A DNA stretch of 64,000 bases from Candidatus Omnitrophota bacterium (lineage in GTDB: Bacteria; Omnitrophota; Gorgyraeia; Gygaellales; Profunditerraquicolaceae): contig JAGOOP010000001.1 in NCBI GenBank assembly GCA_017992455.1, positions 123,723 through 187,722 of the forward strand, in the 5' to 3' direction. The notes beneath the pieces are model-generated. The model was not told the origin of the DNA. It did no database searches and worked only from the letters and a program-made list of their open reading frames with translations. A program made the translations under genes and the position numbers. This document shows positions 1-64,000 of this stretch, piece after piece. Numbering within the stretch: the stretch's first letter is position 1; every line of letters begins with the position of its first letter.

Positions 1-465
1 GGTGAGCCCGATGAGCAATACATACGGAAAGATCATCCTGTTGAGCGTGATCGTCGCGGCTAATTTCGCCGGATCGGCGGCAAAACCGGGCGCGATAAGC
101 CGGACAATAACCGGGGACAGGATCATCCCCAGGACCGTGATCGCTGACAAAAGGACGAGCAGCAGGTTCATGATCACATTGGCCAGGTCCCAGAACTCCT
201 TCGCGCGCTCTTTGGCAAGATATTCGCTGAAAACAGGCACAAATGCGGCGTTTGCCGCGCCTTCTCCGGCCAGGTCACGGAACAGGTTCGGGATCTTGAA
301 CGCGATGACGAACGCCTGAGCGTACAGATACACGCCGAAAAGCTGGGCAATGACGATATCGCGGACAAAACCCAGGATGCGCGACGCGAGGGTCGCCAGT
401 GCGATCACGCCGGCGGAACGGGCGATCCCGCGATCGGTATCTTTTGAGCTTTTATTTATTGACAT
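1..465 (-). CDS. murJ: Lipid II flippase MurJ/MviN, N-terminal part (the rest of the gene lies beyond the window start)
   Basis: My own minus-strand translation from the ATG at 465-463 gives MSINKSSKDTDRGIARSAGVIALATLASRILGFVRDIVIAQLFG...FKIPNLFRDLAGEGAANAAFVPVFSEY, a canonical MurJ N-terminus. It is absent from the ORF track because the frame runs off the window edge. Confidence 0.85.
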   Translation of the reverse strand, partial: MSINKSSKDTDRGIARSAGVIALATLASRILGFVRDIVIAQLFGVYLYAQAFVIAFKIPNLFRDLAGEGAANAAFVPVFSEYLAKERAKEFWDLANVIMNLLLVLLSAITVLGMILSPVIVRLIAPGFAADPAKLAATITLNRMIFPYVLLIGLT

Positions 466-531
466 ATGTTTGAAATTATGTTATTCTTTAAAACCTGACA
501 CTAAACCTTATTTTTACGAAGGAGTTACCGT

Positions 532-795
532 ATGGCTAATCGTCGTGCTGCCGTAAAGCGGATGCGCGTTGATGCGAAAAGACATTCCCGCAACCAGAAA
601 ATACGGCGCGAGCTCAAAAAAAGCATAAAACAGTACCTGGGCTTGCTGACCGTTAAGAATGCCGCTGAAGCAAAAACGTTATTTACGAAAGTAACGTCTC
701 TGCTCGATAAGGCCGCCAAAAAGCGCGTCATTCATCCGAACACGGCTAACCGCAACAAATCACGCCTCGCGAAACGCCTGCTTAAAGCCGCATAA
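532..795 (+). CDS. rpsT: 30S ribosomal protein S20
   Basis: 87-aa basic protein MANRRAAVKRMRVDAKRHSRNQ...LDKAAKKRVIHPNTANRNKSRLAKRL, with a GAAGGAG Shine-Dalgarno about 8 nt upstream. Confidence 0.95.
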   Translation: MANRRAAVKRMRVDAKRHSRNQKIRRELKKSIKQYLGLLTVKNAAEAKTLFTKVTSLLDKAAKKRVIHPNTANRNKSRLAKRLLKAA

Positions 796-1431
796 ACTCA
801 CGACCAGCCGCTCAAGGGCAAAGGAAGGTTTCAGGCCGCTCGTTTTGATCAACAGATCGCATTCCAGAAGCGATCTGTTGAGCCGGCGCATTAAGCCGAC
901 ATTCGTCTGATTCCTTGTCAGCCCTGCACGCAATGCGCCCAGGATCATCTCCGGCTTCTGGCCTTTCTTAAGCAGTTGATGCAACAGCTTGAGGCTGTGT
1001 GCCGTCCTGCCCGCGCGGATCTCGTCCACAAGGCCGAACGCCGACGAATACGCATCCTGTCTGAACTGCCTGACCGCCGCGCACGCAGCCATGGCTGCGC
1101 AAAACCTGTCTTTCCGGTCGAATTCGGCCATATCAATGACCAGTATCACGCCGGGGTCCGGCGAGCGCGCGTATTTTTCCAGATATTCCTTGCAGTCTTT
1201 TTTAAGCGCGCCTGCCTGTTTGATCACGACGATCCTGCGGCCTGACGAAGCGGCATGATACAACAATCGCTCCTGCAGTCCCTTGAGGTTTATATCCCTG
1301 GCGTAGAGGATGTCCAGATCGAATTGAGCGGTATCTGCGGAAAGGTACTGAGCTTTGATCTCGCTGAGTACTTTGTCTTTGGCGGGCGCATCCTGGCCGG
1401 TGACCAGATATATACTGTCTCTCTTCACCAT
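760..1431 (-). CDS. holA: DNA polymerase III delta subunit (short form)
   Basis: ORF 760..1581. The likely start is MVKRDSIYLVTGQD at 1431, which overlaps the lptE stop by 7 nt. The layout is HolA-like (LVTGQD...RRIVVIKQAG...YLEKYARSPDPGVILVI) and the lptE-holA gene order is conserved. Confidence 0.7.
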   Translation of the reverse strand: MVKRDSIYLVTGQDAPAKDKVLSEIKAQYLSADTAQFDLDILYARDINLKGLQERLLYHAASSGRRIVVIKQAGALKKDCKEYLEKYARSPDPGVILVIDMAEFDRKDRFCAAMAACAAVRQFRQDAYSSAFGLVDEIRAGRTAHSLKLLHQLLKKGQKPEMILGALRAGLTRNQTNVGLMRRLNRSLLECDLLIKTSGLKPSFALERLVVSLCGFKQAFREA

Positions 1432-1973
1432 TCTTCGACGACGCGGGCGACGATCCTGCGGGCAAGGTCGTCCAGAGCGGCCCTGATCGCCGCATCTTCC
1501 GACCTCTGCGCGGGGAAATACGAGGTGTCGCCGGTGAAACCTTTTTCTTCCCAGAGAAGCTTGTTCTCTTTCCTGTCCCACAGGCTGATATTGACGACGA
1601 GGTTGATCCGGTATTCATCCACTTCGTCGTTCTCCCGGTACCGGAGCGCATCGCGCCTGAATTCGACAAGCTCGCCCTTTAATTCGAGATCGGCCCTGTC
1701 CATATCGGCAGGCCGGACATTGCCGTCGAAAAGGAATTTATTCGTCAGGGTCTTGGTGATATCGGTTTCGAGCCCCGGCCGGTAAAGCTTATACTTGTTC
1801 CCGGCATCGGCTTCCCGCGTGATGTCGATCGAGCTGAAAAAAGGCGGGATATATACCGTGCGGTATTTGCCGGCGAGCATCGAGCGCGTGGTATATCCGC
1901 AGCCGGCTGCGACGAACAAACACACCGGAAGGACCAACTGCAATAAACGCTTTTTCCTGTCCATGATCATCAA
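1425..1973 (-). CDS. lptE: LPS-assembly lipoprotein LptE-like
   Basis: It has a signal peptide with lipobox VAAGC, is about 180 aa, and sits between bamD-like and holA genes. The overall sequence pattern is LptE-like. Confidence 0.65.
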   Translation of the reverse strand: MMIMDRKKRLLQLVLPVCLFVAAGCGYTTRSMLAGKYRTVYIPPFFSSIDITREADAGNKYKLYRPGLETDITKTLTNKFLFDGNVRPADMDRADLELKGELVEFRRDALRYRENDEVDEYRINLVVNISLWDRKENKLLWEEKGFTGDTSYFPAQRSEDAAIRAALDDLARRIVARVVEEW

Positions 1974-2914
1974 TGCCCCCGTTTTCCCATGATCGCAAGC
2001 CGTTCGGCGGCTTTTGCAGCCGACACGGAATCAGGGTAATTGTCCATGATGTCCCGGTAATAACTGCGCGCGGCGGCCCAGGCTTTCTGCTTCTCATAGA
2101 ACAAGCCGGCGCTGTACAGGCTCTGCGCTTCTTTTGCGTTCAGGGCCCTGATATGCTTTTCAGCCTCCGGCGTCAGGATGGCATCGGGATGCTGGACCAC
2201 GAACTCCTCGAATTTCTGTTTTGCCTCGCGGGTCGCGCCCTGGTCATAGGCAGGCGACCGCGATACGCTCGCCCGCGTCAACGCCAGCTGGAACTTCGCG
2301 GGCTCGACCCATTCGCTGTCAGGATACACCGTGACCACTTTACTGAATGCTTCCTCTGCCTCATAATAACGCTCGATGCTCTTGAACACGAGACCCAGCT
2401 TATACTGGGCTTTCGGCGCAAGCGGCCCGTATGTGGAATTCTCGATGACCTTGGTGAATATCTCGATCGCCGGATTATCAACCGGCAGAACGACGCCGAA
2501 CGCCTTGCGCCTGGTCCCGGACATGAATTCTTCGCCGATCTTGAACTCGCGCTCAATGATCTCTCCGATCCGTTCGGAAAACGGGTATTTCTCCACGACC
2601 TTCTGGTAGGACAGGAACGCCTCGTACAGATTGCCCTGCGTTTCATCGATCAGGCCGAGATAATACTGTGATTCTGCCGCTTCGACCGCCTTGGGATAGT
2701 TGCGGATAAGCTTTTTGAACTCTTTTTTCGCTTCTTCGTAGCTCTTGCTTCCGAAAAGTTCCACGGCGAATGCGAGCTGGTCTTTAGGTGTGGACTTCAC
2801 TTCAGTCTTGGGATTGATGAACTTGCCGGTCTTTGGGGTCCATATCCAATATGCATGGCATGGACTGCCTGCCAGCACGAACAAAACGGCCAATGCGATC
2901 ATGAATGTTTTCAT
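1970..2914 (-). CDS. bamD: Outer membrane protein assembly factor BamD-like TPR protein
   Basis: It has a signal peptide followed by TPR-like repeats (ELFGSKSYEEAKKEFKKLIRNYPKAVEAAESQYYLGL...YKLGLVF...). Its size and layout match BamD/YfiO. Confidence 0.7.
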   Translation of the reverse strand: MKTFMIALAVLFVLAGSPCHAYWIWTPKTGKFINPKTEVKSTPKDQLAFAVELFGSKSYEEAKKEFKKLIRNYPKAVEAAESQYYLGLIDETQGNLYEAFLSYQKVVEKYPFSERIGEIIEREFKIGEEFMSGTRRKAFGVVLPVDNPAIEIFTKVIENSTYGPLAPKAQYKLGLVFKSIERYYEAEEAFSKVVTVYPDSEWVEPAKFQLALTRASVSRSPAYDQGATREAKQKFEEFVVQHPDAILTPEAEKHIRALNAKEAQSLYSAGLFYEKQKAWAAARSYYRDIMDNYPDSVSAAKAAERLAIMGKRGH

Positions 2915-2957
2915 AGTATATCTACTCTAACATGGCCATATGGTTTTGTCAAATGTA

Positions 2958-4397
2958 TTAAGGAAACCGCCAGTAGGCCCAGGGGATCCTGATCAGAAGG
3001 CTGTTAAGACGGAGCAGAGAAAGGATAAGGAATTCGCTCATAGAAGCGAAACTATATGCAATATAAGGACATAGAAAGCTTGATACGATAAGGCCCGCAC
3101 CGCATAGAGTGATCAGCGATGCGATCACCGGTATGAATATATTAGCGAGCACGGTAACAGGAGCGATGATCCTGAAATAATACGCTATGAATCCCGCTGT
3201 GCCGAGCCACGCGGACAGGGAAACAACGCTCAATTGAGCGGTCCAGCGCAGCGGCCTGAAAGGGATCCTGCTTGTCTTGAGCAGGCCGGCAACAACAGGC
3301 GATAATAAGCCGACCGCTGCGACAGCGGCAAACGACAATTGAAAACTCGCATTGAACAGCTGCCGCGGGTCGAACGCCAGGATGCTGAACGCTGAAAGGC
3401 TCAATGCCTGCGATATGGACGGATCCCTGCGCACATACCAGCTTAAGAATAAAAAAATACCCATGATCGTTGCCCTGACCACCGGAGGCGACGCTCCGGT
3501 CATTAAACAATAGAGGATAAGAACCGGGACGATAATGATCAGCCGCGCATAACGGGGAATGCGCATGATCTTCAAAACGAGGGCGCAGGCGCCGGCAATA
3601 ACGCCGACATTGAACCCGCTGACCACGAGAATATGCACGGTCCCCGACCTGATCATGTCATTATAGATGACGCGGGGAACCCCGGCCTTGTCTCCCAGGA
3701 GCATCGCGTTCATGATCCCGGCTGCCGGCGGCGGCATATACCGATCAACAATATCCTGGGCGCGTTGTTTTACGCGCAGGCATACCGCGACCATTCCGGG
3801 CCGGTTGTCAGGGGCAAGAATGCGTATTCGATGCACTGATCTGACCTTTAATACGGCATATATCCCCCGGTCCCTCAGCCGGTCCCGTATGCTCGTGCGG
3901 CCGGATGAGCGGAAACGCGACGGCAAACCCAGCATTCCCGTTGCTTCAACGCACGTACCGTGTTCGAGGAAAACCGCTCCATCCGTAACAACGCGAATGA
4001 CGCCGCTGCAACCGTATGAATACGAATTGATGATCACGCGGTCGGTTTTCAAATCGAATACGGTGCGAGAACCTGCCGTTCCGGTTTCTCCTCCAACACG
4101 ACCGCGGACAACGCACGGACCGCCCATTGCCTTAAACACAAGATGCCTGATATGATCTGCCGGGCATGTATTCGCATTGACCATGCATGCGGCGCCGCAG
4201 AAAAAAAGCGCGCATGACAAAAAAAAGCGGCTGAAAAATACTGCAGGCGCTTTCTCTGTCATCCGCATCGCGATCGCGCTCATTACGCAGCACGCTGCAG
4301 CGATACACCAGGCATAATAAAAAGGAACAGGGAACTGCCGGGCGCATACGATGCCCAGGCTGAAATACAGCGCGATCCAGGCGAACGGATTTTTCAT
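2958..4397 (-). CDS. comEC: ComEC/Rec2 family DNA internalisation channel (no C-terminal metallo-beta-lactamase domain)
   Basis: 479-aa polytopic membrane protein with a DUF4131-like N-terminus and a competence domain (LLGDKAGVPRVIYNDMIRSGTVHILVVSGFNVG). It lies directly downstream of comEA. Confidence 0.8.
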   Translation of the reverse strand: MKNPFAWIALYFSLGIVCARQFPVPFYYAWCIAAACCVMSAIAMRMTEKAPAVFFSRFFLSCALFFCGAACMVNANTCPADHIRHLVFKAMGGPCVVRGRVGGETGTAGSRTVFDLKTDRVIINSYSYGCSGVIRVVTDGAVFLEHGTCVEATGMLGLPSRFRSSGRTSIRDRLRDRGIYAVLKVRSVHRIRILAPDNRPGMVAVCLRVKQRAQDIVDRYMPPPAAGIMNAMLLGDKAGVPRVIYNDMIRSGTVHILVVSGFNVGVIAGACALVLKIMRIPRYARLIIIVPVLILYCLMTGASPPVVRATIMGIFLFLSWYVRRDPSISQALSLSAFSILAFDPRQLFNASFQLSFAAVAAVGLLSPVVAGLLKTSRIPFRPLRWTAQLSVVSLSAWLGTAGFIAYYFRIIAPVTVLANIFIPVIASLITLCGAGLIVSSFLCPYIAYSFASMSEFLILSLLRLNSLLIRIPWAYWRFP

Positions 4398-4401
4398 ATC
4401 G

Positions 4402-4731
4402 TCATTCCACGCACACCGCCTCTTTCAGGCGCTCGAATCTGGATCCGTTCAAGCCCTTGACCCTGCGCAGGGCGTCGATATCCGCGAACGGGCCGTTGAC
4501 CGAGCGATAGTCGATAATGCGCCGCGCAAGCGTATTGCCGATACCGGGCAGTTCCTTGAGCAATTCCGTATCGGCGGTATTGATATTGACCTTGCCGTAT
4601 GATCGGTCAAAACAGAAAACAGGCCGCAATACGGCCGACTGTTTTCTCGCGTAACCGATGGCAGCGCCTGAAAGGATGACCAGGGCAAGGAACACGGCAG
4701 CGCGGCTTTCCTGTTTGGTGAACGGGATCAT
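4402..4731 (-). CDS. comEA: ComEA helix-hairpin-helix DNA-binding competence protein
   Basis: It has an N-terminal TM segment followed by VNINTADTELLKELPGIGNTLARRIIDYRSVNGPFADIDALRRVKGLNGSRFERLK. Confidence 0.85.
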   Translation of the reverse strand: MIPFTKQESRAAVFLALVILSGAAIGYARKQSAVLRPVFCFDRSYGKVNINTADTELLKELPGIGNTLARRIIDYRSVNGPFADIDALRRVKGLNGSRFERLKEAVCVE

Positions 4732-4780
4732 GGTGAGCCTCCGTATAAATAGACGCTCACCGGCCCGTTATCTCACCGGA

Positions 4781-4966
4781 TTATTTCAATACGATAAGGC
4801 AGAAAAGAAGAATTGCGGCGAGGTTGACGACAACGATGAACAGGGCAGGAGTCCCGACGGGATCGACCACGGCGCGCAGATGGCTGTTGCAGAACATGCA
4901 GGTATCGAGGATCGTCCGGTATCGCGCGCGGCAGTGCGGACAGAACTTCGTTTCATGATCGCCCAT
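4781..4966 (-). CDS. Small zinc-ribbon membrane protein
   Basis: CPHC...CMFC zinc ribbon followed by one hydrophobic helix. It is a paralog in architecture of the neighbouring 5040..5249 gene. Confidence 0.55.
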   Translation of the reverse strand: MGDHETKFCPHCRARYRTILDTCMFCNSHLRAVVDPVGTPALFIVVVNLAAILLFCLIVLK

Positions 4967-5008
4967 AAAAAAACCACCATCCTTAATGTGTTCTATTAAG
5001 AACCGTGG
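4967..5008 (-). terminator. Hairpin plus U-tract between the two zinc-ribbon genes
   Basis: On the minus strand, CCACGGUUCUU...AAGGAUGGUGG forms the stem and is followed by UUUUUUU, which runs directly into the AUG at 4966. The 3' arm contains the only Shine-Dalgarno-like GGUGG. Confidence 0.55.
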
Positions 5009-5039
5009 CTTTTCTTAATAATCCGGGATCGCTTATTGC

Positions 5040-5249
5040 TTAATTTTGGCCGAACGCGCGCATGGCTGCGTTCGCGCCGAGGAAAACAAAAAGGGTAACG
5101 GTAAAACCGACCAGCGTCGCGATAAGGTCTTTGCGGCCGAGGACCTCGCCTGCCGGCCGTAACGCAGAACCGCATTTCGTGCAGGTCTTATAGATCGCCG
5201 TATGGTACGTGTCGCATTTCGGGCACAACTGCGTGTATCGCTCTGCCAT
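5040..5249 (-). CDS. Small zinc-ribbon membrane protein
   Basis: Start MAERYTQLCPKC at 5249 with a GAGGGAG Shine-Dalgarno. It has a CPKC...CTKC ribbon followed by one TM helix. Confidence 0.6.
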   Translation of the reverse strand: MAERYTQLCPKCDTYHTAIYKTCTKCGSALRPAGEVLGRKDLIATLVGFTVTLFVFLGANAAMRAFGQN

Positions 5250-5358
5250 GCTCCCTCTTTCTGTTTTCCGCGGACATACCTTCAATCTAAATATACCCCA
5301 GGGACGGCTGTTATCAAGGGCATTTTAGCCTGTTTTTGAAAGCGATTTCACCTCTCAA

Positions 5359-8300
5359 TTATCCTATGCAGACAAGAATATCTGTCAACTCAGTCCGCGT
5401 CGCAAGCCCCTGCTCCTCTTCCAAGCGCAGGATATTCAGGATACAGCGGGCCGTTTTCTCCAGATGTTCCCCTGCATCAGGCCGGCAAACGCAGACAGCA
5501 ACATATTCCTTCATCCTGGCGTAGGGCATTTCTTTTGCGCGCATCTGCGCCTCGATGGCTTTCCACTCTGCGTCCAAGTCCTGTATTTTTGAATTTCTTG
5601 CCAGCTGTTGCATTTCCAGCATCGCCTGCGGCATCATCACGGGCGCCTGCTGCGGCTGACCGCCGCCGTGCAGCGCCCGGAAATCAATGCCGGCGAGGTC
5701 CTGCTGCTGCGCGTCTATATCCCGGACCTCTCCGCCGTCCAGCTGCACCTTGGGCCGCTGTGTGTCGTTATGAGACGCTTGATTTTTTTCGATCGCATCT
5801 ATTATTTTCGGCACTTGCGGCATGATCTTTTCGTCATATGGTTTCAGCTTATCCAATCCCTTGAGCTGGCGTATTGCATCCTTACCTAATGCCGCGATTA
5901 AAACTTTTATATTTCCTTTAAAATATGCTTCGAAGACAACATCTTCCCCCACTGCTTCAATCACTCTGCAAGCCAAAAATAACGCCGGGGCATAGGAATT
6001 CTTGACGCCGAGGACTTTGCGCTCTAATTCCTGTGCCTGTAGATCCAGGGGATAGTTTGTGTCCGCGGCATCGATCAAGAAGTCTTTTAAACTCGACGTC
6101 GCTATTTTCCAGGCGGCATATTCAGTGACCCCTTCGTCAAGGATCTTGCCAATGCTTCTTAAACCGCGGGAGTTGTGGTGCAAACCTTCATGAAGCAGTA
6201 GCATTGTCAGCAGCGGGCCATCCAATTCAGAAGGAATAACATAGGTTTGGTGGAAGGGAAAGTATCCCGCAGAGTAGACGCCCACATATTTTTCAACGAT
6301 ATGGCCCGGGACAAATTTCACGTCATATGGCACAGGCGGATTCACATGTATTGCATTAAGAAAATCCGTCAACAAGACGTCATTTTCCTCCATCCGCCTT
6401 TGCTGAGACACCGAGGACTCTACGGAATGCCGTATCAGAATTATTTCTTTCTTTATGCTTTTGTTCATGTGCTTCTGTACCATCCTCCAGATAACCTCTT
6501 CGGTGGTCCCGATGTTGAATTTCCTGAGGACCTGCCGGAAATAGCGCTCAAGAACTTCTTCGGTCAGTTGCAATTTGGGATCCTTCCATGTTTCTTTGGA
6601 CGCATCAAATATCTTCCTGATTTTTTCCCGGATATCGTCTGCTTGTTGATCGAACCGAGCGGTCTCATTACTCTTGTCGTCGTCCCGCTGCGCCGCGGGC
6701 CGCTCCGTGCCGCCGTCGCGCTGCACCAGGCATTCCCGCGGCAGCCAGATCGTGACCGTCGTTCCCCCGGCATCTTCATGTTCCACGGAGGAGAACTCCG
6801 CATCCGGCACTCCTGCTTCACGCCATAGAGAGGCCAGCAATCCCGGGCTGCCGGTCTGACTGTCTCCGCGGCAGATGATATTGACATCTATACCGCTCCC
6901 TCCGAAATAGAGATCAAAACCGCGTTCCCTCATTAATTCTTTCCGTCGCGTATCGGCGGCGTACGTTCCCGCGCCATTATCTTTGATCCGTATCTGCAAG
7001 CTCTCCTTCTCATTATGCATAACCCAACCGGCACTCAACTTAAGGATCCCTGTTACGGGAGGCTGTTGTGCGGCGTGCCCGATTTCCTCCATATATTCTC
7101 TGTCATGGAATGTGGCTACGGCGTCATAACTGTTCCGCACAAGCCGAAGGATGAGATTCTGTAAAGATCGCTCGAAAATAGTCATTTCTTTGCCGTTCAC
7201 ATCCAGGAAGTCGCCGATAAACGGCTTTTTAAACTCGAGATCAGCCAGAATGGTATTCTTAACAAGGGAATCAAAGCGCCACGTTACAAATTCACTCTTC
7301 TGTTTGATCATTGAATCCTTATCCATGGGTTCTGAGTGCGAAAGAAACCCAATCGTACGGTCAACGATCTTTACGATCTGCTCCTCTGCACCCCGGTCAG
7401 CTAGCGGTGTATGCTCCGACCCAGTGCCGCCGTCGCGCTGCACCAGGCATTCCCGCGGCAGCCAGACGGTCACCGTCGCTCCCCATCCGTCATCGCCGTA
7501 CGTCAGGCTGTAAAACTGCTCTGTCGCATCTTCATTATCCTGATTCTTGGGTATGGTGACTCCCGCCAAACCCCACAGATATGCCAGGAGCCCTTGAGCG
7601 CCGGTCGCGCTGTCGCCCTTGCTGATCATCCGGGTATCCAGCCCGGCGCCGCCGAAATAGAGATTACTTCCTTCAACGAACGATTTGTGCCTGGTATCGG
7701 CAGCGAACAAGCCTGCGCCGTTATCCGCGATCGTGATCCTGAGGCTTTCTTTCCCGGTCTGCGGATGTGTTGCCCAGTGTGCGGCGAATGTCAATCTGAC
7801 CTTTTCCGGTATCGGCCTATCAGCACATCCGATCTTCCCCATATACTCGCGATCGTGGAATGTCGCAACAGCGTCATATCCGTTGACTGCAAGTTTGCGT
7901 ATAAGCGTCTTGAGCGTTGTCTCGGTTATCGTTGCCATATTTCCCTCGAATCCGTTCCCGTTTCCGAAAAATTCCCGGAACCTGATCGTAAACGGTTCCT
8001 TGTATTTCAGGCCGAAGAGGATGGTGTCTTCCATGACTGAATCGACCAGGGCGAGGAACTTATTGTTTTCTTCGATTGCCCGCTGACCGTTCATTCTCGC
8101 TTCAACAGGAGGCACCGCAAACTCGATGGTTTTTTCGACGATCTTTGCTTCACGGGAAAGAATACGCATCCGATCGGCGATATCCTCTTGGCCGAACGCT
8201 CTGCGCGCGAACCATACGAGCCGGGACTTCACCGCACGCATTCTGGTAAGAAGAGCCGCGGGTCCTAAAAAGAGACCGAATAACGCGCCTCGCGTCGTCA

Positions 8301-11300
8301 ACTCATACGTCCGCTGGACTTCGGCTGGAAAGATATCCGTGCTGTTGGAGTCGGGCGCCGAATCCTCACGCGCCTCGTTGATCTTCTCAATCAGATATTT
8401 ATGCTCATCCGGGTCAAGCCGGTCAATGCGGTCTGAAAAATACGGGTCGATCACCTTGCCGCTGATGTTCCCTACCTTTTGCTCCCTCATCCTCACGCGT
8501 TTCTCTTCATCGCCCGGATTGAGCATATACCACAAAGCCCAGCGGAGCACCCCGAACGGCCCTGCGTCATTATACGCGTGGATCTCATTGACCGCATGGC
8601 TGCTTTCATGCGCCACAATACGGACCCTCAGATCGGTCGAGTAAGAATCGAATGAATCTTTTAATATGTAAATATCGGCGCCTTTGACCAGCACGTGCGG
8701 AAATCCGATGCGCGGAAGCGCCATGCCTTCTGCCCAGGGATTCGGCAGGGGAAGTTCGTCGACGAGCGTGATCGAGACATTGCCTGACATGGCGGTCCGG
8801 GCCAGATCAGGCTCGATCAGATACAACCAGATGACCGCATGCGCCACATCGGGTTCTTTCTCCCACCGCTCCAGGGCGTGTTCTCTGAAAAGCACGTAAT
8901 CCTCATACGCGCGGAACGCCTCTTCGCTCTCATAGATCCTGCCGTCTGCGGCCTGATAAACCGAGTCATATCCGGCCTGCCCAAGAAAACTCTGCAGATC
9001 AAGGATCTGGTACATATCCGTTCTCTTCTCTTTGGTCCACTGCTCGTTCGGCTCATTGTGCAGCAGATCCATGGACACGATGGTATGCGCATCGGGAATC
9101 TGGGCCTCGAACGCTTCGTAATCCTGCTGGAACGCAACGCCGTACTTTTCTTTGTAAGCGCCCAGCTCTTTTTCAAGCACGGTCCTGAGCGCCCGCGTTT
9201 TCTGGATATCTTTGATCGCGCCGCTGTCCTGAGGCGCATGCATTGCGCCGGCAGTTTTGTAAACTTTGATCGAATTGAACGCACCCTGGGCCAGATAACT
9301 GCTCCAGTGGAATGCCTCCCTTTCAGTATAGGTATCAGGGAACAGGGCCTGCGGATCATTGCCGGCCTGAATATAACGGTCTATCGCGCCCGCCTCCTCT
9401 TTCTCAAATAAAAACTCTTTGAAGCGAGACGCGGCAGGAATTATCGGCCCGAGTTCTTCCTCGGCCTGCCGCAGATCAGCCTGCAGCCGCGCATGCCGCT
9501 CGCGCAGTTCATTCCACTCCTCGGGACGAGTTTCTTTTTCTCCCCGCTGGATCATGCCAACCATGGAAACCTGCGCGCTGAAGCTTTGATCCGTCAGGTC
9601 GCGGTGTTTCAAGAGTTCCTTGTCAATATCGCGCGTATCTTTATGCGTATTCCTGTATTCCCTGACCAGATCGTTCACTTCGTCTCTCAAAGCTTCCAGG
9701 TCCTGCAGTTCGTCATGATCGGCAGGAACCCCGCTCAAGACATCGACCTGATCGCCCACAAACCCTATCTGATATCCCATTCTGCCTTTATCGTTGAGAT
9801 ATTCCGCAATGGCTTTGGGATCCCTGCCTGTGATATCAAGGATCTCTATGATATGCCCGTCGCGGGCGCCGTAAAGCGTATATTCATTCAAATACCTGCT
9901 CAGATTCTGTACCGCGTTGCCGTTGACGACCAACAGAAGCGGAACATCATGAGTTTTTACATACGAGGCGTTTTGCTGCTCAAGATACAGGTCTGGAAGC
10001 GGATTGACAACGAGCGATATGCTGACCGGATGCGAGGTATTATCGGTTAACCCCTCCGGCTCAGATAAAAAGAACGACGTGTAATCGGTTGAATAGGGGA
10101 TTTTTTCAATATGATTAAAAGTCGTCAGGTGCAGCGGCTGCATATCCGGGCCGAGAGGATCGGATGTGTGATCATCGGCCATGCCGCTTACATACGCGTG
10201 AACGAATCCTCCTATAAAAAACGACGGAACGACAAAGAAAGCAAAAACCGCCAGCGTCTTAAAACGCCGGGAGAGCATGCCCTGCGGCTGCGGCGTGTTA
10301 GCGCTGACCATGCCTTCCTGTATTTTCCAGTTCCGGAGATCATCGCGAAGCAAAAGCAGGTCCCCGTACGTCCACGCGCGCAGATCGCCGGCCATCAGAT
10401 CCTTGAACCGCCTGAGCTTCCTTTGCGACGGGATGCCGTAGTGCGCCAGCATCAGGGGGATGATCTGCTCGATCAGCGCGTGCTTTTTGCCGCGGATATC
10501 GTCTGCCAGAGCCCGAAGGCCGTTGGCAGGGATCTCTTCTGGCAAAGAATCGATGCCCCGCGCGTCAAAATATTCCTGCACGAGCTCCCGCTGCTGCCGG
10601 ACCGCTTCTGCATGGTCGCCCGTGCCGCCGTCCCGCTGCACCGCGTCTTCATGCTGCGGGCTGAGCAAGTCGGCTTTTGTTTCTTCGAGGTCTGTCAGTA
10701 AACGGCCGCGGGGATTTCGCAAATCCTGATGCTTCATATAATCACGATTATAGAAACCTCCGGCTCTGCCGGATCCCTGCTCCCGGTTCATAATTAATTG
10801 CAGTCGATCATATGTCGCTTCCTGTATCGGCGCGGTCAATATGGTGCCATCTGCCTGCATGATAACCAGCCGACGGCCAACAATCAGATAATGCTTGGAC
10901 AAGAGCTGTTCCAGGCTATCCTGAACTGACATTCCCAGCCGGATCTTGATTTCCTTATTTGCCTGTGCCAGGCTTTCAGCTATCGCATTGCTCTGTAAAG
11001 CAGAGAATTCCTTGGCCTCCGCTGGCCTGAACCATACTATCCTTGTCTCCGGATCATTTTTGTCGCGAAATCCCGTTGCATATACGGTGGCCAGTATCTT
11101 GGACCGGATGTTCTTTTCCGGCGGGGCGCTGAAAAGGCGCACGCTCTTGCTGCCCGGAGGCAGTATCAGTTCACCGATGATATCCTCTTCGCCGCCGTCG
11201 CGCCGAGATTGACTGCCGTCTGCCTGAGAGAACTGAAATCCTGCCTCTTCCGCTATCTCGAGTAATTTAGCCCTGCCGCGCGCCAGCCAGCCGGCAATCT

Positions 11301-12522
11301 GAATTTCAGAATATCCCTGAGCCGCCAGGAAATCTTTGGCCTGTCTGACCTCATCATCATAAGGAATTCGCGTGTCATTCTCATCTTCCCCGCGTGACTG
11401 ATTTCCGCCGTCTCGCGGCACGGATCCCTTTTTATCGCCGATAGATAAATTCTGTATAATAAAATCACTCACGTATTCACGATTGTCTAACGAGGACGAT
11501 GGGATCGCGGTCAAGCTGCCGCCTGCGACCTGTATGCCGCCGGAGAAATACTGCCTTATGGTTACGCCGTATGGGCTGTTTATGGTTTCTTCTTTTCTGT
11601 ATTCGCCTTCGGAAAAGGACCGTTTGTAGGCATTAAAGCAGGAGGCTTTCGACCATGCCTCTTTTGATGCGAGTCCGTTCAGATCTTTTCCGTCGATGAC
11701 AGGGTTATCCTCATTTTTCGACTTGAACCATTGTGCCAGGATTAACGAATAATACACCTGTCGAAGCTCAGCGTATCTCTTGGAGGAATTCACCTCCCTG
11801 GTCAGCTTCGGAATGATCAGCTGGCGCACAAGGTCTGAGGAATATTCATTCAGCTTTTTAACATTCGGGTCGTCGAAATTGTAGAACGGCGAGTCCTTTA
11901 TGTAATCCTGCTCGAGCATAACTTGCAGGGTCGCCTTGTAGATGAATACACCCTGGGGGGTTTCCCTGATGATGATCTCGCCAGGCACGATCCACGGACG
12001 GGTGAATGTCGGTATCTCTATATCCTGCCCGCTGTAAGTCTGTTCTGCTTTCTCATACAGCTTGTTCCAGTATTGCCTGCCTTCGGGTGTATCGGGATTG
12101 GTAAAACGCGCGAGGTCTTTCTTCAACTGCAGGTCAGCCTCAAGCAGAACTTTTCCAAGGTCCGTCTTTTCCAGATACGGATCGATGACATTATCAGGAG
12201 AATCAGGTCGTAGATTTACCCAAAACATGCTATTGGGTAATGCCAGGCCTATTTTGAAATATTCAAAGAGTTTTCGGGAGGATTCTTCTGCCTGGCCGGG
12301 CGTGAGACTTTTAAGGTCCCCTTGATCAAGAAGAAGCTGGAAGTTGTTTGTGCTCGGATCGAATTCAATTGAACGCAGCTGAACAGGCCTGAACCTGTCT
12401 GCAACAGGCGCGAGATTGCTTAAATACGCGGGCACGGCAAACTGGCCAGCGACCTGTGCATAGCCGGTTTGCTCGGAAATAAAACAAAAACAAATTAGTA
12501 AGGCAATGATCCGCTTGAACAT
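5359..12522 (-). CDS. Giant (2,387 aa) secreted/membrane multidomain protein of unknown function
   Basis: Uninterrupted ORF with a signal peptide (MFKRIIALLICFCFISEQTGYAQ) and internal hydrophobic helices (TLAVFAFFVVPSFFIGGFVHAYV; GALFGLFLGPAALL). It has two HExxH motifs (VAHESSHAV at 8591-8620; LLLHEGLHHN at 6173-6202), two GHKL-like modules and six (R/L)DGG junction motifs. Confidence 0.9.
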   Translation of the reverse strand: MFKRIIALLICFCFISEQTGYAQVAGQFAVPAYLSNLAPVADRFRPVQLRSIEFDPSTNNFQLLLDQGDLKSLTPGQAEESSRKLFEYFKIGLALPNSMFWVNLRPDSPDNVIDPYLEKTDLGKVLLEADLQLKKDLARFTNPDTPEGRQYWNKLYEKAEQTYSGQDIEIPTFTRPWIVPGEIIIRETPQGVFIYKATLQVMLEQDYIKDSPFYNFDDPNVKKLNEYSSDLVRQLIIPKLTREVNSSKRYAELRQVYYSLILAQWFKSKNEDNPVIDGKDLNGLASKEAWSKASCFNAYKRSFSEGEYRKEETINSPYGVTIRQYFSGGIQVAGGSLTAIPSSSLDNREYVSDFIIQNLSIGDKKGSVPRDGGNQSRGEDENDTRIPYDDEVRQAKDFLAAQGYSEIQIAGWLARGRAKLLEIAEEAGFQFSQADGSQSRRDGGEEDIIGELILPPGSKSVRLFSAPPEKNIRSKILATVYATGFRDKNDPETRIVWFRPAEAKEFSALQSNAIAESLAQANKEIKIRLGMSVQDSLEQLLSKHYLIVGRRLVIMQADGTILTAPIQEATYDRLQLIMNREQGSGRAGGFYNRDYMKHQDLRNPRGRLLTDLEETKADLLSPQHEDAVQRDGGTGDHAEAVRQQRELVQEYFDARGIDSLPEEIPANGLRALADDIRGKKHALIEQIIPLMLAHYGIPSQRKLRRFKDLMAGDLRAWTYGDLLLLRDDLRNWKIQEGMVSANTPQPQGMLSRRFKTLAVFAFFVVPSFFIGGFVHAYVSGMADDHTSDPLGPDMQPLHLTTFNHIEKIPYSTDYTSFFLSEPEGLTDNTSHPVSISLVVNPLPDLYLEQQNASYVKTHDVPLLLVVNGNAVQNLSRYLNEYTLYGARDGHIIEILDITGRDPKAIAEYLNDKGRMGYQIGFVGDQVDVLSGVPADHDELQDLEALRDEVNDLVREYRNTHKDTRDIDKELLKHRDLTDQSFSAQVSMVGMIQRGEKETRPEEWNELRERHARLQADLRQAEEELGPIIPAASRFKEFLFEKEEAGAIDRYIQAGNDPQALFPDTYTEREAFHWSSYLAQGAFNSIKVYKTAGAMHAPQDSGAIKDIQKTRALRTVLEKELGAYKEKYGVAFQQDYEAFEAQIPDAHTIVSMDLLHNEPNEQWTKEKRTDMYQILDLQSFLGQAGYDSVYQAADGRIYESEEAFRAYEDYVLFREHALERWEKEPDVAHAVIWLYLIEPDLARTAMSGNVSITLVDELPLPNPWAEGMALPRIGFPHVLVKGADIYILKDSFDSYSTDLRVRIVAHESSHAVNEIHAYNDAGPFGVLRWALWYMLNPGDEEKRVRMREQKVGNISGKVIDPYFSDRIDRLDPDEHKYLIEKINEAREDSAPDSNSTDIFPAEVQRTYELTTRGALFGLFLGPAALLTRMRAVKSRLVWFARRAFGQEDIADRMRILSREAKIVEKTIEFAVPPVEARMNGQRAIEENNKFLALVDSVMEDTILFGLKYKEPFTIRFREFFGNGNGFEGNMATITETTLKTLIRKLAVNGYDAVATFHDREYMGKIGCADRPIPEKVRLTFAAHWATHPQTGKESLRITIADNGAGLFAADTRHKSFVEGSNLYFGGAGLDTRMISKGDSATGAQGLLAYLWGLAGVTIPKNQDNEDATEQFYSLTYGDDGWGATVTVWLPRECLVQRDGGTGSEHTPLADRGAEEQIVKIVDRTIGFLSHSEPMDKDSMIKQKSEFVTWRFDSLVKNTILADLEFKKPFIGDFLDVNGKEMTIFERSLQNLILRLVRNSYDAVATFHDREYMEEIGHAAQQPPVTGILKLSAGWVMHNEKESLQIRIKDNGAGTYAADTRRKELMRERGFDLYFGGSGIDVNIICRGDSQTGSPGLLASLWREAGVPDAEFSSVEHEDAGGTTVTIWLPRECLVQRDGGTERPAAQRDDDKSNETARFDQQADDIREKIRKIFDASKETWKDPKLQLTEEVLERYFRQVLRKFNIGTTEEVIWRMVQKHMNKSIKKEIILIRHSVESSVSQQRRMEENDVLLTDFLNAIHVNPPVPYDVKFVPGHIVEKYVGVYSAGYFPFHQTYVIPSELDGPLLTMLLLHEGLHHNSRGLRSIGKILDEGVTEYAAWKIATSSLKDFLIDAADTNYPLDLQAQELERKVLGVKNSYAPALFLACRVIEAVGEDVVFEAYFKGNIKVLIAALGKDAIRQLKGLDKLKPYDEKIMPQVPKIIDAIEKNQASHNDTQRPKVQLDGGEVRDIDAQQQDLAGIDFRALHGGGQPQQAPVMMPQAMLEMQQLARNSKIQDLDAEWKAIEAQMRAKEMPYARMKEYVAVCVCRPDAGEHLEKTARCILNILRLEEEQGLATRTELTDILVCIG
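6730..7180 (-). other. GHKL (Bergerat-fold) ATPase-like module 2 within the giant protein
   Basis: Motif I is LVRNSYDAV (7114-7143), motif II is IKDNGAGT (6964-6987) and the G2-like motif is YFGGSGID (6886-6909). The module ends in GGTTVTIWLPRECLVQRDGGT. Confidence 0.6.
7446..7930 (-). other. GHKL (Bergerat-fold) ATPase-like module 1 within the giant protein
   Basis: Motif I is LAVNGYDAVAT (7862-7897), motif II is IADNGAGLF (7705-7731) and the G2-like motif is YFGGAGLD (7635-7658). The module ends in GATVTVWLPRECLVQRDGGT. Confidence 0.6.
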
Positions 12523-12634
12523 ACTTTTTATAAGTTATTATTTTGCGGGTAAAATAAAAAGATAGGACTTATCCGGCCACGCCAAATAGGTCTATCAACC
12601 TTATATTATAACTATATATTATATATAGGGGATT

Positions 12635-13246
12635 TCAAGACGCAGGGAGGGATGTTTTGAAAGCGGTTTCAACCCGCTTAACCACGTCTTTTAGCCAACG
12701 AGCGCGCATCTGAGGGGTGCTGGTGACGACAACACGGAACATTTTTCTGCTCAAGCATTTTGCCCCGCAGAAAGCAAGAGTATTTTCCCATATTTTCTGA
12801 AGAGGATCTCCCAGAACCTGGTTTTCGCGTTTGGCAGGAGTATCGGAAGTATTAAAAATGAGGACCTTCGTTATGTTACCCAGCATTTCTATGGGCAGTC
12901 CTGCTGCGCCTTCAGGCCCCGGAGGGAAATCATACGCAACGCCAGGCCGCAATACCCTGTCAACCCAGCCTTTGAGGATCGCAGGCGGCTCGCCCCACCA
13001 GTTCGGATGAATGATCACCAATCCCTGGGCGCTGCTGATCTCCTCGCAATGCTTTTTGATACGGGCAGGCAGCTTTGCGTTTTTTCTTATCTCGTGCTCA
13101 GGCAGGACAGGGTCGAATTGCTCGCGATAAAGATCGTGGAAAATGACGGAATGCCGGTTGCGTTTGAGCGTCCGGACAACAGTGCGGGCGATCGCAGCGT
13201 TAAAACTTCTGGGAGAGGGATGCGCGAGGATAACGGATATTCTCAT
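12635..13246 (-). CDS. Flavodoxin-like-fold NAD(P)H oxidoreductase (Flavodoxin_2 / quinone reductase family)
   Basis: Start MRISVILAHPSPRSFNAAIARTVV... at 13246, in an ATGA overlap with the leuS stop. The NWWGEPPAILKGWVDRV motif is typical of this family. Confidence 0.7.
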   Translation of the reverse strand: MRISVILAHPSPRSFNAAIARTVVRTLKRNRHSVIFHDLYREQFDPVLPEHEIRKNAKLPARIKKHCEEISSAQGLVIIHPNWWGEPPAILKGWVDRVLRPGVAYDFPPGPEGAAGLPIEMLGNITKVLIFNTSDTPAKRENQVLGDPLQKIWENTLAFCGAKCLSRKMFRVVVTSTPQMRARWLKDVVKRVETAFKTSLPAS

Positions 13247-15639
13247 ACTACGATATTGACGATCTTGCCGGGGACAAAGATGAATTTTTTGATCGGTTTG
13301 CCCTGGATCCATTGCTGGGATTTCGCATCATTGTCAACGATCGCCCTGACCGCCTCGGAAGCCGCCTGGGAGGGGATCGTGATCTGCGACCTGACCTTGC
13401 CGTTGATCTGCACCGGAATGACCACCGTATCTTCGACAAGCATCTTTTCGTCCCATGCGGGCCACGGCGCCGCAGCGACCGGTTCTTTATTGCCGAGAAT
13501 CTGCCACAGCTCCTCGCAGAAATGCGGAGCGATCGGCGCCAGGAGGATGACAAGCGTCGAGAATACGTTCCTATCCGCCGCTCCCTGGTAGATCGCGTTC
13601 ACCAGCTCCATCATACTCGCAATGGCAGTATTGAATTTGAAACTCTCATAATCCTCAGTGACTTTTTTGATCGTCTTATGGAGCGCCTTAATTACATCCT
13701 GCGACGCCTCGCTTTTCAGGTTGTCCTGGATGCGCCAGACGCGGTTCAGGAACCGCAGCGCGCCTTCCATGCCGCGGTCATCCCATTCAAGCTCTGCCTC
13801 AGGCGGCGCTGCAAAAAGGATGAAAAGTCGCAGCGCGTCAGCGCCGTAGCGCTGGATCATGGAATCAGGATCGACGATATTGCCGCGTGATTTTGACATA
13901 ACCTCGCCGTCCTTGAGCACCATGCCCTGCGTCAGGAGGCGGACAAACGGTTCATCGTAATCGACCATGCCGAGGTCTTTAAAGAATTTGGTAAAAAATC
14001 GGGAATACAATAAATGCAGGATCGCGTGTTCGATGCCGCCGATATACTGGTCCACCTGCATCCAGTATTTTGCCTCTTTGACATCAAACGGCGCTTTTGT
14101 TTCCTGTGGAGAACAATACCGCAGAAAATACCACGACGAGTCGAAAAAAGTCGCCATGGTATCGGTCTCGCGGCGCGCAGGACTTTTACATTTCGGGCAT
14201 ATGCAGTTGACGAATGAAGCGACCTTTCCCAGGGGGCTGCCGCCTTCGCCGGTAAAAGGCGCGTCAGCGGGAAGCTCGACAGGCAGATCCTCGTACGGAA
14301 CGGGAATCGTACCGCATTTCTCGCAATAAATGACCGGGATGGGCGTGCCCCAGTACCTCTGGCGGGAAATAAGCCAGTCGCGCAATCGCCAGTGCGTCTC
14401 GATCCTGCCAATGCCCTTTTTTTCCATCCACTCGGCAATACGCAGCTTGGCTTCTTCGTTGGTCAAGCCGTTGAACTCGCCGGAATTGATCTCAACGCCT
14501 GAGCCCTCGTATGCCTCGGACATTGTTTCGACAGAGAGCGCGGCTCCTGCTGGCTGGATAACAACGCGCATGGGCAGGCCGTGCTCTTTTGCAAAAAGAA
14601 AGTCGCGCTGGTCATGCGTAGGCACTGCCATGATCGCGCCGGTGCCGTATCCCATGAGAACATAATCGGCGATCCAGATCGGGATCACTTCGTCATTGAC
14701 GGGATTGACCGCGCAGGCGCCGGTGAACACGCCTTCTTTCTTTACGTCGGACGATGCGCGCGAAACCGTGCTTTCCTTGGCGACCTTTGTAATGAACGCG
14801 CGCGCCTCTTTTTCCTGCGCCTTACCTTTGATAAGCTCTTCGACAAGCGGATGCTCGGGCGCGAGAACAACATAGGTTGCGCCGAAGATCGTGTCCACTC
14901 GCGTCGTAAAGACGGGCAGCTGCGCACCTGTGCCCTGCACTTTAAAAAATATCTCAACGCCCTGGGACTTACCGATCCAGTTTGTCTGCATGGCAATGAC
15001 CCGCTCGGGCCAATGCGTGAGCTGTTTGAGGTCCTCGAGCAGGCGTTCTTTATATTCGGTAATGCGCAAATACCACTGTTCAAGATCTTTTTGCTCAACG
15101 GGGCTGTGGCACCTCCAGCAGCCGCCGTCGATGACTTCCTCGTTCGCAAGAGTCGTTGCGCATGATGGGCACCAGTTTACGGGCGATGCTTTCTTATACG
15201 CAAGCCCCTTTTCGAACATCTTAAGGAATATCCACTGGTTCCACCGGTAATAATCCGCATCGCAGGTCGAGACCTCGCGGCCCCAGTCATAGGAAAAGCC
15301 CATTTTCTGAAGCTCCCGCTCCATTTCCCCGATGCATTGATGGGTCCAGGCGTCCGGTTTGGTCTTGTTCTTGATCGCGGCGTTCTCCGCAGGCTGGCCG
15401 AACGCGTCGAATCCCATGGGATGCAGGACCTGGAATCCGCGTGCCGCTTTATACCTGCTGAACACGTCGCCGATGGTATAATTGCGCACGTGTCCCATGT
15501 GGATCTTCCCCGACGGGTACGGGAACATCTCAAGGCAATAATACTTCGGCCTGCCGGAAACAGCGCGTGCCTCGAAGCTTTTGCGGTCCTTCCAGGCCCG
15601 CTGCCACTTTTCTTCAATGTCCTTGAACGAGTATTCCAT
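13243..15639 (-). CDS. leuS: Leucyl-tRNA synthetase
   Basis: 798 aa with HMGHVRNY (HIGH-type) and VMSKSRGN (KMSKS) motifs. It looks LeuS-like along its full length. Confidence 0.97.
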   Translation of the reverse strand: MEYSFKDIEEKWQRAWKDRKSFEARAVSGRPKYYCLEMFPYPSGKIHMGHVRNYTIGDVFSRYKAARGFQVLHPMGFDAFGQPAENAAIKNKTKPDAWTHQCIGEMERELQKMGFSYDWGREVSTCDADYYRWNQWIFLKMFEKGLAYKKASPVNWCPSCATTLANEEVIDGGCWRCHSPVEQKDLEQWYLRITEYKERLLEDLKQLTHWPERVIAMQTNWIGKSQGVEIFFKVQGTGAQLPVFTTRVDTIFGATYVVLAPEHPLVEELIKGKAQEKEARAFITKVAKESTVSRASSDVKKEGVFTGACAVNPVNDEVIPIWIADYVLMGYGTGAIMAVPTHDQRDFLFAKEHGLPMRVVIQPAGAALSVETMSEAYEGSGVEINSGEFNGLTNEEAKLRIAEWMEKKGIGRIETHWRLRDWLISRQRYWGTPIPVIYCEKCGTIPVPYEDLPVELPADAPFTGEGGSPLGKVASFVNCICPKCKSPARRETDTMATFFDSSWYFLRYCSPQETKAPFDVKEAKYWMQVDQYIGGIEHAILHLLYSRFFTKFFKDLGMVDYDEPFVRLLTQGMVLKDGEVMSKSRGNIVDPDSMIQRYGADALRLFILFAAPPEAELEWDDRGMEGALRFLNRVWRIQDNLKSEASQDVIKALHKTIKKVTEDYESFKFNTAIASMMELVNAIYQGAADRNVFSTLVILLAPIAPHFCEELWQILGNKEPVAAAPWPAWDEKMLVEDTVVIPVQINGKVRSQITIPSQAASEAVRAIVDNDAKSQQWIQGKPIKKFIFVPGKIVNIVV

Positions 15640-15644
15640 GAAGG

Positions 15645-16043
15645 TTATTGTTTGATGCGCAGAGGAATGAGCGACCGCATGGTCTCGATGCCCCGCAGGA
15701 TGACGTCCATGCCGCAGGGTTTTGAAAGATAATGATCAGCTTCCATGTCGTAGCTTTTGCGCAATGTTTCAAGCTCGGTCTTGGCGCTGATGATGATGAC
15801 CGGGCGCCACCGGTCCGTATATTTCTCCCTGACCTGCTTGAGCACCTCAAAGCCGTTGAGCTTGGGCATGATCAGGTCAAGAAGGATCAGGTCCGGATCG
15901 AATGCGGGGAATTTCGCAAGCGCTTCATCTCCGTCAAAAGCGGTCGCGACATCGAACCCTTCCCGGGTCAAACGGTTTGAAACGACCTGCACGATATCCG
16001 GCTCGTCGTCAACTACCAGTATTTTGAATCCCATGGCCCTCAT
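15645..16043 (-). CDS. Stand-alone response regulator receiver (CheY-like)
   Basis: ILVVDDEPDIV...DLILLDLIMPKLNGFEVLKQVRE...PVIIISAK. Confidence 0.85.
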   Translation of the reverse strand: MRAMGFKILVVDDEPDIVQVVSNRLTREGFDVATAFDGDEALAKFPAFDPDLILLDLIMPKLNGFEVLKQVREKYTDRWRPVIIISAKTELETLRKSYDMEADHYLSKPCGMDVILRGIETMRSLIPLRIKQ

Positions 16044-16900
16044 CCTTTGCGCGCGGCCCGCTGCATCAGCCGCCGCACAATGAGCAGGTTTCGCTCATCT
16101 GCGGTCGCGCTATCCTTTGGCGTTTCCAATACACATGCGGTATGCCCCAGGCGCTTGTCGCTGACAATCCGCCTGAAACCCGCTCTTCCGATATTTCCTT
16201 TACCGATATGCTCATGCCGGTCGCGATGGCTGCCCAGTGTATCGCGCGTATCATTCAGATGAATAAGCGCAAGATTCCTGATGCCGACCGTGCGCTCTAT
16301 TTCATCCATGAGCCGGCTGTATCCTGCTTCCGTTGCCAGGTCGTAACCGGCAGCATACGCATGGCATGTATCAAGGCAGGCGCCGATACGGCCCTTCTGT
16401 TCGATGCGGCTGATGATAGCCGCATGATGTTCAAACGTATAGCCGAGCCAGGAACCGCTGCCGGCCGTGTTTTCCAAAAGGATCTTTACGGGCGAACCCT
16501 CAGTCAGTTCCAGGACCCTGTTCAGCGCGATCGAGATCTTTTTCAGACCCCGCTTCTCGCCGGACAATTTATGGCTGCCCATATGGGTGACCATATATTC
16601 CGCGCCCAGGGCCTTGGCCTCGCGCATATCCTGCACATACGCGGTGATCGAACCGCGGAACAGGCCGTGCTCCGGGGACGCAAGATTGATCAAATACGGG
16701 ATATGGATAAAGACTTTTTCTATATTGCTCGCGGCCCGGCGCCGTTTGAATTCATCGATATCGGCTTTTTTCAGCCTGCTTCTGCGCCACTGCCGGGGGT
16801 CGCGGCTGAATATCTGCATTGCGGTGCAGCCGAGTTTTTCCGCGCGCGTTATCGATTCATAGATCCCGCCGGCTGTTGACACCTGTATCCCGAGCAGCAT
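16040..16900 (-). CDS. nfo: Deoxyribonuclease (endonuclease) IV
   Basis: Motifs across a TIM-barrel AP endonuclease 2 pattern: IHIPYLINLASP, MVTHMGSH, CLDTCHAYAAGYD and HLND. Confidence 0.9.
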   Translation of the reverse strand: MLLGIQVSTAGGIYESITRAEKLGCTAMQIFSRDPRQWRRSRLKKADIDEFKRRRAASNIEKVFIHIPYLINLASPEHGLFRGSITAYVQDMREAKALGAEYMVTHMGSHKLSGEKRGLKKISIALNRVLELTEGSPVKILLENTAGSGSWLGYTFEHHAAIISRIEQKGRIGACLDTCHAYAAGYDLATEAGYSRLMDEIERTVGIRNLALIHLNDTRDTLGSHRDRHEHIGKGNIGRAGFRRIVSDKRLGHTACVLETPKDSATADERNLLIVRRLMQRAARKG

Positions 16901-16918
16901 AGAACCTCATTTTAGCAT

Positions 16919-16974
16919 AAAAAAAAGGCAGGTCCACCAAAAACCTCTCGTCGAGAAATGTGGCGGCCCTGCCT
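16919..16974 (-). terminator. Candidate terminator downstream of tRNA-Ala
   Basis: On the minus strand, the stem AGGCAGG/CCUGCCU (plus an inner CCAC/GUGG pairing) is followed by an 8-U tract. The large loop lowers confidence. Confidence 0.45.
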
Positions 16975-16979
16975 GTATA

Positions 16980-17055
16980 TGGTGGAGCTGAGGAGGATTG
17001 AACTCCTGACCCCTTGCATGCCATGCAAGTGCTCTCCCAGCTGAGCTACAGCCCC
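16980..17055 (-). tRNA. tRNA-Ala (anticodon GGC), CCA encoded
   Basis: The reverse complement GGGGCTGTAGCTCAGCTGGGAGAGCACTTGCATGGCATGCAAGGGGTCAGGAGTTCAATCCTCCTCAGCTCCACCA folds as a cloverleaf. It has the G3:U70 alanine identity pair and the anticodon loop AT-GGC-AT. Confidence 0.9.
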
Positions 17056-17071
17056 GGAATCTATCGATATT

Positions 17072-17479
17072 TCAACCGCTGATATATTTCGACAGCAGCG
17101 ACCACGTCTTGCTGCCCACAACGCCGTCGGGGGTTATGCCGTTGGCCCGCTGGAATTTCATGATGGCCTCTTTTGTCTCAGGCCCGATCTTGCCGTCGAT
17201 CATACCCTTGAACATACCGGCTTTTTTAAGCGCGGTCTGGATCTCGGTGGCATTGGGCATGCGGACTTCCTGCCTGCTCGCTGCCTCAAGCTGTTTGCGC
17301 AGGATGTAATTCTCATCCTTGAGCCGGTTACGCTCTATCTCAAGTGAATTGATCTTGGCCTGGTATTCCTGAACGACCGAAACCGATACGGTCTGCGATG
17401 CCCTGGGCGACTGGGTCGTCGCGCACCCCGATAACGCAAAAATCCCTGCCAATAACGCTCCCAAACATATCCGTCCCAT
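17072..17479 (-). CDS. Lipoprotein with coiled coil and peptidoglycan-binding (PG_binding_1) domain
   Basis: Start MGRICLGALLAGIFALSGC at 17479 behind an AGGAGG Shine-Dalgarno, with lipobox LSGC. The C-terminus is IQTALKKAGMFKGMIDGKIGPETKEAIMKFQRANGITPDGVVGSKTW. Confidence 0.7.
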   Translation of the reverse strand: MGRICLGALLAGIFALSGCATTQSPRASQTVSVSVVQEYQAKINSLEIERNRLKDENYILRKQLEAASRQEVRMPNATEIQTALKKAGMFKGMIDGKIGPETKEAIMKFQRANGITPDGVVGSKTWSLLSKYISG

Positions 17480-17503
17480 ACGAACCTCCTTGAAATTCAT
17501 GGT

Positions 17504-17532
17504 ATTATACCCCAGATTTATAGAATTGACAA
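17504..17532 (-). promoter_or_regulatory. Sigma70-like promoter for the PG-binding lipoprotein gene
   Basis: The minus strand reads TTGTCA-N17-TATAAT (-35 at 17532-17527, -10 at 17509-17504). Confidence 0.5.
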
Positions 17533-17554
17533 ACAAGATTTTAGACTGTATCAT
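17526..17554 (+). promoter_or_regulatory. Sigma70-like promoter for tRNA-Leu
   Basis: TTGACA (17526-17531)-N17-TATCAT (17549-17554), about 18 nt upstream of the mature tRNA 5' end. Its -35 overlaps the divergent promoter's -35. Confidence 0.5.
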
Positions 17555-17571
17555 TTATATACATTCGGAAT

Positions 17572-17657
17572 CGCCGAGGTGGCGAAATGGCAGACGCGTC
17601 GGTCTCAAAAACCGATAGGGTTACACCTATGAGGGTTCAACTCCCTCCCTCGGCACC
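17572..17657 (+). tRNA. tRNA-Leu (anticodon CAA), long variable arm, CCA encoded
   Basis: The acceptor GCCGAGG pairs with CCTCGGC, the anticodon loop is CT-CAA-AA, the variable arm is TAGGGTTACACCTAT and the T arm is GAGGG-TTCAACT-CCCTC. The last 7 nt, GGCACCA, are the att core of the adjacent element. Confidence 0.9.
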
Positions 17658-17763
17658 AAATTGAACGGTTGACCCCAAAGGCTCTGTCCCTCGGGACAGA
17701 GCGCCAAAATTCGCGTTTTCGGCGAAAATTCGGCGGGGCAAATTCAAGTATAGGTGAACTTCG
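17651..17763. repeat. Inverted repeat A, left copy (113 bp)
   Basis: It is the reverse complement of 19275-19387, with one mismatch (17748 against 19290). It starts with the tRNA 3' end GGCACCA and contains the internal palindrome CTCTGTCCCTCGGGACAGAG. Confidence 0.95.
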
Positions 17764-17869
17764 TAAGGAGTTCACCTATTTCTTTTTCGGCGTCCTCAGT
17801 CAAAATTCTTTTTTTCTCCCTCATGAGGAATCCGCTGGAAACCCGAAAGGCGCAAACCTGGAGGTCGCC

Positions 17870-19477
17870 ATGAAATGCGCCGTGTACGTGCGGGTTTCCA
17901 CCGAAGAACAAGCCAAAGCGGGTTACTCTCTCGCCGCCCAGACAGATAAGATAATTGAGTTTATACGCAACAAAGGCTGGACGCACACCGAAATTTATTG
18001 CGATGACGGCTACTCTGCCGCGACGCGGCGGCGGCCAGCACTTGAGCGTTTGCTGGCCGATTCAACGGCGCGGCAGTTTGACGCCGTCCTGGTGTATAAG
18101 ATCGACCGCTTCTCGCGCAACCTCAAAGACCTGCTCGATATTGTCGAACAATTGAGCAAGAACGCCGTCGGCTTCAAGTCGATAACCGAATTGATCGATA
18201 CCACCACCCCTGAAGGCCGCCTCATGTTCCACCAGTTCGGCTCATTCGCGCAATATGAGCGCGAACTGATCGCCCAACGCGTAATGCTTGGACTGCGTAA
18301 AAGATTCCAGTCCGGCATGTGGGTAAGCGGCGTAGCTCCCTTCGGCTACAAGCAAAAGAACGGAAAACTTGAACTTGTTGATAAAGAGGCGGCCGTCGTC
18401 AAGACCATGTTCGACCTCTACACCCAAAAGAACCTCGGCGTGATAAATATCGCCCGTTACTTAAATAACGCGGGACTACGGACACGGGCCGGAAATATGT
18501 GGAAGCCGACGGTCATTCACCACATTATCACAAATCCGACTTACACAGGTTGCATAATACGCGGCGGCGAGAGAGTAACCGGGGCTCACAAACCCATTGT
18601 TAAAGAGGAAACATTTAACCGTATAAAAGAGCTCCTTCCTACTCGCAAAGCGAAAACCCGCGTGTTTGTGAGCCCCAACCTCTTCACCGGGTTCATATTC
18701 TGCGGCTGCGGCGCTCCCATGCACATGATTTATCCAGGACTGCCAAATAAGATTCGTTATAAATACTATGCCTGCTCCCGGCGCATAGCCTATAAAGACT
18801 GCAAAACCGAATATCTACGCCAGGACATCTTAGAAACCAGTGTTTTAGATCAGCTAAACAAGCTTGCCACTGATAAACCAAGACTGACCGCGATAATAAC
18901 CCTTCTTAAAAACCAGAACAACAAGCTTTTACCTGGCTTGCGCCGCAGCCGCCTGGAGCTGTCGCAAAATATCAGCGGTCTGACACAGCAAAAAAACGGG
19001 TTATTAAAATGGATGAGCGCAAAAGAAGCAAAACCTTATACGCTGAACGTACTCAATGAGAAATTCGAGAAGATCGAGCTTGAACTAAACGAATTAACGC
19101 ACAAGTTGTGGCAGACCGACGAGGAATTGAGTAAGAGGTCGCGCTTTGGCTTGTCTTCGGAGAAAGTCGCCTTGTGGCTTAAGCAAGTGATCAAGACTTA
19201 CGCGGATTCCGACCGGCAGGAGAAAAAAAGAATTTTGTCTGAGGTTTTGGAAAAGATCACAGTAAAATCAAAAGACGAAGTTCACCTATTCTTGAATTTG
19301 CCCCGCCGAATTTTCGCCGAAAACGCGAATTTTGGCGCTCTGTCCCGAGGGACAGAGCCTTTGGGGTCAACCGTTCAATTTGGTGCCCTTCGTCTGAAGA
19401 ATACCCAAAAGGCTGTTTGTCAATTAACCTACTCGATTCAATCCTACTACCAAAAGAAAGATCAGTCAAGAGAATAG
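17870..19477 (+). CDS. Large serine recombinase (resolvase domain, recombinase domain, zinc ribbon, coiled coil)
   Basis: The ATG at 17870 follows a GGAGG Shine-Dalgarno. The protein reads MKCAVYVRVSTEEQAKAGYSL...VLVYKIDRFSRN..., then CGCGAPMH...YYACSRRIAYKDCK as the zinc ribbon, then a long coiled coil. The last 68 codons lie inside the inverted repeats. The TTG-started N-terminal extension in the ORF track (17669) is repeat DNA. Confidence 0.9.
   Translation: MKCAVYVRVSTEEQAKAGYSLAAQTDKIIEFIRNKGWTHTEIYCDDGYSAATRRRPALERLLADSTARQFDAVLVYKIDRFSRNLKDLLDIVEQLSKNAVGFKSITELIDTTTPEGRLMFHQFGSFAQYERELIAQRVMLGLRKRFQSGMWVSGVAPFGYKQKNGKLELVDKEAAVVKTMFDLYTQKNLGVINIARYLNNAGLRTRAGNMWKPTVIHHIITNPTYTGCIIRGGERVTGAHKPIVKEETFNRIKELLPTRKAKTRVFVSPNLFTGFIFCGCGAPMHMIYPGLPNKIRYKYYACSRRIAYKDCKTEYLRQDILETSVLDQLNKLATDKPRLTAIITLLKNQNNKLLPGLRRSRLELSQNISGLTQQKNGLLKWMSAKEAKPYTLNVLNEKFEKIELELNELTHKLWQTDEELSKRSRFGLSSEKVALWLKQVIKTYADSDRQEKKRILSEVLEKITVKSKDEVHLFLNLPRRIFAENANFGALSRGTEPLGSTVQFGALRLKNTQKAVCQLTYSIQSYYQKKDQSRE
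19275..19387. repeat. Inverted repeat A, right copy (113 bp)
   Basis: It is the reverse complement of 17651-17763 (112/113) and lies inside the 3' end of the recombinase gene. Confidence 0.95.
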
Positions 19478-19779
19478 GCCCCGCCCGCTTGGCCGCGGGC
19501 TTCGTTGTGCCGGTGGCGTCGCTTCGCCCCGCGTGACGCGGGGCTGCGCTGGACGGCCGCTTAGGTCAGCGGCCTGGAGCTAATGCAGTCCGGGCTCGGC
19601 TCGGCTGCGGCTGGGGCTGGGTGGGGGCAGCCCCAGCCGCGCGTCCTCTCGCACCGCTGTTAAATCCCCCAGGTCGTACGCTGTGCCGCAATTAACAAAT
19701 AGAAAAACTCGGCGGTGCGGCACGCCGAGCCTCTTGGTGGATAGGTTTGAAAAGTCGCTAAGTAAACCTACACCCCGAT
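19381..19779. repeat. Inverted repeat B, left copy (399 bp)
   Basis: It is the exact reverse complement of 22528-22926, checked block by block by eye. It begins with TGGTGCC, which is shared with repeat A. Confidence 0.95.
19702..19729 (-). terminator. Rho-independent terminator inside repeat B, facing out of the cargo segment (mirror copy on the + strand at 22578-22605)
   Basis: The minus strand reads CUCGGCG-UGCCGCAC-CGCCGAG followed by UUUUUC, about 100 nt downstream of the last cargo gene. Confidence 0.6.
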
Positions 19780-19830
19780 AACACTGTTATTTTTTTAAGG
19801 GGGCACCTTTTAAGGATGCCCCCTTTCGAA

Positions 19831-20262
19831 CTATCTGTATTTTACGAATTTGGTATTCCCAAGCTCGTAATAATAGTACCAAACTTCCGAAACATTAACG
19901 TTATGTTTTGATATGAGACGCAATGCTTCGTCACAATACTTGCTTGGTACAATCAACAGAAACTTGATACCTAGGCTTCCATAATCTTTCCATTGTTCCG
20001 CTTCTGAATCAGAAACAGACTCAGCGGTTTCAATTTCTTCAATTATGACAGCCGTACCTCTAGCCGAACCTAATGAATCAGGCAGCCATACTACAACATC
20101 AGGATAACGCGGATTAGACGCAGGTCCTACAAATTGATTCTTCTCCCCACCAGGATTAGTGCTCACTTTGTAACCCTTGCGTTGCATTTCTCCATAAGTC
20201 GCAGCTGACGCACTGACTATTCTATCATGCTCGGATTCTTCCAGGGTTGTACGAATAGCCAT
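19831..20262 (-). CDS. Hypothetical 143-aa alpha/beta protein; possible PD-(D/E)xK-like fold (weak)
   Basis: Start MAIRTTLEE at 20262, after a strong AGGAGGT Shine-Dalgarno. YPDVVVW...AVIIEEIET resembles a nuclease core without the canonical Lys. An RLISKH (Rx4H) string lies near the C-terminus. I recognise no family for it. Confidence 0.5.
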   Translation of the reverse strand: MAIRTTLEESEHDRIVSASAATYGEMQRKGYKVSTNPGGEKNQFVGPASNPRYPDVVVWLPDSLGSARGTAVIIEEIETAESVSDSEAEQWKDYGSLGIKFLLIVPSKYCDEALRLISKHNVNVSEVWYYYYELGNTKFVKYR

Positions 20263-20457
20263 TATTTTTTGGTATACCTCCTTCCTAAAATTTCTGTGGG
20301 GAAGTTGCCAAAAGTATTGACTTTTCACCTCCTTAGGATATACTAATGACAACGGCACTAACACAGATATTTAGTGTCCCAAGGGTGGATAAAAGGCCCC
20401 CAAGCCAAACTTTATCCGCCCTTTTTCTTTTATTCAAAGACCATCAGTAGTTAGTTA

Positions 20458-21096
20458 TCAAACCAAGAATTTATTTAGCTCATTTACTAATATATGTACG
20501 GTCGTAGAAGGTCTTCTGACGCTAGCGGGATGAGTAGCTATGTAACCAGATAGAAGTCGCGAGGCATTTCTTATTCCATCCCCCTGTTTGTTTAGAATAA
20601 GCTGGTAGATTTCAGTACTGTTTTTCTCGTAAGGCTTACCTAAAAGTGCGCTTAACCTGGTAATATATTCCGATCGTTTTGAGGCAGTTTGATGATATTG
20701 GAAGTGTAACAAGTACCATAACTCAAAACACTCATTAGAATAAGCCACTTTGATATCATGTTTTTTTGCCAACGCAATAGCCTTTTCAAAGTTATCATCA
20801 GGATTATCATCTTTATCAAATACACACCAAATTTGATCAAACTTTATACCGTATGTTGCAGCATCTTTCTTGTACTTTATAGTCTTTTCTACAAGAGACA
20901 CTGTATTATCTCCCGGCCCAAAGATTTCGTCTTTTACTTGAGAGGAAGTTAACCGAAAACTGTTAAAATAATTAGGCTCAGTTTTCTCCCCTTCACAGAC
21001 AATTAAGAAAGTTTCTCTAACTGTCCTGACGGCAACTTGCCTTTTAGCGATTCTTGACTGTTTTCTTTTCCAAAACGCGGCGTCCGGTTCTTTCAT
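20458..21096 (-). CDS. RloB-like (Toprim-related) protein, AbiLii-type
   Basis: The N-terminal FLIVCEGEKTEPNYF motif is characteristic of RloB-like proteins, followed by WCVFDKDD. Its start is in an ATGA overlap with the upstream ATPase stop. Confidence 0.75.
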   Translation of the reverse strand: MKEPDAAFWKRKQSRIAKRQVAVRTVRETFLIVCEGEKTEPNYFNSFRLTSSQVKDEIFGPGDNTVSLVEKTIKYKKDAATYGIKFDQIWCVFDKDDNPDDNFEKAIALAKKHDIKVAYSNECFELWYLLHFQYHQTASKRSEYITRLSALLGKPYEKNSTEIYQLILNKQGDGIRNASRLLSGYIATHPASVRRPSTTVHILVNELNKFLV

Positions 21097-22346
21097 TTTC
21101 TAAAAAGCGAGTTGTCTCCTCTAATAAAAGGAATAGCTCCATATTTGCCTGCAATGTAGTCTTTCTCAAAAGAAGCATCATTTCTAACTTTATATTCTGC
21201 CAAAGAATATAAATCAGTCGCCCCATATTTATTTTTTTCTGTTAGCCATATTTGATCTCTGCGGAAAATGCTTCTATTAAAAAGATTGGTATTGTGAGAA
21301 GCAAAAACTAATTGAGCATTCTTGGGGTTATTCTCAAGAGAATTAAATAATGTTATAAGAAATTTTATTAAAATAGGGTGGAGTTTCGCGTCAAGCTCAT
21401 CAACTACTATTATGCTCCCATTCTTAAGAGTGTCTAGAAAAGGCCCGGAAAGAGCAAAGAATTTCTTAGTGCCTTCGGATTCCTCTATCCCCAAATCAAA
21501 TTTAACCGAGGATATTGGCTTGTTTTCGTTATCAAATTTTGAGTGCAAAGTTTGGATGCTAACATTGAAAACTTGTCCCTCTGGGCCAAATTTTGCTTTT
21601 TCCTTTTCAGACATATCCTCATACTTTAACTGCGTTTCCTCTAAATTAATATCCTCGATTCCTAAATCGGCTTCTTTGAGAAATCTGAGAACATTTTTCC
21701 TGAATTCCTCATCCTTGATTCTTTCAAGAGTGAACGGAACAAGCCTTACGTCTATCAGCGTAGATATAATATGGAGGTTTTTCCCAAACCAATTTAAGAT
21801 CTCTTTTGAAATCTCGCCATTCCATTGAGCAACAACCGATAAGAAGAGCGCATTAGGTCTAGTTATTTTCTCCTTTCCTTTGCCTTCTTTAAAATGCGTT
21901 CCGATTTGAAAGTTGTCCCCTTCTCTTACGAAAAGTTGAGTTTCTTTTCTAATCGGAACGCTAAAAAGCCATTCTCGTACTACCTTTTCTCTATCAACCT
22001 GAAAACCATATCTATACCTTGTTTCTTTATGAATAAAAACTACTTCGAAAAGAGATGGTTTATCATCTGTTTCAGCACTCAATTTAAAGTTTGTGACATT
22101 AATTCTTCCCTTATCTTGGGTAGAAGTTAAAACAAATTTTTTCATAAACCTCATTGCTCTAATCAAATTACTTTTCCCACTTGCGTTGGCTCCATAAATA
22201 ACTGCACTCTTCAATAACCTTAATTTATTGTTAGCTATAAATAGATTTGTATCCGCATGTTCTTTCTTAGCGGAAGCAACCATGCTGAAAGTTACAATAT
22301 CTTTAAAAGATAAGAAATTCCCTACACTAAATTCAATTATCATCAT
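21093..22346 (-). CDS. AAA15/AAA21-type ABC ATPase (AbiLi / AriA / OLD-ATPase class)
   Basis: Walker A is GANASGKSN, the signature-like motif is ESEGTKKF, Walker B is IIVVDELDAKLHP and the H-loop is FASHN. The N-terminus MIIEFSVGNFLSFKD is typical of the family. Confidence 0.85.
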   Translation of the reverse strand: MMIIEFSVGNFLSFKDIVTFSMVASAKKEHADTNLFIANNKLRLLKSAVIYGANASGKSNLIRAMRFMKKFVLTSTQDKGRINVTNFKLSAETDDKPSLFEVVFIHKETRYRYGFQVDREKVVREWLFSVPIRKETQLFVREGDNFQIGTHFKEGKGKEKITRPNALFLSVVAQWNGEISKEILNWFGKNLHIISTLIDVRLVPFTLERIKDEEFRKNVLRFLKEADLGIEDINLEETQLKYEDMSEKEKAKFGPEGQVFNVSIQTLHSKFDNENKPISSVKFDLGIEESEGTKKFFALSGPFLDTLKNGSIIVVDELDAKLHPILIKFLITLFNSLENNPKNAQLVFASHNTNLFNRSIFRRDQIWLTEKNKYGATDLYSLAEYKVRNDASFEKDYIAGKYGAIPFIRGDNSLFRK

Positions 22347-22426
22347 TATCTCCTGGGTTACAGTATCTATTAGGCATATTTTTGGACAAAGTCCACAAAT
22401 TACAATCCTATTTTATCCACAAAAGA

Positions 22427-22454
22427 AGTATAACTCAAAAATATAAAATGTCAA
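22427..22454 (-). promoter_or_regulatory. Sigma70-like promoter of the cargo operon
   Basis: The minus strand reads TTGACA (22454-22449)-N16-TATACT (22432-22427). Downstream lies a TGGAC-TTT-GTCCA palindrome (22383-22395) that could be an operator. Confidence 0.55.
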
Positions 22455-22527
22455 GCTTTTTTGTGATATTTACTCAAAAACTAGTTTTATTATTGTAGCA
22501 GCGCCATAATCGAAGTGGTTTCTAGGA

Positions 22528-22926
22528 ATCGGGGTGTAGGTTTACTTAGCGACTTTTCAAACCTATCCACCAAGAGGCTCGGCGTGCCGCACCGCCGAGT
22601 TTTTCTATTTGTTAATTGCGGCACAGCGTACGACCTGGGGGATTTAACAGCGGTGCGAGAGGACGCGCGGCTGGGGCTGCCCCCACCCAGCCCCAGCCGC
22701 AGCCGAGCCGAGCCCGGACTGCATTAGCTCCAGGCCGCTGACCTAAGCGGCCGTCCAGCGCAGCCCCGCGTCACGCGGGGCGAAGCGACGCCACCGGCAC
22801 AACGAAGCCCGCGGCCAAGCGGGCGGGGCCTATTCTCTTGACTGATCTTTCTTTTGGTAGTAGGATTGAATCGAGTAGGTTAATTGACAAACAGCCTTTT
22901 GGGTATTCTTCAGACGAAGGGCACCA
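22528..22926. repeat. Inverted repeat B, right copy (399 bp)
   Basis: It is the exact reverse complement of 19381-19779 and ends in GGGCACCA at the right boundary of the element. Confidence 0.95.
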
Positions 22927-22950
22927 GACTGATAGCCAAAAACATAGAAA

Positions 22951-22987
22951 ACATAGGGACGGTTCTCTTCGAGAACCGTCCCTATGT
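22951..22987. terminator. Bidirectional terminator in the chromosomal flank right of the element
   Basis: A perfect 17-bp stem ACATAGGGACGGTTCTC / GAGAACCGTCCCTATGT with a 3-nt loop and T-rich tracts on both sides. It lies downstream of the minus-strand gene 23023..24072. Confidence 0.7.
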
Positions 22988-22990
22988 TTT

Positions 22991-23016
22991 AAATAATTCT
23001 GACCCCGTTTTTAGCC
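22991..23016. repeat. REP-like element, single copy (AAATAATTCTGACCCCGTTTTTAGCC)
   Basis: The same 26-mer recurs at 24296-24321 and 60846-60871. Its reverse complement recurs at 24265-24290 and 60792-60817, and a partial copy lies at 27990-28011. Confidence 0.85.
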
Positions 23017-23022
23017 TTTTTA

Positions 23023-24072
23023 TCAGTCGTTGATGACGATTGTGCCGTTCTCGCACGAAATACTGTTGATCCGCATGAGATTGAGGCCGTTGGCGGAATT
23101 GGGCACCAGTTCATAAACCACGCCGTCAAGGCTCAGGACAAGCTCGCTCAACTGCTGCGCACTGGGTTCAGAAACCAGGGGCTTTCCGGTCACGATGTCG
23201 AATTCCACGGTCCCGTATTCTCCGTCATAATCGGTGCCTCCCATGCGCAGGGCAGTCCCTCCCTCAAGGACCTCGACGCTCGACAGGTCTCCGGTCCCCT
23301 CATCAAAAAGGGTCAGCGGGAAAATAGTCAATGCATCGGAGGAGGTCGTCACGAGCCCGAACCAGGCTGAATTGTCTGCCCTGACCGCCATCGCATTGGG
23401 CTCAGCCGCCATCACAACGCCTGAAAACTCGCGGTCTCCTGCGGTGAAAGATATTTCCTGGCCCACATACTGCTGGCTGCCGGACCTGACCATGGCGAGG
23501 ACTGCCGGATCAACCCCGCTATAGGTCCATTCCCCCGCGTTATTCGTGTTGATCTGAGGCGCTGTTGCCGGCACGTATCCTGTTGCTGGAATGACCGGCG
23601 AGACTGCCGGGCCCGGAGCAGGAGAAACAGGCGCTGCGGGAGCCGGAGAAACAGGCTGGGCCGATGTTGCAGGAGCTGTTTGCCCCGGCATCTGAAATAC
23701 CTGCGTCTGAACGTGCGCGGTCAGGACCGGCGTTACCATCGCCGCCTGGCGAATGGATATCGCGGGCGCGACTGCGGTCGTGTCCACTGCGTGGAACGTC
23801 TGGATCGCGGGCCTGAACGTATAGGTGTCCGCGAGGGCCGCCATGCGGTCCTGCAGGAAAGTTTCAGAGGTCTGGAACGAAAACTGCGAGAGATCCGGCT
23901 TCTGCCACTGCCCCGCCGTTTCCGAAGACGCATTCATCGTGTGTGACGGAGATTCATACACATAAGAACTGAAATCATAGGCATAGGCTGATGCTGCAAA
24001 AAAAATGCCTGCTGCGCACGCGGCAAAGAACAAAACCGCTGCTGCAGAAGAGGATTTCATCTGACTGCACAT
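23023..24072 (-). CDS. Secreted protein of unknown function with Pro/Ala-rich linker
   Basis: It has a signal peptide (AAVLFFAACAAGIFFAASAYA), a PVSPAPAAPVSPAPGPAVSPVIP linker and a C-terminal region that looks beta-rich. I recognise no family. Confidence 0.6.
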   Translation of the reverse strand: MCSQMKSSSAAAVLFFAACAAGIFFAASAYAYDFSSYVYESPSHTMNASSETAGQWQKPDLSQFSFQTSETFLQDRMAALADTYTFRPAIQTFHAVDTTAVAPAISIRQAAMVTPVLTAHVQTQVFQMPGQTAPATSAQPVSPAPAAPVSPAPGPAVSPVIPATGYVPATAPQINTNNAGEWTYSGVDPAVLAMVRSGSQQYVGQEISFTAGDREFSGVVMAAEPNAMAVRADNSAWFGLVTTSSDALTIFPLTLFDEGTGDLSSVEVLEGGTALRMGGTDYDGEYGTVEFDIVTGKPLVSEPSAQQLSELVLSLDGVVYELVPNSANGLNLMRINSISCENGTIVIND

Positions 24073-24112
24073 GGAACACTCCTTTGTTTGATTTGATCGC
24101 CGGCGGTACGCG

Positions 24113-24162
24113 ATAAAAAACCACGATCCTTAAGATAGAATGAATTCTATCAAGAACCGTGG
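24113..24162 (-). terminator. Long hairpin plus U-tract in the leader of gene 23023..24072
   Basis: On the minus strand, CCACGGUUCUUGAUAGAAU...AUUCUAUCUUAAGGAUCGUGG is followed by UUUUUU. The stem arms are nearly identical to those of the hairpin at 4967-5008. Confidence 0.5.
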
Positions 24163-24264
24163 CTGATTCATGTCTGCGCTGAATGTGCGATATACTTTAT
24201 AAAGATAGCACATGCCAGACGTTTTTTCAAGGTCGGGAATAAAAATATTTTTGAATTACACCAA

Positions 24265-24321
24265 GGGCTAAAAACGGGGTCAGAATTATTTATTAAATAA
24301 TTCTGACCCCGTTTTTAGCCC
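24265..24321. repeat. REP-like element, head-to-head pair forming a 57-bp palindrome
   Basis: GGGCTAAAAACGGGGTCAGAATTATTTATTAAATAATTCTGACCCCGTTTTTAGCCC, immediately after the stop codon of the SGNH gene. Confidence 0.9.
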
Positions 24322-24990
24322 TTATTCTTTTTTGAATTTGGTCAGCAGGGCGTTCTGGTTCAAATATGGCAGGATGGCGCGATAGACCCGCTGCGCGATA
24401 AGCCGGTAGCCGTGCTCATTGGGATGAAAATAATCGCTTTTCATGCTGGCTTTGTCGAAAATGCCGTTGAGCAGGTTCGGAATATAGATCGTCCCGTATT
24501 GCCGGCTGAGCGACTGGAAAATCGGGCCGTAGTCAGACATGAGATGCATATTGCTGACATCGACCAACGCCACGATCGCTCCCTGCTTCTGGCATTGCTG
24601 TATGATCGATTCGATATTGCGCCGCGTATCTTCGAGGGCTATTTTGGTAAGGAAATCGTTTGCTCCGAACTCGACAACTACCAGAAGCGGTTCCCGGTCA
24701 AGGACGTCGGGCCTGATCCGCTTCAAAGCTCCTTCGGAGGTATCTCCTTCAATGCCGGCATTCACGACCGGGATGGACGTCAGTTTGGAAAGATACGCCG
24801 GATAGGAAGATTTCGGGCCTGCGCCGAACCCCTGGGTCAGGGAATCGCCGAAACATACGATATATTTACCCGAAGAATCTATGTTCACGATATCGCTGCG
24901 CATGCACCCTGATATGCACAGGATACCGGCGATGCCCGGGACGATCAAACTCCTGGATAAGATACGGCCGTAATGAATAACCATTTCCAT
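24322..24990 (-). CDS. SGNH/GDSL hydrolase lipoprotein (TesA/arylesterase-like)
   Basis: Lipobox CISGC. The SGNH blocks are FGDSLTQG, VEFGANDF and DYFHPNEHGY. The start is uncertain (24990 or 25020). Confidence 0.8.
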   Translation of the reverse strand: MEMVIHYGRILSRSLIVPGIAGILCISGCMRSDIVNIDSSGKYIVCFGDSLTQGFGAGPKSSYPAYLSKLTSIPVVNAGIEGDTSEGALKRIRPDVLDREPLLVVVEFGANDFLTKIALEDTRRNIESIIQQCQKQGAIVALVDVSNMHLMSDYGPIFQSLSRQYGTIYIPNLLNGIFDKASMKSDYFHPNEHGYRLIAQRVYRAILPYLNQNALLTKFKKE

Positions 24991-24997
24991 AATTCTC

Positions 24998-26068
24998 TCA
25001 GGCGCAGACGCGCCGCTCATGCCGTGCGCGCAACTGGCCGCAGGCGGCTTCGATATCTTCTCCCCGCGGCTGCCTGACCGTCACGGGAACGCCGCTTTTG
25101 GCCACCTCTTGCCTGAACGCCGCCGTCTCGCTCCTGCCCGGAGCCGCAAGGCCCGGATCAGCCTGGGCGTTAAGCGGGATCAGGTTGACCTTGCAATCGA
25201 ACCCACGCAATATTGTACCTAATTTTCTCGCGTCTGCCAATGAAGAATTGATCCCGCGGATGAGCACGTATTCGAACGTCACCTGTCTGCCTGTCTTCTG
25301 CCGGTATGCGCGGCAGGCAGCGATCAGGTCTTTCAAAGGATACCGTTTGTTGACCGGCATGAGCGCGGACCTGGTTCTCTCATCGGCCGCGTGCAGGGAA
25401 ACGGACAATTCGATCTGCAGCCCTTCGCCGGCAAGCCGCCGTATCTGCGGGATCAGCCCGTTGGTGGATATGGTGATCCTTCGCGCTCCGATGTTCAATC
25501 CGTGTTTCGCGTTCAACATGCGGACCGCGCGCAGGACATTATCATAATTATCGAGCGGCTCGCCGCTGCCCATAAAAACCACATGGGTCAACGATTGCGC
25601 CGCCGAGCGATGCCTTAAATACAGGGCCTCTTCGATCATCTCGCCCGCGGAAAGATCCCTCTGAAAACCGAATGCGCCGCTCACGCAGAAGCGGCATGCG
25701 AATTTGCATCCGACCTGGCTGGAGATGCAGCCGGTGACCCTGCCTGAAGCGGGGATGCTCACCGCTTCGATCATACCGCCGTCAACAAGCTTAAAAAGGA
25801 ATTTTTCCGTCCCGTCCACGGACCTGCGCGTTTCCTCGATCCGCATGGTCCCCGCAGAACATTCTTCGATCAGCCGCCGGCGCAGGCCGCGCGGCAGATC
25901 GGACATGGCATCGAAATCAAAAATGCCGCGCTCGTATATCCAGGTGAATATCTGTTTTGCGTGAAAGCGCGGCAATCCCCACGAAACGATCACTGATGCA
26001 AGCTGTTCCGCATCAAGGTCCATGATATCGCGTGTCATCGCGATTTCCGCAATTTTCTGCTCAGGCAT
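24998..26068 (-). CDS. rlmN: 23S rRNA/tRNA adenine-C2 methyltransferase RlmN (radical SAM)
   Basis: CKFACRFCVSG radical SAM cluster motif, then VFMGSGEPLDNYDNV and LSVSLHA. It looks RlmN-like along its full length. Confidence 0.9.
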   Translation of the reverse strand: MPEQKIAEIAMTRDIMDLDAEQLASVIVSWGLPRFHAKQIFTWIYERGIFDFDAMSDLPRGLRRRLIEECSAGTMRIEETRRSVDGTEKFLFKLVDGGMIEAVSIPASGRVTGCISSQVGCKFACRFCVSGAFGFQRDLSAGEMIEEALYLRHRSAAQSLTHVVFMGSGEPLDNYDNVLRAVRMLNAKHGLNIGARRITISTNGLIPQIRRLAGEGLQIELSVSLHAADERTRSALMPVNKRYPLKDLIAACRAYRQKTGRQVTFEYVLIRGINSSLADARKLGTILRGFDCKVNLIPLNAQADPGLAAPGRSETAAFRQEVAKSGVPVTVRQPRGEDIEAACGQLRARHERRVCA

Positions 26069-26661
26069 GTATCAAGCTCGTCAAGGATACGCTTCTTGAA
26101 CAGGCGGCTGACCGCGGCGATCTCGACCGCGGACTCAAGCGCCTCGATGCGGTAAAAGCCTTCGGCAAAATCGCCGCCGATAGCTACGACGCCGTGATTC
26201 TTGAGCGCGACGAGCGGATTTTTGCGCAATGCCGCGATCACGGGCTCCGGTTCCGCAACCGTCACCGTAAACTGTTTGACCACGGGCACGTCGCCGATCG
26301 TATGGCGTGTTTCGAAGATCAAATCTGCCAGGCGCGGATACACAACAAAATACGCATTGGTCAAAGGCGGATGGCAATGGATGACGCGTTGACACGGAAA
26401 ATTCCGGTAGATCATGCTGTGAAGCGGATATTCAGAGGATGGACGAACGCCTGACAGGCGGGGGCCGCGGCGAATATCAACCCGGACGATATCGCGCTTT
26501 TTGAGCGCGCCGAGGCATGTGCCGGTGGCAGTGATCAACATGGTATCGCGGTCCAGGCGACAGCTCAGATTGCCGGACTTTGCCGCGACAAGCGACCGGT
26601 CGTATAATTTTCTGCCGATACCGATGATCTCTTCCCGCAGCTTTTGCTCAACCGCATTCAT
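26035..26661 (-). CDS. Class II aldolase/adducin family protein
   Basis: SGNLSCRL...LITATG...PSSEYPLHSMIY...VIHCHPP pattern. Confidence 0.8.
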   Translation of the reverse strand: MNAVEQKLREEIIGIGRKLYDRSLVAAKSGNLSCRLDRDTMLITATGTCLGALKKRDIVRVDIRRGPRLSGVRPSSEYPLHSMIYRNFPCQRVIHCHPPLTNAYFVVYPRLADLIFETRHTIGDVPVVKQFTVTVAEPEPVIAALRKNPLVALKNHGVVAIGGDFAEGFYRIEALESAVEIAAVSRLFKKRILDELDTCLSRKLRKSR

Positions 26662-27092
26662 TTCCCGCCTCTTTCGCGTCTGGGCCGCAGCCGCTTTTTT
26701 TCGCCGGCCTTGATCGTATGCCAGTTCGCAATGATCTCTTTGGTCGACCCGACTTTTTGCTTCCCGAATACGTGCGGATGGCGCCTTTTAAGCTTCTTGA
26801 TCAGGCCGTCGATCACGCCTTCAATATCGAATTTCCCGGATTTGGACGCGATCTGCGCCTGGAACATGACATGGAGCAGGATATCGCCGACTTCTTCCTT
26901 CATATGAGGATAATCCCTGTTCCGGACAGCTTCGACGAACTCGTCAACCTCTTCCTGCAGATCCTTTAACAGCGACGCGTGCGTCTGCTCCTTGTCCCAC
27001 ATGCATCCGCGCGGACCATGAAGTGTATCGTATATCTTTTTCAATTCCGTGAACCTGGTCTTATCCCTGTTCCGCTTCTTCATTGAGTTCAT
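26658..27092 (-). CDS. mazG: MazG-family nucleoside triphosphate pyrophosphohydrolase
   Basis: GCMWDKEQTHASLLKDLQEEVDEFVEAV...EEVGDILLHVMFQAQIA...KRRHPHVFG. Confidence 0.85.
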   Translation of the reverse strand: MNSMKKRNRDKTRFTELKKIYDTLHGPRGCMWDKEQTHASLLKDLQEEVDEFVEAVRNRDYPHMKEEVGDILLHVMFQAQIASKSGKFDIEGVIDGLIKKLKRRHPHVFGKQKVGSTKEIIANWHTIKAGEKKRLRPRRERGGK

Positions 27093-27921
27093 ATCCTTTC
27101 GCCAGGAGATATCCTTTGGCCCGTTCCGTATGCCGGTACCGGTTTACGATATCCCAGAAATCGGTTCCGTGGCCGCGGCATACAAGATGCGCCAGCTCGT
27201 GCACGAGCACATAATCCCGCACCCATGCGGGCATGAACGCGACGTGATGCGCAATGCGGATCTTCCGGCGCTCGTAATCGCAGCAGCCGAATTGAGCGTT
27301 CTGGCCCGTTACATATTCTATAGACTCAAAGCGCAGTTTGCCAGAGAAATATTGTTTGTTCAGTTCGAAAGCGCGCCTGGCGAGGGCCCGGTCGCTATTG
27401 AGATCTTTTTTCAAAAGCTTCTTTTCGATCCGACCCCTGAGATCATTGATGACAGCCTGAAGATCCCCGTCAGCGATGCGGGCGGGAACCCGCACATACA
27501 ACGTATCCTTGACCATGCGGGCGCTTGCGCTGCGCGAACGCCTTCGGGTGCGGACCACTTTTATCTCTTTGATGCGGCTCTGCCGCAGGGAGGGATAATG
27601 GAAAGCCAGCCATACGGTATTCTCATGCGGTATTGTCCATTCGACCCGGTGGCTGCATCCTGCAGGGATCGTCATATGATCGCCGGGGATAAGGGTCATT
27701 TCCGCCGGGCCGTCGAAGAACTTCAATCGCGCCGAGCCGGATAGTAACACGACCCATTCGTCCGTATCCTGTGAAAGCCACTGCCCCGGCGGCGTTGACT
27801 GGCCGCGCGACACAATGCGCTCGAGCCTGACGCCGGGACCGGCAATGACCGTCTCGGAAAACTCATCGGAATGGCAGCGAGCGGGATCCGTGAATATATT
27901 GTGCTTTTCAGGGATTGCCAT
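27061..27921 (-). CDS. Fusion of a cupin domain and a YgjP/DUF45-type HExxH metal-dependent hydrolase
   Basis: The N-terminal ~110 aa form a cupin (WVVLLSGSARLKF...GDHMTIPAGCSHRVEW). The C-terminus has VLVHELAHLVCRGHGTDFW. Confidence 0.65.
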   Translation of the reverse strand: MAIPEKHNIFTDPARCHSDEFSETVIAGPGVRLERIVSRGQSTPPGQWLSQDTDEWVVLLSGSARLKFFDGPAEMTLIPGDHMTIPAGCSHRVEWTIPHENTVWLAFHYPSLRQSRIKEIKVVRTRRRSRSASARMVKDTLYVRVPARIADGDLQAVINDLRGRIEKKLLKKDLNSDRALARRAFELNKQYFSGKLRFESIEYVTGQNAQFGCCDYERRKIRIAHHVAFMPAWVRDYVLVHELAHLVCRGHGTDFWDIVNRYRHTERAKGYLLAKGYELNEEAEQG

Positions 27922-27989
27922 TGACGATTATTATACTACGGGTACATGCCCGGGAGCACATATATTGAACCGCAGGGCCGCGCAAAAAT

Positions 27990-28011
27990 AAATAATTCTG
28001 ACCCCGTTTTT
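27990..28011. repeat. REP-like element, partial single copy
   Basis: AAATAATTCTGACCCCGTTTTT overlaps the stop codon of gene 28011..28316. The terminal TAGCC is replaced. Confidence 0.7.
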
Positions 28012-28316
28012 TATTCGGTGACCGCATCGACGGCAAGGACGAATGCCTTGACGCCTTCTTTGCCGAGAGTCTGGCGCAGTTTCTGCGCTGCGGCAAGCAG
28101 CTGCAGGGCCTCGCTGTCAGTACAGCCGGCCAGGAGAAGGTTATTGCGGCCGGGCCAGATATCATTGCCCATGTGCGTGCCCGATGATTTTCCCTTGCCG
28201 AACACGCCGGGGATCTTGGTATAATTGTTCAACACGCAGGATTGCTCGAGGATATCCATAACCTCAGCGTCAACGGCCTCGTTGTACGATATCATGACCA
28301 TCTTGGTTATCTTCAT
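28011..28316 (-). CDS. Small PII-like (ferredoxin-fold) protein, last gene of the efflux operon
   Basis: 101 aa with a beta-alpha-beta-beta-alpha-beta pattern and a Gly-rich loop (GVFGKGKSSGTHMG). The fold is assigned by eye only. Confidence 0.4.
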   Translation of the reverse strand: MKITKMVMISYNEAVDAEVMDILEQSCVLNNYTKIPGVFGKGKSSGTHMGNDIWPGRNNLLLAGCTDSEALQLLAAAQKLRQTLGKEGVKAFVLAVDAVTE

Positions 28317-31300
28317 TTCTCCTCCAGCGGCTTATCGCATTTGCGCACCTTGACCATACCGGCTGCCTTGCGGTGGAACACCGAATAGAGCGTCGGCACG
28401 AACAAAAGCGTGATGAACGTGGATACGGTCAGGCCCCCGACCATGCTGATGCCGATCGGCTGCCAGGTCTCGGACCCTTCGCCTTGCGAAAAGGCCAGCG
28501 GCAGTAACCCGACGAGCGTCGTGATCGTCGTCATCAAAACAGGCCGTAAACGGTCCTTGCCTCCCTGCGTCACCGCTTCAAAAAGCGTGAATCCGCGCGC
28601 GCGCAGGATATTGATATAGCTGATAAGCACGATCGCGTTATTGACGACAATGCCCATGAGCATGACCATGCCCAAAAACGACAGCACGTTCAATGTCATG
28701 CCGAAGACAACGAACGCCCAGATCACGCCGGTGAACGTGAAGGGAATGGAGAACATGATGATGAACGGGTCAAGCAGGGATTCGAATTGGGCCGCGATGA
28801 CCATATACACGAGGATAATGCCCAGCGATAACAGAATGACCAGATCTGCGAACGCCTTTTTCTGTTCTTCCGCCTCGCCGCCGAAATTGATGATGATGTC
28901 CGACGGCACGGCAAGCGACGCCATCTCTTTGCGGATATCCTCGACGATCTTGCCGCTCGAGCGGTTGAGCGTATTGGCCTCGACCCTGACAATGCGCTCG
29001 CGGTTCTTGCGCTCGATGGACAAAGGCCCGGCCGTTTCATAGATCTTCGCAAAGCTGGACAGCTTGACCTGTTTGCCCGTTACCGGAGACGTCAGCATGA
29101 GGTTCTCGACGTCCTCAAGCCGCGTGCGGGCAAAATCTTCAAGCCGCACGTAGATATCATAGGTCCTGCCTTTTTCCCTGTATTTGCTCGCGCTCGATCC
29201 TTCGATAAAGGTCTTGATGTTCCGGGCGATCATGTTCATGTTCAGCCCGAGGCTTGCCGCCCGCTCGCGGTCGACCGCGATCCGGATCTCGGGCCGGTGC
29301 GCGTCGCGCGAGACCGCGACATCCACAGCGCCGGGAACATTTTCAACGATCTGCCTGATCTTCTCAGCGAGACGGTTCGTTTCGTCGAACGAATTGCCGA
29401 TGATCTCGATCTGGATTGATTTGCCGCCGCCGCCCAGGATCATCCTGTTCAACATACTGCCGGTGCCCACATCGACTTTTTCAACGCCGGGTATTCTGCG
29501 GATGCGCTCGCGGATCTCATTGGCTACCCGCTTGTCGGATTTACCGCGTTCGGTCTTGGGCACCATGCGCAGGCCCGCATAGACGATATGCGACCCTGAT
29601 GCCTGGCCTGTTGCGCGGCCGATACCGTGGACCTGGCCGCTGCGGACATAACTGAATTTCCGCTCCGGGATCGTATCAAAAATATCCTCGAGTTTCATGG
29701 CAACCTTGTCCGACTCTTCCATGCGCGTGCCGATAGGAAGCCTCACTGTTGCCTGGATATCGCCGGTATCCTCCTGCGGGATGAATTCATTGCCCACAAA
29801 ACGCGTGAGCACGAGCGTGGCGAAGAAGACCGCGGTAAATCCGATGAGCACGAATTTTTTATGGCGCAGGCACCAGCCGAGCATGAACGAATATCTTCGC
29901 TCGATCCTGACAATAATGCGCTCGATCACATTATAGATGCCGGAAAACACGCCGTGTTTACGCTTGAGCGCATCGGAAGAAAACGCCGGTTTCAGCCACT
30001 GCGAACACAGCATGGGGCTGAACGTCGACGCGGTAAACAGGGACGCAACCAGCGTCGCCGTAATGATCGCTGCCAGTTCGGCGAACATGACGCCGACCAC
30101 TCCTGAAATAAAGAACATGGGCAAGAAAACCACTACGGTCGTCAATGTCGACGCGGCGATGGACAGAAAGACTTCAGATGTGCCGAATATGGCCGCTTCG
30201 CTGCTGCGCTGGCCGTATTCGAGCTTGCGGAATACATTATCCACGACGACAACGGCGTTGTCAACGACCATACCCGAGGCGATGGCCAATGAAGAGAGGC
30301 TGATGACATTGATCGTCTTGCCGCTTAAAAAAAGATACAGGAACGTGATGAGCAAAGAGAACGGTATGCTCAGGGCGATGATGACGCTCGGCAGGAACTG
30401 CCTGAGGAAAAACCATACCACGAAAATGACCAGGATTATGGCCAGCCACAGGGAATTGCTCAGTGTTCTCAGGGACAGGATGATGTCTTCCGAGGTGTCA
30501 AAGACAAGGTTCGCCTCCACGTCGGACGGCAGCGTTTTCATCAATTCGCCGAACTTTTTCTGGACCCGCTCGGCCACCTCGACCGTGTTGGTCCCGGTCT
30601 GCTTCTGCACCATCATGGTAAGCCCGCGTTTGCGGTCGATGCGCACGAGCGTCGAGATCTCCTTGAATGCGTCCTCGATGCGGGCGACGTCGCGCAGGTA
30701 TACCACCTTGCCGGCCCGCGTGCCGAGAATGACATCCTTGATCTCGTCGGGCGCGGCAAACTCGCCCGGAAGCCGCAGGAGATAATCGGTCAGGCCGGTC
30801 TTGAGGTTCCCGACCGGCAGGGTCACGTTTTCCCGCTCGAGCGCGGTCAATATGTCCGACGGCGAGAACCCGTACCCTTCGAGCTTCTGCGGATCAAGCC
30901 AGATATTGATCTGCCGCTCGAGGCCGCCGTGCAGCTGCACCGTGCCGACGCCGGCGATCTGTTTTAAAGGATCGCAGACGCGCCGGTCGATGATATCGTA
31001 TAATTCCGCGTAACTGCGGTCCGCCTTAAAGCCGTATACCGCAATAGGCATGTTCGCGGTATTGAATTTCCACAGGAACGGGGTCGAGATCTCGTCGGGG
31101 ATGTCCGGCAAAGACGGTTTTGCCTGGTCTATGCGGTCGCGCACGTCGTTGGACGCCTCATCCACGTTGGTGCCCCATTTGAACAGAAGCGTCACCGTAG
31201 AAATGCCCTCGGAAGAAGTGGACGTGATCTTGTCAAGGCCCGGAGTGATCGCGAGCTGGTTCTCAAGCGGCTCGGTGACTTTGGTCTCGACGTCTTCGGG

Positions 31301-31465
31301 GCTCGCGCCCGGATACGCAGTGATGACCGATATTGCCGGGGTTTCGATCGTGGGCATCATGTCAACGCCGAGCCTCGACATGGCATACAGAGACACCAGG
31401 ATCAAAGCCAGAAAGATCATCAGGTTCGTGACCGGCCGCTTGACGCCGAATTCCGGAAGGCTCAT
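28313..31465 (-). CDS. RND efflux transporter permease (AcrB/HAE1-type)
   Basis: 1,050 aa with 12 TM segments and two large periplasmic loops. The N-terminus FGVKRPVTNLMIFLALILVSLYAMSRLGVDMMP and the VVDNAVVVVDN / IVVNNAILI motifs are typical. Confidence 0.95.
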   Translation of the reverse strand: MSLPEFGVKRPVTNLMIFLALILVSLYAMSRLGVDMMPTIETPAISVITAYPGASPEDVETKVTEPLENQLAITPGLDKITSTSSEGISTVTLLFKWGTNVDEASNDVRDRIDQAKPSLPDIPDEISTPFLWKFNTANMPIAVYGFKADRSYAELYDIIDRRVCDPLKQIAGVGTVQLHGGLERQINIWLDPQKLEGYGFSPSDILTALERENVTLPVGNLKTGLTDYLLRLPGEFAAPDEIKDVILGTRAGKVVYLRDVARIEDAFKEISTLVRIDRKRGLTMMVQKQTGTNTVEVAERVQKKFGELMKTLPSDVEANLVFDTSEDIILSLRTLSNSLWLAIILVIFVVWFFLRQFLPSVIIALSIPFSLLITFLYLFLSGKTINVISLSSLAIASGMVVDNAVVVVDNVFRKLEYGQRSSEAAIFGTSEVFLSIAASTLTTVVVFLPMFFISGVVGVMFAELAAIITATLVASLFTASTFSPMLCSQWLKPAFSSDALKRKHGVFSGIYNVIERIIVRIERRYSFMLGWCLRHKKFVLIGFTAVFFATLVLTRFVGNEFIPQEDTGDIQATVRLPIGTRMEESDKVAMKLEDIFDTIPERKFSYVRSGQVHGIGRATGQASGSHIVYAGLRMVPKTERGKSDKRVANEIRERIRRIPGVEKVDVGTGSMLNRMILGGGGKSIQIEIIGNSFDETNRLAEKIRQIVENVPGAVDVAVSRDAHRPEIRIAVDRERAASLGLNMNMIARNIKTFIEGSSASKYREKGRTYDIYVRLEDFARTRLEDVENLMLTSPVTGKQVKLSSFAKIYETAGPLSIERKNRERIVRVEANTLNRSSGKIVEDIRKEMASLAVPSDIIINFGGEAEEQKKAFADLVILLSLGIILVYMVIAAQFESLLDPFIIMFSIPFTFTGVIWAFVVFGMTLNVLSFLGMVMLMGIVVNNAIVLISYINILRARGFTLFEAVTQGGKDRLRPVLMTTITTLVGLLPLAFSQGEGSETWQPIGISMVGGLTVSTFITLLFVPTLYSVFHRKAAGMVKVRKCDKPLEEK

Positions 31466-32385
31466 CGCGTATCCTCGATATTATTCAAACCGTTCTCCTC
31501 GACCATGACGTCAACGCCTTCGCGCAGCCGCATCTGCCCCATGATCACAACCTTATCGCCGGCGGACACCCCTTCCAGGACCTGCACATAAGGACCCTGG
31601 CGCACGCCTGTTCTGACATCGCGCAGATGCGCTTTCCCTGCCGTGACCACATACACGTATTGCTGCGGCGCCTTGCCGAGCACCGCCTCTTTCAAAAGCA
31701 CAAGCGCGTCTTTATATTCGCGGATCACCACCTTGACCTTCGCATACATCCCGGAGCGCAATCGATGCCCTTTATTATCGATACCGATCTCGATCTGGCA
31801 GGTCCGCGTTGCCGTATCCACGATCGGGCTCATGCGCGCGATCGTTCCTTTGAATATCTCATCCGGATATGCCTCGACCGTCACTTCGGCGCTCATGCCG
31901 ACCGATAAAGCCGGCAGGTATTTCTCAGGGACATCGAGAAACACCTTCACCTTGTCCATATTCACGACAAGCCCTATCGGCGCCTGCGGGGATACGTTTG
32001 CGCCTATATCGACGTTTATGCGCGCCACGATCCCGGCGATCGGGCTTTCCACCGGGGACTTCTCGAACGTCAGGCCGACCTCATCCCGGTCGATCCAGGC
32101 AATGGTCTCGCCTTTTGCCACGCTGTCCCCTTCCTGCTTGACCTTCTCGATGATCTTGCCGGTCACGCGGGGGAATACCTGCGTTTCTTCCCGGGCTTTC
32201 ACATTGGCGACATAATCGATATATTCCTGCAGCACATCCGCCTTGACGGTCGCGACCTTGACCGGGATCGCGTCGCTGCCCGACGCCTTCCGGACGGCCG
32301 TTTCTTTCTTCTGACAGCCGCACAGTAGCAATATGCCTGCCAGCGCAATGACAAATCCCGATCTATACGCACGCATCCTTTTCAT
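31462..32385 (-). CDS. RND efflux periplasmic adaptor (MFP) lipoprotein
   Basis: Lipobox LLCGC, biotinyl-lipoyl-like and beta-barrel segments, and coupling to both the RND and TolC genes. Confidence 0.9.
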   Translation of the reverse strand: MKRMRAYRSGFVIALAGILLLCGCQKKETAVRKASGSDAIPVKVATVKADVLQEYIDYVANVKAREETQVFPRVTGKIIEKVKQEGDSVAKGETIAWIDRDEVGLTFEKSPVESPIAGIVARINVDIGANVSPQAPIGLVVNMDKVKVFLDVPEKYLPALSVGMSAEVTVEAYPDEIFKGTIARMSPIVDTATRTCQIEIGIDNKGHRLRSGMYAKVKVVIREYKDALVLLKEAVLGKAPQQYVYVVTAGKAHLRDVRTGVRQGPYVQVLEGVSAGDKVVIMGQMRLREGVDVMVEENGLNNIEDTR

Positions 32386-33647
32386 TATATTCCTCCTGTT
32401 GCATTGTCGAAACGGGCCTGGGAAATCTTATAATCGTAGATCGCCTGGCTCTGGTTAAAAAGCGCGATCGAATAGCTTAACAAGGCATCGTGCAGGTCCA
32501 ATGAGCTTGCGATGCCGCTGTCGAATTGCTTTTGGGCGACCTCGGCGGCATCCTTATATACTGCCGTTTCATCTGCGGCCGATTTCATTTTCTCTATAGA
32601 ATCCTTCAGATCCAGATACGCTGTCTTGACGTCAAGCGCGATATCTTTGCCGGTCTTCTCCCGCATGATCTCGGCCTCTTTCAGGTCAATGACCGCTTTT
32701 TCGACCTTTGCCTTGGTAAGCCATCCGTCAAAAACCGGCCATGATACGGTGATGCCGATCACATTGTAATCATTCGGGTTCTTTGTCGTGCCGCTCAAGA
32801 CCGTGGACCGCGCATAATAATCCCATGATGCGTATACCGTCGGGCGATTGCCCGCTTTGGCGACTTCCATATTCTTGAGCGCTGCGTTCCGCTGCGCCTC
32901 GACCTGTCTGATCTCAGGCCGCGACTCCATGGCCTTCAGGAAGGCCTTGTCATACGCCAGCTGCTGCGGCTCATAACTGAATTTTGCAGCAGGCGTTATT
33001 TTTATCTCCCGATCGAGATACAGAAGATTCCGCAGCATGGCCGCAGCCGCTTCGGCCTGCGACTGAGCTGCCGTATGCGCCTGAGTAACGCCGCTCAGCG
33101 AAGACTCGATCCTGAGCATATCGGATTCAGACGCCTGGCCTGCCCTGAACCGCGCCCTGGCCGCAGCCGCATGTTCTTTTGTATTATCAAGAATGGCCCG
33201 GTTGACCCCGACGAGCTCGCTGCCGAGTAAAAGCGCATAAAACGATTGTTTGACTTTCAGGATTGTATCCTGTTTTGTCTTGTCGAGTGCAGCTTCGGAT
33301 GCCGTATATGCGTATTCACCTGCCTTAACGGCGTTGATGATCCTGCCGCCCGCATACAGGGTCTGTTTGACCTGGGCCTGGCCCGCATAGGCGGACACAT
33401 CCTTGGAATAAAGCCCCCGCGTATCGGACCAGCCGCCGGAAACGGTCAGACCCGGGAACAGGCTCGCATGCGCTTCGGATATCGCGGCCTTTGCTTTTTT
33501 CAGGTCCCCTGCCTTAAGCATAAGATCGCGGTTATCCCGGAGCGCGATCGATACCGCCTCGTCAAGCGTCAATGATATCTCCTCTGCCCCGCACGCAAGC
33601 GGCGCAGCGAAGATCAAAATCGTTATGAATATGATCCGCGCCCTCAT
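32385..33647 (-). CDS. TolC-family outer membrane efflux protein
   Basis: A signal peptide followed by two OEP repeats (LTLDEAVSIALRDNRDL...). Confidence 0.9.
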   Translation of the reverse strand: MRARIIFITILIFAAPLACGAEEISLTLDEAVSIALRDNRDLMLKAGDLKKAKAAISEAHASLFPGLTVSGGWSDTRGLYSKDVSAYAGQAQVKQTLYAGGRIINAVKAGEYAYTASEAALDKTKQDTILKVKQSFYALLLGSELVGVNRAILDNTKEHAAAARARFRAGQASESDMLRIESSLSGVTQAHTAAQSQAEAAAAMLRNLLYLDREIKITPAAKFSYEPQQLAYDKAFLKAMESRPEIRQVEAQRNAALKNMEVAKAGNRPTVYASWDYYARSTVLSGTTKNPNDYNVIGITVSWPVFDGWLTKAKVEKAVIDLKEAEIMREKTGKDIALDVKTAYLDLKDSIEKMKSAADETAVYKDAAEVAQKQFDSGIASSLDLHDALLSYSIALFNQSQAIYDYKISQARFDNATGGI

Positions 33648-34102
33648 TGGCCCGCCTCTGATTCCTGCGCAAGAATGCCCTGGATGCGCGTCAATACCCT
33701 TAAATAATCGGTCCGGTCCTTATCGGACAGCCTGCTGAATATCTCTTTGATCCGGGCAACCTTATGAACGATCAGATTCTTGACCAGGTCTTTTCCCTTT
33801 TCCGTCAGCCGCACCCTGATGATCCTGCGGTCTGACGGATCATACACACGGGATACATAGCCGCCCCTGACAAGCCGGTCCACGATGCCCGTTGCGGCAG
33901 CGGTCGTGACGCTCAGATACCGGGCCACATCGGTCATGCGCAGTTCTCCCATTTTATTAAGGTATATGAGGATGAATATCTGCGGGGGCGTTATCGTCCC
34001 GTTCGTCAGCTCGTTGATCTCGCGCTTCCAGAGGCCGCGGACGACCTCAGGCATGATCTCGATCAAACTGCGCGAATATTCGGTCAGGGATGGATTATCC
34101 AT
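33644..34102 (-). CDS. MarR family transcriptional regulator
   Basis: Winged helix: LTNGTITPPQIFILIYLNKMGELRMTDVARYLSVTTAAATGIVDRLVRGGYVSRVYDPSDRRIIRVRLTEKG. Confidence 0.9.
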   Translation of the reverse strand: MDNPSLTEYSRSLIEIMPEVVRGLWKREINELTNGTITPPQIFILIYLNKMGELRMTDVARYLSVTTAAATGIVDRLVRGGYVSRVYDPSDRRIIRVRLTEKGKDLVKNLIVHKVARIKEIFSRLSDKDRTDYLRVLTRIQGILAQESEAGQ

Positions 34103-34119
34103 CTTGCGCGCTCTTTATT

Positions 34120-34134
34120 GTTAACTAAGTTAAC
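34120..34134. promoter_or_regulatory. Candidate MarR operator (GTTAAC-TAA-GTTAAC)
   Basis: A near-perfect 15-bp palindrome 18 nt upstream of the marR start and just downstream of the predicted -10. Confidence 0.45.
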
Positions 34135-34150
34135 TACTTTTACTATTAAA

Positions 34151-34179
34151 TATATAGCACATTAATAACATTTTGTCAA
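34151..34179 (-). promoter_or_regulatory. Sigma70-like promoter of the marR-tolC-mfp-rnd operon
   Basis: The minus strand reads TTGACA (34179-34174)-N17-TATATA (34156-34151). Confidence 0.55.
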
Positions 34180-34233
34180 CGTTTATCGCGCACGGACAAG
34201 GGAGGGGGAGGGAGCGAGGGCAAGAGCAATTGA

Positions 34234-35274
34234 TCATCGCCGGGCTGACGCAAGGACGTCCGGGCAGCCTCCTGCGGGCTGCATGCCGTCTTTTGATTTT
34301 GAATCCGGCCGGGCTGTATGCCGGAACTCCTCGATGACCGCCTGCATCTGCGCGGCTGTTTTCGCCGCGGTCGCATGCTGGCGCAGATGACGGACGCCGT
34401 GATGGCCCCAGGTGTACCAGATGAAGAACTTGCGGAAGGATACCACGCCGACCCGCTCTTTATGAAAATCGACGGATAAACGCAGATGCCTGCTCATGAC
34501 GTCGGAGATGGCCGCGACCCCGGGCCGGGCGGGGATCGCGCCGCGCTTAAAATATTCCTCCAGTTCGCGGAAGATCCACGGATTTCCCAAAGCGCCGCGC
34601 GCGACGAGAACACCGTCGCATCCCGTCTCATCGAACATTTTCTTTGCGAGCCGCGGCGTAAAAATATCGCCGCTTGCGATCACGGGGATCGAAACGGCTT
34701 TTTTGACCGACCCGATAGCGCCATGATCGACGGTCCCGGCGTACCCCTGCTGTTTGGTCCTGCCGTGGATGAACACGGCGCATACGCCGGCATCCTGCAG
34801 CCGCGCCGCTACTTCGGCACAATTGACCGACCGATCGTCCCAGCCGGTGCGGATCTTTGCCGTCACCGGGACTTTCGACAGGCGCACGACGATCGCCGCC
34901 AGCTTTTGTAATTTGACCGGGTCCCGCAACAGGCTCGCGCCTTCGCCGCGGCGCGTCACCTTGCGTTCGGGACATGCGGCGTTGAAATCAAGGATGTCGA
35001 AGGCATACGAGGACATGATATCCATGCCCCGCCTGATAAATTCGGGTTCGCAGCCGAGCAGCTGCACGCCCAAAGGCCTGTCGTCCGCCTCGCTGGCCAG
35101 CATCTGCCTGGTCTTGACGCTCTTATATCCGAGGCACCGGGCATTGATCATTTCGACGAACGCGCATTCACAGCCGAACGACCGGTTGAGCATGCGGAAC
35201 GGCAGGTCGCTGATCCCCGCCATGGGCGCAAGTATCCACCGCGACGAAAGTTTTACACTACCGATCTTCAGCAT
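34234..35274 (-). CDS. dus: tRNA-dihydrouridine synthase
   Basis: LAPMAGISDLPFRMLNRSFG...LDFNAACP...VTAKIRTGWD...HGRT. Confidence 0.9.
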   Translation of the reverse strand: MLKIGSVKLSSRWILAPMAGISDLPFRMLNRSFGCECAFVEMINARCLGYKSVKTRQMLASEADDRPLGVQLLGCEPEFIRRGMDIMSSYAFDILDFNAACPERKVTRRGEGASLLRDPVKLQKLAAIVVRLSKVPVTAKIRTGWDDRSVNCAEVAARLQDAGVCAVFIHGRTKQQGYAGTVDHGAIGSVKKAVSIPVIASGDIFTPRLAKKMFDETGCDGVLVARGALGNPWIFRELEEYFKRGAIPARPGVAAISDVMSRHLRLSVDFHKERVGVVSFRKFFIWYTWGHHGVRHLRQHATAAKTAAQMQAVIEEFRHTARPDSKSKDGMQPAGGCPDVLASARR

Positions 35275-35310
35275 AGGAATACAATAGAATTGTATGGGTG
35301 AGCGGCCGTA

Positions 35311-36258
35311 TTATGAAAAACTGCCGATGCTGCGATATTTCCGGTAACGGTTCCTGAGAAGGTCTTCTTTACTGAGCGACTGCAGCTGCATAAGGTTACC
35401 GACAACCGCTTTCTTGAGGTTTTTGCACATGAGCGGGGGATCACGGTGCGCGCCGCCGAGCGGCTCCGCAACAACCTCGTCGATGATACCGAGCTTGAGA
35501 AGCTGGTGCGCATTGAGCTTGAGGACTTCCGCCGCCTCGGGCGCTTTTGCCGAGCTTTTCCACAATATGGCAGCGCACCCCTCGGGAGAGATGACGGAAT
35601 AATACGCATTTTCGAGGACGCAGACCCTGTCGGCGACCCCGATACCGAGCGCCCCGCCCGAACCTCCCTCGCCGATGACCGTCGCCACGATCGGAACGCC
35701 GATCGTGGTCATCTCGCGCAGGTTCAAGGCGATCGCCTGCGCCTGGCCCCGTTCTTCGGCGCCGATGCCCGGATACGCGCCGGGAGTATCGATGAATATG
35801 ACAACGGGAACATTGAACTTTTCCGCCATTTGCATAAGCCGCAGCGCCTTTCGGTACCCTTCCGGATGCGCACAGCCGAAATTCCGCCTCAGGTTGTCCT
35901 TGATATCCCTTCCCTTTTGATGGCCCATGACCATAACCTTGGTTCCGTCAAGCCGGGCAAGCCCGCCGATAAGCGCTTTATCGTCGGCGAATGCGCGATC
36001 GCCGTGCAATTCGACAAAATCCGTCATGAGGGCCCCGATATAATCGCTGGTATACGGCCGCTGGGGATGGCGGGCGATAAGCACGCGCTGCCACGGGGTC
36101 AGATTGGCATATATTTCTTTCTCCTGCGCCGCGCGTTTTTCCTCAAGGTTGCGGATCTCCGCGGACAGGTCTACCTTTTTATCGGCCGCGAATTTCTGGA
36201 GTTCCTGGATATGCTTATCAAGCTCGACAAGCGGCTTCTCGAAATCAAATCCTGCCAT
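35311..36258 (-). CDS. accA: Acetyl-CoA carboxylase carboxyltransferase alpha subunit
   Basis: FIDTPGAYPGIGAEERGQAQAIA...VIGEGGSGGALGIGV. Confidence 0.95.
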   Translation of the reverse strand: MAGFDFEKPLVELDKHIQELQKFAADKKVDLSAEIRNLEEKRAAQEKEIYANLTPWQRVLIARHPQRPYTSDYIGALMTDFVELHGDRAFADDKALIGGLARLDGTKVMVMGHQKGRDIKDNLRRNFGCAHPEGYRKALRLMQMAEKFNVPVVIFIDTPGAYPGIGAEERGQAQAIALNLREMTTIGVPIVATVIGEGGSGGALGIGVADRVCVLENAYYSVISPEGCAAILWKSSAKAPEAAEVLKLNAHQLLKLGIIDEVVAEPLGGAHRDPPLMCKNLKKAVVGNLMQLQSLSKEDLLRNRYRKYRSIGSFS

Positions 36259-36269
36259 ATTTTTTCCTT

Positions 36270-37088
36270 TTAATCGACAATGGCGACCTCGACCCCGACC
36301 GGGATTACGCTATACAGTTCTTCGACGTCCCGGTTTGCCATGCGGATACAGCCCGCAGTCGCCTGCGTCCCGAGGCTTTTGGGGTCGGTCGTGCCGTGAA
36401 TGCCGTATCCCTGTTTTGACAGTCCGAGCCACCGCGTGCCCAGGATGTTCTCGGGGCTGCCCGCCGGGATCACGGCGCCCGGCTTATACCACGGGGGGTT
36501 CGGGATCTTTTCAATGATCGTGAACGTTCCGACCGGCGTCGAGTTGTTCACGCCGGTCGCGACCGTATAGCTTTTAAAGACCGTGTCGTTGGTCTTGAGC
36601 AAAAGAATATTCTGGGATTTATCAACGACGATGTTGAAGGGGGTGGTCCACACCTTCAGCCTGGTGCCGGGGAATATATTGTCGCCGGACAGCTCATTAC
36701 TTTTCTTGATCAATTCAACGGTCGTTTTATGCTCGCGGGCGATCTTTTCCAGGGAATCGCCTGCCTTGATCACATATTCGCTGCTTCCCGGGATCATCTC
36801 CCGGGAAAACAACAGCGCCATGTTCAAAGCCTCGACCTTCTGCTGCCACAAAAGTACCTCGCGGGAATTCGGGATCTCGTTGATCAAGCGCTGATATTCC
36901 CGGCGGGCGCCGGGCAGATCATTCCGCGACTCAAGGTCCCGCGCGGCTGCCGATTCGGCGGAAACCGGGCCCGCAGGCGCTCTTGAACAGGACAACAACG
37001 GACAGGTCCTGCTGACTGTTTTTAAAACAAAGAAGGCCGCGACCGCGCATACCGCGATCCCGCCCACGATCAACCGCTTCTTATCCAC
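36270..37088 (-). CDS. L,D-transpeptidase (YkuD) with LysM domain
   Basis: The LysM domain is YVIKAGDSLEKIAREHKTTVELIKKSNEL. The YkuD active site is HGTTDPKSLGTQATAGCIRMANRDVEELY. Confidence 0.85.
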   Translation of the reverse strand: MDKKRLIVGGIAVCAVAAFFVLKTVSRTCPLLSCSRAPAGPVSAESAAARDLESRNDLPGARREYQRLINEIPNSREVLLWQQKVEALNMALLFSREMIPGSSEYVIKAGDSLEKIAREHKTTVELIKKSNELSGDNIFPGTRLKVWTTPFNIVVDKSQNILLLKTNDTVFKSYTVATGVNNSTPVGTFTIIEKIPNPPWYKPGAVIPAGSPENILGTRWLGLSKQGYGIHGTTDPKSLGTQATAGCIRMANRDVEELYSVIPVGVEVAIVD

Positions 37089-37111
37089 TCATCCCTCCTC
37101 GCACGCGCCCG

Positions 37112-37561
37112 TCAATGCGCGATATATGCAATGATCACGCCTAAGATAAAGCCGGCAATGACCTCGATCGGCGTATGGCCGATGAACTCACGCAGGCGGC
37201 CTTCCCGTATCTTGCCCTGCCAGTAGATATCGTCCATGATCTTGTTCAATATCCGCGCCTGGCTGCCTGTTGCGCGCCGCACGCCCTGGGCGTCGAACAT
37301 AACGACGAGAGCGAACGAAGCGGCAAGCGCAAAATGGACGCTGTCGAACCCGTACGAAAGGCCGATGGCCGTTGCCAGGCACGATGCGCCGGCGGTATGG
37401 CTCGACGGCATACCCCCGGTCCCTACAAACCAGCGGAAATCGATCTTTTTCTGGATAAAATAGCCCACAATGACTTTCAGCGACTGGGCGATCACCCAGC
37501 TGGAAAGAACGGTAAGCAGGATCTTATTATGCGCGAACTGCACGAAAAAATCGTTCATCAA
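37112..37561 (-). CDS. Divergent PAP2 family membrane protein (DUF212)
   Basis: GGMPSSHTAGASCLATAIGL...MFDAQGVRRATGSQA. Confidence 0.8.
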   Translation of the reverse strand: MMNDFFVQFAHNKILLTVLSSWVIAQSLKVIVGYFIQKKIDFRWFVGTGGMPSSHTAGASCLATAIGLSYGFDSVHFALAASFALVVMFDAQGVRRATGSQARILNKIMDDIYWQGKIREGRLREFIGHTPIEVIAGFILGVIIAYIAH

Positions 37562-38208
37562 TTGTCCACGGGAGACGCCTGGACTTCGATCTTCACCCGC
37601 GCAGGCATCGTTATTTTCCCGTCCCTGATAATATACCCTTTGTTCCCCAGCAGTATCTCGTTCACCCGGCGCTTCGCGTCGGTCCTGACCATGACCGGCG
37701 ACGATCTGCGCGCGCTGCGCGTTTTACGCCTCAGATCCTTGATCGCTTTCTTTAATCCGTCGATAGAACTGAGCGCCGCGGCCATCCGGTCCCTGTCCTG
37801 AGATGCGGCAGACAATCCGGCGCGCAGACTGTCGATCTGGTCCACGAGAGCGGCGTTTTCCTGCCGCGCGATCGATATCTGTTCGCTCAAGGCCTCCGCA
37901 TTATCCTGAGCCTCCACGATCGCCGCTTCCAGCATCGAAAATTTGATTTGATCTTCTTTGATGCGGTTTTTCAATCCCGAATTCTCGAGCATCAAGTTTT
38001 GCGCGCCTTCCCGGGCGCGCTCCAGATCGCCGGAAAGATTATCCCGCACCTGTTCCAGATATGCGATCTCATCCTGAACATGAGCAAGCTCTGCCTGCAT
38101 GCGGGCCCTTTCCTGCAAAAAAGCCGTGAAGCGATACAGGCTATAGCCGGTGACCCCAACGAGTATCAATAATGCACCAGATGCAAGCGGCACAATCGTT
38201 TTATGCAT
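37558..38208 (-). CDS. Membrane-anchored coiled-coil protein, unknown function
   Basis: Start MHKTIVPLASGALLILVGVTGYSLY gives one TM helix, followed by a long heptad-rich region. Confidence 0.5.
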   Translation of the reverse strand: MHKTIVPLASGALLILVGVTGYSLYRFTAFLQERARMQAELAHVQDEIAYLEQVRDNLSGDLERAREGAQNLMLENSGLKNRIKEDQIKFSMLEAAIVEAQDNAEALSEQISIARQENAALVDQIDSLRAGLSAASQDRDRMAAALSSIDGLKKAIKDLRRKTRSARRSSPVMVRTDAKRRVNEILLGNKGYIIRDGKITMPARVKIEVQASPVDN

Positions 38209-38385
38209 AAAGCCTTCTTCTTGAACCTTAATTATATGATGGCAGGGCTTAAAATGCAAGCCCTTTTGCCGAAAACAACGGAAACAGCCGGGTGTCCAGG
38301 GAAGCGCGAATAGCGTTGAAATAGCTTGACCCCGGGATAACGGGTGCTAGACTAACATATATATAAAAAACCATTGCGCCTCTTA

Positions 38386-39900
38386 ATGTTACGGTCCTGT
38401 TTAGGTAAAACATATGAACGATATCGGCGCGCGGCATGCGCGCGCCCCACATGTTCCACAAACATCGGTTTGATCGTTATCATTCTGGCTGCTGCCGGAG
38501 TTTTTTTGAGATGCTTCAAACTATCGTTTCAAAGCTATTGGTTTGACGAGATCAACAGCATCGAGCACGTTTCGCAAAACGTATTTTTCAAGTGGATTGC
38601 CCATGGTTCCGGAGGCGATCCCCCGCTGTATGAATTTTTGTTATATTTCTGGCTACGCATATTCGGCAGCCATGAGACGCCGGTCAGGGCGCTTTCGGCG
38701 ATTTTCAGCATCGGGACGATTCCTGCTTTATACGCATTGACGCGGGAACTGTTCGACCGCAGAACAGCCGGGTACAGTGTTATTTTGTTATCGCTGTCCT
38801 CATATCATATTTTTTACGCGCAGGAAGCGCGGATGTACGCGCTGACCGGATTCCTCGTCATCATTTCTGCGGTTTTTTTTATCAAGGCATTAAAACACGG
38901 CCGGGTCATGTGGTGGGCGCTCTATGCACTAACCGCCGCCCTGGCGTTTTATGCGCATTATGCCGTTTTATTCATCATCTTTGCAGAATACGCGACGCTG
39001 TGCTTATTCCGTCACACATGCAAGATACGATTATGGTATTGGCTCGGCAGCGCATCGGCCATAGCGATCATGATTCTTCCCTGGATAGGGCGGTCCGTCA
39101 TCCCCTGTTTTATTACGCCCGTTTTTATCAACCGGGACGCGTATTTATGGGTACCGCCCCCGTCCCCGAAGATCATTATCGACACCTTCATATTTTTTAT
39201 CGCGGGCCACGAATGGGTGCTGCGGGCACTGCCCCGCGGGTTCGATGTCGCCTGCAAAACAGCGGTGACCGCGACAGGATCGATGATCCTCGCCGACCTG
39301 TGGCTGACATTCAAACAAACGGGGCCCCGGGCGGAAAAAGCTCACGCGGCCCTGCTTGTCGTATGGTGCCTCCTGCCCGTTGCCGCCGTATATACGGTAT
39401 CTGTTCTCCTGAAACCGATATATGTAGTGCGGTACGTTGATACGGCTCTTCTTGCCCTGCTCGTTTTGTGCGCCCGCGCCATATGCCGCATGCGGGCCGG
39501 ATATTTAGTAATATCCTTTTTTATCTTTTATGCTATCCTCAACATCATGACGCTGAATCATTATTATCGCTTTCAAGTCAAATCGCCCGGCCGCGAAATC
39601 GCGGACCATCTCCGTTCAAAACAGCTGGCCGATAAATACATTCTGATCCACAGTCCGTATGAAATGCGGGTCATCGGATATTATTATCCCGGGATATCGC
39701 ACGCGATCCGCGAGCTCACGCCCCAATCGTTCCGGAATGCAATCAAACATAACCGCGACCTGGTGTTCGTTGTTCCCCTCGATAATTTCCGGGCACCGGA
39801 CGGCATCGAGCATGATCTTACCGAGCGCTATCAGCAGACGGGCCGCGATGTGCTCGGACCCGTTCAAATAATCGTATTCAGCAAAGTCTCCTCGCCCTGA
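38386..39900 (+). CDS. Glycosyltransferase family 39 / ArnT-PMT-like membrane glycosyltransferase
   Basis: Polytopic protein with YWFDEINSIEHV near the first loop, in an ArnT/PMT_2-like layout. The start is uncertain (ATG at 38386 or TTG at 38374). Confidence 0.65.
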   Translation: MLRSCLGKTYERYRRAACARPTCSTNIGLIVIILAAAGVFLRCFKLSFQSYWFDEINSIEHVSQNVFFKWIAHGSGGDPPLYEFLLYFWLRIFGSHETPVRALSAIFSIGTIPALYALTRELFDRRTAGYSVILLSLSSYHIFYAQEARMYALTGFLVIISAVFFIKALKHGRVMWWALYALTAALAFYAHYAVLFIIFAEYATLCLFRHTCKIRLWYWLGSASAIAIMILPWIGRSVIPCFITPVFINRDAYLWVPPPSPKIIIDTFIFFIAGHEWVLRALPRGFDVACKTAVTATGSMILADLWLTFKQTGPRAEKAHAALLVVWCLLPVAAVYTVSVLLKPIYVVRYVDTALLALLVLCARAICRMRAGYLVISFFIFYAILNIMTLNHYYRFQVKSPGREIADHLRSKQLADKYILIHSPYEMRVIGYYYPGISHAIRELTPQSFRNAIKHNRDLVFVVPLDNFRAPDGIEHDLTERYQQTGRDVLGPVQIIVFSKVSSP

Positions 39901-40045
39901 TATCGAAGGCGTCGCGTCCGCGGCTCTCGCCATTCGCTCCTCTTCCTCCCAGGCACGCATAAAAAAATAATAGTGAGATTTTCTTTGAGGAAGCATCTGT
40001 TATATTAAGGAAGCGTTCATCATGGCCGGAAAGGAGAAGCTGCGT

Positions 40046-41578
40046 ATGCTCGCAAAAATATTGAGTTACGGTATACTTGGAATAGACGCGTATCCTATTG
40101 AAGTGGAAGTGGATGTTTCAAGCGGAGGACTGCCGGTGGTAAGTCTGGTGGGATTGGCGGACAAAGCGATCAATGAAAGCAAGGTCAGGGTCAAGGCGGC
40201 GATCAAGAATTCCGGCTTCGAATGGCCCGGCACGCGCATCACCATAAGCCTCGCACCCTCCCATCTCAAAAAAGAGGGATCGGGGTATGATCTTGCCATA
40301 GCGCTCGGGGTCCTTGCCGCAAGCGGACAGTGTTCTGCCGCACCCCTGAAAGATTATTGTTTCCTGGGAGAGCTTGCTCTGGACGGATCGCTGCGCCCTG
40401 CGCGCGGGGTCCTGCCGATCAGCATGGCGGTAAAAAGATCGGGTATCCCGCGCATCGTGTTGCCGGAGGCGAATGCGAAAGAAGCCGCGCTGGTATCGGA
40501 AATACAGGCGTGGCCGATGGCTGCCCTGCGCCAGGCCGTGGACTTCCTGAACGACCCCGGCGGAAAAATCCCGTTCTCTATCGACAGATCCCGGCTTTTA
40601 AAACAGAACGCGAAGTACGCCGTCGATTTCTCCGATGTGACAGGCCAGTTCGCGGCAAAACGCAGCATTGAAGTCGCGGTCGCGGGCGGTCACAACCTCC
40701 TGATGATCGGCCCTCCGGGCAGCGGCAAGACCATGCTTGCGCGGCGCATTCCTACGATCATGCCTGAGGTAACGCTTGAGGAAGCGCTCGAGATAACCAA
40801 GATCCATTCCGTGGCCGGGATGCTGCCGATCAAGGACGGGATCATGGCAACGCATCCGTTCCGCCTTCCCCACCATACCGTCTCGTATTCGGCGCTGGCA
40901 GGCGGCGGCCCGGTGCCGCGGCCGGGCGAGATCAGCCTCGCCCATCAAGGCGTCCTGTTCCTTGACGAACTACCCGAGTTCAAGCGGGACTGCCTGGAGA
41001 TCCTGCGCCAGCCCCTCGAAGACGGATGCATCCATATATCGCGCGCGGCCCGGTCGTTCGTTTTCCCGGCGCGCTTTATGCTCGTCTGCGCATGCAATCC
41101 CTGCCCGTGCGGCTATTTCTCCGATCCGCGCAAGGCATGCACATGCAATGCGGCGAAAATACAGGCGTATATGAGCAAAATATCAGGCCCGCTGCTCGAC
41201 CGCATCGATATCCATATCGCAGTCCCTTCGGTCAAATACCAGGACCTGAACGAACCCGCGGCTGCCGAATCGTCCGCTGAGATCAAAAAAAGGATCGAAC
41301 GGGCGCGCGCGGTACAACGCGTCCGGCTGCTGTCCGAAGGGATCTTTTATAATGCGGCCATGGACACCAAACAGGTCAAACGATTTTGCATTCTTTCGGA
41401 CGACGCCCGCGGCCTTCTCAAAATGGCGATGGCTGAATTAGGCCTTTCGGCGCGGGGATATACGAAGATACTCAAGGTCTCGCGGACGATCGCGGACCTG
41501 GCGGGATCGAATGAAATCATCGAGCAACATATGGCCGAGGCCATACAGTACCGCGGGCACAACGGACAGGATCAATAG
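40046..41578 (+). CDS. comM: YifB/ComM family Mg-chelatase-like AAA+ ATPase
   Basis: MLAKILSYGILGIDAYPIEVEVDV..., Walker A is GPPGSGKTM and Walker B is LFLDELPEF. The zinc-ribbon-like CACNPCPCGY is also present. Confidence 0.9.
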   Translation: MLAKILSYGILGIDAYPIEVEVDVSSGGLPVVSLVGLADKAINESKVRVKAAIKNSGFEWPGTRITISLAPSHLKKEGSGYDLAIALGVLAASGQCSAAPLKDYCFLGELALDGSLRPARGVLPISMAVKRSGIPRIVLPEANAKEAALVSEIQAWPMAALRQAVDFLNDPGGKIPFSIDRSRLLKQNAKYAVDFSDVTGQFAAKRSIEVAVAGGHNLLMIGPPGSGKTMLARRIPTIMPEVTLEEALEITKIHSVAGMLPIKDGIMATHPFRLPHHTVSYSALAGGGPVPRPGEISLAHQGVLFLDELPEFKRDCLEILRQPLEDGCIHISRAARSFVFPARFMLVCACNPCPCGYFSDPRKACTCNAAKIQAYMSKISGPLLDRIDIHIAVPSVKYQDLNEPAAAESSAEIKKRIERARAVQRVRLLSEGIFYNAAMDTKQVKRFCILSDDARGLLKMAMAELGLSARGYTKILKVSRTIADLAGSNEIIEQHMAEAIQYRGHNGQDQ

Positions 41579-44367
41579 ATACGCTTTTTACCGAATATTT
41601 CTTTAAGGATAACGCGGGCTATATGCTCGGCCAAAAACCGGTTTCCTTTTTCCGTGCAATGGCCGAAGTCCCCGGCGAACTTATCGCGAAAAATTTCCTT
41701 GAACCCTTCCGAAGCTATTATTTTTTCAAAAACGGCCCTGTTATCGATAAAAATAATATTCTTGTCGTTCTTGAATATTTTCTTTAACGGAGTTATATCG
41801 CGAAGGGGATATTGCATGCAGATCATCGGAATGCCCCGCTTGTCGAGGATCTGCTTAAACGCACGGTAGTTATGAATAAAAGCGCCCTTGGAATCCTCCA
41901 ATCTCAACCTATCCGCCTTTTGAGCATACTGCTTTGCCAGCGCCGGTTTCTTAAGCTCAGCGTATAATGCCGAAAGGGCCCCGCAGGCGCGCTCATTCCG
42001 GGGATTCAGAACAACGGCTTGCTTTAAAATATCTTCCGCCCGGGCAAAATCGCCTTGTTCGCTATAAAAAGATCCCAATCCGCAATAAGCGCTATCGTTC
42101 AGGGGATTTAAGGCAATGGCTTTCCGGAATGCGCTCTCAATAATATCGAACGGTCTTTGTCGTTCGTACAAGATCCATCCCCATACGGCATAGGCCCAAT
42201 CGTTCTCAGGATTCAGCTCTATTGCTTTCTGAACAAACGTTTCGGCCTGCTCCAGTCTGCCGAGTTCGTGATAAAGCCATCCCAGTTCCGTATACGCCAG
42301 ATCGTTCTGAGCATCAATTTCCAGGGCCTTCTGAACAAACGCTTCGGCCCGGACGTATTCGCCCCGCTCCCGATAACACCCTGCAAGTTCGACATACGCA
42401 TTATCGTTTTTCGGATTCAACCGCAATGCTTCTTTGAGCATGGCTTCCGCCTCGAAGACTTTGCCCTGTTCCCGATAACACCCTGCAAGTTCGACATGCG
42501 CATTATCGTTTTTCGGATTCAACCGCAATGCTTCTTTGAGCATGGCTTCTGCCTGAGCGACTCGACGCTGGCTACGATACATAATCCCCAGGCCGGAATA
42601 TGCGCCGTCGCTGCGGGGGTTTATCTCCAACGCTTTTCTAAACGATATTTCCGCGCGGTCGTATTGCCCTTGTTTGAGGCACAAAGACCCCAGACCGGAA
42701 TATGCGCCGTCGCTGCGGGGGTTTATCTCCAACGCTTTCCGGAAGGATCGTTCCGCCTTGTCGAATGAACTCTGATCGTGATACACAAGGCCGAGCTCCA
42801 TGTGCACGGCATCCATAAGCGGGTTTATCTCAAGGGCCCGTTTGCACGCGTCTTCTGCGCGGGCGTAATCGCCTTGTGCGCGATAGATCCCCGCTAACCA
42901 GAAGTATGCGTTTTCATTCAGGGAATCTGAGTTTAACGCTCGCTTCGTAACCGCTAGTGCCCGGGCAAAATCCCCTCGCTCGCGATACAACGCCCCTAAT
43001 GCAAAGCACGCCGTATCGTTCTGAGGGGATATTTCCAATACCGCCTGAAAAGCTTTTTCGGCCTCGTCGAATCTGTCCTGGAGACGATACGCCTCTCCCA
43101 GTCCTATATACGCCTGGTCATTGCGCGGATCCATCTCCAGCGCTTTCCGGAAGGATCGTTCCGCCTTGTCGAACGAGCTCTGATCGCGATACAAAAAGCC
43201 GAGCTCAAGATATGCCTCTGCCTTACGCGGATTGATCTCTACCGCCTTCGTAAAAAACTTCTCTGCTTCCGCGTCCCTGCCCTTGCCGCGGCACACGACC
43301 CCCGATCCGAAATACGCCTGATCATTGCGCGGATTCATCTCCGCCGCCTTTCTAAACGATATTTCCGCGCGGCCGTACTGCCTCTGTTCGAGGTACAGAG
43401 ACCCCAGGCCGGAATATGCGCCGTCGTTGCGGGGGTTTATCTCCAACGCTTTTCTAAACGATATTTCCGCGCGGCCGTACTGCCTTTGTTCGAGGTACAG
43501 AAACCCCAGGCCGGAATATGCGCCGTCGTTGCGGGGGTTTATCTCCAACGCTTTTCTAAACGATATTTCCGCGCGGCCGTACTGCCTCTGTTCGAGGTAC
43601 GAAAACCCAAGACAGGAATATGCGCCGTCGTTGCGGGGGTTTGTCTCCAACGCTTTTCGAAAGGATATTTCCGCCTGTGTAAAATCGCCCCGCCGCTGAT
43701 GTTCAAAAGCCCGTGCGATATATGCGTTATCGTCATGGGGGACGGGTTCGATAGCCTGCGTGCACGGAACCGCTGGCTGCGACAATACACAAAGCTCCTG
43801 CGGAGAATCAGGCGCGGCCGGCAGCCCCTTGCCCTTATCGCGTTTTCTTCCGTCGTCTCTCGTCCTGAAAGATCCGATCGCCTTCAGTTTCCGATCAACA
43901 TGCGGCCAGAGAGATCTCGCTATTTTATACGTTCTCATCGAGGTAAAAAAACGGATGATCCCCGGCAGATCAGCTTTGGCGTTCAGAACATCCGCCCCCG
44001 AATCATTTATTCCCATCATTACGATTACCAGATCGGGACGGTATATATCAAGATATGCTTCAACGCTATTGAGAATTCCCGCGCTCGTTGCAGCCGCATT
44101 GCCCTTATCGATAACGGCAAAACGCACGCCGATATCATGCTGGTTCAAAATTTCTTCCAGGATCGGGGGATACTGGTTCTGGGTCGTCGATTCACCGAGA
44201 CAAAGGATACGATAATCGCCCCTTTGTTTCAACGTCTGCCTGTTCCTGTATTCCTGGAGATAAAAAACAGCTTTCCCTTCTATTCGCAATCCGATCTCCA
44301 GAAATACCGCGGCTAACGACACGATCAGAGCCAGTTTCCTGAAATAGATCCCATAAGGACGCTTCAT
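41572..44367 (-). CDS. TM-anchored SGNH hydrolase-like protein split by a ~20-unit TPR array (paralog 1)
   Basis: Likely start MKRPYGIYF at 44367. The SGNH blocks are CLGESTT (I), IDKGNAAAT (II) and MMGINDSG (III), then the TPR repeats, then FAGDFGHCT (V, DxxH). Confidence 0.8.
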   Translation of the reverse strand: MKRPYGIYFRKLALIVSLAAVFLEIGLRIEGKAVFYLQEYRNRQTLKQRGDYRILCLGESTTQNQYPPILEEILNQHDIGVRFAVIDKGNAAATSAGILNSVEAYLDIYRPDLVIVMMGINDSGADVLNAKADLPGIIRFFTSMRTYKIARSLWPHVDRKLKAIGSFRTRDDGRKRDKGKGLPAAPDSPQELCVLSQPAVPCTQAIEPVPHDDNAYIARAFEHQRRGDFTQAEISFRKALETNPRNDGAYSCLGFSYLEQRQYGRAEISFRKALEINPRNDGAYSGLGFLYLEQRQYGRAEISFRKALEINPRNDGAYSGLGSLYLEQRQYGRAEISFRKAAEMNPRNDQAYFGSGVVCRGKGRDAEAEKFFTKAVEINPRKAEAYLELGFLYRDQSSFDKAERSFRKALEMDPRNDQAYIGLGEAYRLQDRFDEAEKAFQAVLEISPQNDTACFALGALYRERGDFARALAVTKRALNSDSLNENAYFWLAGIYRAQGDYARAEDACKRALEINPLMDAVHMELGLVYHDQSSFDKAERSFRKALEINPRSDGAYSGLGSLCLKQGQYDRAEISFRKALEINPRSDGAYSGLGIMYRSQRRVAQAEAMLKEALRLNPKNDNAHVELAGCYREQGKVFEAEAMLKEALRLNPKNDNAYVELAGCYRERGEYVRAEAFVQKALEIDAQNDLAYTELGWLYHELGRLEQAETFVQKAIELNPENDWAYAVWGWILYERQRPFDIIESAFRKAIALNPLNDSAYCGLGSFYSEQGDFARAEDILKQAVVLNPRNERACGALSALYAELKKPALAKQYAQKADRLRLEDSKGAFIHNYRAFKQILDKRGIPMICMQYPLRDITPLKKIFKNDKNIIFIDNRAVFEKIIASEGFKEIFRDKFAGDFGHCTEKGNRFLAEHIARVILKEIFGKKRIY
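42369..42572. repeat. Two near-identical 102-bp tandem units (TPR-coding)
   Basis: The units begin with CCCGATAACACCCTGCAAG at 42369 and 42471. A further 102-bp-spaced pair starts at 42613 and 42715. Confidence 0.9.
43327..43734. repeat. Four tandem 102-bp units (34-aa TPR period), three near-identical
   Basis: The units start at 43327, 43429, 43531 and 43633 (GCGGGGGTTTATCTCCAACGCTTTTCTAAACGATATTTCCGCGCGGCCGTACTGCC...). They encode RAEISFRKALEINPRNDGAYSGLG.LYLEQRQYG. Confidence 0.9.
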
Positions 44368-44404
44368 TGTCGGTTTTTTCTTTCTGCGTGCATTGTTGAG
44401 CGTA

Positions 44405-45886
44405 TCATCTGCCGAACACGCCCTTGATGATACCATCAGCGATATTGCTTGCCAGCAGCCTGTTGCCTTCATTCGTGCAATGGCCGAAATCCCCGGCGAA
44501 CATATCCGTGAATACCCCTTTTACCCCCATTTCCGCGACCGCTTTTTTGAATACCGCTTCGTTATCCACGAAAATAACGTCTTTTCCCCCCTCAAAGATC
44601 TTCTTGAGCGGAGCAACGGGACGCATGGGATATTGCGCGCACACAAGCCGCGTGCCGCGTTCATCCAGAATATCTTTCAGCGCGTGATAATTGGCAACGG
44701 TAACAGGAAGATAATAATCCGATCTTGCGCTCCGGAGCTTTTTATCGTATTCCCTTGCCAGTTCGTATTCCCCCGTTGCTTCGTATAATGACACAAGGGC
44801 TCCGAGGGCGCGATCGTCGCGTGGATGAGCGATCATCCCCTTGCGCAGAACATCTTCCGCCTGCGCGTACTTGCCCTGGTCGCGATACAGCCACCCGAGC
44901 TCGACGTACACGAGCTTATTTCGAGGATTGAGCTCTATGATCCGTTCGAACGCCGCCGCGGCCTTTGCCAATCGGCCCTGTCTGCGATAAAGCTCTGCGA
45001 GATAAAAATACGCAAGATCATCCCGGGGGTTCAGGTCCCTCCCTTTCTTGAACAAAACTTCCGCCTGACGATCATCACCGTGTTCCCGGTGTATCACTCC
45101 GAACCCAAGGTATGCCTTTTCATTCCGACGGTTTAAAAATAATGCTTTCTTGAATAATGCGGCCGCACGAGAGAACATCCTGCGATCAGCGTAAATGTGC
45201 CCCAGTTCGGCGCATGTTGTATCGTTATCGGGATCGATCTCGAGAGCCCTTCTGTACATTTCCTCTGCCTGAAGGAATCGGTGATGCATCTTATAGAAAT
45301 GCCCCAGTTCCCGGTATGCAGTATCAAGAAAGGGCTTTGATGCGATATCCCTTTTCAACGCGCGTTCAGTCGAGTCGTATTCCGTAGAAGACCCTTCGCC
45401 TGATCCCGGCAGCATGCGCAGCAACAAAAGCTTCGCCAATTTATATGTTCTCATGGACAAGATAAATCGGACGATCTCCGAATGTGTTCCCGTCCCGCGC
45501 GGCAGGGCTGAATCCCGGTCATTGATCCCCATCATCGACACGACGAGATCGGGGCGATATTCATCAAGGTACGTTCTCACGTTACTCGCAATATCTATCG
45601 AAGAAACCGCCGGGCTGCCTTTATCGATGACCCTGAACCGCACGCCTAAACCGCGCCGGTTAAGAGCATCTTCGAGGAACCGCGGGTACTGACACGAGGT
45701 GGTCGATTCTCCCAGGCACAAAATACGATAATCGCCCTTCAGTCGTACCGCCTGCCTGTTCGTGTATTCCCGTAAAAATGCCTTTATGCGTCCTTCCGCG
45801 CGCAACCCCGCCTCAAGAAAGAGGATGATCAATAAAACAATGGCCGACGATCTCTTAAAATATGTAATATATGAATGCCTGTCCAT
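44405..45886 (-). CDS. TM-anchored SGNH hydrolase-like protein split by a TPR array (paralog 2)
   Basis: CLGESTT, IDKGSPAVS and MMGINDRDS, then TPRs, then FAGDFGHCTNEGNRLLA. Its 5' end overlaps the MBOAT stop by 32 nt. Confidence 0.8.
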   Translation of the reverse strand: MDRHSYITYFKRSSAIVLLIILFLEAGLRAEGRIKAFLREYTNRQAVRLKGDYRILCLGESTTSCQYPRFLEDALNRRGLGVRFRVIDKGSPAVSSIDIASNVRTYLDEYRPDLVVSMMGINDRDSALPRGTGTHSEIVRFILSMRTYKLAKLLLLRMLPGSGEGSSTEYDSTERALKRDIASKPFLDTAYRELGHFYKMHHRFLQAEEMYRRALEIDPDNDTTCAELGHIYADRRMFSRAAALFKKALFLNRRNEKAYLGFGVIHREHGDDRQAEVLFKKGRDLNPRDDLAYFYLAELYRRQGRLAKAAAAFERIIELNPRNKLVYVELGWLYRDQGKYAQAEDVLRKGMIAHPRDDRALGALVSLYEATGEYELAREYDKKLRSARSDYYLPVTVANYHALKDILDERGTRLVCAQYPMRPVAPLKKIFEGGKDVIFVDNEAVFKKAVAEMGVKGVFTDMFAGDFGHCTNEGNRLLASNIADGIIKGVFGR

Positions 45887-47282
45887 TCGGAATGCCTTTT
45901 TTAACGATAAGATAGCAACAGACCGCGAAGAATATCGCCTGCAGCACGACGTTGGATCGCAAAATGAACATCTGGTCCTTCTTGATATACTGGATGATCT
46001 GGGTCAACACAAAAAACCATGTTACAAACAACAGCGTGGAAACGGCGGAGTAAATATCCGGGCCTGCTGCCGCCAGGTTGAAGATCAATCCGTGCAGCAT
46101 ATTCCATGCCTGCGCCATGGATTGCGCCCTGAAGATGAGCCATCCGATGCAGACAAGATGAAAAACAATGAACGCGCAGGCCAGATCCCGCGATCGTTTC
46201 AGCCAGACGTTCCTGGTCGACGGGATCATTCGCAGCAACGGTTCGAGGGCCCGGTGAATGATAAGCATCGCTCCCTGATACACTCCCCAGACAACAAATG
46301 TCCACGATGCTCCGTGCCAAAGCCCGCCCAAAAACATCACAATACCGATATTGCAATAGGTCCTGACACGACCCTTACGGTTCCCGCCGAGCGGGATATA
46401 CAAATAATCCTTGAGCCATGTGGATAAACTGATATGCCACTTTTGCCAGAACTGGCGCGGGTTAACGGCGAAATACGGCAGATCGAAATTCACCATAATA
46501 TCAAACCCCATGCATTTCCCCAGGCCGCGCGCTATGTCCGAATAGCCGGCGAAATCGCAATAGATCTGCAGCGCGAACGCGTAGATCGCCACAAGCACAG
46601 AGGCCCCGTGATACGGCGCGCTCTGAGCGAAAACAGGATCCACGATACCTGCCAGATTGTCAGCGATGAACATCTTCTGGAATAATCCCCAGAAGATCAA
46701 ATAACACCCCTGGCCGGATTTTTCCAGGGATAAAATCCGCGAAGAAGAGATCTGCGGTAAAAGATGCCTGGCTCTTTCTATAGGCCCCGCCACCAGCTGC
46801 GGAAAGAACGATACGAACAGGGCGAAATCCATGAATTTGGGTGCCGGCTTTATATCCCCGCGGTATATGTCTATGGTATAGCTCATAGTCTGGAAGGTAT
46901 AGAACGATATACCGAGCGGCAGGACTATATGCAGGGCGGCCGGATGCAGCGTGAGACCGAAATAGCCGAGGAATGCCTGGAGGCTGGCAACGAAAAAATT
47001 AAAATATTTGAAAAACCCTAAAATGGACAGATTCCCGGCAACGCTCAAAAATAAAAAAAGTTTCTTCCGTCTAATGCTCTCCGTCCCTGCGATCCCGATA
47101 CCACAGACATAATCAAGGACTGTCGAAAAAAACATCAGAAATAAGAATCTCCAGTCCCACCATCCATAGAAAACATAGCTCGCCACAAGAAGCATACGGT
47201 TCTGCCACTTGTGATCCAAAAAAATATAAAGGCCATATACAATGATAAAAAAAAGAAGGAACGCCGAAGAATTAAACAGCAT
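45855..47282 (-). CDS. MBOAT family membrane-bound O-acyltransferase (AlgI/DltB/PatA-like)
   Basis: 475-aa polytopic protein with FWQKWHISLSTWLKDYLYIPLGGNR and GGLWHGASWTFVVWG, which contains the conserved MBOAT His. Confidence 0.9.
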   Translation of the reverse strand: MLFNSSAFLLFFIIVYGLYIFLDHKWQNRMLLVASYVFYGWWDWRFLFLMFFSTVLDYVCGIGIAGTESIRRKKLFLFLSVAGNLSILGFFKYFNFFVASLQAFLGYFGLTLHPAALHIVLPLGISFYTFQTMSYTIDIYRGDIKPAPKFMDFALFVSFFPQLVAGPIERARHLLPQISSSRILSLEKSGQGCYLIFWGLFQKMFIADNLAGIVDPVFAQSAPYHGASVLVAIYAFALQIYCDFAGYSDIARGLGKCMGFDIMVNFDLPYFAVNPRQFWQKWHISLSTWLKDYLYIPLGGNRKGRVRTYCNIGIVMFLGGLWHGASWTFVVWGVYQGAMLIIHRALEPLLRMIPSTRNVWLKRSRDLACAFIVFHLVCIGWLIFRAQSMAQAWNMLHGLIFNLAAAGPDIYSAVSTLLFVTWFFVLTQIIQYIKKDQMFILRSNVVLQAIFFAVCCYLIVKKGIPNGQAFIYYIF

Positions 47283-47291
47283 GGTCCCGTG

Positions 47292-49115
47292 TCATTTATG
47301 GAATATTTCCTTTAAAATCGTATCCGCTATGTTCGCGGCCAATAACCGGTTGCCTGTTTCCGTGCAATGGCCGAAGTCTCCGGCAAACATGTCCCGAAAG
47401 TATGCTCCATAACCCGATCGATCGACCATGTCCTTGAAGCGCTTTTCATTATCCACAAATATAATCCCCTCTGCCTTTCCGTCGAAGATGCGCTTGAGCG
47501 GCCCTGCACTGCGCATGGGATACTGCACGCAAACAAGCCGTATCCCTCTCCGGTCCAGGATATCTTTCAACCGGCGATAGTTGGCAACGGTAATGGGAAG
47601 ATAATACCCCCGTCTCAATCTATGGACTTCAAGCATGCATTCTTGCGCCAATGCGCGTTCGCCCATTTCCTCGAATACTCCGGCAAGCGCTATATGGACC
47701 CGTTCATCCCAAGGGTTTAACGCGCGGGCTTTCTTGAGCGCCTCCTCTGCCTGCTTGAATCTGCCTTGTTCGCGATAGACAAACCCCAACTCGAGGCACG
47801 CACAATCATTGCGGGGATCCAATGCGATGGCCTTTTCAAAAAACATTTCGGTTTGCGGCGACATGCCCTGATCGCGATACAGCCAGCCCAAACCAAAGTA
47901 TGCGTTGTCGTTATTCGGGTTCGCGTCCAGTGATTTACGGAACGCCGCTTCCGCCCGCTCCGGCTCGCGCTGATCGCGATACAACCAGCCTAATTCTGCG
48001 TACGCTATATCATTATCGCGGTCCAATTCAATGGCTTTCCCGAAACAATCTTCGGCGTCCCCCGGCCTTCCCTGATCGAAATGAAGCCTGCCGAGTTCAA
48101 TGTAAATATCGGCGTTTTGGGGGGATATATCTTTGGCTCGCATGAACGATTCCTCCGCTAAAGCAAGCTTGCCTTGACAGCGATATATCTTTCCTAATTC
48201 GACATGAACATCTCCGTCCAGAGGATTAAGTTTTTTGGCGCGATTGAACGATTCTTCCGCCGAGGCATAGTCGCCCTGATTGCCATAAAGCTTCCCGAAT
48301 CCGATATGCGCTTGAGCATTGTAAGGATTCAATGCCACGGCGCGATCGAGCATATCCCGGGCCTGAGAAAGTTTGTGCTCATCGCAATAAAGAAGCCCCA
48401 GCGCAGCGCATGCATCGTCATTGCGGCCGTTGATCTCCAAAGCCTTCTTAAATAATTGCTCGGCCTGACTGGATCTGGCCTGCGCGCAGCGCGCCCACCC
48501 CAATGTAACGCACAAATCATCATTGCCGGGGCCGGACGCAGCGGCGCGCGCCAAAACTCCGCGGTCAGGAATGTTGCTGCCGCGCGACACAGCCGGCCCT
48601 TTTTCTTTCGTTTTCGTCCTGATATGCAGCCACAATAATCTCGCTAATTTATATATTCTAAACGTTTTGAGATGCGCCGCGAGCTTCGAAGACGCAGCGG
48701 TTTCGCGCGGCATATGCTTCCCGGCATCGTTGATACCCATCATCGTGATCACGATATCCGGCCGGTATTCATCCAGCTGATGCTCGAGGAGATTTAACAG
48801 GGTCGTCGTGCTTGTCGCCGCCCTGCCTTTATCAATGACGCTAAAACGCACGCCGATATCGCGTCCATTCAAGATCTCTTCCAGAAACCGAGGATATTGG
48901 CCTTCGGTAGTGGATTCTCCCAGGCACATAATACGACACGCGCCTTTCTGCTGTATCGACCGCCGGTTCCGGTACTCCTGCATGGAAACCAGAAGAAATC
49001 CTCCAAAGCGCATGGAGATCTCCAGAAGAACCGCAAATATGCATATGCCGGCGGCAATAAGGGCTATTTTAGCATTGCGCGTCGGCCCCTTACAGGACGT
49101 GCATTCGTTCAGCAT
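47292..49115 (-). CDS. TM-anchored SGNH hydrolase-like protein split by a TPR array (paralog 3)
   Basis: CLGESTT, IDKGRAATS and MMGINDAGK, then TPRs, then FAGDFGHCTETGNRLLA. The start is probably MLNECTS at 49115 behind an AGGAG Shine-Dalgarno (the ORF track starts at 49130). Confidence 0.8.
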   Translation of the reverse strand: MLNECTSCKGPTRNAKIALIAAGICIFAVLLEISMRFGGFLLVSMQEYRNRRSIQQKGACRIMCLGESTTEGQYPRFLEEILNGRDIGVRFSVIDKGRAATSTTTLLNLLEHQLDEYRPDIVITMMGINDAGKHMPRETAASSKLAAHLKTFRIYKLARLLWLHIRTKTKEKGPAVSRGSNIPDRGVLARAAASGPGNDDLCVTLGWARCAQARSSQAEQLFKKALEINGRNDDACAALGLLYCDEHKLSQARDMLDRAVALNPYNAQAHIGFGKLYGNQGDYASAEESFNRAKKLNPLDGDVHVELGKIYRCQGKLALAEESFMRAKDISPQNADIYIELGRLHFDQGRPGDAEDCFGKAIELDRDNDIAYAELGWLYRDQREPERAEAAFRKSLDANPNNDNAYFGLGWLYRDQGMSPQTEMFFEKAIALDPRNDCACLELGFVYREQGRFKQAEEALKKARALNPWDERVHIALAGVFEEMGERALAQECMLEVHRLRRGYYLPITVANYRRLKDILDRRGIRLVCVQYPMRSAGPLKRIFDGKAEGIIFVDNEKRFKDMVDRSGYGAYFRDMFAGDFGHCTETGNRLLAANIADTILKEIFHK

Positions 49116-49223
49116 GACGCTCCTATACATTCACGATCATCGTAATATTGTATTATACCATCGCCCCTTTGGAATAAAAATAATTTTGTGCCGCGCATTG
49201 CACGATCGGCTCTTGCCGGACCG

Positions 49224-49270
49224 CTCAAGATCTAAAACATCTTGAGATAACATTTCCTGCGAGCTATAAT
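49224..49270 (+). promoter_or_regulatory. Sigma70-like promoter with overlapping inverted-repeat operator for the XRE-cupin regulator gene
   Basis: TTGAGA (49242-49247)-N17-TATAAT (49265-49270). The perfect 8-bp inverted repeat CTCAAGAT-N7-ATCTTGAG (49224-49246) overlaps the -35. Confidence 0.55.
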
Positions 49271-49301
49271 ATACGAAATTACGCGTAACCAAGGAGACCG
49301 C

Positions 49302-49856
49302 ATGTCAGAAAAACTCAGGGCCATTGCCGAACGGATCACGGAACTGCGCCAGATCGCCGGGCTGTCGGTGGAACAGCTCGCTGCCGAATTCAAGATCGCG
49401 CCGGACCTGTATCAGAAATATGAGTCCGCAAGCGCCGATATCCCGGTCAGCCTCCTCTACGAGCTGGCCCAGAAGTTCAATGTGGAGCTGACAACCCTGC
49501 TGACCGGCGATGAGCCGCGCCTGCACGGGTACTGTCTCGTCCGCAAAGGCACCGGCCCGTCCGCAGACCGGAGAAAAGAATACGCATATCAGGACCTCGC
49601 GTTCAATTTCGCCAACAAGAAGGCCGAGGTTTTCCTCGTCACGGTCGAAGCCAAATCCCCGGCGACGGACATCCATTATAATGCCCATCCGGGGCAGGAA
49701 TTCACCTATATGCTCGACGGGGACATGACGGTCGTCCTGGACGACCACGAGCTCGAGATGCATCCGGGCGACTCCCTGTATTTCAATTCGGACATGAAAC
49801 ACGCCATGACCGCCCTGCACGGGAAGCCTGCGCGTTTCCTGGCGTTCATCATATAA
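49302..49856 (+). CDS. XRE-family HTH plus cupin domain transcriptional regulator
   Basis: The HTH is [26 protein letters not shown] and the C-terminal cupin is [18 protein letters not shown]...[14 protein letters not shown]. Confidence 0.85.
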
Positions 49857-49885
49857 ACATCCACCTGCGGAACAAAGGACGCCCC

Positions 49886-51547
49886 ATGCTTGAAAAATTC
49901 GTCAAAGGAACGTTCAAATCATACGAAGATTTCTGCCGGGATTTCAAAATAACGGTCCCAACGCATTTCAATTTCGCGTACGACGTCGTCGCGGAATATG
50001 CGCGCACGGAACCCGGCAAGACAGCCCTGGTCTGGTGCAATGACAAAGGCAAAGAAGCCTCGTTCACGTTCGCGCAGCTGGACGCGCAGGTCAATAAGAC
50101 GGCGAACCTTCTAAGCGGGCTGGGGATCGCCAAGGGCGACCCGGTCATGCTCATGCTCAAGCGCCATTATGAATACTGGTTCTGCCTCCTGGCCCTCCAC
50201 AAGCTCGGAGCGGTCGCGATCCCGGCCACGCATCTGCTGAAAACCAAAGATATCATTTACCGGAACAATGCCGCGGGCGTCAAAATGATCATCTGCGTCG
50301 ATGAGCCGGAACTCCTCGAGCAGGTCGATCTGGCGCGTAAAGAATCGCGGACGCTCATCAGCCGGATGGTCGTCGGCGGGCAGTACAAGGACTGGATATG
50401 CTATGACGACGCGGTCGAAAAGCAGCCTGCCGTTTTCGCGCGGCCGGCGGGCGCGCAGGCGGCGAAAAACACGGATATCATGCTCCTTTATTTCACCTCC
50501 GGCACGACCGGCATGCCCAAAATGGTCCAGCATAATTTTACCTATCCGCTCGGCCACATCATCACGGCGAAATACTGGCAGAACGTCAGGAATAACGGCC
50601 TGCACCTGACCGTTTCCGATACGGGCTGGGCAAAAGCCGCGTGGGGCAAGATTTACGGACAATGGATCGCGGGGACCGCCGTGTTCGTCTATGACTACGA
50701 TAAATTCGTGCCGAAAAACCTGCTCGAGGTAGTAACGAAGAACGGCGTCACGACCTTCTGCGCGCCGCCGACCGTGTTCCGGTATCTCATCAAGGAAGAC
50801 CTGACCAAATACGATTTCCGAAAGCTCGAGTATTGCGTTGTGGCAGGAGAGCCCCTGAACCCTGAAGTATACAACCAGTTCCTCAGGATGACGGGCGTGA
50901 AACTCATGGAAGGATACGGCCAGACTGAAACCGTCGTTCAGATCGCGACCTATCCGTGGATCGAACCGCGGCCGGGCTCCATGGGCAAGCCCTCTCCCAC
51001 GTACGATATAGACCTCGTCAATGACAAGGGCGTATCCTGCCAGGCAGGAGAAGAAGGGCAGATCGTCATCAGGACGGATAAACGAAAACCCGCCGGCATG
51101 TTCGACGGGTATTACCGAGACGCAGCGCTCACGAAAAGCGTCTGGCATAACGGGATTTACTATACCGGGGACATGGCATGGCGGGACGAGGACGGCTATT
51201 TCTGGTTCGTCGGACGGGCTGATGACGTGATCAAAAGTTCCGGGTACCGCATCGGGCCGTTCGAGGTCGAATCGGCGCTCCTGGAACACCCGGCGGTGCT
51301 TGAATGCGCGATCACCGCGGTCCCCGATCCCGACCGGGGGCAGATCGTCAAAGCGACGGTCGTGCTCACCAAAAACTATACCGCCGGCGATACGCTCGTG
51401 ACCGAATTACAGGAACACGTGAAAAAAGTCACCGCGCCGTATAAATATCCCCGGATCATCGAGTTCGTGAAGGAACTGCCCAAAACGATAAGCGGAAAGA
51501 TACGCAGGGTGGAGATCAGGGAGAACGACAGAAACAGCCTGTTGTAA
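49886..51547 (+). CDS. AMP-forming acyl-CoA synthetase (medium-chain/ACSM-like)
   Basis: [23 protein letters not shown] and [38 protein letters not shown], with SGKIRR at the C-terminal end. Confidence 0.9.
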
Positions 51548-51553
51548 CGGTCC

Positions 51554-51832
51554 TTACCAGAGATTTTCCTGAAGCCAGGAGTCCGCGGCAGTTGTCCTGC
51601 GCTTCGGCGCCGCCGCGCGGCCGCCGGCGTCCTCAAGAACCTCGTATTCCTCATCCGCGCCGGCGCTATTCACATCGACCGGCGTTGTTTTTTTACCGAG
51701 CGTGCCCGCATGGGTAATATAGGCCACATCGGACGACGTCATCCTGCCGGTACCGAACGCCCCGATGGTTTCGCAGCCGCAGAAAACCGCACACGCCGCC
51801 ATGACCGCATAGACCGCTTTATGCCGCGCCAT
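51554..51832 (-). CDS. Small putative lipoprotein, unknown function
   Basis: Start MARHKAVYAVMAACAVFCGC, a lipobox-like signal. I recognise no family. Confidence 0.4.
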   Translation of the reverse strand: MARHKAVYAVMAACAVFCGCETIGAFGTGRMTSSDVAYITHAGTLGKKTTPVDVNSAGADEEYEVLEDAGGRAAAPKRRTTAADSWLQENLW

Positions 51833-51856
51833 TAAACCTCCGTGCGTCACGAGACA

Positions 51857-52165
51857 TCATGACAGCAAAAGCATATTATCGATGCCGAAATCGAGGCCGA
51901 CCTCCCACGTGCCGTGTCCGACCTGCGCGCACCACGCAACATGCGCCTGTTTACGGATACGGCGCCTGGAGAGAAAAGGCAGGTCGAAAAGGATCGTAAG
52001 CGTATCGTTGACGGCAAACCGCTGATATCCCAGGATAGCGGCGCCCCGAGCGGAGATATTCTCCATCAGCACCGCCGCGGGCTCTTCCGAAACGCGCCGC
52101 ACCCATGCGGTCGAATGGGTCTCATACCGATTATACATCCGTCTGCATGCCGATGTGTACGCCAT
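51857..52165 (-). CDS. PilZ domain protein
   Basis: RRMYNR (RxxxR) and NISARG (D/NxSxxG) are spaced as in c-di-GMP-binding PilZ domains. Confidence 0.6.
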   Translation of the reverse strand: MAYTSACRRMYNRYETHSTAWVRRVSEEPAAVLMENISARGAAILGYQRFAVNDTLTILFDLPFLSRRRIRKQAHVAWCAQVGHGTWEVGLDFGIDNMLLLS

Positions 52166-52171
52166 TCCTTG

Positions 52172-52579
52172 CTACGCGGAATTTCCGATAAAACTGGCGA
52201 TCTCTCCCCGGTCCTGCGTTTCGACTTTCCGGAACACGATCCCCAGGCGGTACTCGTTATTGGACAGGGTATGGCGGTACCGGACCTCTCCGACGATATC
52301 CATCGGCCCGTAGAAGCTGACGTCTTCGTTATCGACCTTGAACAGCGTGAATTTCAGGGACAGGACCGACCCTTCGGGAATGTCGTGGCTGGAAAGAATG
52401 GATACGCCCCCTTCGCTCAGATCGATCATCGTTGCGCGGATCTCCTGATTCTCGATCTGCATGCGGGCCTTGGCAGTCTTATCAACGCGGAATAGAATGG
52501 CGAGATTCACCCGGAGGCGCTTGAACACGCGGCGTTCCTGTCCCGGACCGGTATTATTCGGCATTTCCCCCTCCTGCAC
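52172..52579 (-). CDS. PilZ domain protein
   Basis: QERRVFKR (RxxxR) and DLSEGG (DxSxxG). Confidence 0.7.
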   Translation of the reverse strand: MQEGEMPNNTGPGQERRVFKRLRVNLAILFRVDKTAKARMQIENQEIRATMIDLSEGGVSILSSHDIPEGSVLSLKFTLFKVDNEDVSFYGPMDIVGEVRYRHTLSNNEYRLGIVFRKVETQDRGEIASFIGNSA

Positions 52580-52968
52580 TAATCTTTTAAAAGTTTTTCG
52601 AGCAATTTCTTCGATGTCGTGGAAACGTTTTTTTCAAGCTGGTTCACGGCCGCTTCGCGCTGCTCCAGGTCCTGGCGGGCCTGCTGTAGCTGGCGCTCGG
52701 CGGCATCGAGTTTATGGGACAGGTTCTGCACCTGCATCTCGAGCATCGCGATATCGTTCCTGCTGCCCGACATATGGCGTGTATAATCGAGGTACCCGAC
52801 CGACGCCGCGGCGCCGAGCAAAAAAACGATAAGCCCGAGCCAGATAACGCATGTTTTCCAGAAGGTCACCAGACGGACCAGCTGCGCATATTTCGTCTTA
52901 TACGCCACGACAAGCTGTTTGTAATCCGCAAGCGCATAGACCAGATCGGACTTTTCTTTATGGGCCAT
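52579..52968 (-). CDS. Membrane-anchored coiled-coil protein, unknown function
   Basis: One TM helix (CVIWLGLIVFLLGAAASVGYL) followed by a coiled coil. It shares a stop/start nucleotide junction with the PilZ gene. Confidence 0.5.
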   Translation of the reverse strand: MAHKEKSDLVYALADYKQLVVAYKTKYAQLVRLVTFWKTCVIWLGLIVFLLGAAASVGYLDYTRHMSGSRNDIAMLEMQVQNLSHKLDAAERQLQQARQDLEQREAAVNQLEKNVSTTSKKLLEKLLKD

Positions 52969-53025
52969 AAACTAATTATACTATAATTTGCCGATTTTAA
53001 AGCGCTTTTTTTGTCCCCGGCCGTT

Positions 53026-53580
53026 TTATTTCATAAGCGACAGCGTTTCAGCCCGGGTCTTCTCATTTTTCTGGAACACGCCGCGCACCGCAGAGGTCAC
53101 CGTCAGCGTTCCGGGCTTCTTCACCCCGCGCATCGACATGCACAGATGCTCTGCCTCGATGACCACCATGCAGCCCCGCGGTTTCAACTTGGACATGATG
53201 ATGTCGGCGATCTGGCTCGTCAGCCGCTCCTGGACCTGCGGCCTTCGCGAAAGGATATCGACGACACGCGCCAGCTTGCTCAACCCCGTCACCCTGCCGT
53301 TCTTCGGGATGTACGCGATATTTGCCCTGCCGATGAACGGAAGAAGATGATGCTCGCACACGCTGTACAAAGGGATCCCTTTGAGCAGGACGATCTCTTC
53401 GTGCTTCTGGTCAAGGACCACTTCGAGTTCCCGCGCCGGGTCCCTGCCGATGCCTTCAAAGATCTCCTCATACATCTGGGCAACCCGCCGCGGGGTCTCA
53501 CGAAGGTCCTTCCGGCCGGGATCATCGCCGATCGCTCTCAAGATATCACCGACCGCTTTTTCGATCCTCTTCACGTCCAT
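53026..53580 (-). CDS. folE: GTP cyclohydrolase I
   Basis: [36 protein letters not shown]...[15 protein letters not shown]. Confidence 0.93.
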
Positions 53581-53590
53581 ATATTCTCTC

Positions 53591-54997
53591 CTATTTTCCG
53601 ATGCAGAACCGGCTAAAAATGGAATCCAACAAATCCTCGGAAAACCTCCTGCCCAGAAGCTCGTCGATCGCGCCGAGAGCGTCCCTGATATGCTGAGCGG
53701 TCAGTTCCGCCGATACGCCATTATCCAGCGAAACGCGCGCGCGGGCAATGCTTTTCCGGGCCTCCTTTAATTCCCTGATATGGCGCATATTGCTGACGAA
53801 CACGGGCTCCGCGAACTCGACGCTGCCCCCGAAAACAAAGGATGCGACCGCGTCTTCAAGCGCATCGATATTGCGAAGCTTTTTCGCGCTTACCTCGACC
53901 ACGCGCGTAAATCTGCCCGCGAGGTCTTCCCTCTTCAGCCTGCGCCTGCGGTCGATCTTATTGATCACCGCGATCGTCCTGGACGTGCCGACAAAACGCA
54001 TCATCGACCGGATATGCCTGTCAAGCGGGATGGTCCCGTCAAATACCAGCACGACCAGGTCCGCCTGCCTGATGCATTCCCGCGCCCGCGCAACGGCCTT
54101 GCGCTCGACAAGGTCCCGGGGCTCAAGAAGCCCCGCGGTGTCCATGATGCGGATAGGGATACCCCGGATATCGATATACTCTTCGATGACGTCGCGCGTC
54201 GTGCCCGCGACGGGCGTGACGATTGAGCGCTCTTTTTCCAAAAGCGCGTTCAATAACGAGGATTTGCCCGCATTCGGCCTGCCGCAGATCACCGTGCGCA
54301 CGCCCTCGCGCATGACCCTGCCGCAGCGCGCCTGTTCGAGAAGCCTGCGCAGTTCACTGTCCAGGTCCCGGGCCTGTTTTTCGAGCCGGACCGTATCTGC
54401 GGGTTCGATGTCCTCGTCGGGAAAATCAATGTGCGCCTCGAGGACCGCCAGGATACGGATGAGCCGCGCGCGCAATCCCGACACGCGGCGGGACAGAACA
54501 CCACGCAGCTGCCGCACGCCGGTCGCCAGCGCCGCGTCTGTCTTTGCCCTGATGACGTCGAGGACCGCTTCCGCCTGCGACAGGTCGATCCGGCCGTTCA
54601 GAAAAGCGCGCCGGGTGAACTCGCCGGGCTCGGCGATCCGTGCTCCCGCGTCGCACACCAGCTCCAGAACCCTTCGCAGCGCCACGATCCCTCCGTGGCA
54701 GTTGATCTCGACGACATCCTCGCGCGTGAACGTGCGGGGGCCGCGCATCACCGTTACGAGGACTTCGTCGATGACCGACCTGTTCCGGCATGCGTCCGGA
54801 CCGGCGCCGGGACCGACGATCCAGCCGTAACGGATCGTGTGCGTGGCCTGAGCGGCAAGCCGGACCCTGTCCCGGGACCGAAAAACCGCATCCGCGATCT
54901 CGATCGCCCGTGCTCCGCTCATGCGGACAATGCCGATGCCTGCCTCTCCGGCAGCGGTCGCAATCGCCGCTATCGTATCATCGTTATGATATCTCAT
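53591..54997 (-). CDS. mnmE: tRNA modification GTPase MnmE
   Basis: [22 protein letters not shown], the G-domain motifs [12 protein letters not shown] and DTAG, and the C-terminal FCIGK. Confidence 0.95.
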
Positions 54998-56390
54998 GGG
55001 TCCCCGAAACTAATATCCGCCGGGCGTCTCCGACGGTAAATAACGAGCCTGTCACGACGATCGTGCCGTCCGGGCCGGCGCGGCCAAACGCGATATCGAG
55101 CGCCTCCCCAACGCGCTGCGCCTCGAGGACCGGCGTTGCCGTGCCCAGACCCCGGATAATGGCTGCGATATCGGCTGTCGTGCGCGCCCGCGGATTATCG
55201 GCCCGCGTGGCGATACAGAGATGCGCAAGCGGCACAAGATTCCCGCAGATGGCGGCCGCATCTTTATCCCTGGATATGCCCAGCACAAGAATGATGTTCC
55301 CGCCGCGGATAAACTGCCTGAGCGTCTTTGCCAGCGCAGCGGCCGAGGCCGCATTGTGCGCGCCGTCCAGGATAACGCGCGGCCTGCGATCAATGATCTC
55401 AAAACGGCCCGGCCAGCGCGCTGCCGCGAGCCCCCGGTGAACGGGATCAACTGCGCGCTCCGTTTCCCGGCAGCCGAAAAGACCGGCGACAAGCCCGACG
55501 GCAACCGCCGCATTGACCGCTTGGTGTTCTCCCATCAACGGCAGGCGGATATCTTTGTACGAACCGGCCGCGCCGGAAATATCGACCCTCTGCCCTTCGC
55601 CGGCAACAGCACGGATCTCGTACCGGATGTCTTTGCCGATCTCCAGCAGGCGGCATCCCTGCTCCGAGCACCGGGAACGCAGGACCGCAGCGACTCTGTC
55701 TTCCTGCGGCGCGGTGATGACCATGCCCGTCGGAGTTCCGCGCTTGATGATGCCGGCCTTTTCCCGGGCGATGTCGACAAGCGTATTTCCAAGTTTGTTC
55801 GTGTGATCGAAGCTTATCGGCGTGATGCCGGCAATATGCGGCAGAACGACGTTCGTTGCGTCAAGCCGGCCGCCAAGGCCCGTTTCCAGGACCGCATAAT
55901 CGACCGCCTGCTCTTTGAAATACACAAAAGCGAGCGCCGTATATACCTCGAAGAAAGACAACGGGCCGTGCGCAGACCGGGCGCCGTATGCGGTGATCTC
56001 CGGCCGCATCATTACGGTCAATCGCGTCAATTCTTCCTCGGGGATCATGCCTTCGAAATCCGCCTCGGCAAGGCGGCGTGTGTCCGGCCGGACAGTTCCG
56101 GCCGGGTCCAACACGCGGATACGCTCCCTCACATCGGTCAGATGCGGAGAGGTATACAGGCCGACGCGGTAGCCCATGTACCGCAGGATGGAAGCGGCAA
56201 ACGCGCATACGGAACCCTTGCCCTTGGTCCCGGCCACATGGATACAGCGCAGCGTCCGGTGCGGATCGCCGATACCGGCCAGGAATTCCGCGATGCGCTC
56301 AAGCTTGAAGGAAGCCGCATAGGGAAGGCACGGCGTTTTCTCGTGATTGGCGAACGATTCGAGGTATTCGATCGTATCCCGGTAGGACAT
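54984..56390 (-). CDS. folC: Folylpolyglutamate synthase / dihydrofolate synthase
   Basis: HVAGTKGKGSV P-loop, LETGLGGRLDATN, and a Mur-ligase-type C-terminal domain. Confidence 0.9.
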   Translation of the reverse strand: MSYRDTIEYLESFANHEKTPCLPYAASFKLERIAEFLAGIGDPHRTLRCIHVAGTKGKGSVCAFAASILRYMGYRVGLYTSPHLTDVRERIRVLDPAGTVRPDTRRLAEADFEGMIPEEELTRLTVMMRPEITAYGARSAHGPLSFFEVYTALAFVYFKEQAVDYAVLETGLGGRLDATNVVLPHIAGITPISFDHTNKLGNTLVDIAREKAGIIKRGTPTGMVITAPQEDRVAAVLRSRCSEQGCRLLEIGKDIRYEIRAVAGEGQRVDISGAAGSYKDIRLPLMGEHQAVNAAVAVGLVAGLFGCRETERAVDPVHRGLAAARWPGRFEIIDRRPRVILDGAHNAASAAALAKTLRQFIRGGNIILVLGISRDKDAAAICGNLVPLAHLCIATRADNPRARTTADIAAIIRGLGTATPVLEAQRVGEALDIAFGRAGPDGTIVVTGSLFTVGDARRILVSGTHEIS

Positions 56391-56414
56391 AGGAACCTGC
56401 GGAATCGTTACTGC

Positions 56415-57974
56415 TTAATGGCGGAAATGCCGCATCCCCGTGAACACCATAGCGATCTTGTGCTTGTCACAGGCATTGATGATATCGTCATCGGCGATCG
56501 AACCGCCCGGCTGTATGATCGCCTTGACGCCGATCTTTGCCGCCTGAGCGATCGCGTCCTCTTTCGGGAAGAACGCGTCGGAGGCAAGGCATGAATTCTT
56601 TGCCAGTTTCCCCGCCTTGCGCTGGGTGATATATACCGAATCGACCCGCGACATCTGGCCCGCGCCGATCCCGACGGTCCGGGTACCCTGCACAAGGATG
56701 ATCGCGTTCGATTTGACGTGTTTGGCCACCTTCCAGGCGAACAAAAGAGCGGCCATATCTTTTGCCGACGGCTTCTTTTTCGTCACCACTTTCAATTTCG
56801 ATTCGTCAAGGGTCAGAAGGTCTTCATCCTGCACAAGAAGGCCGCCCGCGACCCGCTTCAAGTCAAGCTGTTCGGTCTTCCGCGTCACATGCGGCAGTTC
56901 AAGCAGGCGGACGTTCTTCTTTTCTTTGAGAAGGGAGAGCGCGCCGGGCGCGAACGACGGAGCGACAATGCATTCCAGAAAACCGCATTTCCCGATGGCC
57001 CGGGCGATCTTTTCATCAACAGGCCGGTTGATGCTGACAATGCCCCCGAACGCGGACAGCTTGTCGCAGCTCCACGACTGGTCGAACGCCTTCATGATAT
57101 CGTCATTCTCGGCAACGCCGCACGGATTATTATGCTTGACGAAAACGACCGCGGGCTTTTCGAACTCCCCGACGATGTTGACCGCGGCATTCACATCCAG
57201 TATATTGTTGAACGACAGCTCCTTGCCCCACAATTGCTTCATTGCCGCAACCCCGGCGATATCTCCGGCATCGCGGTAGAACGCCGCGGACTGATGGGGG
57301 TTCTCCCCGTAGCGCAGGTCCTGCATCTTGATGAAATGAACGGACATCTCCGCCGAAAATCTATCGCTGTGAGAGCTTCCGCCGTGCTGGCCGCTCAGGT
57401 ACCGGTAGATCGCCTGGTCGTAATGGCTCGTGGTCCTGAAAACCTCATGGCCGAGCACCCGGGCGGTCTCTTCGGATATCGCGCCGCCGGTGCGGTTCAG
57501 CTCTTCGATAATGCCGTGATACTGGTTCGGATTGCATACGACCACGACCGACTGATGATTCTTGGCCGCGGAGCGCAGCATCGACGGGCCGCCGATATCG
57601 ATGTTCTCTATCGCCTGCTCCCTTGTTACCCCGGGATTGGCGACCGTTTTCTCGAACGGATACAAGTTCACCACGACCATATCGATGAGCCCTATCTTAT
57701 GGTTTTTCAGCGTCTCCATATGCTCCGTGTTCCGGCGCAGGGCAAGGAGCCCTCCGTGGATCTTCGGATGCAGCGTCTTGACCCGGCCGTCAAGCATCTC
57801 GGGGAACCCGGTATAATCGGACACCTCGGTCACCATGATGCCCTGTTCTTTCAGCGCTTTGGCGGTGCCGCCCGTCGACAATATCTCAACGCCGAACTTG
57901 GACAGAGCCCCGCATAATTCAATAATACCCGTTTTGTCGGAAACACTCACCAATGCGCGTTTTATCTTGATCAT
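56415..57974 (-). CDS. purH: Bifunctional AICAR transformylase / IMP cyclohydrolase
   Basis: [13 protein letters not shown]...STGGTAK...[13 protein letters not shown]...C-terminal FTGMRHFRH. Confidence 0.95.
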
Positions 57975-58013
57975 TGAGCAGTCCTTTCCTGTTCCCGCAT
58001 CCGCACGATCCTG

Positions 58014-58718
58014 TTATTTATTGGTCCTGATGACAAGATAATCCCCGTCCTGAACGGCATATTCTTTCATTTCGAGCCGCACGTGGTTGTTCGATTTCGC
58101 CCTGGAAAGGCTTCCGTCTGAAACAAGGTCCCGGAACGACACGACCTCTGCGCGGATAAAACCTTTTTGTATGTCCGAATGGATCGCGCCCGCGGCATCC
58201 CACGCGGTCGCGCCTTTTTTCAGCGGCCACGCATGCGCATCCTTGTCGCCCGCGGTAAAAAAACTGATGTAGCCCAAATGCGCGTAGGCATTGGACAACA
58301 CTGCGTCTTTATTCTCGAGCTCCGCGGCCTGCGCCAGGTACACCGGCCGCATCGATAACAGCGAATATCCCGAGACGAGCTCACGCTCCTGGGCGGTCAG
58401 GGCGACATCGCACACCAACCCTTCCTTGTCCAGCTGGTCCTTGAACCGTGTCAGGACCGCTTTTTCCGCATCGGGAGGGTTCCGCGACAGCCGCGTTTCG
58501 ACGAACTCGATATCGGCCACGACGAGATCCAGCTTTTTATCCGCCGGGCATATGATGCCGTCGCACTCGAACAGTTTGCCCTCGTCGACAACAATATCGA
58601 CCTGAATATACACTTCCTTTGCCGAATTGAACATGGCTTTCAACTGCTTGATCCGGGGATCGGACAACGCCGCTTTCCCCTGTGTGAATACATCGGTCCC
58701 TGCGATTCCTATCTTCAC
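58014..58718 (-). CDS. YchF-related protein that keeps the C-terminal (DUF933/TGS-like) domain but lacks a P-loop
   Basis: The C-terminus FFTAGDKDAHAWPLKKGATAWDAAGAIHSDIQKGFIRAEVVSFRDL is YchF-like. The N-terminus MKIGIAGTDVFTQGKAAL sits where GxxxxGKS/T would be. Confidence 0.5.
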   Translation of the reverse strand: MKIGIAGTDVFTQGKAALSDPRIKQLKAMFNSAKEVYIQVDIVVDEGKLFECDGIICPADKKLDLVVADIEFVETRLSRNPPDAEKAVLTRFKDQLDKEGLVCDVALTAQERELVSGYSLLSMRPVYLAQAAELENKDAVLSNAYAHLGYISFFTAGDKDAHAWPLKKGATAWDAAGAIHSDIQKGFIRAEVVSFRDLVSDGSLSRAKSNNHVRLEMKEYAVQDGDYLVIRTNK

Positions 58719-58736
58719 CGGTTACGGCTCCTTTGG

Positions 58737-60671
58737 TTACTCTTCGTCCTCTTTATGATGCTCCTGGAATGCCTGGATTATGGGCGCTGCGATCTTATTC
58801 GGCACCGTTTCGTAATGGGAGAATTTCATGGTATAGCTCGCCTTGCCCTGGGTCATGGAGCGCAGATCGTTGGCATAGGTGAACATTTCTGAAAGCGGCA
58901 CGCTTGCCTTGAGCGCCTGGGTCCTGCCCTTCACCTCCATCCCGAGGGTCCTGCCGCGGCGGGAGTTCAGATCGCCCGACACCGCGCCCATGTATTCTTC
59001 CGGAATATACACTTCTATTTCCATGATCGGCTCAAGGAGCACCGGGCTGGCGGCCAGCACCGCTTTGCGTAATGCCATGCCGCCCGCGCGCTGGAACGCC
59101 GCATCGGACGAATCGACGTCGTGGTATGAACCGTCGAACAATATCGCCTGGACGTCCACGACCGGGAAACCGGCGATCACGCCCTGCGCCATCGCGGCGC
59201 GGATGCCCTTTTCGACCGAGGGGATGAAATTGCGCGGGATGGCTCCTCCGACGACCTTGTCCACAAACTCGAACCCTTTGCCGTGCTCGAGGGGTTTGAG
59301 CTCGATCCACGCGTCGCCATACTGGCCGCGGCCGCCTGACTGACGCTTGAATTTTCCCTGGACCTTGGCTGTTTTCGTGATCGATTCCTTATACGGAACT
59401 TTCGGCTTCCCCAGATCGACATCGACATTGAAGCGCTTCTTAAGACGGCCGATCATGATATGCAGATGCAGGTCGCCCATGCCCGAGATGATCATTTCTT
59501 TTGTCTCCGGCTCGACTTTCTCGTGGAATGTCTGATCCTCGGCAACGAGCTTGGCGAGGGCCTGCGAGATCTTTTCTTCATCCTGGCGGGTCTTGGGCTT
59601 GACCGATGCGGACATCATCGCCTCGGGAAATTCCATCGGCTTGAATACGACCGGGTGCTGCTGGTCCGCGAGCGTATCGTTGGTCCAGGTATTCTTGAGC
59701 TTGGGTATGGCAACGATATCGCCGGGACCGGCGCTTTCGACCGCGCGCTGTTCCTTGCCCTGGAGCAGATACAGATGGCCGAACCGTTCGGTGTTCTTCT
59801 GCGTGACATTATAAAACGTCGCGTTCGCGGCAAGCTTGCCCGAAAAGACGCGCGCAATGCTTAATTGCCCCACATAGGGGTCGAATATGCTCTTGAAAAC
59901 AAATGCGGAGAACGGCTTGCTGTCCGACGGCTCGACCGCCCCTTCTTCGATGAGCATATGCGGCCGCTCAAGCGGCGATGCGAGATCCTCTTTGACGGCC
60001 TTGAGCAGGTCGTCGAGGCCCGCTTCGGTCAACGCAGACCCGAAAATGATCGGGAACACCTTTGCATTGTTGACCGCCTGATGCAGCCCCGCTTTGATCT
60101 CGTCGATGGTAAGCGTGCCGTTGGAAAGATATTTTTCAAGCAATGAATCGTCGCTTTCGGCAACCTCTTCCATCAGCGATTCAAGCGACGTGGTATCGAG
60201 GATAACGGCGCTGCGCGATAAAACCGACCGTATCTCCGCCACGATCTTGTCCTTATCGACCCCGTCCTTATCCGCCTTATTGACGAATATGAGCCGCGGC
60301 ATGCCGATCTCTTCGAGCAGATGCCAGACGCGCTCGGTCCCGACCTCGACGCCGGAGCTTGCGTCGATCACGACGACCGCGTTATCGACGGCCCTGATCC
60401 CTGCGAGGACTTCCCCGTAAAAGTCGGCAAAGCCCGGCGTATCCACGATCTGGATCCTGATATCCTGGTAATCGCAGAACATGAAGCCGGCGTTGATCGA
60501 TGACTTGCGCTCGATCTCGTCCCAATTATAATCGCTGACCGTATTGCCTTCGCCGATCGTTCCCTTACGGGTTGTCGCCTTGCATTTGAACAGGATCGCT
60601 TCGGACAGGCTGGTTTTGCCTGATTGGGCGTGGCCAAGGAAAACTACGCTCCTCTTATTAGTGGCTTCCAT
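58737..60671 (-). CDS. Elongation factor G-like translational GTPase (paralog)
   Basis: Likely start MEATNKRSVVFLGHAQSGKTSL at 60671. It has DTPGFADF, NKADK, and EF-G domains II-V (GDLHLHIMIGRLKKRF...). Confidence 0.85.
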   Translation of the reverse strand: MEATNKRSVVFLGHAQSGKTSLSEAILFKCKATTRKGTIGEGNTVSDYNWDEIERKSSINAGFMFCDYQDIRIQIVDTPGFADFYGEVLAGIRAVDNAVVVIDASSGVEVGTERVWHLLEEIGMPRLIFVNKADKDGVDKDKIVAEIRSVLSRSAVILDTTSLESLMEEVAESDDSLLEKYLSNGTLTIDEIKAGLHQAVNNAKVFPIIFGSALTEAGLDDLLKAVKEDLASPLERPHMLIEEGAVEPSDSKPFSAFVFKSIFDPYVGQLSIARVFSGKLAANATFYNVTQKNTERFGHLYLLQGKEQRAVESAGPGDIVAIPKLKNTWTNDTLADQQHPVVFKPMEFPEAMMSASVKPKTRQDEEKISQALAKLVAEDQTFHEKVEPETKEMIISGMGDLHLHIMIGRLKKRFNVDVDLGKPKVPYKESITKTAKVQGKFKRQSGGRGQYGDAWIELKPLEHGKGFEFVDKVVGGAIPRNFIPSVEKGIRAAMAQGVIAGFPVVDVQAILFDGSYHDVDSSDAAFQRAGGMALRKAVLAASPVLLEPIMEIEVYIPEEYMGAVSGDLNSRRGRTLGMEVKGRTQALKASVPLSEMFTYANDLRSMTQGKASYTMKFSHYETVPNKIAAPIIQAFQEHHKEDEE

Positions 60672-60791
60672 GATAATGCTCCTTTTTTGGGGAAAGACGG
60701 GAATTTTATCAGGGCTCAATCATGAAGATCGAGAGCCGGTTAGGCGTATATTCATTATAGAAGACAAGCAGACCGCGGTCAAGCATAAAAA

Positions 60792-60871
60792 GGCTAAAAA
60801 CGGGGTCAGAATTATTTATTTGCGATATGTCAGTAGCCGGCAAATAAATAATTCTGACCCCGTTTTTAGCC
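60792..60871. repeat. REP-like element, inverted pair with 18-nt loop (31-bp arms)
   Basis: GGCTAAAAACGGGGTCAGAATTATTTATTTG ... CAAATAAATAATTCTGACCCCGTTTTTAGCC, between the kamA stop and the EF-G-like gene start. Confidence 0.9.
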
Positions 60872-60896
60872 CCTCGTTCGAGTCTTTTTCAGAGGG

Positions 60897-62084
60897 TTAT
60901 TCGAGGTAGGTAAAGACCTTATTCTCGTAATTGCGCAGGACGTATTTGCCTTTTGCCTGCGAAAGGATGTAATTCGGCGCAACGGGGATCTTGCCGCCGC
61001 CGCCGGGCGCGTCGATCACATAGGTCGGCACGCCGTAGCCGGTCGTATGGCCCCGCAATTTCTCCATGATATTGATGCCCACGCTCACCGGCGTGCGGAA
61101 ATGCTGCGTGCCGCGCGCAGGGTCGCACTGATAGATATAATAGGGGCGGACGCGCATCTTCAACAGTTCATGCATAAGCCTGCGCATGGTCGACGGCCGA
61201 TCGTTGATCCCTTTGAGGAGGACGGTCTGGCTTCCCAGCGGGATCCCTGCGTCGGCGAGCATATCGCAGGCATTGCGGGTCCTGCGCGTGATCTCCTTCG
61301 GGTGGTTGAAATGAAGGCTGATCCAGACCGGCGCGTGTTTCTTGAGCATTGCCACAAGCCCTTCGGTAATGCGCTGCGGCAGCGTCACCGGCACGCGGCT
61401 GCCTATTCTGATGAATTCCAGGTGGGATATGGCGCGCAGCCTGCCCAGGAGCATATCCAGCACTTCATCTTCAAGGGTCAGGGGATCGCCTCCCGATATC
61501 AGCACATCGCGCACCTTCTTGTTCGACTGGATATATTCAATGGCCTTGTCCCAGCGGTTGATCGAGGTATCGCGCTTCTCATCCTGGCCCACAAGCCGGC
61601 GCCTCGTGCAATGGCGGCAGTACATCGCGCACGACTCCGTTGCCAGAAGCAATACCCGGTCCGGATACCGGTGCACCAGATGCGGCGCCGGCGAATGGCT
61701 GTCCTCCCCGCACGGATCGGCCATCTCATACGGACTCACCTTGAACTCATCCACGGTCGGGATCGCCTGGCGCCGGATCGGGCACAACGGATCTTCCGGA
61801 TCAAGGAGCGTCGCCCAGTATGGAGTGATCGCCATGGCCATGCGGCCGCGGGCGCTTTTCAACCCGTCTTCCTCAGCCTGCGTAAGCTTCACGACCTGGC
61901 TGATCTGATCGAGCTTGGAGATCCGGTTGCGCATCTGCCAATGCCAGTCTTCCCAATCCAGAGGATTGACGTCTTTGTACAAGCTGATCTGCTGGTAATC
62001 CCTGCTGATGCGTTTTGCAGGACGGCTTGTAATAACGGGCTCGCCAAGCGTTTTGTGCTGTTCGGTCGCAAGCGTATTAGCCAT
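60897..62084 (-). CDS. KamA-family radical SAM aminomutase (lysine 2,3-aminomutase-like)
   Basis: CAMYCRHCTRR cluster motif with flanking VLISGGDPL, in a KamA-like layout (395 aa). Confidence 0.85.
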   Translation of the reverse strand: MANTLATEQHKTLGEPVITSRPAKRISRDYQQISLYKDVNPLDWEDWHWQMRNRISKLDQISQVVKLTQAEEDGLKSARGRMAMAITPYWATLLDPEDPLCPIRRQAIPTVDEFKVSPYEMADPCGEDSHSPAPHLVHRYPDRVLLLATESCAMYCRHCTRRRLVGQDEKRDTSINRWDKAIEYIQSNKKVRDVLISGGDPLTLEDEVLDMLLGRLRAISHLEFIRIGSRVPVTLPQRITEGLVAMLKKHAPVWISLHFNHPKEITRRTRNACDMLADAGIPLGSQTVLLKGINDRPSTMRRLMHELLKMRVRPYYIYQCDPARGTQHFRTPVSVGINIMEKLRGHTTGYGVPTYVIDAPGGGGKIPVAPNYILSQAKGKYVLRNYENKVFTYLE

Positions 62085-63111
62085 GGCTTATCTTCCTCCT
62101 TTGGAAGGCGCTCAACAATACCGACTCTATCAGATCCTCGTATTCCATGCCCGCGGCATATGCCATCCGCGGGAAATTCGATTCCTTCGGGTCCAGTCCG
62201 GGCAGCGGATTGATCTCCAGGACATACGGAACGTTATGTTTGTCCAGCCGGATATCGGTGCGGGATATATCGTAACATCCTATTGCCCGATGCGTGCGCA
62301 GCGCAGTATCTTTGACGAGCCGTTCCGTTGCGCTGTCCAGGCGCGCGGGACAGTAGAACGTCGGCGTCAGCCCCCGGCCGTGGTCCCCCTGAAACTCCTT
62401 CATGTGCCATGAATAAAAGTATTCGCCGCTTGCCGCGGCAGTCGAAAAATCTATCTCGAGCACGGGCAGGATCGTCGCCGTACCGTTCTCGAGGATCCCG
62501 ACGGTCAACTCCCTGCCCTCGATGAATTCCTCGACAAGGACTTCCTGCCGGTAAAGACGAATGAGCTCTGCGATCTTCTCGCGCATGTCCCCGGCAGCCG
62601 TAACGACGTTGGCGCGCGTGATCCCTTTCGCAGACCCCTCCAGGTTCGGCTTCACGATCAACGGGAACCGAAGCTTCGGGTCCAGCCGCTCCCCGCCCGT
62701 TTCGAAAACCTGGAACGACGGAGTGGGGATATTCTCCGCCCTCAGGATCCTTTTGGTCATCGCTTTGTTCAAAGCCAGCGCCAGCGAGAAGGCGCTCGAT
62801 CCGGTATACGGAATATCCAGGCACTCCAGCAATGCGGGTACCTCCGATTCCCTGAAGCGGCTGCGGCGGCCTTCGGCGATATTAAAGACCATATCGACCC
62901 TGTTCTTGATGAAATACGATATCAGCGCGGGCTGGTCCGCGTCGACCGACTGCACGATATGGCCGCGCCGGCACAAAGCCCGGGCGATCGCGTCGATCGT
63001 ATCCGCTGAATCATACTCCGAAAAATAATCCTCCGGCTTGCTCCCGTCTTCCTGCTTCACATTATACGTCAACGCGATGTTCATCGGAGGCCGTAACGCC
63101 GAATAGCGCAC
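62077..63111 (-). CDS. ATP-grasp ligase, D-alanine--D-alanine ligase-like (paralog 1)
   Basis: It has a Ddl-like N-domain, then ATP-grasp motifs (PLIVKPNLEGSAKGI, VLVEEFIEGRELTVGIL, VLEINPLPGL). It overlaps the kamA start by 8 nt. Confidence 0.8.
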   Translation of the reverse strand: MRYSALRPPMNIALTYNVKQEDGSKPEDYFSEYDSADTIDAIARALCRRGHIVQSVDADQPALISYFIKNRVDMVFNIAEGRRSRFRESEVPALLECLDIPYTGSSAFSLALALNKAMTKRILRAENIPTPSFQVFETGGERLDPKLRFPLIVKPNLEGSAKGITRANVVTAAGDMREKIAELIRLYRQEVLVEEFIEGRELTVGILENGTATILPVLEIDFSTAAASGEYFYSWHMKEFQGDHGRGLTPTFYCPARLDSATERLVKDTALRTHRAIGCYDISRTDIRLDKHNVPYVLEINPLPGLDPKESNFPRMAYAAGMEYEDLIESVLLSAFQRRKISHG

Positions 63112-64000
63112 TCGAGTATCCGGGCGATCATTTTCTCGTATGGCACGCCCTGGTATGCCGCGATGACCGCAAAAACGTCTTCGGTCGACAGAGACGGAAG
63201 CGGATTGATCTCCAGCACATACGGCGCTCCCGTTTCATCCACGCGGATATCGACCCTGCCGAAATCGCGGCATTCTATGGCCGTATAAGCAGCCAGCGAC
63301 ACATCGATAATACGCTGCACGAGCTTCGGATCGACCGGCGCGGGCACGATATATTCAACCGCATCGGGCCGCGCGATATGGCCGAACGTATAAAATTTAT
63401 CTTTCAGGTCGAGCGCCCCGTCTATTTTGATCTGCACGATCGGCAGGGCCTCGGGCGTTTCCGTGCCGAGGATCGCGACCGTAAATTCCGTTCCCCGGAT
63501 GAACTCCTCGATCAACGCAGGCTGGCGGTATTTGGCAAGGATCATTTCCACCTGCCTGCGTAATTCTTGATCCGTGGTAACGCGCGACGCTTCCGACAAC
63601 CCCTTCGACGATCCTTCACAGCGCGGTTTCACAAAAAGCGGGAACTTCATCGATGACGGGATCGTCCCGATCTGATCCATTGATTTTATCTCGACAAACT
63701 TGGGGGTGGGAATGCCTTCCGCAATAAAGATCTTTTTTGCGATGATCTTGTCCAGGGAAAGCGCGAGGGTGAGCGAGTCTGCCCCGACGAACGGGACGCC
63801 GGCCATCTCCAGAAGGATCGGAACCTGGGATTCGCGGTTCCTGCCGGCCAGGCCTTCGGATATATTGAAGACAATATCGACCTTCAAGTCATGGATCCGG
63901 CTTAACAGGGAAGAAACATTGCCGATCCTGACAACCTCATAACCGCTTTTACTAAATGCGTCGGCGATGACATTGATGGTATCGGGGTGGTCGAACTCGG
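63081..64000 (-). CDS. ATP-grasp ligase, D-alanine--D-alanine ligase-like (paralog 2), 5' end beyond the window
   Basis: PLFVKPRCEGSSKGL, ALIEEFIRGTEFTVAIL and VLEINPLPSL. The frame stays open upstream of the track's TTG start through to position 64000 (EFDHPDTINVIADAFSKSGYEVVRIG...). Confidence 0.8.
   Translation of the reverse strand, partial: EFDHPDTINVIADAFSKSGYEVVRIGNVSSLLSRIHDLKVDIVFNISEGLAGRNRESQVPILLEMAGVPFVGADSLTLALSLDKIIAKKIFIAEGIPTPKFVEIKSMDQIGTIPSSMKFPLFVKPRCEGSSKGLSEASRVTTDQELRRQVEMILAKYRQPALIEEFIRGTEFTVAILGTETPEALPIVQIKIDGALDLKDKFYTFGHIARPDAVEYIVPAPVDPKLVQRIIDVSLAAYTAIECRDFGRVDIRVDETGAPYVLEINPLPSLSTEDVFAVIAAYQGVPYEKMIARILECAIRRYGLR

What the first reader, a model, noticed from the sequence alone, without database searches (positions are those of the whole stretch)
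5728..11418. Six-fold recurring (V/L)Q(R/L)DGG junction motif in the giant protein: candidate processing sites
Seen: the string RDGG or LDGG occurs six times, always at a module boundary and always followed by an acidic or Gly-rich linker.
- VPRDGGN, codons at 11418-11401.
- SRRDGGE, 11209-11189.
- AVQRDGGT, 10644-10622.
- LVQRDGGT, 7445-7423.
- LVQRDGGT, 6729-6707.
- KVQLDGGE, 5751-5728.

The two GHKL modules end in the identical 14-aa WLPRECLVQRDGGT, and the underlying DNA is also conserved.

Inference: a short motif ending in Gly-Gly at every domain junction resembles polyprotein cleavage sites. Double-glycine sites are cut after GG by dedicated peptidases, and the protein carries its own HExxH motifs. 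Alternatively it could be a conserved structural cap of a repeated fold.
Basis: partly seen in the sequence, partly recalled or inferred. Interest (0 to 1): 0.55.

Follow-up and report, generated by a model that had tools for sequence, protein, structure and literature searches.

The report
Conserved junction motif in Omnitrophota modular proteins
A short Lys/Arg-Asp-Gly-Gly signature marks the exposed linker between nearly every pair of enzyme modules in a large, undescribed family of long Omnitrophota proteins, which makes it the first concrete candidate for where such proteins might be cut into pieces, although cutting itself is not shown.

Summary
The 2387-aa ORF (window 5359-12522, minus strand) has exactly six DGG, all preceded by R or L (0.13 expected).

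The protein belongs to an Omnitrophota-only family with up to 8 paralogs per genome. Each member has a conserved about 330-aa N-terminal "head" after a signal peptide, a shuffled set of unrelated enzyme modules, and a conserved about 110-aa C-terminal "tail".

- In 64 of 120 homologs, [KR]DGG[STN] recurs at module borders. It follows the head, precedes the tail, and brackets every Pfam domain checked.
- It is an island of conservation (60-64% identity against 17-30% in the flanks).
- Pro is almost absent right after GG (1 of 515 sites).
- It lies in disordered or fold-edge positions in an AlphaFold model.
- A sister lineage uses [AS]SSP[LVI] at the same positions instead. The choice is genome-wide and follows head phylogeny.

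So this is a selected linker recognition motif, not a fold cap and not chance. A processing site for a trans-acting, lineage-specific protease is the best reading (about 0.4), but it is unproven and no protease was found.

The parts
5359..12522 (-). 2387-aa ORF; a member of the Omnitrophota head-cargo-tail family; 100% identical to NCBI MBP6919495.1 (hypothetical protein, Candidatus Omnitrophica MAG)
12454..12522 (-). N-terminal signal-peptide-like segment (aa 1-23, MFKRIIALLICFCFISEQTGYAQ). It is unusually conserved in the family: Q18, G20 and A22 are invariant.
   Evidence: invariant columns; helix 2-18. The signal-peptide assignment is my reading of the sequence; no predictor was run.
11530..12453 (-). 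Conserved 'head' domain (aa about 24-331). Alpha/beta fold with no solved relative and no invariant His or Cys.
11404..11412 (-). Junction motif 1: VPR-DGG-N (aa 371-373), 26 aa after the head
11191..11199 (-). Junction motif 2: SRR-DGG-E (aa 442-444)
10624..10632 (-). Junction motif 3: VQR-DGG-T (aa 631-633)
10201..10257 (-). Strongly hydrophobic 19-aa segment (aa 756-774), a candidate transmembrane helix
   Evidence: Kyte-Doolittle mean 2.19; crude predictor
8596..8610 (-). HExxH no. 1 (HESSH, aa 1305-1309), inside the 1063-aa stretch that has no DGG
7435..8163 (-). GHKL-like module 1 (aa about 1454-1696)
7426..7434 (-). Junction motif 4: LVQR-DGG-T (aa 1697-1699); lies in a linker with pLDDT below 50
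6718..7383 (-). GHKL-like module 2 (aa 1714-1935); the folded core of the AlphaFold model
   Evidence: HATPase_c E 1.4e-4, below the cut-off; (histidine-kinase CA domains, prob 0.97)
6709..6717 (-). Junction motif 5: LVQR-DGG-T (aa 1936-1938); exactly at the boundary between fold and disorder
5740..6708 (-). Module with HExxH no. 2 (aa 1939-2261; HEGLH at aa 2111-2115, followed by DEGVTEY). No family hit; not seen in the other 119 homologs.
5731..5739 (-). Junction motif 6: KVQL-DGG-E (aa 2262-2264), 15 aa before the tail
5362..5694 (-). Conserved C-terminal 'tail' domain (aa 2277-2387), opening with (G)GIDFRAL(P). It is always at the C-terminus in the family.

Best explanation
The six (R/L)DGG strings are copies of a selected linker motif with consensus Q-[KR]-D-G-G-[STN]. 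The motif separates independently folding modules in an Omnitrophota-specific family of long secreted or membrane-associated proteins. Each family member has a conserved N-terminal head, a shuffled cargo of unrelated enzyme-like modules, and a conserved C-terminal tail.

Shown:
- The motif is specific in residue identity and order.
- It sits at module borders.
- It is more conserved than its surroundings.
- It lies in exposed or disordered linker.
- A sister lineage replaces it genome-wide with a different motif, [AS]SSP[LVI], at the same positions.

Inferred: the motif is the recognition and cleavage site of a trans-acting endopeptidase that co-evolves with the lineage. Such an enzyme would cut the precursor into head, single modules and tail, in the manner of a polyprotein or a multi-effector toxin. 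The scissile bond cannot be told from sequence; it could be after GG, after D, or after K/R. The protease has not been identified.
For: - Six sites against 0.13 expected.
- Family-wide, 458 DGG against 83 expected in 120 homologs.
- In DGG-class proteins, DGG 434 against GDG 27, GGD 54, EGG 26 and NGG 18.
- The first DGG lies up to about 50 aa after the head in 53 of 62 proteins. The last lies up to about 25 aa before the tail in 45 of 51.
- BLAST homology breakpoints in the cargo coincide with DGG: 184 and 200 of 449, against a null of 48 +/- 9.
- Every Pfam domain located in P0002, P0008, P0016 and P0024 lies wholly between consecutive DGG sites.
- Median spacing is 206 aa, which is domain-sized.
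- The motif is an island of conservation: 60-64% identity at D, G and G against 17-30% in the +/-10 flanks, over 133 junction-spanning pairs.
- Subsite-like constraints: K/R 51% at -1, with D, E, V and I nearly absent; S/T/N enriched at +1; Pro at +1 in 1 of 515 sites against about 21 expected.
- In homologous GHKL-like modules the distance to DGG varies by 10-19 unrelated residues, yet DGG is kept in 6 of 7.
- AlphaFold places one site in a linker with pLDDT below 50 and the other at the fold/disorder edge.
- The motif class is uniform across all paralogs of a genome, for example 47 DGG to 1 SSP over 8 paralogs. It also follows head phylogeny: the nearest neighbour is in the same class in 113 of 117 cases.
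Against: - There is no direct evidence of cleavage.
- No candidate protease was found. There is no C39 or clan-CE peptidase in the 64-kb window. There is no conserved peptidase neighbour in 77 related loci; conserved neighbours are rsmI, gyrA, gyrB, dnaN and glmS. The head has no invariant Cys or His.
- The motif does not match known GG-site consensus sequences, which have a hydrophobic residue at P4; here P4 is K/R.
- A crude hydropathy test places DGG sites on both sides of predicted membrane helices (146 against 129). That is awkward for a protease confined to one compartment, although the predictor is weak.
- 56 of the 120 homologs have fewer than three DGG, so DGG is a lineage trait and not universal to the family.
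Confidence: 0.4

Rival explanations
1. The motif is a recognition element that is not cleaved. It would be a short linear motif in exposed linkers, bound or modified by a lineage-specific partner. Possible roles are a docking site for a chaperone or export factor that handles the chain module by module, a cross-linking or glycosylation site, or an assembly signal. The protein would function intact as beads on a string.
For: The evidence that the motif is selected, exposed and lineage-specific fits this reading equally well. The sister motif [AS]SSP[LVI] looks more like a modification site (Ser-Pro) than a typical protease site. Q at -2 together with K at -1 could serve a cross-linking chemistry. 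Sites appear on both sides of predicted membrane helices.
Against: No modifying enzyme or partner was identified. The near-absolute exclusion of Pro after GG, and a specific basic residue before D, are most familiar from protease subsites. Placement at both ends of every module, including directly after the head and before the tail, is what release of modules would need.
Confidence: 0.25
2. The motif is a linker 'dialect' left by module shuffling. Junction sequences would be copied along with modules, or homogenised by gene conversion, within a lineage. The motif would then mark recombination joints and have little protein-level function.
For: - The cargo is massively shuffled and homology breaks at the motif.
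- The two GHKL-like module ends in the window share 41 identical nt. There, 12 of 13 degenerate codons are the same, against 46% elsewhere in the duplicated modules.
- All six sites use GACGGCGG.
- In other genomes GAC is used at 89% and GGC at 84% of sites. A residual excess of GGC remains after context controls (p about 1e-4 to 4e-4).
- The motif class is lineage-specific.
Against: - Most of the codon bias is general codon context: D before G is GAC in 71-76% of cases, and G before G is GGC in 65%.
- Family-wide, the 30 nt flanking DGG are no more alike within a gene than between genes (8.8 against 8.5 identical). The nucleotide logo shows no conservation outside the 8-nt core. Junction DNA is therefore not generally homogenised, and 8 nt is too short for homologous recombination.
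- A neutral scar would decay, yet D-G-G is 2-3x better conserved than its flanks and carries residue-specific exclusions.
Confidence: 0.2
3. Cis autoprocessing by the protein's own HExxH metallopeptidase-like modules.
For: The query has two HExxH against 0.08 expected. HExxH is enriched family-wide (41 against 2.9 expected). Some members carry Peptidase_M48. The second motif is followed by DEGVTEY, which resembles the gluzincin third ligand region (my reading of the sequence).
Against: Only 10 of 64 DGG-class proteins contain any HExxH. Whole genomes with 5-8 DGG-rich paralogs show none or one among the loci recovered. Neither HExxH segment hits a peptidase family in Pfam, NCBIfam or PDB. HExxH modules are themselves bracketed by DGG, like any other cargo.
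Confidence: 0.05
4. Structural cap of a repeated fold, or a chance or low-complexity artefact.
For: Two of the six sites end duplicated GHKL-like modules with an identical 14-aa string.
Against: The flanked modules are unrelated folds. The spacing to the fold is variable. The GG lies in disordered sequence. No shuffle reached six copies. Permuted triplets are 8-16x rarer.
Confidence: 0.03

Closest known systems
MARTX multifunctional-autoprocessing toxins (Vibrio)
   Same: A long secreted protein with conserved N- and C-terminal regions flanking a variable, shuffled set of effector or enzyme modules. The modules are released by cleavage in the unstructured linkers between them. This is from established knowledge of the family and serves as an analogy for how the protein may work.
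   Different: No cysteine protease domain (CPD) and no glycine-rich A/B/C repeats were detected. MARTX linkers are cut after Leu, not at DGG. The head and tail here have no detectable relative. Cleavage is not shown here.
Double-glycine leader processing by C39 peptidase domains (PCAT transporters; Nif11/NHLP-type leaders)
   Same: A Gly-Gly pair followed by a small or polar residue. C39-like domains have been reported near the N-termini of other giant Omnitrophota proteins and proposed to cleave them (bioRxiv 10.1101/2023.11.21.568195). Segment aa 374-441 has a sub-threshold Nif11-leader hit that ends shortly before a DGG.
   Different: The sites are internal and repeated, not a single N-terminal leader. 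P4 is K/R rather than hydrophobic. No C39 domain is present in this protein, in the window, or next to related loci. None is listed among the precomputed Pfam domains of the 120 homologs.
Gly-Gly-X polyprotein processing by clan CE and ubiquitin-like-specific proteases (adenain, ASFV pS273R on pp220/pp62, coronavirus PLpro LxGG, deubiquitinases on polyubiquitin)
   Same: Repeated GG-X sites between functional units of one translation product. A basic residue lies close to the GG, as in ubiquitin's LRLRGG. This is from established knowledge.
   Different: Those are viral or eukaryotic systems with hydrophobic or Leu P4 and no Asp at P3. No such protease was identified here. The upstream modules are not ubiquitin-like.
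'Archaeovorin' and other giant ORFs of Omnitrophota (West-Roberts et al. 2023 preprint; Seymour et al. 2023, PMC10066038)
   Same: Same phylum. Same unusual cargo repertoire: HEAT, HATPase_c, PGM/PMM, GNAT, NUDIX, PPDK, radical SAM and M48. An N-terminal signal peptide. The same open question of whether the chains are cleaved.
   Different: This family is 1.3-4.3 kaa, not above 30 kaa. It is defined by a head and a tail that those papers do not describe. No junction motif has been reported for the giants.

Membership tests
Omnitrophota head-cargo-tail family (defined in this report; not a named family) | Conserved N-terminal head (FWVNLRPD, TRPWIVP, RQVYYS, SGG) | tested here: met
   119 of 119 homologs align to query aa about 1-345 at 50-85% identity. 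426 head-encoding stretches were found in the species-representative genomes. The 77 loci kept were almost all labelled Omnitrophota, with some labelled 'uncultured Planctomycetales', 'Deltaproteobacteria' or 'bacterium'.
Omnitrophota head-cargo-tail family (defined in this report; not a named family) | Conserved C-terminal tail that opens with GGIDFRALP | tested here: met
   About 105-110 of 119 homologs align to query aa 2277-2387. The tail is at the C-terminus in every full-length hit, with 262 representatives at E <= 1e-3.
Double-glycine (C39/PCAT) leader cleavage site | Gly-Gly at P2-P1 | tested here: met
   DGG at all six sites
Double-glycine (C39/PCAT) leader cleavage site | Hydrophobic residues at -4, -7 and -12 of an N-terminal amphipathic leader | tested here: not met
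   The position 4 residues before the putative cut is K/R in 51% of sites, and V and I are nearly absent. Upstream positions are rich in A, S, G and Q. The sites are internal.
Double-glycine (C39/PCAT) leader cleavage site | A C39 peptidase domain in cis or encoded nearby | tested here: not met
   No C39 hit in the protein, among the 30 other window ORFs scanned, or as a conserved neighbour. The rest of the genome was not searchable.
MARTX-type multi-effector toxin | Variable effector modules between conserved terminal regions | tested here: met
   (this is an architectural analogy only)
MARTX-type multi-effector toxin | Internal cysteine protease domain and glycine-rich terminal repeats | tested here: not met
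   No such Pfam or NCBIfam hits. Head and tail are not repeats.
Clan CE / ubiquitin-like GG-X polyprotein processing | A GG-X site with hydrophobic P4, and a cognate CE-clan protease | tested here: inconclusive
   GG-X is present and Pro is excluded at P1'. P4 is basic, not hydrophobic. No protease was found in the window. A genome-wide search is not possible with these tools.
GHKL (Bergerat-fold) ATPase, for the two duplicated modules | Match to HATPase_c, and a Bergerat fold | tested here: inconclusive
   Pfam HATPase_c scores 22.7 bits against a cut-off of 26.4. The AlphaFold model has pLDDT 74.5. Its best fold matches are histidine-kinase CA domains (prob 0.97, E 2e-3, TM 0.26-0.44). DNGAG and YFGG motifs are conserved.
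Gluzincin metallopeptidase, for the two HExxH segments | HExxH plus a downstream Glu ligand, and a match to a peptidase family | tested here: inconclusive
   HExxH occurs twice against 0.08 expected. HEGLH-x14-DEGVTEY resembles the M1/MA pattern (my reading). There are no Pfam, NCBIfam or PDB sequence hits.
Archaeovorin-type giant Omnitrophota proteins | ORF above 30,000 aa with many transmembrane helices | tested here: not met
   The query is 2387 aa. The family maximum is about 4.3 kaa. Only one strong hydrophobic segment was found.

The most novel reading that the evidence does not exclude
Omnitrophota, a phylum of ultra-small bacteria inferred to be host-dependent or predatory, encode multi-paralog 'cellular polyproteins'. 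In this reading a conserved head (export, delivery or anchoring) and a conserved tail frame a shuffled set of cytoplasm-type enzymes that need ATP, SAM or acetyl-CoA. A co-evolving, still unknown protease cuts these enzymes apart at lineage-specific sites, [KR]DGG in one clade and [AS]SSP[LVI] in another. The result would be a bacterial counterpart of viral polyproteins or MARTX toxins, possibly delivering enzyme cocktails into prey or host cells. It would also provide the missing cleavage-point rule for the phylum's long proteins.
Probability: 0.3. Interest if true: 0.85.

Novelty: new variant of a known kind. Interest (0 to 1): 0.62.

Why it matters
Long and giant Omnitrophota proteins are a recognised puzzle. 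The literature asks explicitly whether they act as single chains or are cut up, and states that no cleavage points are known (bioRxiv 10.1101/2023.11.21.568195).

This finding gives three things.
- A defined, widespread family (head-cargo-tail, several paralogs per genome) that the papers searched do not describe.
- A simple sequence rule that splits these proteins into their modules, which is useful at once for structure prediction and annotation.
- A pair of mutually exclusive, lineage-specific junction motifs. These make the processing hypothesis directly testable by proteomics and by phylogenetic profiling for the matching enzyme.

If the sites are cleaved, this would be a rare case of a polyprotein strategy in cellular organisms. 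If they are not, the motif is still a new short linear motif under strong selection in bacterial linkers.

Tried and rejected
1. **Nucleotide-level element.** All six sites use GACGGCGG, and 89% GAC and 84% GGC are used in other genomes. This looked striking at first. Controls showed that most of it is general codon context: GAC is used in 71-76% of cases before Gly codons, and GGC in 65% before Gly. Only a modest residual excess at the middle Gly codon remains.

2. **Concerted evolution of junction DNA.** This holds for the one GHKL-like pair in the window but not family-wide.

3. **Compartment test.** A crude hydropathy parity analysis showed no side bias for DGG. The predictor is too weak to conclude anything.

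4. **Head as the protease.**
   - It has no invariant Cys or His.
   - A PDB profile search gave no hit.
   - Foldseek against PDB gave no fold match (best E 0.19, TM 0.12).

5. **Protease in the neighbourhood.**
   - 30 window ORFs were scanned. They include a YgjP-like metallopeptidase-domain protein at 27061-27921, far from the gene and of a ubiquitous family.
   - Flanks of 77 loci were clustered. No conserved peptidase partner was found.

6. **Homolog search with the GHKL-like module alone.** It returned nothing, not even the parent protein, so the search was wasted.

7. **Segment-wise Pfam, NCBIfam and PDB searches of the unannotated modules.** Only sub-threshold hits were found.

8. **Tail search across 1.84 billion representatives.** The tail is never found in proteins above 10 kaa, so no link to the true giants was established.

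9. **Literature.** No paper holds both 'Omnitrophota' and 'polyprotein'. No junction motif is mentioned in the three Omnitrophota giant-protein papers read.
Full report
**1. Observation**

The minus strand of window 5359-12522 encodes one 2387-aa ORF.
- DGG occurs six times, at aa 371, 442, 631, 1697, 1936 and 2262. It is always preceded by R (five times) or L (once), and there is no other DGG in the protein.
- From composition, 0.81 DGG and 0.13 [RL]DGG are expected. None of 20,000 shuffles exceeded three [RL]DGG.
- GDG, GGD, EGG and NGG are absent from this protein.
- The two GHKL-like modules do end in an identical WLPRECLVQRDGGT, encoded by 41 identical nucleotides.
- In the rest of the 64-kb window only three DGG occur in long ORFs, one each, which is a chance level.

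**2. What the protein is**

The ORF is 100% identical to a hypothetical protein of a Candidatus Omnitrophica MAG. Pfam and NCBIfam recognise almost nothing in it. There is only a sub-threshold HATPase_c match at aa 1786-1929.

A search of 5.8 billion proteins found 648 relatives. The named ones among the 120 listed are almost all labelled Omnitrophota. They are 1.3-4 kaa long and share only about 14% of the query. Local BLAST shows which parts are shared:
- the N-terminal about 345 aa (the 'head'), in 119 of 119;
- the C-terminal about 110 aa (the 'tail', opening with GGIDFRALP), in about 105-110 of 119.

The region in between is different in nearly every protein. It carries a very diverse set of Pfam domains: HEAT, PGM/PMM, metallophosphoesterase, GNAT, several methyltransferases, ROK, enolase, M48, ABC1, NUDIX, PPDK and HATPase_c.

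A scan of one genome per species found 426 head-encoding stretches, with up to eight paralogs per MAG, some in tandem. Of the 77 loci kept, most are labelled Omnitrophota; some are labelled 'uncultured Planctomycetales', 'Deltaproteobacteria' or 'bacterium'. Conserved neighbours are housekeeping genes: rsmI, gyrA, gyrB, dnaN and glmS.

The tail is always C-terminal. It has 262 representatives at 50% clustering, and none is longer than about 4.3 kaa.

An AlphaFold model of the head is confident (pLDDT 82, pTM 0.77) and becomes disordered after residue 331. It has no relative among solved structures by sequence profile or by Foldseek. It has no invariant Cys or His.

This is therefore an undescribed head-cargo-tail family. 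Its cargo repertoire matches that reported for the much larger 'Archaeovorin' giants. The papers read mention neither the head, the tail, nor any junction motif.

**3. The motif in the family**

In the 120 homologs DGG occurs 458 times against 83 expected. 64 proteins have three or more copies.

The consensus is Q-[KR]-D-G-G-[STN], after an A/S/G/Q-rich stretch. The enrichment is specific to this order and these residues: DGG 434, against GDG 27, GGD 54, EGG 26 and NGG 18.

Position:
- The first DGG follows the head within about 50 aa in 53 of 62 proteins. The last precedes the tail within about 25 aa in 45 of 51.
- In the cargo, 184 HSP starts and 200 HSP ends out of 449 fall next to a DGG. 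Randomly placed sites give 48 +/- 9.
- In four proteins scanned with Pfam, every located domain lies wholly between two consecutive DGG sites. These domains are GNAT, Methyltransf_28, UPF0489, DUF7790, M48, Metallophos, HATPase_c, a HEAT array, PGM_PMM_I and Methyltransf_25.
- Spacing has a median of 206 aa.

Selection:
- In 133 aligned pairs of 80% identity or less that span a junction, D, G and G are identical in 60-64% of pairs. Residues within +/-10 are identical in 17-30%.
- Acidic and beta-branched residues are nearly excluded at -1.
- Pro follows GG in 1 of 515 sites, against about 21 expected.

Structure:
- In seven homologous GHKL-like modules, the last strand (WLP/WIP) is followed by 10-19 unrelated residues before DGG, which is kept in six of the seven.
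- In the AlphaFold model of aa 1676-1965 (pLDDT 74.5), the folded core is aa 1714-1936.
- The upstream DGG (1697) lies in a linker with pLDDT below 50. The downstream one (1936-1938) lies exactly where confidence collapses.

The 'cap of a repeated fold' alternative is excluded, because the flanked folds are unrelated.

**4. A second dialect**

51 of the 120 homologs have one DGG or none. They instead carry a recurring [AS]SSP[LVIA]: 139 copies in these 51 proteins, against 24 copies in the 64 DGG-rich proteins. It occupies the same places, right after the head, between modules, and right before the tail. A further group uses looser variants such as ASP[LIV] and ASSA.

The choice is genome-wide:
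- RA.bin37: 8 paralogs, 47 DGG to 1 SSP.
- PPR_0461: 7 paralogs, 29 to 1.
- JPNA_metabat.7: 5 paralogs, 25 to 0.
- Other MAGs have essentially no DGG in any paralog.

It also follows head phylogeny. The nearest neighbour is in the same class in 113 of 117 cases.

Two unrelated short motifs at equivalent positions, switching together across all paralogs of a genome, is the pattern expected for sites read by a lineage-specific trans-acting factor.

**5. DNA-level signal: examined and mostly discounted**

All six sites use GACGGCGG. At 122 sites in other genomes GAC is used in 89% and GGC in 84%, while the third codon is at background. Controls show a general context effect: D before G is GAC in 71-76% of cases, and G before G is GGC in 65%. 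GAC is then no longer significant (p = 0.054). A modest excess of GGC remains (p about 1e-4 to 4e-4).

The two GHKL-like module ends in the window share codons at 12 of 13 degenerate positions, against 46% elsewhere. This suggests a local gene-conversion event.

Across the family, however, the 30 nt on either side of DGG are no more alike within genes than between genes. The nucleotide logo is flat outside the core.

The motif is therefore maintained at the protein level. Recombination-scar explanations are weakened but not eliminated.

**6. Mechanism**

Shown: a selected, exposed, lineage-specific short linear motif at every module junction.

Inferred (confidence about 0.4): it is an endoproteolytic processing site that releases head, modules and tail, in the manner of a polyprotein or of MARTX toxins.

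For:
- It is placed at both ends of each module.
- The constraints resemble protease subsites, including Pro exclusion after GG.
- The linker is disordered.
- There is precedent for GG-X sites (C39 peptidases, clan-CE proteases).
- The literature suspects that long Omnitrophota proteins are cleaved.

Against:
- There is no direct evidence.
- No protease was found in the window or as a conserved neighbour.
- P4 is basic rather than hydrophobic, so known GG-specific enzymes are not matched.
- A crude topology test shows sites on both sides of predicted membrane helices.

HExxH is enriched in the family as cargo (41 against 2.9 expected), but it is present in only 10 of 64 DGG-class proteins. Neither HExxH segment of the query hits a peptidase family.

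Rivals:
- an uncleaved docking or modification motif (about 0.25);
- a shuffling 'dialect' (about 0.2);
- cis autoprocessing (about 0.05);
- a fold cap or chance (about 0.03).

**7. Novelty and verdict**

It is a junction and recognition motif with good evidence, it is a plausible but unproven cleavage site, and it is probably not cut by the protein's own HExxH modules.

Neither the head-cargo-tail family, nor the junction rule, nor the DGG/SSP dichotomy appears in the papers searched.

I rate it a new variant of a known kind (modular multi-enzyme precursor with inter-module sites), with interest 0.62. The most novel admissible reading is a bacterial polyprotein strategy with co-evolving protease and sites, possibly linked to a host-dependent lifestyle. 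I give it about 0.3 probability and 0.85 interest if true.

Noticed in passing
window 7423-7464 and 6706-6747 (-): The ends of the two GHKL-like modules share 41 identical nucleotides. There, 12 of 13 degenerate codons are identical, against 46% same-codon use at identical residues elsewhere in the duplicated modules (49% aa and 56% nt identity overall). This looks like a short gene-conversion tract at the junction.
   Followed up: yes
window about 8182-8217 (-), aa 1436-1447: Upstream of GHKL-like module 1, 'VWFARRAFGQED' aligns with the module-end string 'VWLPRECLVQRD(GG)'. This appears to be a decayed junction relic that has lost its DGG. It lies inside the 1063-aa stretch with no DGG.
   Followed up: partly
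window 11200-11403 (-), aa 374-441: The 68-aa segment between the first two DGG sites gives sub-threshold hits to Nif11-type RiPP leader peptides (Pfam PF07862 E 0.034; TIGR03798 E 0.025). That leader class normally ends in a double-glycine cleavage site. This is a weak lead only.
   Followed up: partly
window 12454-12522 (-), aa 1-23; alignment A1: The N-terminal signal-like segment is far more conserved than ordinary signal peptides ('CFCxIFEQxGFAQ'; Q18, G20 and A22 invariant in 24 sequences). This hints at a dedicated sorting or processing step.
   Followed up: no
homologs P0043, P0053, P0055, P0089, P0115 and others; loci L028, L035, L049, L060: A sister lineage of the family uses [AS]SSP[LVIA] instead of [KR]DGG at the same junction positions. 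Its tails differ too ('IIPS..RIKEY' against 'MPY..IKEY') and carry an extra C-terminal extension of about 25 aa.
   Followed up: partly
window 8596-8610 and 6178-6192 (-): There are two HExxH motifs (HESSH, HEGLH) against 0.08 expected. The second is followed after 14 residues by DEGVTEY, which resembles a gluzincin third-ligand region. No peptidase family hit was found.
   Followed up: partly
DGG sites in loci L001-L077: The middle Gly codon of DGG is GGC in 84% of sites, against 65% for G before G in general and 51% in D-G-[AVDE] contexts (p about 1e-4 to 4e-4). This small synonymous excess is unexplained.
   Followed up: partly
window 17669-19477 (+) and 20001-22346: A large serine recombinase (Resolvase, Recombinase and Zn-ribbon domains) lies next to a low-GC stretch (0.38 against about 0.54) that encodes an AAA_21/AbiEii-like ATPase. 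This is probably an integrated mobile or defence islet.
   Followed up: no
window 38374-49130: A cluster of a PMT_2 glycosyltransferase, three large TPR proteins (one fused to a GDSL-like lipase/acylhydrolase domain) and an MBOAT O-acyltransferase. It looks like a surface-polymer modification locus.
   Followed up: no
loci L014, L059 and L023 (JAKLGJ010000003); L001 and L002 (JAPLLS010000093): Family paralogs occur in tandem arrays (three and two adjacent genes) in some MAGs. Other paralogs sit next to gyrA, gyrB, dnaN, rsmI and glmS.
   Followed up: partly
The search for homologous proteins, given the 269-aa GHKL-like module as plain letters, returned no hit at all. It did not return even the parent protein, which is in the database. 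This is probably a limitation of the word-index candidate step.
   Followed up: no

Follow-up and report, generated by a model that had tools for sequence, protein, structure and literature searches.

A probable serine recombinase island at the 3′ end of a tRNA-Leu gene with a third, inverted attP-like site in its recombinase gene

Introduction

The window analyzed here, a 64,000-nucleotide stretch of DNA from a Candidatus Omnitrophota bacterium (GCA_017992455.1, JAGOOP010000001.1:123723-187722), very probably contains a 5,268-bp site-specific integrative island (positions 17659-22926) that was inserted by its large serine recombinase (LSR) into the 3′ end of a tRNA-Leu(CAA) gene. The kind of island is itself known. 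What is new is a spare, inverted attP-like site inside the LSR gene, which is common to a family of islands. In this study, the ends, target, recombinase, cargo and relatives of the island are described, and possible roles of the third site are weighed.

Results

The target gene, tRNA-Leu(CAA), was located at 17573-17658 on the plus strand by ARAGORN and Rfam, and an identical tRNA is present in the empty sites of three contigs described below (L105, L106 and L107). The gene is left intact because the element contributes sequence only past the heptamer GGCACCA. A chromosomal sigma-70-like promoter of the tRNA (TTGACA-17-TATCAT, 17526-17554, plus strand), matching the consensus at 11 of 12 positions, lies outside the element and is kept in the empty-site contigs. 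A four-way comparison of attB, attL, attR and an internal site (site 2) placed the attL core (site 1; tRNA arm B, core, P′) at 17652-17658 and the attR core (site 3; P, core, B′) at 22920-22926, both on the plus strand. A first-pass annotation had described this direct repeat at both ends and had positioned the right copy correctly, but its left copy had been set at 17651-17657. The 7-mer is insignificant by itself: the window has 11 copies where 6.4 would be expected, and five of 100 shuffles have at least 11. It becomes significant because conspecific contigs have the empty site and because a third, inverted copy has matching arms.

Behind the tRNA, a hairpin followed by a T-run was predicted as an intrinsic terminator (17750-17779, plus strand); its downstream half and T-run fall inside a 29-nt patch (17765-17793) in which the left arm of the element has diverged from its coding twin. 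The terminator previously noted outside the right repeat is indeed present as a chromosomal hairpin with a 20-bp stem (22948-22990), but it is the tRNA-Leu gene's own terminator, displaced 5.27 kb by the insertion. The same hairpin adjoins the tRNA directly in L105 and L106, and in L021 it comes after the attR of a related element.

The contigs L105-L107 come from the same species, their flanks matching the window at 97.5-99% identity, and precisely these 5,268 bp are missing from them. The element, boundaries, target and enzyme class of the first-pass annotation were borne out. Their gene order is GDSL, a 349-aa gene, tRNA-Leu(CAA), PG_binding, tRNA-Ala and AP_endonuc_2. The empty site in L105 (GCA_028719275.1) reads ...CCCTCCCTCGGCACCAGACTGATAGCCAAAAACATAG; the string predicted for it, ...CCCTCCCTCGGCACCA joined directly to GACTGATAGCCAAAAACATAG, occurs there verbatim and has equivalents in L106 and L107. 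The presence of the island varies within one species, and the empty site is scar-free. In L002 (UBA6233), the tRNA and LSR region shares 93.8% identity with the window, but the flanking genes share only approximately 72%; taken with the foreign composition of the island, this comparison points to horizontal transfer.

Each of the four types of site was identified: the empty contigs carry attB (B-GGCACCA-B′), and the integrated element has attL (B-core-P′) and attR (P-core-B′) at its ends and a P-core-P′ site internally. GGCACCA is the sole sequence common to the four, in agreement with the earlier view that the short identity core fits a serine recombinase, and the conversion of attB/attP to attL/attR would fit LSR recombination at a short core. 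No recombination directionality factor was found when the cargos of nine elements were compared, the LSR being all that they have in common. Such a factor may be encoded elsewhere in the host genome.

The LSR gene (17870-19477, plus strand), recognized as such from the outset, encodes 535 amino acids, and its last ∼67 codons traverse the inverted attP-like site. Its product contains the Pfam domains Resolvase (PF00239, residues 4-150, E = 1.2e-41), Recombinase (PF07508, residues 172-256, 1e-19) and Zn_ribbon_recom (PF13408, residues 271-330, 1e-11), as well as the catalytic motif AVYVRVSTEEQ, the nucleophilic S10 being invariant in the protein alignment. The recombinase search that had been suggested gave LSR or integrase matches for domains, PHROG (phrog_95 integrase, 1e-126) and PDB (TP901-1, SPbeta and A118 integrases, with alignment to the SPbeta and A118 chains), while integrases in the phage collection were at most 33% identical. 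Its domain set, catalytic serine and integrase-type C-terminal domains thereby mark the protein, as judged from its sequence, as an LSR. Assignment as a small serine invertase of the Hin/Gin/Cin type (∼190 aa, C-terminal HTH) was rejected on the basis of its 535 aa and integrase-type C-terminal domains. The NCBIfam matches (CcrB, CcrC and XisF) were all sub-threshold, and assignment as an equivalog of CcrA, CcrB or CcrC was also rejected, with scores below the cut-offs (CcrB, 4.7e-63, 213.7 bits versus 900; CcrC, 7.8e-45, 153.4 versus 900; CcrA, 110 versus 700).

The third copy of GGCACCA is inverted (19381-19387, minus strand) and forms the core of site 2, which reads P-GGCACCA-P′ on the minus strand and was found by the repeat search and the four-way comparison. 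It lies within a 505-nt block (19275-19779) that reproduces the right end of the element fused to the left end at 504 of 505 nt, and this block is thus an intact attP-like site overlapping the 3′ end of the LSR gene. Because site 2 fuses both ends, the LSR body and the cargo are each flanked by inverted repeats, of 113 nt (99% identity) and 399 nt (100%), respectively. The left arm of the first repeat (P′ arm, 17652-17764, plus strand) is complementary at 112 of 113 positions to the right arm (19275-19387, minus strand), which is the P′ arm inverted inside the LSR coding sequence; patchy similarity runs on from the left arm to ∼17836, 34 nt before the LSR ATG. The left arm of the second repeat (P arm inverted, 19381-19779, plus strand) contains the end of the LSR gene (its tail codons and stop), a G+C-rich block of hairpins and a terminator, and is complementary at all 399 positions to the right arm (P arm, 22528-22926, plus strand), which ends in the attR core. 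Read in reverse complement, 19275-19779 differs at one position in 505 from the predicted circular junction (22926 joined to 17658); an assay for this junction would therefore give a false positive, because the integrated element already holds that sequence.

The LSR ORF reads uninterrupted across the repeat junction. Its ∼30-codon tail past the crossover has a pS of 0.27 and a pN/pS of 0.63, compared with 0.57 and 0.20 in the gene body, and is conserved mainly at the DNA level, which weakens the idea that the spare site serves to preserve a full-length LSR. The G+C-rich hairpin block in the P arm (19478-19700, with a twin at 22607-22829) is conserved across elements at 73-91% nucleotide identity; one of its hairpins has compensatory changes at six pairs, and a comparison of the block with Rfam gave no match.

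In both attP arms, a CTTTKGGGT-type motif stands 16 nt from the putative crossover; in the B′ arm this distance is 6 nt shorter. From the 16-nt spacing of the GGGT/ACCC motifs on both sides, we infer that the crossover dinucleotide is C17654-A17655, at tRNA positions 72-73. The half-site spacing would correspond to the P-type versus B-type geometry described for LSRs; in characterized LSRs the attB motif is displaced 5 bp inward (PMC3783163). The same half-site geometry is kept between the window and L103, the LSRs of which are just 50% identical.

The cargo segment between the repeats (19780-22527, 2,748 bp) has a G+C content of 36.4%, against 53-55.5% in the flanks, close to the one-third estimated earlier by eye. 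Two of its genes, an AAA_21 ATPase gene matching AbiLi (21093-22346, minus strand; Pfam AAA_21, 1e-40; PADLOC AbiLi, 3.7e-105) and a gene for an AbiLii/RloB-like protein (20458-21096, minus strand; Pfam RloB, 2e-47; PADLOC AbiLii, 6e-32), are adjacent and overlap by 4 nt (21093-21096). They resemble the AbiL system in this arrangement and in their AAA_21 and RloB domains; the difference is a third gene in the same operon, outside the described system, which encodes the 143-aa protein P0124 (KBC23_00725, 19831-20262, minus strand). In Foldseek, the AlphaFold2 model of this protein (pLDDT 89.6) weakly matched SfsA, YaeQ and Can2 (best E = 1.6e-3), and its fold is possibly PD-(D/E)xK nuclease-like. 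A sigma-70-like promoter (TTGACA-16-TATACT, 22427-22454, minus strand; 11 of 12 consensus positions) precedes the AbiL operon, and an intrinsic terminator (19703-19734, minus strand) closes it, with a twin (22573-22604, plus strand) that points out of the cargo on the other side. By gene content, the cargo would thus comprise an AbiL anti-phage defence pair and a small nuclease-like protein. Domain and defence-system annotation found no phage structural, conjugation or replication genes in the element; the earlier picture of a minimal recombinase-plus-cargo island held in this respect but not in its assumption of two sites, since there are three recombination sites and the inverted repeats had been missed.

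The three-site layout was found in all 24 testable relatives, mostly from Omnitrophota. Testable here means non-redundant, with both ends available and an LSR identity of at least 50%; in each, the tRNA-adjacent arm is repeated, inverted, in the 3′ end of the LSR gene. The targets among these loci are tRNA-Leu(CAA/CAG/GAG), tRNA-Phe, tRNA-Glu(CTC/TTC) and tRNA-Met. A more distantly related, mirror-image element occupies tRNA-Ala in L104, and this element and L103/L052 are complete three-site examples. In the simpler relatives L013 and L015-L018, the LSR ORF stops a few codons into the antisense tRNA. The cargo differs in every element and is always AT-rich; the LSR is the sole gene conserved across the family, and the cargo is replaceable. 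The LSR has opposite orientations in L005 and L037 in 100% identical DNA, a difference that may reflect the choice of the assembler, as the arms are 103-119 nt long.

Discussion

Recombination of attL with attR would yield a circle made up of the LSR body (1.5 kb) and the cargo (2.7 kb), set apart from each other by two inverted repeats of 505 bp that each contain attP, and reinsertion could proceed via either attP copy. One choice would give a whole LSR gene, the isomer seen here, and the other an LSR that ends a few codons into the antisense tRNA. Homologous recombination would only flip segments, with no deletion, because the repeats are inverted and not direct. The LSR is expected to act in both directions alone, since no directionality factor was found and its nearest named relatives are of the Ccr type; this Ccr-like bidirectionality is an analogy, as the NCBIfam scores are far below the threshold (214 versus 900 bits). 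The segments may also be flipped by the LSR through the spare site, although recombination between attP and attL or attR is not known for canonical LSRs, which counts against flipping. In a speculative reading, which we regard as less likely than not, the spare attP is active and selected, and the family consists of self-sufficient, tRNA-targeting LSR islands that need no directionality factor.

The third site may instead be a functionless relic, left when the attP region upstream of the LSR gene was long ago duplicated in inverted orientation, in an island that is still mobile; gene conversion between the nearby inverted repeats would keep the copies alike, and the spare copy would persist without selection. 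This explanation, which we regard as rather unlikely, agrees with the lack of an obvious phenotypic effect of flipping (the arms are identical and the cargo has its own promoter and terminators), with the weak protein-level constraint on the LSR tail, with a cargo-side arm length that varies from 59 to ∼450 nt across elements, and with more distant relatives (41-44% identity) that are mostly without the repeat and still at tRNA genes. However, the repeat is kept in all 24 testable loci, down to 50% LSR identity and across six tRNA targets, and its inner boundary is constant at ∼35 nt before the LSR start codon. Furthermore, the arms are 90-100% identical within an element though strongly different between elements, and what looks like an independent version, with two LSR copies and a 974-nt repeat, is present in the Spirochaetota contig L017.

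We consider it improbable that the LSR is mainly an invertase and the element a phase-variation switch, with sites 1/2 and 2/3 as inversion sites as in Hin and Cin/Gin, and with a possible toggling of the LSR C-terminus and of its position relative to the tRNA promoter. Both inverted repeats do have the cores precisely at their outer ends, both orientations of the LSR segment occur among assemblies, and the flipped form would end in ...FGAEGGS-stop, as found in L006 (with the similar ...GARRGS-stop in L005). Nevertheless, presence/absence polymorphism and transfer between genera show integration to be the main activity, neither inversion splits a gene or promoter, short-read orientation is unreliable at such arm lengths and the domain set is that of an integrase. 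An assembly artefact, such as collapsed integrated and circular forms, is hardly credible even though many related contigs end 110-134 nt beyond the site-2 core, where assemblers evidently struggle, because no mixture of integrated, circular and empty forms could produce the junctions between the distal P′ arm and the LSR start (17819/17820) and between the cargo end and the distal P arm (22527/22528), junctions of these types recur in more than 24 independent assemblies from different groups and pipelines, and the LSR ORF is continuous through the junction.

The LSR shares with those of phages and islands (phiC31, Bxb1, A118/LI, TP901-1, phiFC1 and SPbeta SprA) the resolvase catalytic, recombinase and zinc-ribbon domains with a coiled-coil insertion, a short identity core between sites, and a pseudo-palindromic attP with the distal motif nearer the centre in the bacterial half-site. 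Several features set it apart: attP is embedded in the 3′ coding end of its own gene, integration leaves an additional, inverted attP in place, no directionality factor was found and the target is a tRNA 3′ end. The 3′ ends of tRNA genes are the usual target of tyrosine integrases rather than LSRs. The best named NCBIfam similarity, though far below the cut-offs, is to CcrAB/CcrC of SCCmec. This island is likewise small, neither replicates nor conjugates, varies in its cargo and occupies the 3′ end of a conserved housekeeping gene, but it has a CcrA/B pair in place of a single recombinase gene and targets rlmH in place of a tRNA. For integration and excision, Ccr enzymes are not known to need a separate directionality factor, and SCC elements are not known to have an internal inverted attachment site. 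Ccr enzymes have been reported to recombine attP-type sites with each other (PMC3783163).

Tn4451 (TnpX) and Tn5397 (TndX) are also LSR-based elements, set apart from the present one by description. They have a GA dinucleotide, low-specificity targets and mobilization functions and, as far as we are aware, no inverted spare site. To judge from titles cited in one article, their LSR is the sole element protein needed for circle excision and insertion (PMC3783163). In Hin, Gin and Cin, too, inverted repeats that end in crossover sites flank a segment, with the serine recombinase gene within it (Hin) or beside it (Gin and Cin); however, they switch expression and do not integrate, whereas in the present element no switching is visible and insertion has been demonstrated. 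These enzymes are small invertases, carry a C-terminal HTH and depend on an enhancer and on Fis. The predicted circle is similar to the yeast 2-micron plasmid (FLP, 599-bp inverted repeats) in its two long site-bearing inverted repeats and two unique segments, one encoding the recombinase; unlike the LSR, FLP is a tyrosine recombinase, and the present element has no replication gene. The 2-micron plasmid replicates, and its inversion serves copy-number amplification. In SSV1-type archaeal integrases and mycobacteriophage integration-dependent immunity, which involve tyrosine recombinases, attP also lies inside an element gene, the 3′ end of which is altered by integration. This likeness is seen in the simpler relatives and in the flipped isomers, in which the LSR ends in antisense tRNA; in contrast, the second attP copy here means that an intact gene can persist after integration.

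If the spare attP is active, as in the speculative reading above, excision would give a 2-micron-like circle in which both attP sites are usable, and its halves could flip by attP × attP recombination in the circle and by attP × attL/attR recombination in the chromosome. The choice of site would then set whether the LSR is full-length or shortened, giving a built-in control of its activity or direction, and the hairpin block of the P arm would contribute to this control in cis or as RNA.

Insertion at the 3' end of tRNA-Leu(CAA)

The first-pass annotation described a recombinase-driven island at tRNA-Leu(CAA), and this target (17573-17658, forward strand) was confirmed by ARAGORN and Rfam. The proposed serine recombinase gene (17870-19477) encodes a 535-residue large serine recombinase (LSR), as was borne out by its Resolvase, Recombinase and Zn_ribbon_recom domains, and it carries the catalytic motif YVRVSTEEQ. 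The protein matched the PHROG integrase family phrog_95 (1e-126) and, among solved structures, the TP901-1, SPbeta and A118 integrases; its identity to any integrase of the phage collection was at most 33%. NCBIfam matches to CcrB, CcrC and XisF all fell far under the family cut-offs, and the enzyme is thus not a Ccr/SCC member.

The element spans 5,268 bp (17659-22926). GGCACCA, which had been reported at both ends, is present on the forward strand as the final 7 nt of the tRNA and at 22920-22926 as the core of attR; the left copy occupies 17652-17658, one base from the position first assigned. The number of GGCACCA occurrences alone (11, against 6.4 expected) is without significance. The cargo segment (19780-22527) is as AT-rich as had been judged by eye, with 36.4% G+C against 53-55.5% in the flanks, and the terminator noticed beyond the right repeat is a hairpin with a 20-bp stem at 22948-22990.

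Homologues of the 349-residue protein of the right flank led to three contigs of the same species that lack the element: L105 (GCA_028719275.1), L106 (an ENA assembly) and L107 (JGI Ga0265297). Their gene order, namely GDSL lipase, 349-residue protein gene, tRNA-Leu(CAA), PG_binding protein, tRNA-Ala and AP_endonuc_2 protein, is that of the window minus the element, and the flanking sequences share 97.5-99% identity with the window. The empty site that had been predicted was found letter for letter in L105 (ccctccctcGGCACCAgactgatagccaaaaacatag), the unique attB junction sequence being CCCTCCCTCGGCACCAGACTGATAGCC. In the empty sites the tRNA directly precedes the hairpin at 22948-22990, which is therefore the tRNA's own terminator, moved by 5,268 bp. 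Exact-protein look-ups of the recombinase, the left-flank protein and AbiLi gave no match, and that of the right-flank protein returned solely a 1.3-kb Logan unitig, which ends in the terminator hairpin; the same look-up pointed to the sequencing run SRR11235434 as one that contains this organism. Comparison of these genomes showed site-specific insertion of an LSR element at the tRNA 3' end, with all four types of site observed. Furthermore, in L002 (UBA6233) the tRNA and recombinase region is 93.8% identical to that of the window whereas the neighbouring genes are ~72% identical, a contrast in which horizontal transfer is visible.

The gene for the 349-residue protein (23023-24072; function unassigned) is flanked by a 37-nt repeat, TATGTTTTAAATAATTCTGACCCCGTTTTTAGCC, at 22983-23019, 24263-24299 and 24287-24323, the copies of which include one perfect 30-nt palindrome pair. 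Divergence is locally concentrated in the gene, which is 86-90% identical at the nucleotide level to the empty-site contigs as opposed to 97.5-99% all around.

A third, inverted attachment site

A repeat finder showed that 19381-19779 and 22528-22926 form a perfect inverted repeat (399/399), and 17652-17764 is the reverse complement of 19275-19387 at 112 of 113 positions, with patchy similarity beyond this left arm to ~17836, 34 nt upstream of the ATG. Both inverted repeats meet at a third, inverted GGCACCA (19381-19387), which the first-pass annotation had overlooked. Because they abut at this core, the minus strand of 19275-19779 reads as the right end of the element, GGCACCA and the left end, and it is identical to the predicted circular junction except at one of 505 positions. 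The integrated element thus carries three sites: attL (tRNA arm, core, P'), an inverted and intact attP-like site (site 2) and attR (P, core, B'), in which P and P' are the element-side arms and B' is the chromosomal arm. The recombinase body (~1.5 kb) and the cargo (2.75 kb) are each enclosed by inverted repeats with the cores at the outer ends.

The last ~67 codons of the recombinase overlap site 2. In the codons after the crossover point, pS was 0.27 and pN/pS 0.63, compared with 0.57 and 0.20 in the gene body; the low pS together with the higher pN/pS indicates that constraint acts mainly on the DNA. The idea that the spare attP serves as the keeper of a conserved C-terminal tail was accordingly rejected as the main driver, conservation of the tail being mostly at the DNA level. 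The left arm differs from its coding twin across 29 nt (17765-17793), and this patch provides the downstream half and the T-run of a terminator behind the tRNA (17750-17779), which suggests that the current recombinase orientation is long-lived in the lineage of the window.

Related three-site islands

Genome and metagenome scans yielded ~70 loci with an LSR at least 50% identical, chiefly in MAGs of Candidatus Omnitrophota. In all 24 of the non-redundant loci for which both gene ends were available, the tRNA-adjacent arm recurs inverted in the recombinase 3' end; the repeated arm is 77-190 nt long and 80-100% identical within an element, and its inner boundary always lies ~35 nt upstream of the start codon. 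The targets are tRNA-Leu(CAA), Leu(CAG), Leu(GAG), Phe(GAA), Glu(CTC/TTC) and Met(CAT). The repeat pair flanking the cargo is present wherever the contig is long enough (the related contigs L023, L025, L034, L049 and L052/L103, and the tRNA-Ala element of L104). Many related contigs end 110-134 nt beyond the site-2 core, as would be expected of assembly across a repeat. An artefact of assembly is excluded as the origin of the layout: no mixing of the integrated, circular and empty states could produce the junctions of the distal arm with the recombinase start and of the cargo end with the distal arm, and these junctions were found repeatedly in independent assemblies.

At tRNA-Ala(GGC), contig L104 has another three-site element (4659-9597), which is a mirror image and encodes a more distantly related LSR. 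Its recombinase is an uncalled ORF of 530 residues (8029-9621) reading into the tRNA, and its cargo, encoding an NYN nuclease and an HTH protein, lies between 450-nt inverted repeats at 76% identity. Since this element lies at the far side of the tRNA-Ala/tRNA-Leu pair, both of these tRNAs are targets. Contig L102 was considered as the empty counterpart of L104 for this element and was rejected because the flanks are unrelated.

Relatives at 41-44% identity (Spirochaetota, Dehalococcoidales) are mostly simple, the recombinase running directly into the antisense tRNA with no repeat. In L017, a spirochaetotal contig (42% identity; positions 11-130, and 51-1020 versus 5931-6900), the recombinase occurs twice in inverted orientation, with 89% identity between the copies over 974 nt. 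One copy reads into tRNA-Glu and the other through an intact attP; the arrangement looks like a bigger version of the three-site idea.

The complete tRNA-Glu element of L103 is flanked by an 80-nt direct repeat (6275-6354 and 11236-11315; also in L052) and not just by a 4-5-nt core. At its end this repeat has a degenerate version of the 3' end of a foreign tRNA-Glu, so that next to attR an attB-like site (pseudo-tRNA end, GCTA, B'') is retained.

Anatomy of the attachment sites

When attL and site 2 were aligned in 24 elements, identity always started at the final bases of the acceptor stem. In the window, C17654-A17655 is flanked at a distance of 16 nt by the motif AGCCTTTTGGGT on the left and by its complement ACCCCAAAGGCT on the right, and the identical 35-nt motif spacing is found in L103, the recombinase of which is just 50% identical. 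This conserved spacing places the crossover at tRNA positions 72-73, from which the crossover dinucleotide is inferred to be CA in the window and TA in the Glu and Met elements. A palindromic dinucleotide as the reason for the inverted copy is therefore not general.

On the B' arm, a motif like these (TTTTTGGCT) is read from the other strand and lies 6 nt nearer the centre. In characterized LSRs, the zinc-ribbon motif is shifted 5 bp inward in attB half-sites (PMC3783163), and the shift in B' resembles this displacement. The other half-site is probably supplied by the T-arm of the tRNA, which would account for the shift of close relatives from one tRNA species to another.

Just past the P' half-site, within the recombinase coding region, a short perfect palindrome (GCTCTGTCC..GGACAGAGC) is found at 19337-19358, and likewise at 17681-17702. 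An alignment of elements placed a palindrome of different sequence at the equivalent position in L003, L004, L033 and L103, which suggests that a hairpin is conserved, in DNA or RNA.

Directly after the recombinase stop, the P arm contains a non-coding block of ~60-66% G+C (19478-19700; inverted twin 22607-22829). The block is 73-91% identical at the nucleotide level among elements with recombinases 65-70% identical, and one of its long hairpins retains pairing through compensatory changes at six positions. Rfam has no family for any part of the arms, this block included, and both strands fold equally well (consensus -42.7 versus -46.0 kcal/mol), so that folding does not decide the strand. In five elements (L023, L031, L034, L036 and L062) the P arm has an insert with a TTGACA...TAAT-like promoter aimed into the cargo (alignment A2, columns 301-340), and the first cargo gene begins immediately past the arm; the P arm of the window is without this insert, and its cargo has its own promoter.

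Cargo

The cargo operon of the window, on the minus strand, starts from a promoter of the form TTGACA-16-TATACT (22454-22427) and is closed by a terminator (19734-19703). It encodes AbiLi (21093-22346; PADLOC, 3.7e-105), AbiLii/RloB (20458-21096; PADLOC, 6e-32) and a third protein of 143 residues (19831-20262) from an unannotated family of about 29 relatives. The AlphaFold2 model of the latter is confident (pLDDT 89.6), with only weak matches to the PD-(D/E)xK fold. Its homologues in other islands and contigs lie divergently beside LexA-like or HTH-plus-ImmA (Peptidase_M78) regulators, and it was not found in other members of the three-site family.

The cargo is unlike in every element examined, all at 31-40% G+C. 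It comprises two DNA methyltransferases and a LexA-like protein in L049, ORF6N and DUF4236 in L023 and L003, TPR and DUF5696 in L034, a DnaJ-domain protein in L050 and a methyltransferase-like protein in L103. Since no gene is common to these cargos, the search among them for a shared directionality-factor candidate found none. Such islets are evidently a means by which Omnitrophota move small cargo, defence genes among it.

Proposed mechanism and isomers

If attL and attR recombined, the element would be excised as a circle of 5,268 bp in which two repeats of 505 bp, each bearing an attP, are inverted relative to one another. Reinsertion could proceed through either attP: with one of them the recombinase gene would remain complete, as in the isomer of the window, and with the other the gene would encode a predicted 508 residues and end in ...FGAEGGS*, a few codons into the antisense tRNA. 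This ending was found in the related contig L006, and a similar one, ...GARRGS*, in L005. A doubly flipped isomer is what the second route predicts, and the tRNA-Ala element of L104 would represent it. The duplication being inverted and not direct, the element would be shielded from deletion by homologous recombination.

The recombinase itself may also flip the segments, by analogy with the attP x attP recombination reported for the A118/LI and CcrAB enzymes (PMC3783163). L005 (a MAG) and L037 (a JGI assembly) are 100% identical over 10 kb, with the recombinase segment oppositely oriented relative to tRNA-Leu(GAG); this may be a real inversion or an arbitrary assembler path through the 103-119-nt inverted repeat, and it was not counted as proof. 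In L006 (9725-11575) the recombinase is flanked by tRNA-Leu(CAA) on one side and by an inverted tRNA-Leu(CAG) on the other, the two arms being of different lineages (80% identity). A chromosomal inversion through the spare site and a chimeric contig, joined via near-identical recombinase genes, are equally possible, and L006 was set aside as evidence of site 2 recombining with a second attB.

Comparison with known systems and significance

Being LSR-driven, non-replicative and non-conjugative, with variable cargo, the islet is in its working closest to SCC or Tn4451-type elements. The likeness to three other systems is of form only: to Hin in the recombinase gene inside a segment bracketed by inverted repeats, to the 2-micron plasmid in the predicted excised circle, and to SSV1-type integrases in the attP inside the integrase gene. 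In the literature, of which coverage was incomplete, no description was found of tRNA-targeting LSR islands or of an internal inverted attP, which is absence of evidence only. The element was rated a new architectural variant, the LSR-driven islet itself being a known kind.

Because a P-core-P' junction already lies inside the integrated element, detection of a 'circular form' junction gives false positives for these islands. In addition, short-read assemblers break at these repeats, and the enclosed segments may be oriented arbitrarily.

Serine integrases are valued for genome engineering because they need only two short sites. Those known require a separate factor for reversal and, to our knowledge, rarely target tRNA genes. 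In the present family, at least six tRNA species are hit at their conserved 3' end by recombinases that are still closely related, which provides a natural series for the re-programming of LSR targets. Furthermore, the conserved three-site layout raises the question of whether an LSR island steers its own direction or stability by means of an internal attP.

Follow-up and report, generated by a model that had tools for sequence, protein, structure and literature searches.

A tRNA-inserted serine-recombinase island from Omnitrophota that probably carries its attachment region twice, in inverted orientation

In this study, we propose that positions 17652-22926 of the window (the whole stretch of 64,000 nucleotides from a Candidatus Omnitrophota bacterium that was analyzed) form one integrated island mobilized by a large serine recombinase (LSR), with the attP located inside the LSR gene and the whole attP region carried twice, in inverted orientation (probability roughly 0.62). 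The island belongs to a previously undescribed family of LSR elements with a doubled and inverted attachment site. A preliminary description of this DNA knew of no bacterial serine-recombinase island organized in this way, and our literature searches likewise returned no description of this layout. One copy of the attP region would have recombined with the tRNA gene and thereby been split into a left junction (tRNA-core-A) and a right junction (Y'-core-flank), and the other copy would have stayed intact in the gene as A'-core'-Y; one split and one intact copy together give two nested inverted repeats. The repeat presumably exists because attP lies within the recombinase's own coding sequence, a circumstance that had been overlooked: with a second, inverted 505-bp copy to recombine with the tRNA, the LSR gene stays whole. 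The recombinase ORF would thus survive integration intact, which is not the case in single-attP relatives.

Position, repeats and cargo of the island

The 5,268-bp island is inserted at the 3' end of a tRNA-Leu(CAA) gene. The features of the region are:

17526-17554, promoter-like site before tRNA-Leu(CAA) (promoter scan)
17573-17658, plus strand, tRNA-Leu(CAA) (ARAGORN; Rfam tRNA, 60 bits), its 3' end being the bacterial half of attL
17652-17658, plus strand, core copy 1, GGCACCA, the presumed crossover region in attL (sequence, site table)
17652-17764, plus strand, arm A, an inverted copy of the 3' coding part of the LSR gene, degenerate to about 17819
17750-17779, plus strand, terminator-like hairpin in the tRNA-LSR interval, at the inner end of arm A and before the LSR start codon
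17870-19477, plus strand, LSR gene (535 aa) with Resolvase, Recombinase and Zn-ribbon domains and a coiled coil (Pfam, AF2, Foldseek, homologue alignment)
19275-19387, plus strand, arm A' (coding), the partner of arm A (repeat search)
19355-19415, plus strand, intact internal attP-like site within the LSR gene, dyad CCTTTGGGG-14-TGGTGCC-16-CCCAAAAGG with core' at 19381-19387
19381-19779, plus strand, arm Y, comprising the core, the last 30 LSR codons, a GC-rich structured motif and a cargo-facing terminator
19476-19652, plus strand, conserved GC-rich motif with four hairpins, inverted copy at 22655-22831 (RNAalifold, covariance model)
19703-19734, minus strand, cargo-facing terminator-like hairpin, mirror copy at 22573-22604 on the plus strand
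19831-20364, minus strand, cargo ORF (177 aa) of no recognizable family (profile searches without hits)
20458-21096, minus strand, AbiLii (RloB-like), the second AbiL gene (Pfam RloB 2e-47; PADLOC AbiLii 6e-32)
21093-22346, minus strand, AbiLi (AAA_21 ATPase), the first AbiL gene (PADLOC AbiLi 3.7e-105; Pfam)
22454-22427, promoter-like site of AbiLi (promoter scan)
22528-22926, plus strand, arm Y', an exact inverted copy of Y, forming the right junction (attR) with the core at 22920-22926
22927-22990, chromosomal flank B', holding the terminator (22948-22990, minus strand) of the downstream 349-aa gene

A repeat search returned two pairs of inverted arms. The inner pair (17652-17764 and 19275-19387) is 113 nt long, matches at 112 of 113 positions (99%) and brackets the recombinase segment with 1510 nt in between; in degenerate form it extends to about 168 nt at 89% identity (e.g., 17794-17819 versus 19219-19244). 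The outer pair (19375-19779 and 22528-22932, 405 nt, 2748 nt in between) brackets the cargo, consisting of AbiL and one ORF without a family, and its exact portion as read from the sequence is 19381-19779 versus 22528-22926 (399/399). Repeats this long and this identical cannot have arisen by chance. Common to both pairs is a 7-bp core, GGCACCA, identical to the 3' end of tRNA-Leu(CAA). Direct copies stand at both ends of the island, as expected for an integrated element: the copy at 17652-17658 supplies the last 7 nt of the tRNA and completes the target gene, and the other lies at 22920-22926. An inverted copy, TGGTGCC, is located at 19381-19387. The duplicated region amounts to 505 bp (106 + 7 + 392), in which about 67 recombinase codons (19275-19474) fall.

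Most of this geometry had been recognized in the preliminary description. The exact outer arms, the 2,748-bp cargo segment and the overlap of the arm pairs in TGGTGCC as complement of the tRNA core were all recovered, as was the 112/113 match of the inner arms, but the left arm, placed there at 17651-17763, has to be shifted by one base. The recombinase segment measures 1,510 instead of 1,511 bp, the proposed circle with two 505-bp inverted repeats would measure 5,268 bp from core to core instead of 5,269 bp, and the 68 final recombinase codons assigned to the repeat are closer to 67. The internal A'-core'-Y indeed is an exact inverted copy of the product expected from attL x attR excision, and, in line with the attP-like site suggested for each repeat, this block shows the dyad symmetry that an LSR attP should have. 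A candidate third copy of the Y motif at window position 27741 turned out to be a chance 10-mer.

The gene content of the island is limited to four: the LSR, AbiLi, AbiLii and the 177-aa protein. AbiLi and AbiLii are adjacent on the same strand with a 4-nt overlap, which identifies them as an AbiL anti-phage system. The cargo has a foreign composition (36% G+C versus 54% for the window) and is entirely different among related islands, whereas A, Y and the GC-rich motif are conserved; a conserved recombination directionality factor was not found in the cargo of the family islands. The alignment of the GC-rich motif contains 15 pairs with compensatory changes (RNAalifold), and its copies match the covariance model with 110 bits each. 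An Rfam scan of 16900-24400 at E ≤ 1 returned only two tRNAs and chance miRNA-like matches on palindromes, and no Rfam family matches the motif. The family shows how very small islands (~5 kb) spread defense systems such as AbiL.

The recombinase and the attachment site within its gene

The LSR contains a resolvase catalytic domain with the active-site serine (PF00239, E = 1.2e-41, residues 4-150), combined with PF07508 and PF13408 as in integrase-type enzymes. Its N-terminus, MKCAVYVRVSTEEQ, is invariant across the aligned homologues. Long helices span residues 336-424 of the AF2 model, and the fold corresponds to the SPbeta, Bxb1 and phiC31 integrase complexes with a Foldseek probability of 1.00. 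Disorder is predicted for residues 481-515, which are followed at 517-528 by a short, conserved terminal element.

The attP-like site is an imperfect dyad, CCTTTTGGG-16-GGCACCA-14-CCCCAAAGG, in the 3' end of the LSR gene. It occupies the stretch encoding the disordered linker, just 5' of the short conserved C-terminal element. Homologues of 50-72% identity preserve the core-spanning C-terminal tail at the protein level, with third-position changes. According to the site table, the dyad is conserved in 15 loci: site 1 consists of the tRNA 3' end followed by the core and A, site 2 of a conserved half-site (CAGCCTTTyGGGTATTCyTCAkACGAAG) followed by the same core and A, and the two combined yield a dyad-symmetric attP. 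The LSR is predicted to recombine attP with attB by a 2-bp staggered crossover, presumably within GGCAC.

Excision at the two direct cores would release a circle with two 505-bp inverted repeats and an attP in each, either of which could serve in the next round of integration. Gene conversion or recombination between the arms presumably keeps them near-identical, as suggested by their concerted evolution (86-100% arm identity within a locus versus a median of 67% between loci). The integrated island may also retain a live attP able to recombine with other tRNA genes. This is suggested by locus L096, where the recombinase unit stands alone between two convergent tRNA-Leu genes, and the family would offer a mechanism for inversions between tRNA genes. 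Exact-protein look-ups of the LSR and AbiLi and a search with the flank did not recover an excised circle, an empty attB or an attP junction of the window's island; when the B' flank and the cargo were compared by blastn with every retrieved locus, neither an empty site nor the same cargo elsewhere came up, and no circular contigs were found in metagenome, genome or viral collections.

A more speculative and rather unlikely extension is that the recombinase tail acts as a state switch. Depending on the attP copy used, or on a segment flip between identical arms, the enzyme would end in its own conserved 30-residue tail or in a 4-residue tail encoded by the tRNA, and this swap would set the direction (integration or excision) in place of a separate directionality factor, with the intact internal attP allowing chromosome segments that lie between tRNA genes to be inverted or reshuffled by the island. 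Should directionality or orientation be governed by the tail swap or by the two-attP design, this would represent a new compact regulatory principle, and the same design would be a source of new orthogonal integrase/att pairs.

Related loci and alternative explanations

About 20 independent loci of Omnitrophota type share the layout, at tRNA-Leu, Phe, Glu, Met and Ala. The inner repeat is found across about 20 independent loci, at tRNA-Leu(CAA/CAG/GAG), Phe, Glu and Met; the outer repeat surrounds variable cargo in L012 (97%), L018, L023, L093 and L004. As a negative control, 130 more distant LSR loci were inspected, being ordinary phage LSRs with ≤36% identity from an LSR profile search of the viral collection, and none of these (0/130) has a flanking repeat. 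A degenerate att-site pattern gave 0 matches in the viral collection. The element is mobile, as evidenced by a near-identical module in distant hosts (93.7% DNA identity of the recombinase module between hosts whose flanking EndoIV and LeuRS are only 52 and 78% identical), by five tRNA species as targets and by the foreign composition. Members of the family occur across a poorly known phylum, at five or more tRNA species.

Among the related islands, both possible isomers of integration are found, in agreement with the earlier suggestion of integration in either orientation. The window's family has an intact LSR gene that points away from the tRNA. The LSR2 islands of L004 and L019 have a gene fused at its 3' end to the reverse-complement tRNA sequence, with an intact attP copy upstream. 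L004 holds a second complete island, located at tRNA-Ala, with an LSR of 24% identity and an oppositely oriented recombinase segment; since its arms match imperfectly (96 and 76%), the assembly is unambiguous there, and this island used the other attP copy. In distant single-attP relatives (a Spirochaetota clade, L103), the LSR 3' end runs into the reverse-complement tRNA, which encodes the last residues, and L103 has no upstream arm. The full architecture is not universal in the family, as some members have no Y' within 3-10 kb (L006, L013) or are truncated on the right side (L008, L021, the latter with an internal deletion). A complete right junction is present in the window and L004 only, the remaining contigs ending inside Y or Y'; a search for the reverse-complement half-site with up to 8 mismatches did not find the right junction of L005, L006 and L013. 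Evidence for inversion isomers is indirect: contigs of this appearance at L017, L095 and L023 are ambiguous, since the arms are identical and longer than the assembler k-mer; L023, for instance, shows a Y'-core-A junction followed by the LSR. L103, a further candidate, belongs to the single-attP type.

The nested repeats might also represent an in-situ multi-inversion switch of the shufflon or Gin/Cin type, in which the recombinase flips its own segment (swapping its C-terminal tail) and the cargo segment at the three cores without moving as a unit. All three cores are indeed located at inverted-repeat ends, the recombinase segment occurs in both orientations relative to the tRNA (window's family versus L004/L019 LSR2), and a flip would trade the 30-residue tail for the 4-residue tail encoded by the tRNA. 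Loci L008 and L095, from 100% identical organisms, were even assembled in opposite orientations, but their identical 153-nt arms exceed k = 141 and the difference may therefore be an assembler choice. We nevertheless consider such a switch improbable: the enzyme has the full length and the coiled coil of an integrase-type LSR, unlike a small Hin/Gin invertase, the same module sits at five tRNA species and moves, given its identity between distantly related hosts, and the cargo has its own promoter-like site with facing terminators in both arms, which leaves inversion without an obvious regulatory effect.

Two adjacent repeat-bounded modules that move independently, namely a recombinase unit (A-LSR-A', then Y) and an exchangeable Y/Y' cargo cassette, would explain why the cargo differs wholly between islands with conserved A, Y and GC-rich motif, why L006 and L013 have the recombinase unit and Y without a nearby Y', and why the unit is found alone in L096. 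However, serine recombinases excise between direct sites, and each module on its own has inverted ones. The outer junctions tRNA-core-A and Y'-core-flank correspond exactly to the attL and attR that one integration of the complete unit would produce, and the loci without Y' may be larger, truncated by contig ends or decayed, such as L021. We thus regard separate modules as unlikely too, and retain the single island with a doubled attP region as the best explanation.

An inverted chimera or a mis-traversed assembly graph, raised earlier as a possible refutation, is very improbable. Short reads cannot orient perfect repeats longer than k, and many related contigs break 30-50 bp past the recombinase stop codon or inside Y'. 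Yet the architecture recurs in about 20 assemblies from different pipelines (JGI, ENA, NCBI) and is absent from all control loci, the repeated part is conserved coding sequence, and several loci have arms that do not match perfectly (L012, 86-90% and 97%; L019, 95.5%; L092, 87%; L004; 112/113 in the window). Equally hard to credit is an excised form that acts as a 2-micron-like autonomous replicon with Futcher-type copy amplification via its two repeats. In the predicted circle, two 505-bp inverted repeats, both containing a recombination site, do separate two unique segments, and the conserved GC-rich hairpin cluster in each repeat could in principle be an origin. However, no replication initiator, partition gene or relaxase is encoded, the cargo is not conserved among family members, the collections contain no circular contig, and attP x attP recombination is not normally carried out by LSRs, as established for the phiC31, Bxb1 and SPbeta integrases. 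With no replication gene or origin among its four genes, the amplification once suggested for this island is baseless. A single-stranded dumbbell, a folded circle rebuilding a double-stranded attP in the manner of CTX phage, was rejected since a serine recombinase cuts both strands and would leave hairpin-capped chromosome ends, which is not the observed structure.

Comparison with known systems

Large serine integrases belong to the principal tools with which large DNA is inserted into genomes, and in their standard picture a single attP lies beside the gene and a separate directionality factor is provided. The island shares the domain set and fold of the phiC31, Bxb1, SPbeta SprA and TP901-1 integrases, the short core between partners that are otherwise little alike, the dyad-symmetric attP of ~55 bp, the 3' end of a conserved gene as target and the format of a small cargo-carrying island. 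The best NCBIfam profiles of the LSR are CcrB/CcrC (SCCmec) and XisF, with scores far under the family cut-offs. The family departs from the standard picture in its attP inside the recombinase ORF, in the inverted second copy of the whole attP region, extended to 505 bp and evolving in concert, in an intact attP that persists once integrated, and in the lack of a conserved accessory (directionality-factor) gene. Like tycheposons and other tRNA-targeting islands, it is a small cargo or defense island at a tRNA gene. Tycheposons mostly use tyrosine recombinases and in a minority an LSR, according to the accessible part of their description, which mentions neither nested inverted repeats nor an in-gene attP.

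Similar to the island, the archaeal elements SSV1 and pTN3 and intP of Myxococcus phage Mx8 have their attP within their own integrase gene, though these enzymes are tyrosine recombinases. Integration there alters or splits the integrase 3' end, as it does in the single-attP relatives with their reverse-complement-tRNA tails. We know of no integrase of this type in which a second, inverted attP rescues the gene.

The Mu G/Gin and P1 C/Cin segments (~0.6-kb repeats) and shufflons depend on small invertases and a Fis-dependent enhancer, and their inversion switches gene expression. The island resembles them in inverted repeats that bracket segments, crossover sites at the repeat ends and an adjacent serine recombinase gene. 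It differs in its integrase-type LSR, in sites that include a tRNA end and in cargo with its own expression signals. Hin, Gin and Cin are invertases of ~190 aa with a C-terminal HTH that act with an enhancer, whereas the LSR counts 535 aa and scores 36 bits against the Mpi invertase profile (cut-off 272).

In the yeast 2-micron plasmid, FLP/FRT recombination takes place in 599-bp inverted repeats. The circle proposed here (505 + 1510 + 505 + 2748 = 5,268 bp) would share the layout of this plasmid and of plastid inverted-repeat genomes, two unique segments between two long identical inverted repeats, with a recombination site per repeat, and the arms of the island likewise evolve in concert. 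The earlier analogy holds for the layout of the predicted circle and finds no support for its function: the recombinase is of the serine and not the FLP-type tyrosine class, the element is found integrated, and its four genes encode no replicon functions. If the state-switch reading is true, the island would be a bacterial serine-recombinase counterpart of the 2-micron flip-flop design.

Organization of the island

The element is best described as an integrative island of a large serine recombinase (LSR), in which the attP is part of the recombinase gene and has a second copy in inverted orientation; past the integration step, we infer its mechanism. A repeat search covering 16000-25000 of the window returned two long inverted repeats, the first bracketing the recombinase segment (arms A and A') and the second the cargo (arms Y and Y'). 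Together with direct reading of the sequence, this search confirms the nested inverted repeats of the preliminary description, the coordinates of which need corrections of one base only: position 17652 is the start of the left arm, 1,510 bp the length of the recombinase segment and 5,268 bp the distance from core to core. The second repeat is exact over 19381-19779 versus 22528-22926, while the first, inner repeat extends in degenerate form to about 168 nt (89% identity). The core GGCACCA corresponds to the final seven bases of tRNA-Leu(CAA) and recurs as a direct copy at 22920-22926 and as an inverted copy (TGGTGCC) at 19381-19387.

Features of the island in the window
17573-17658: tRNA-Leu(CAA), found by ARAGORN
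17652-17764 and 19275-19387: arms of the first inverted repeat, 113 nt, one mismatch, spacing 1,510 nt
17750-17779: terminator-like hairpin, coinciding exactly with the inner end of arm A
17870-19477: LSR ORF with Resolvase, Recombinase and Zn_ribbon_recom domains
19375-19779 and 22528-22932: arms of the second inverted repeat, spacing 2,748 nt
19476-19652 (plus) and 22655-22831 (minus, inverted copy): GC-rich motif of about 177-180 nt, directly 3' of the LSR stop codon
19831-20364, minus strand: 177-aa ORF in the cargo segment, downstream of AbiLii
20458-21096, minus strand: AbiLii/RloB in the cargo segment
21093-22346, minus strand: AbiLi in the cargo segment
Predicted signals: promoter-like sites upstream of tRNA-Leu(CAA) and, for AbiL, within the cargo; one cargo-facing terminator per Y arm; immediately past the right core, a terminator belonging to the chromosomal gene downstream

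All promoters and terminators, the hairpin at 17750-17779 included, are predictions from consensus scans. The AlphaFold model of the LSR (mean pLDDT 79) matches the structures of the SPbeta, Bxb1 and phiC31 integrases; its top NCBIfam profiles are CcrB, CcrC and XisF, each with a score far under the cut-off. The cargo has a G+C content of 36% versus 54% for the window. Searches of Pfam, PADLOC, NCBIfam and PDB sequences gave no match for the 177-aa ORF of the cargo, which may belong to the AbiL locus as a third component or be a gene on its own.

The motif directly downstream of the LSR has a G+C content of 77%, does not match an Rfam family and is also present in eight of the fetched loci of homologous recombinases (L004, L006, L012, L013, L016, L018, L019, L023). 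Among these relatives it is conserved as four hairpins with compensatory changes at 15 base pairs, and a covariance model finds it solely beside these LSR modules, including the islands of a divergent recombinase, LSR2. Since the compensatory changes are mostly G:C to C:G, they are compatible with either strand and with action as RNA or as DNA, and the motif could be either an RNA of the 3' UTR or a structure in the DNA.

Downstream of the island lies a family of palindromic terminator-like elements (22937-23019 and 24263-24323), which gave spurious miRNA matches in Rfam. The element at 24263-24323 is a perfect 30 + 30 nt palindrome (AAGGGCTAAAAACGGGGTCAGAATTATTTA), and a related copy at 22983-23019 adjoins a hairpin at 22948-22990.

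Occurrence in related loci

Homologous loci were fetched from JGI, ENA and NCBI assemblies and scanned for tRNAs and repeats. In about 20 distinct loci from all three sources an inverted repeat of 110-165 nt brackets the LSR gene, and the left end of the repeat adjoins a tRNA 3' end (Leu-CAA, Leu-CAG, Leu-GAG, Phe-GAA, Glu-TTC or Met). The pattern of sites is the same in each locus: site 1 consists of the tRNA 3' end followed by core and A, and site 2, on the opposite strand, of the conserved half-site CAGCCTTTyGGGTATTCyTCAkACGAAG followed by the same core and A. An outer repeat around variable cargo is found in L012 (243 nt, 97%), L018, L023, L093 and L004, and the cargo differs entirely from island to island. 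In a control set of 130 LSR loci that are more distant and come from phages and other phyla, flanking repeats of 40 nt or longer are absent. The structural reading of the nested repeats is thereby supported and extends to the family. As the two arms differ from each other in several loci and the sequence repeated is conserved and coding, we can exclude an assembly artefact for this family and consider it very improbable for the window.

Several contigs (L001, L002, L003, L008-L011, L015, L019, L092, L102), originating from many independent assemblies and including one of 116 kb, end no more than 30-50 bp after the stop codon of the LSR or close to the core, as they would if a repeat or a strain-variable cargo began there. 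Both ends of the 99.9-kb Omnitrophica contig MHGH01000021.1 (L097 and L099) stop within an outward-reading LSR gene, which points either to two islands or to a single recombinase segment that connects the two ends of the contig in the assembly graph. Decayed members were also encountered. In L021 (2465-3598) the LSR has an internal deletion, leaving 805 bp between the arms, and Y is truncated; in L008 (11485-11537) the arm has lost its outer 5 nt, core and conserved tail are absent and the protein ends in ...GSTLY*. In L013, a separate 161-nt inverted repeat (96%; 4689-4849 versus 7131-7290) downstream of the LSR module joins the start of a ROK glucokinase gene to the interior of a polyphosphate kinase gene.

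The attP site and its two copies

A protein search yielded many Omnitrophota LSRs with 50-72% identity at 100% query coverage, and their alignment shows a conserved C-terminal tail, ...LNLPxxISxLxxGxEPLGSTVQFGALRLxNTQKAxCQxxYSLQDYYNNN. The DNA encoding this tail comprises A', the core (encoding FGA) and the beginning of Y, and its distal part varies at third positions. In the AlphaFold model, residues 481-515, whose codons lie in the core and the outer part of A', are predicted to be disordered, and a short strand and helix of moderate confidence follow at residues 517-528. The combination of a conserved coding tail with a disordered linker spanning the core places the recombination site inside the gene, in the linker-coding stretch. 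When joined, the two half-sites give an imperfect dyad, CCTTTTGGG-16-GGCACCA-14-CCCCAAAGG, which by its sequence would be as expected for an LSR attP.

More distant relatives without a flanking repeat, i.e., a Spirochaetota clade (about 42% identity) and L103 (52%), have an LSR that runs into a reverse-complement tRNA, from which its final residues derive (e.g., ...APRGIEPLFEE*). Such a fusion is the expected outcome of integrating a single attP located in the 3' end of the gene. In the window family, the attP region is present twice, in inverted orientation, and the copy outside the gene would have recombined with the tRNA, giving tRNA-core-A at the left and Y'-core-flank at the right and leaving the gene-internal copy untouched.

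A second complete nested island, at 4651-9665 of L004, is situated at tRNA-Ala on the opposite strand, and its recombinase (LSR2) shares only 24% identity with that of the window; the same LSR2 module occurs in L019. On one contig, its order is flank / TGGTGG / Y2 - 2.4-kb cargo - Y2' / CCACCA / A2 - LSR2 - A2' / TGGTGG / reverse-complement tRNA-Ala, with imperfect arms (96% and 76%) and a cargo of NYN, HTH and small ORFs. LSR2 is an open ORF that received no gene call in the source annotation. Here, the gene copy of attP appears to be the one used, so that the LSR reads into the tRNA and an intact copy lies upstream. Since the window family and L004 used different copies, either copy is able to serve as attP, in support of the earlier proposal of integration in either orientation.

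Transfer, isomers and comparison with known systems

The recombinase module of the window (17573-19520) shares 93.7% DNA identity with L001 and L092 (Omnitrophica UBA6233), whereas neighboring proteins of the same hosts are far more divergent (EndoIV 52%, LeuRS 78% identical) and the flanks of the window and of L001/L092 have no DNA match. This difference points to a recent horizontal transfer of the module between distinct hosts into the same tRNA-Leu(CAA) site.

In L017, L095 and L023, junctions occur as expected from a flipped recombinase segment or a circle, yet they are ambiguous. The MAG assemblies L008 and L095 are 100% identical across 9,969 nt of chromosome and carry the recombinase segment in opposite orientations beside tRNA-Leu(GAG); this may be either a real flip or an assembler choice, as the identical 153-nt arms exceed k = 141. 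The layout of L096 (9725-11575) is unambiguous because its arms, from different subfamilies, are only 80% identical. Its recombinase unit is flanked by tRNA-Leu(CAA) on one side and by a convergent, reverse-complement tRNA-Leu(CAG) on the other, and the ORF terminates in ...YGAEGGS*. Such an arrangement points to an inversion of the chromosome or to a recombinant via the internal attP, the simplest origin being a recombination of the internal attP with the attB of a second tRNA that would have inverted the chromosome in between. In addition, arm identity is 86-100% within a locus, whereas the median between loci is 67%; near-perfect arms against 33% divergence argue for frequent gene conversion between the arms, a process that, between inverted repeats, would usually be accompanied by inversion.

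The likeness to the yeast 2-micron plasmid proposed in the preliminary description holds for the geometry but not for the function. The element contains no gene for replication or partition, metagenome, genome and viral collections yielded no circular contig, the recombinase is unrelated to FLP of the plasmid, and the suggested Futcher-type amplification has no basis. No conserved accessory gene is present. A literature search found no description of an attP that is located within the recombinase gene and duplicated in this way. The two-attP design, widespread in Omnitrophota, is unusual for an enzyme class as well studied as this one and raises testable ideas on the control of directionality.
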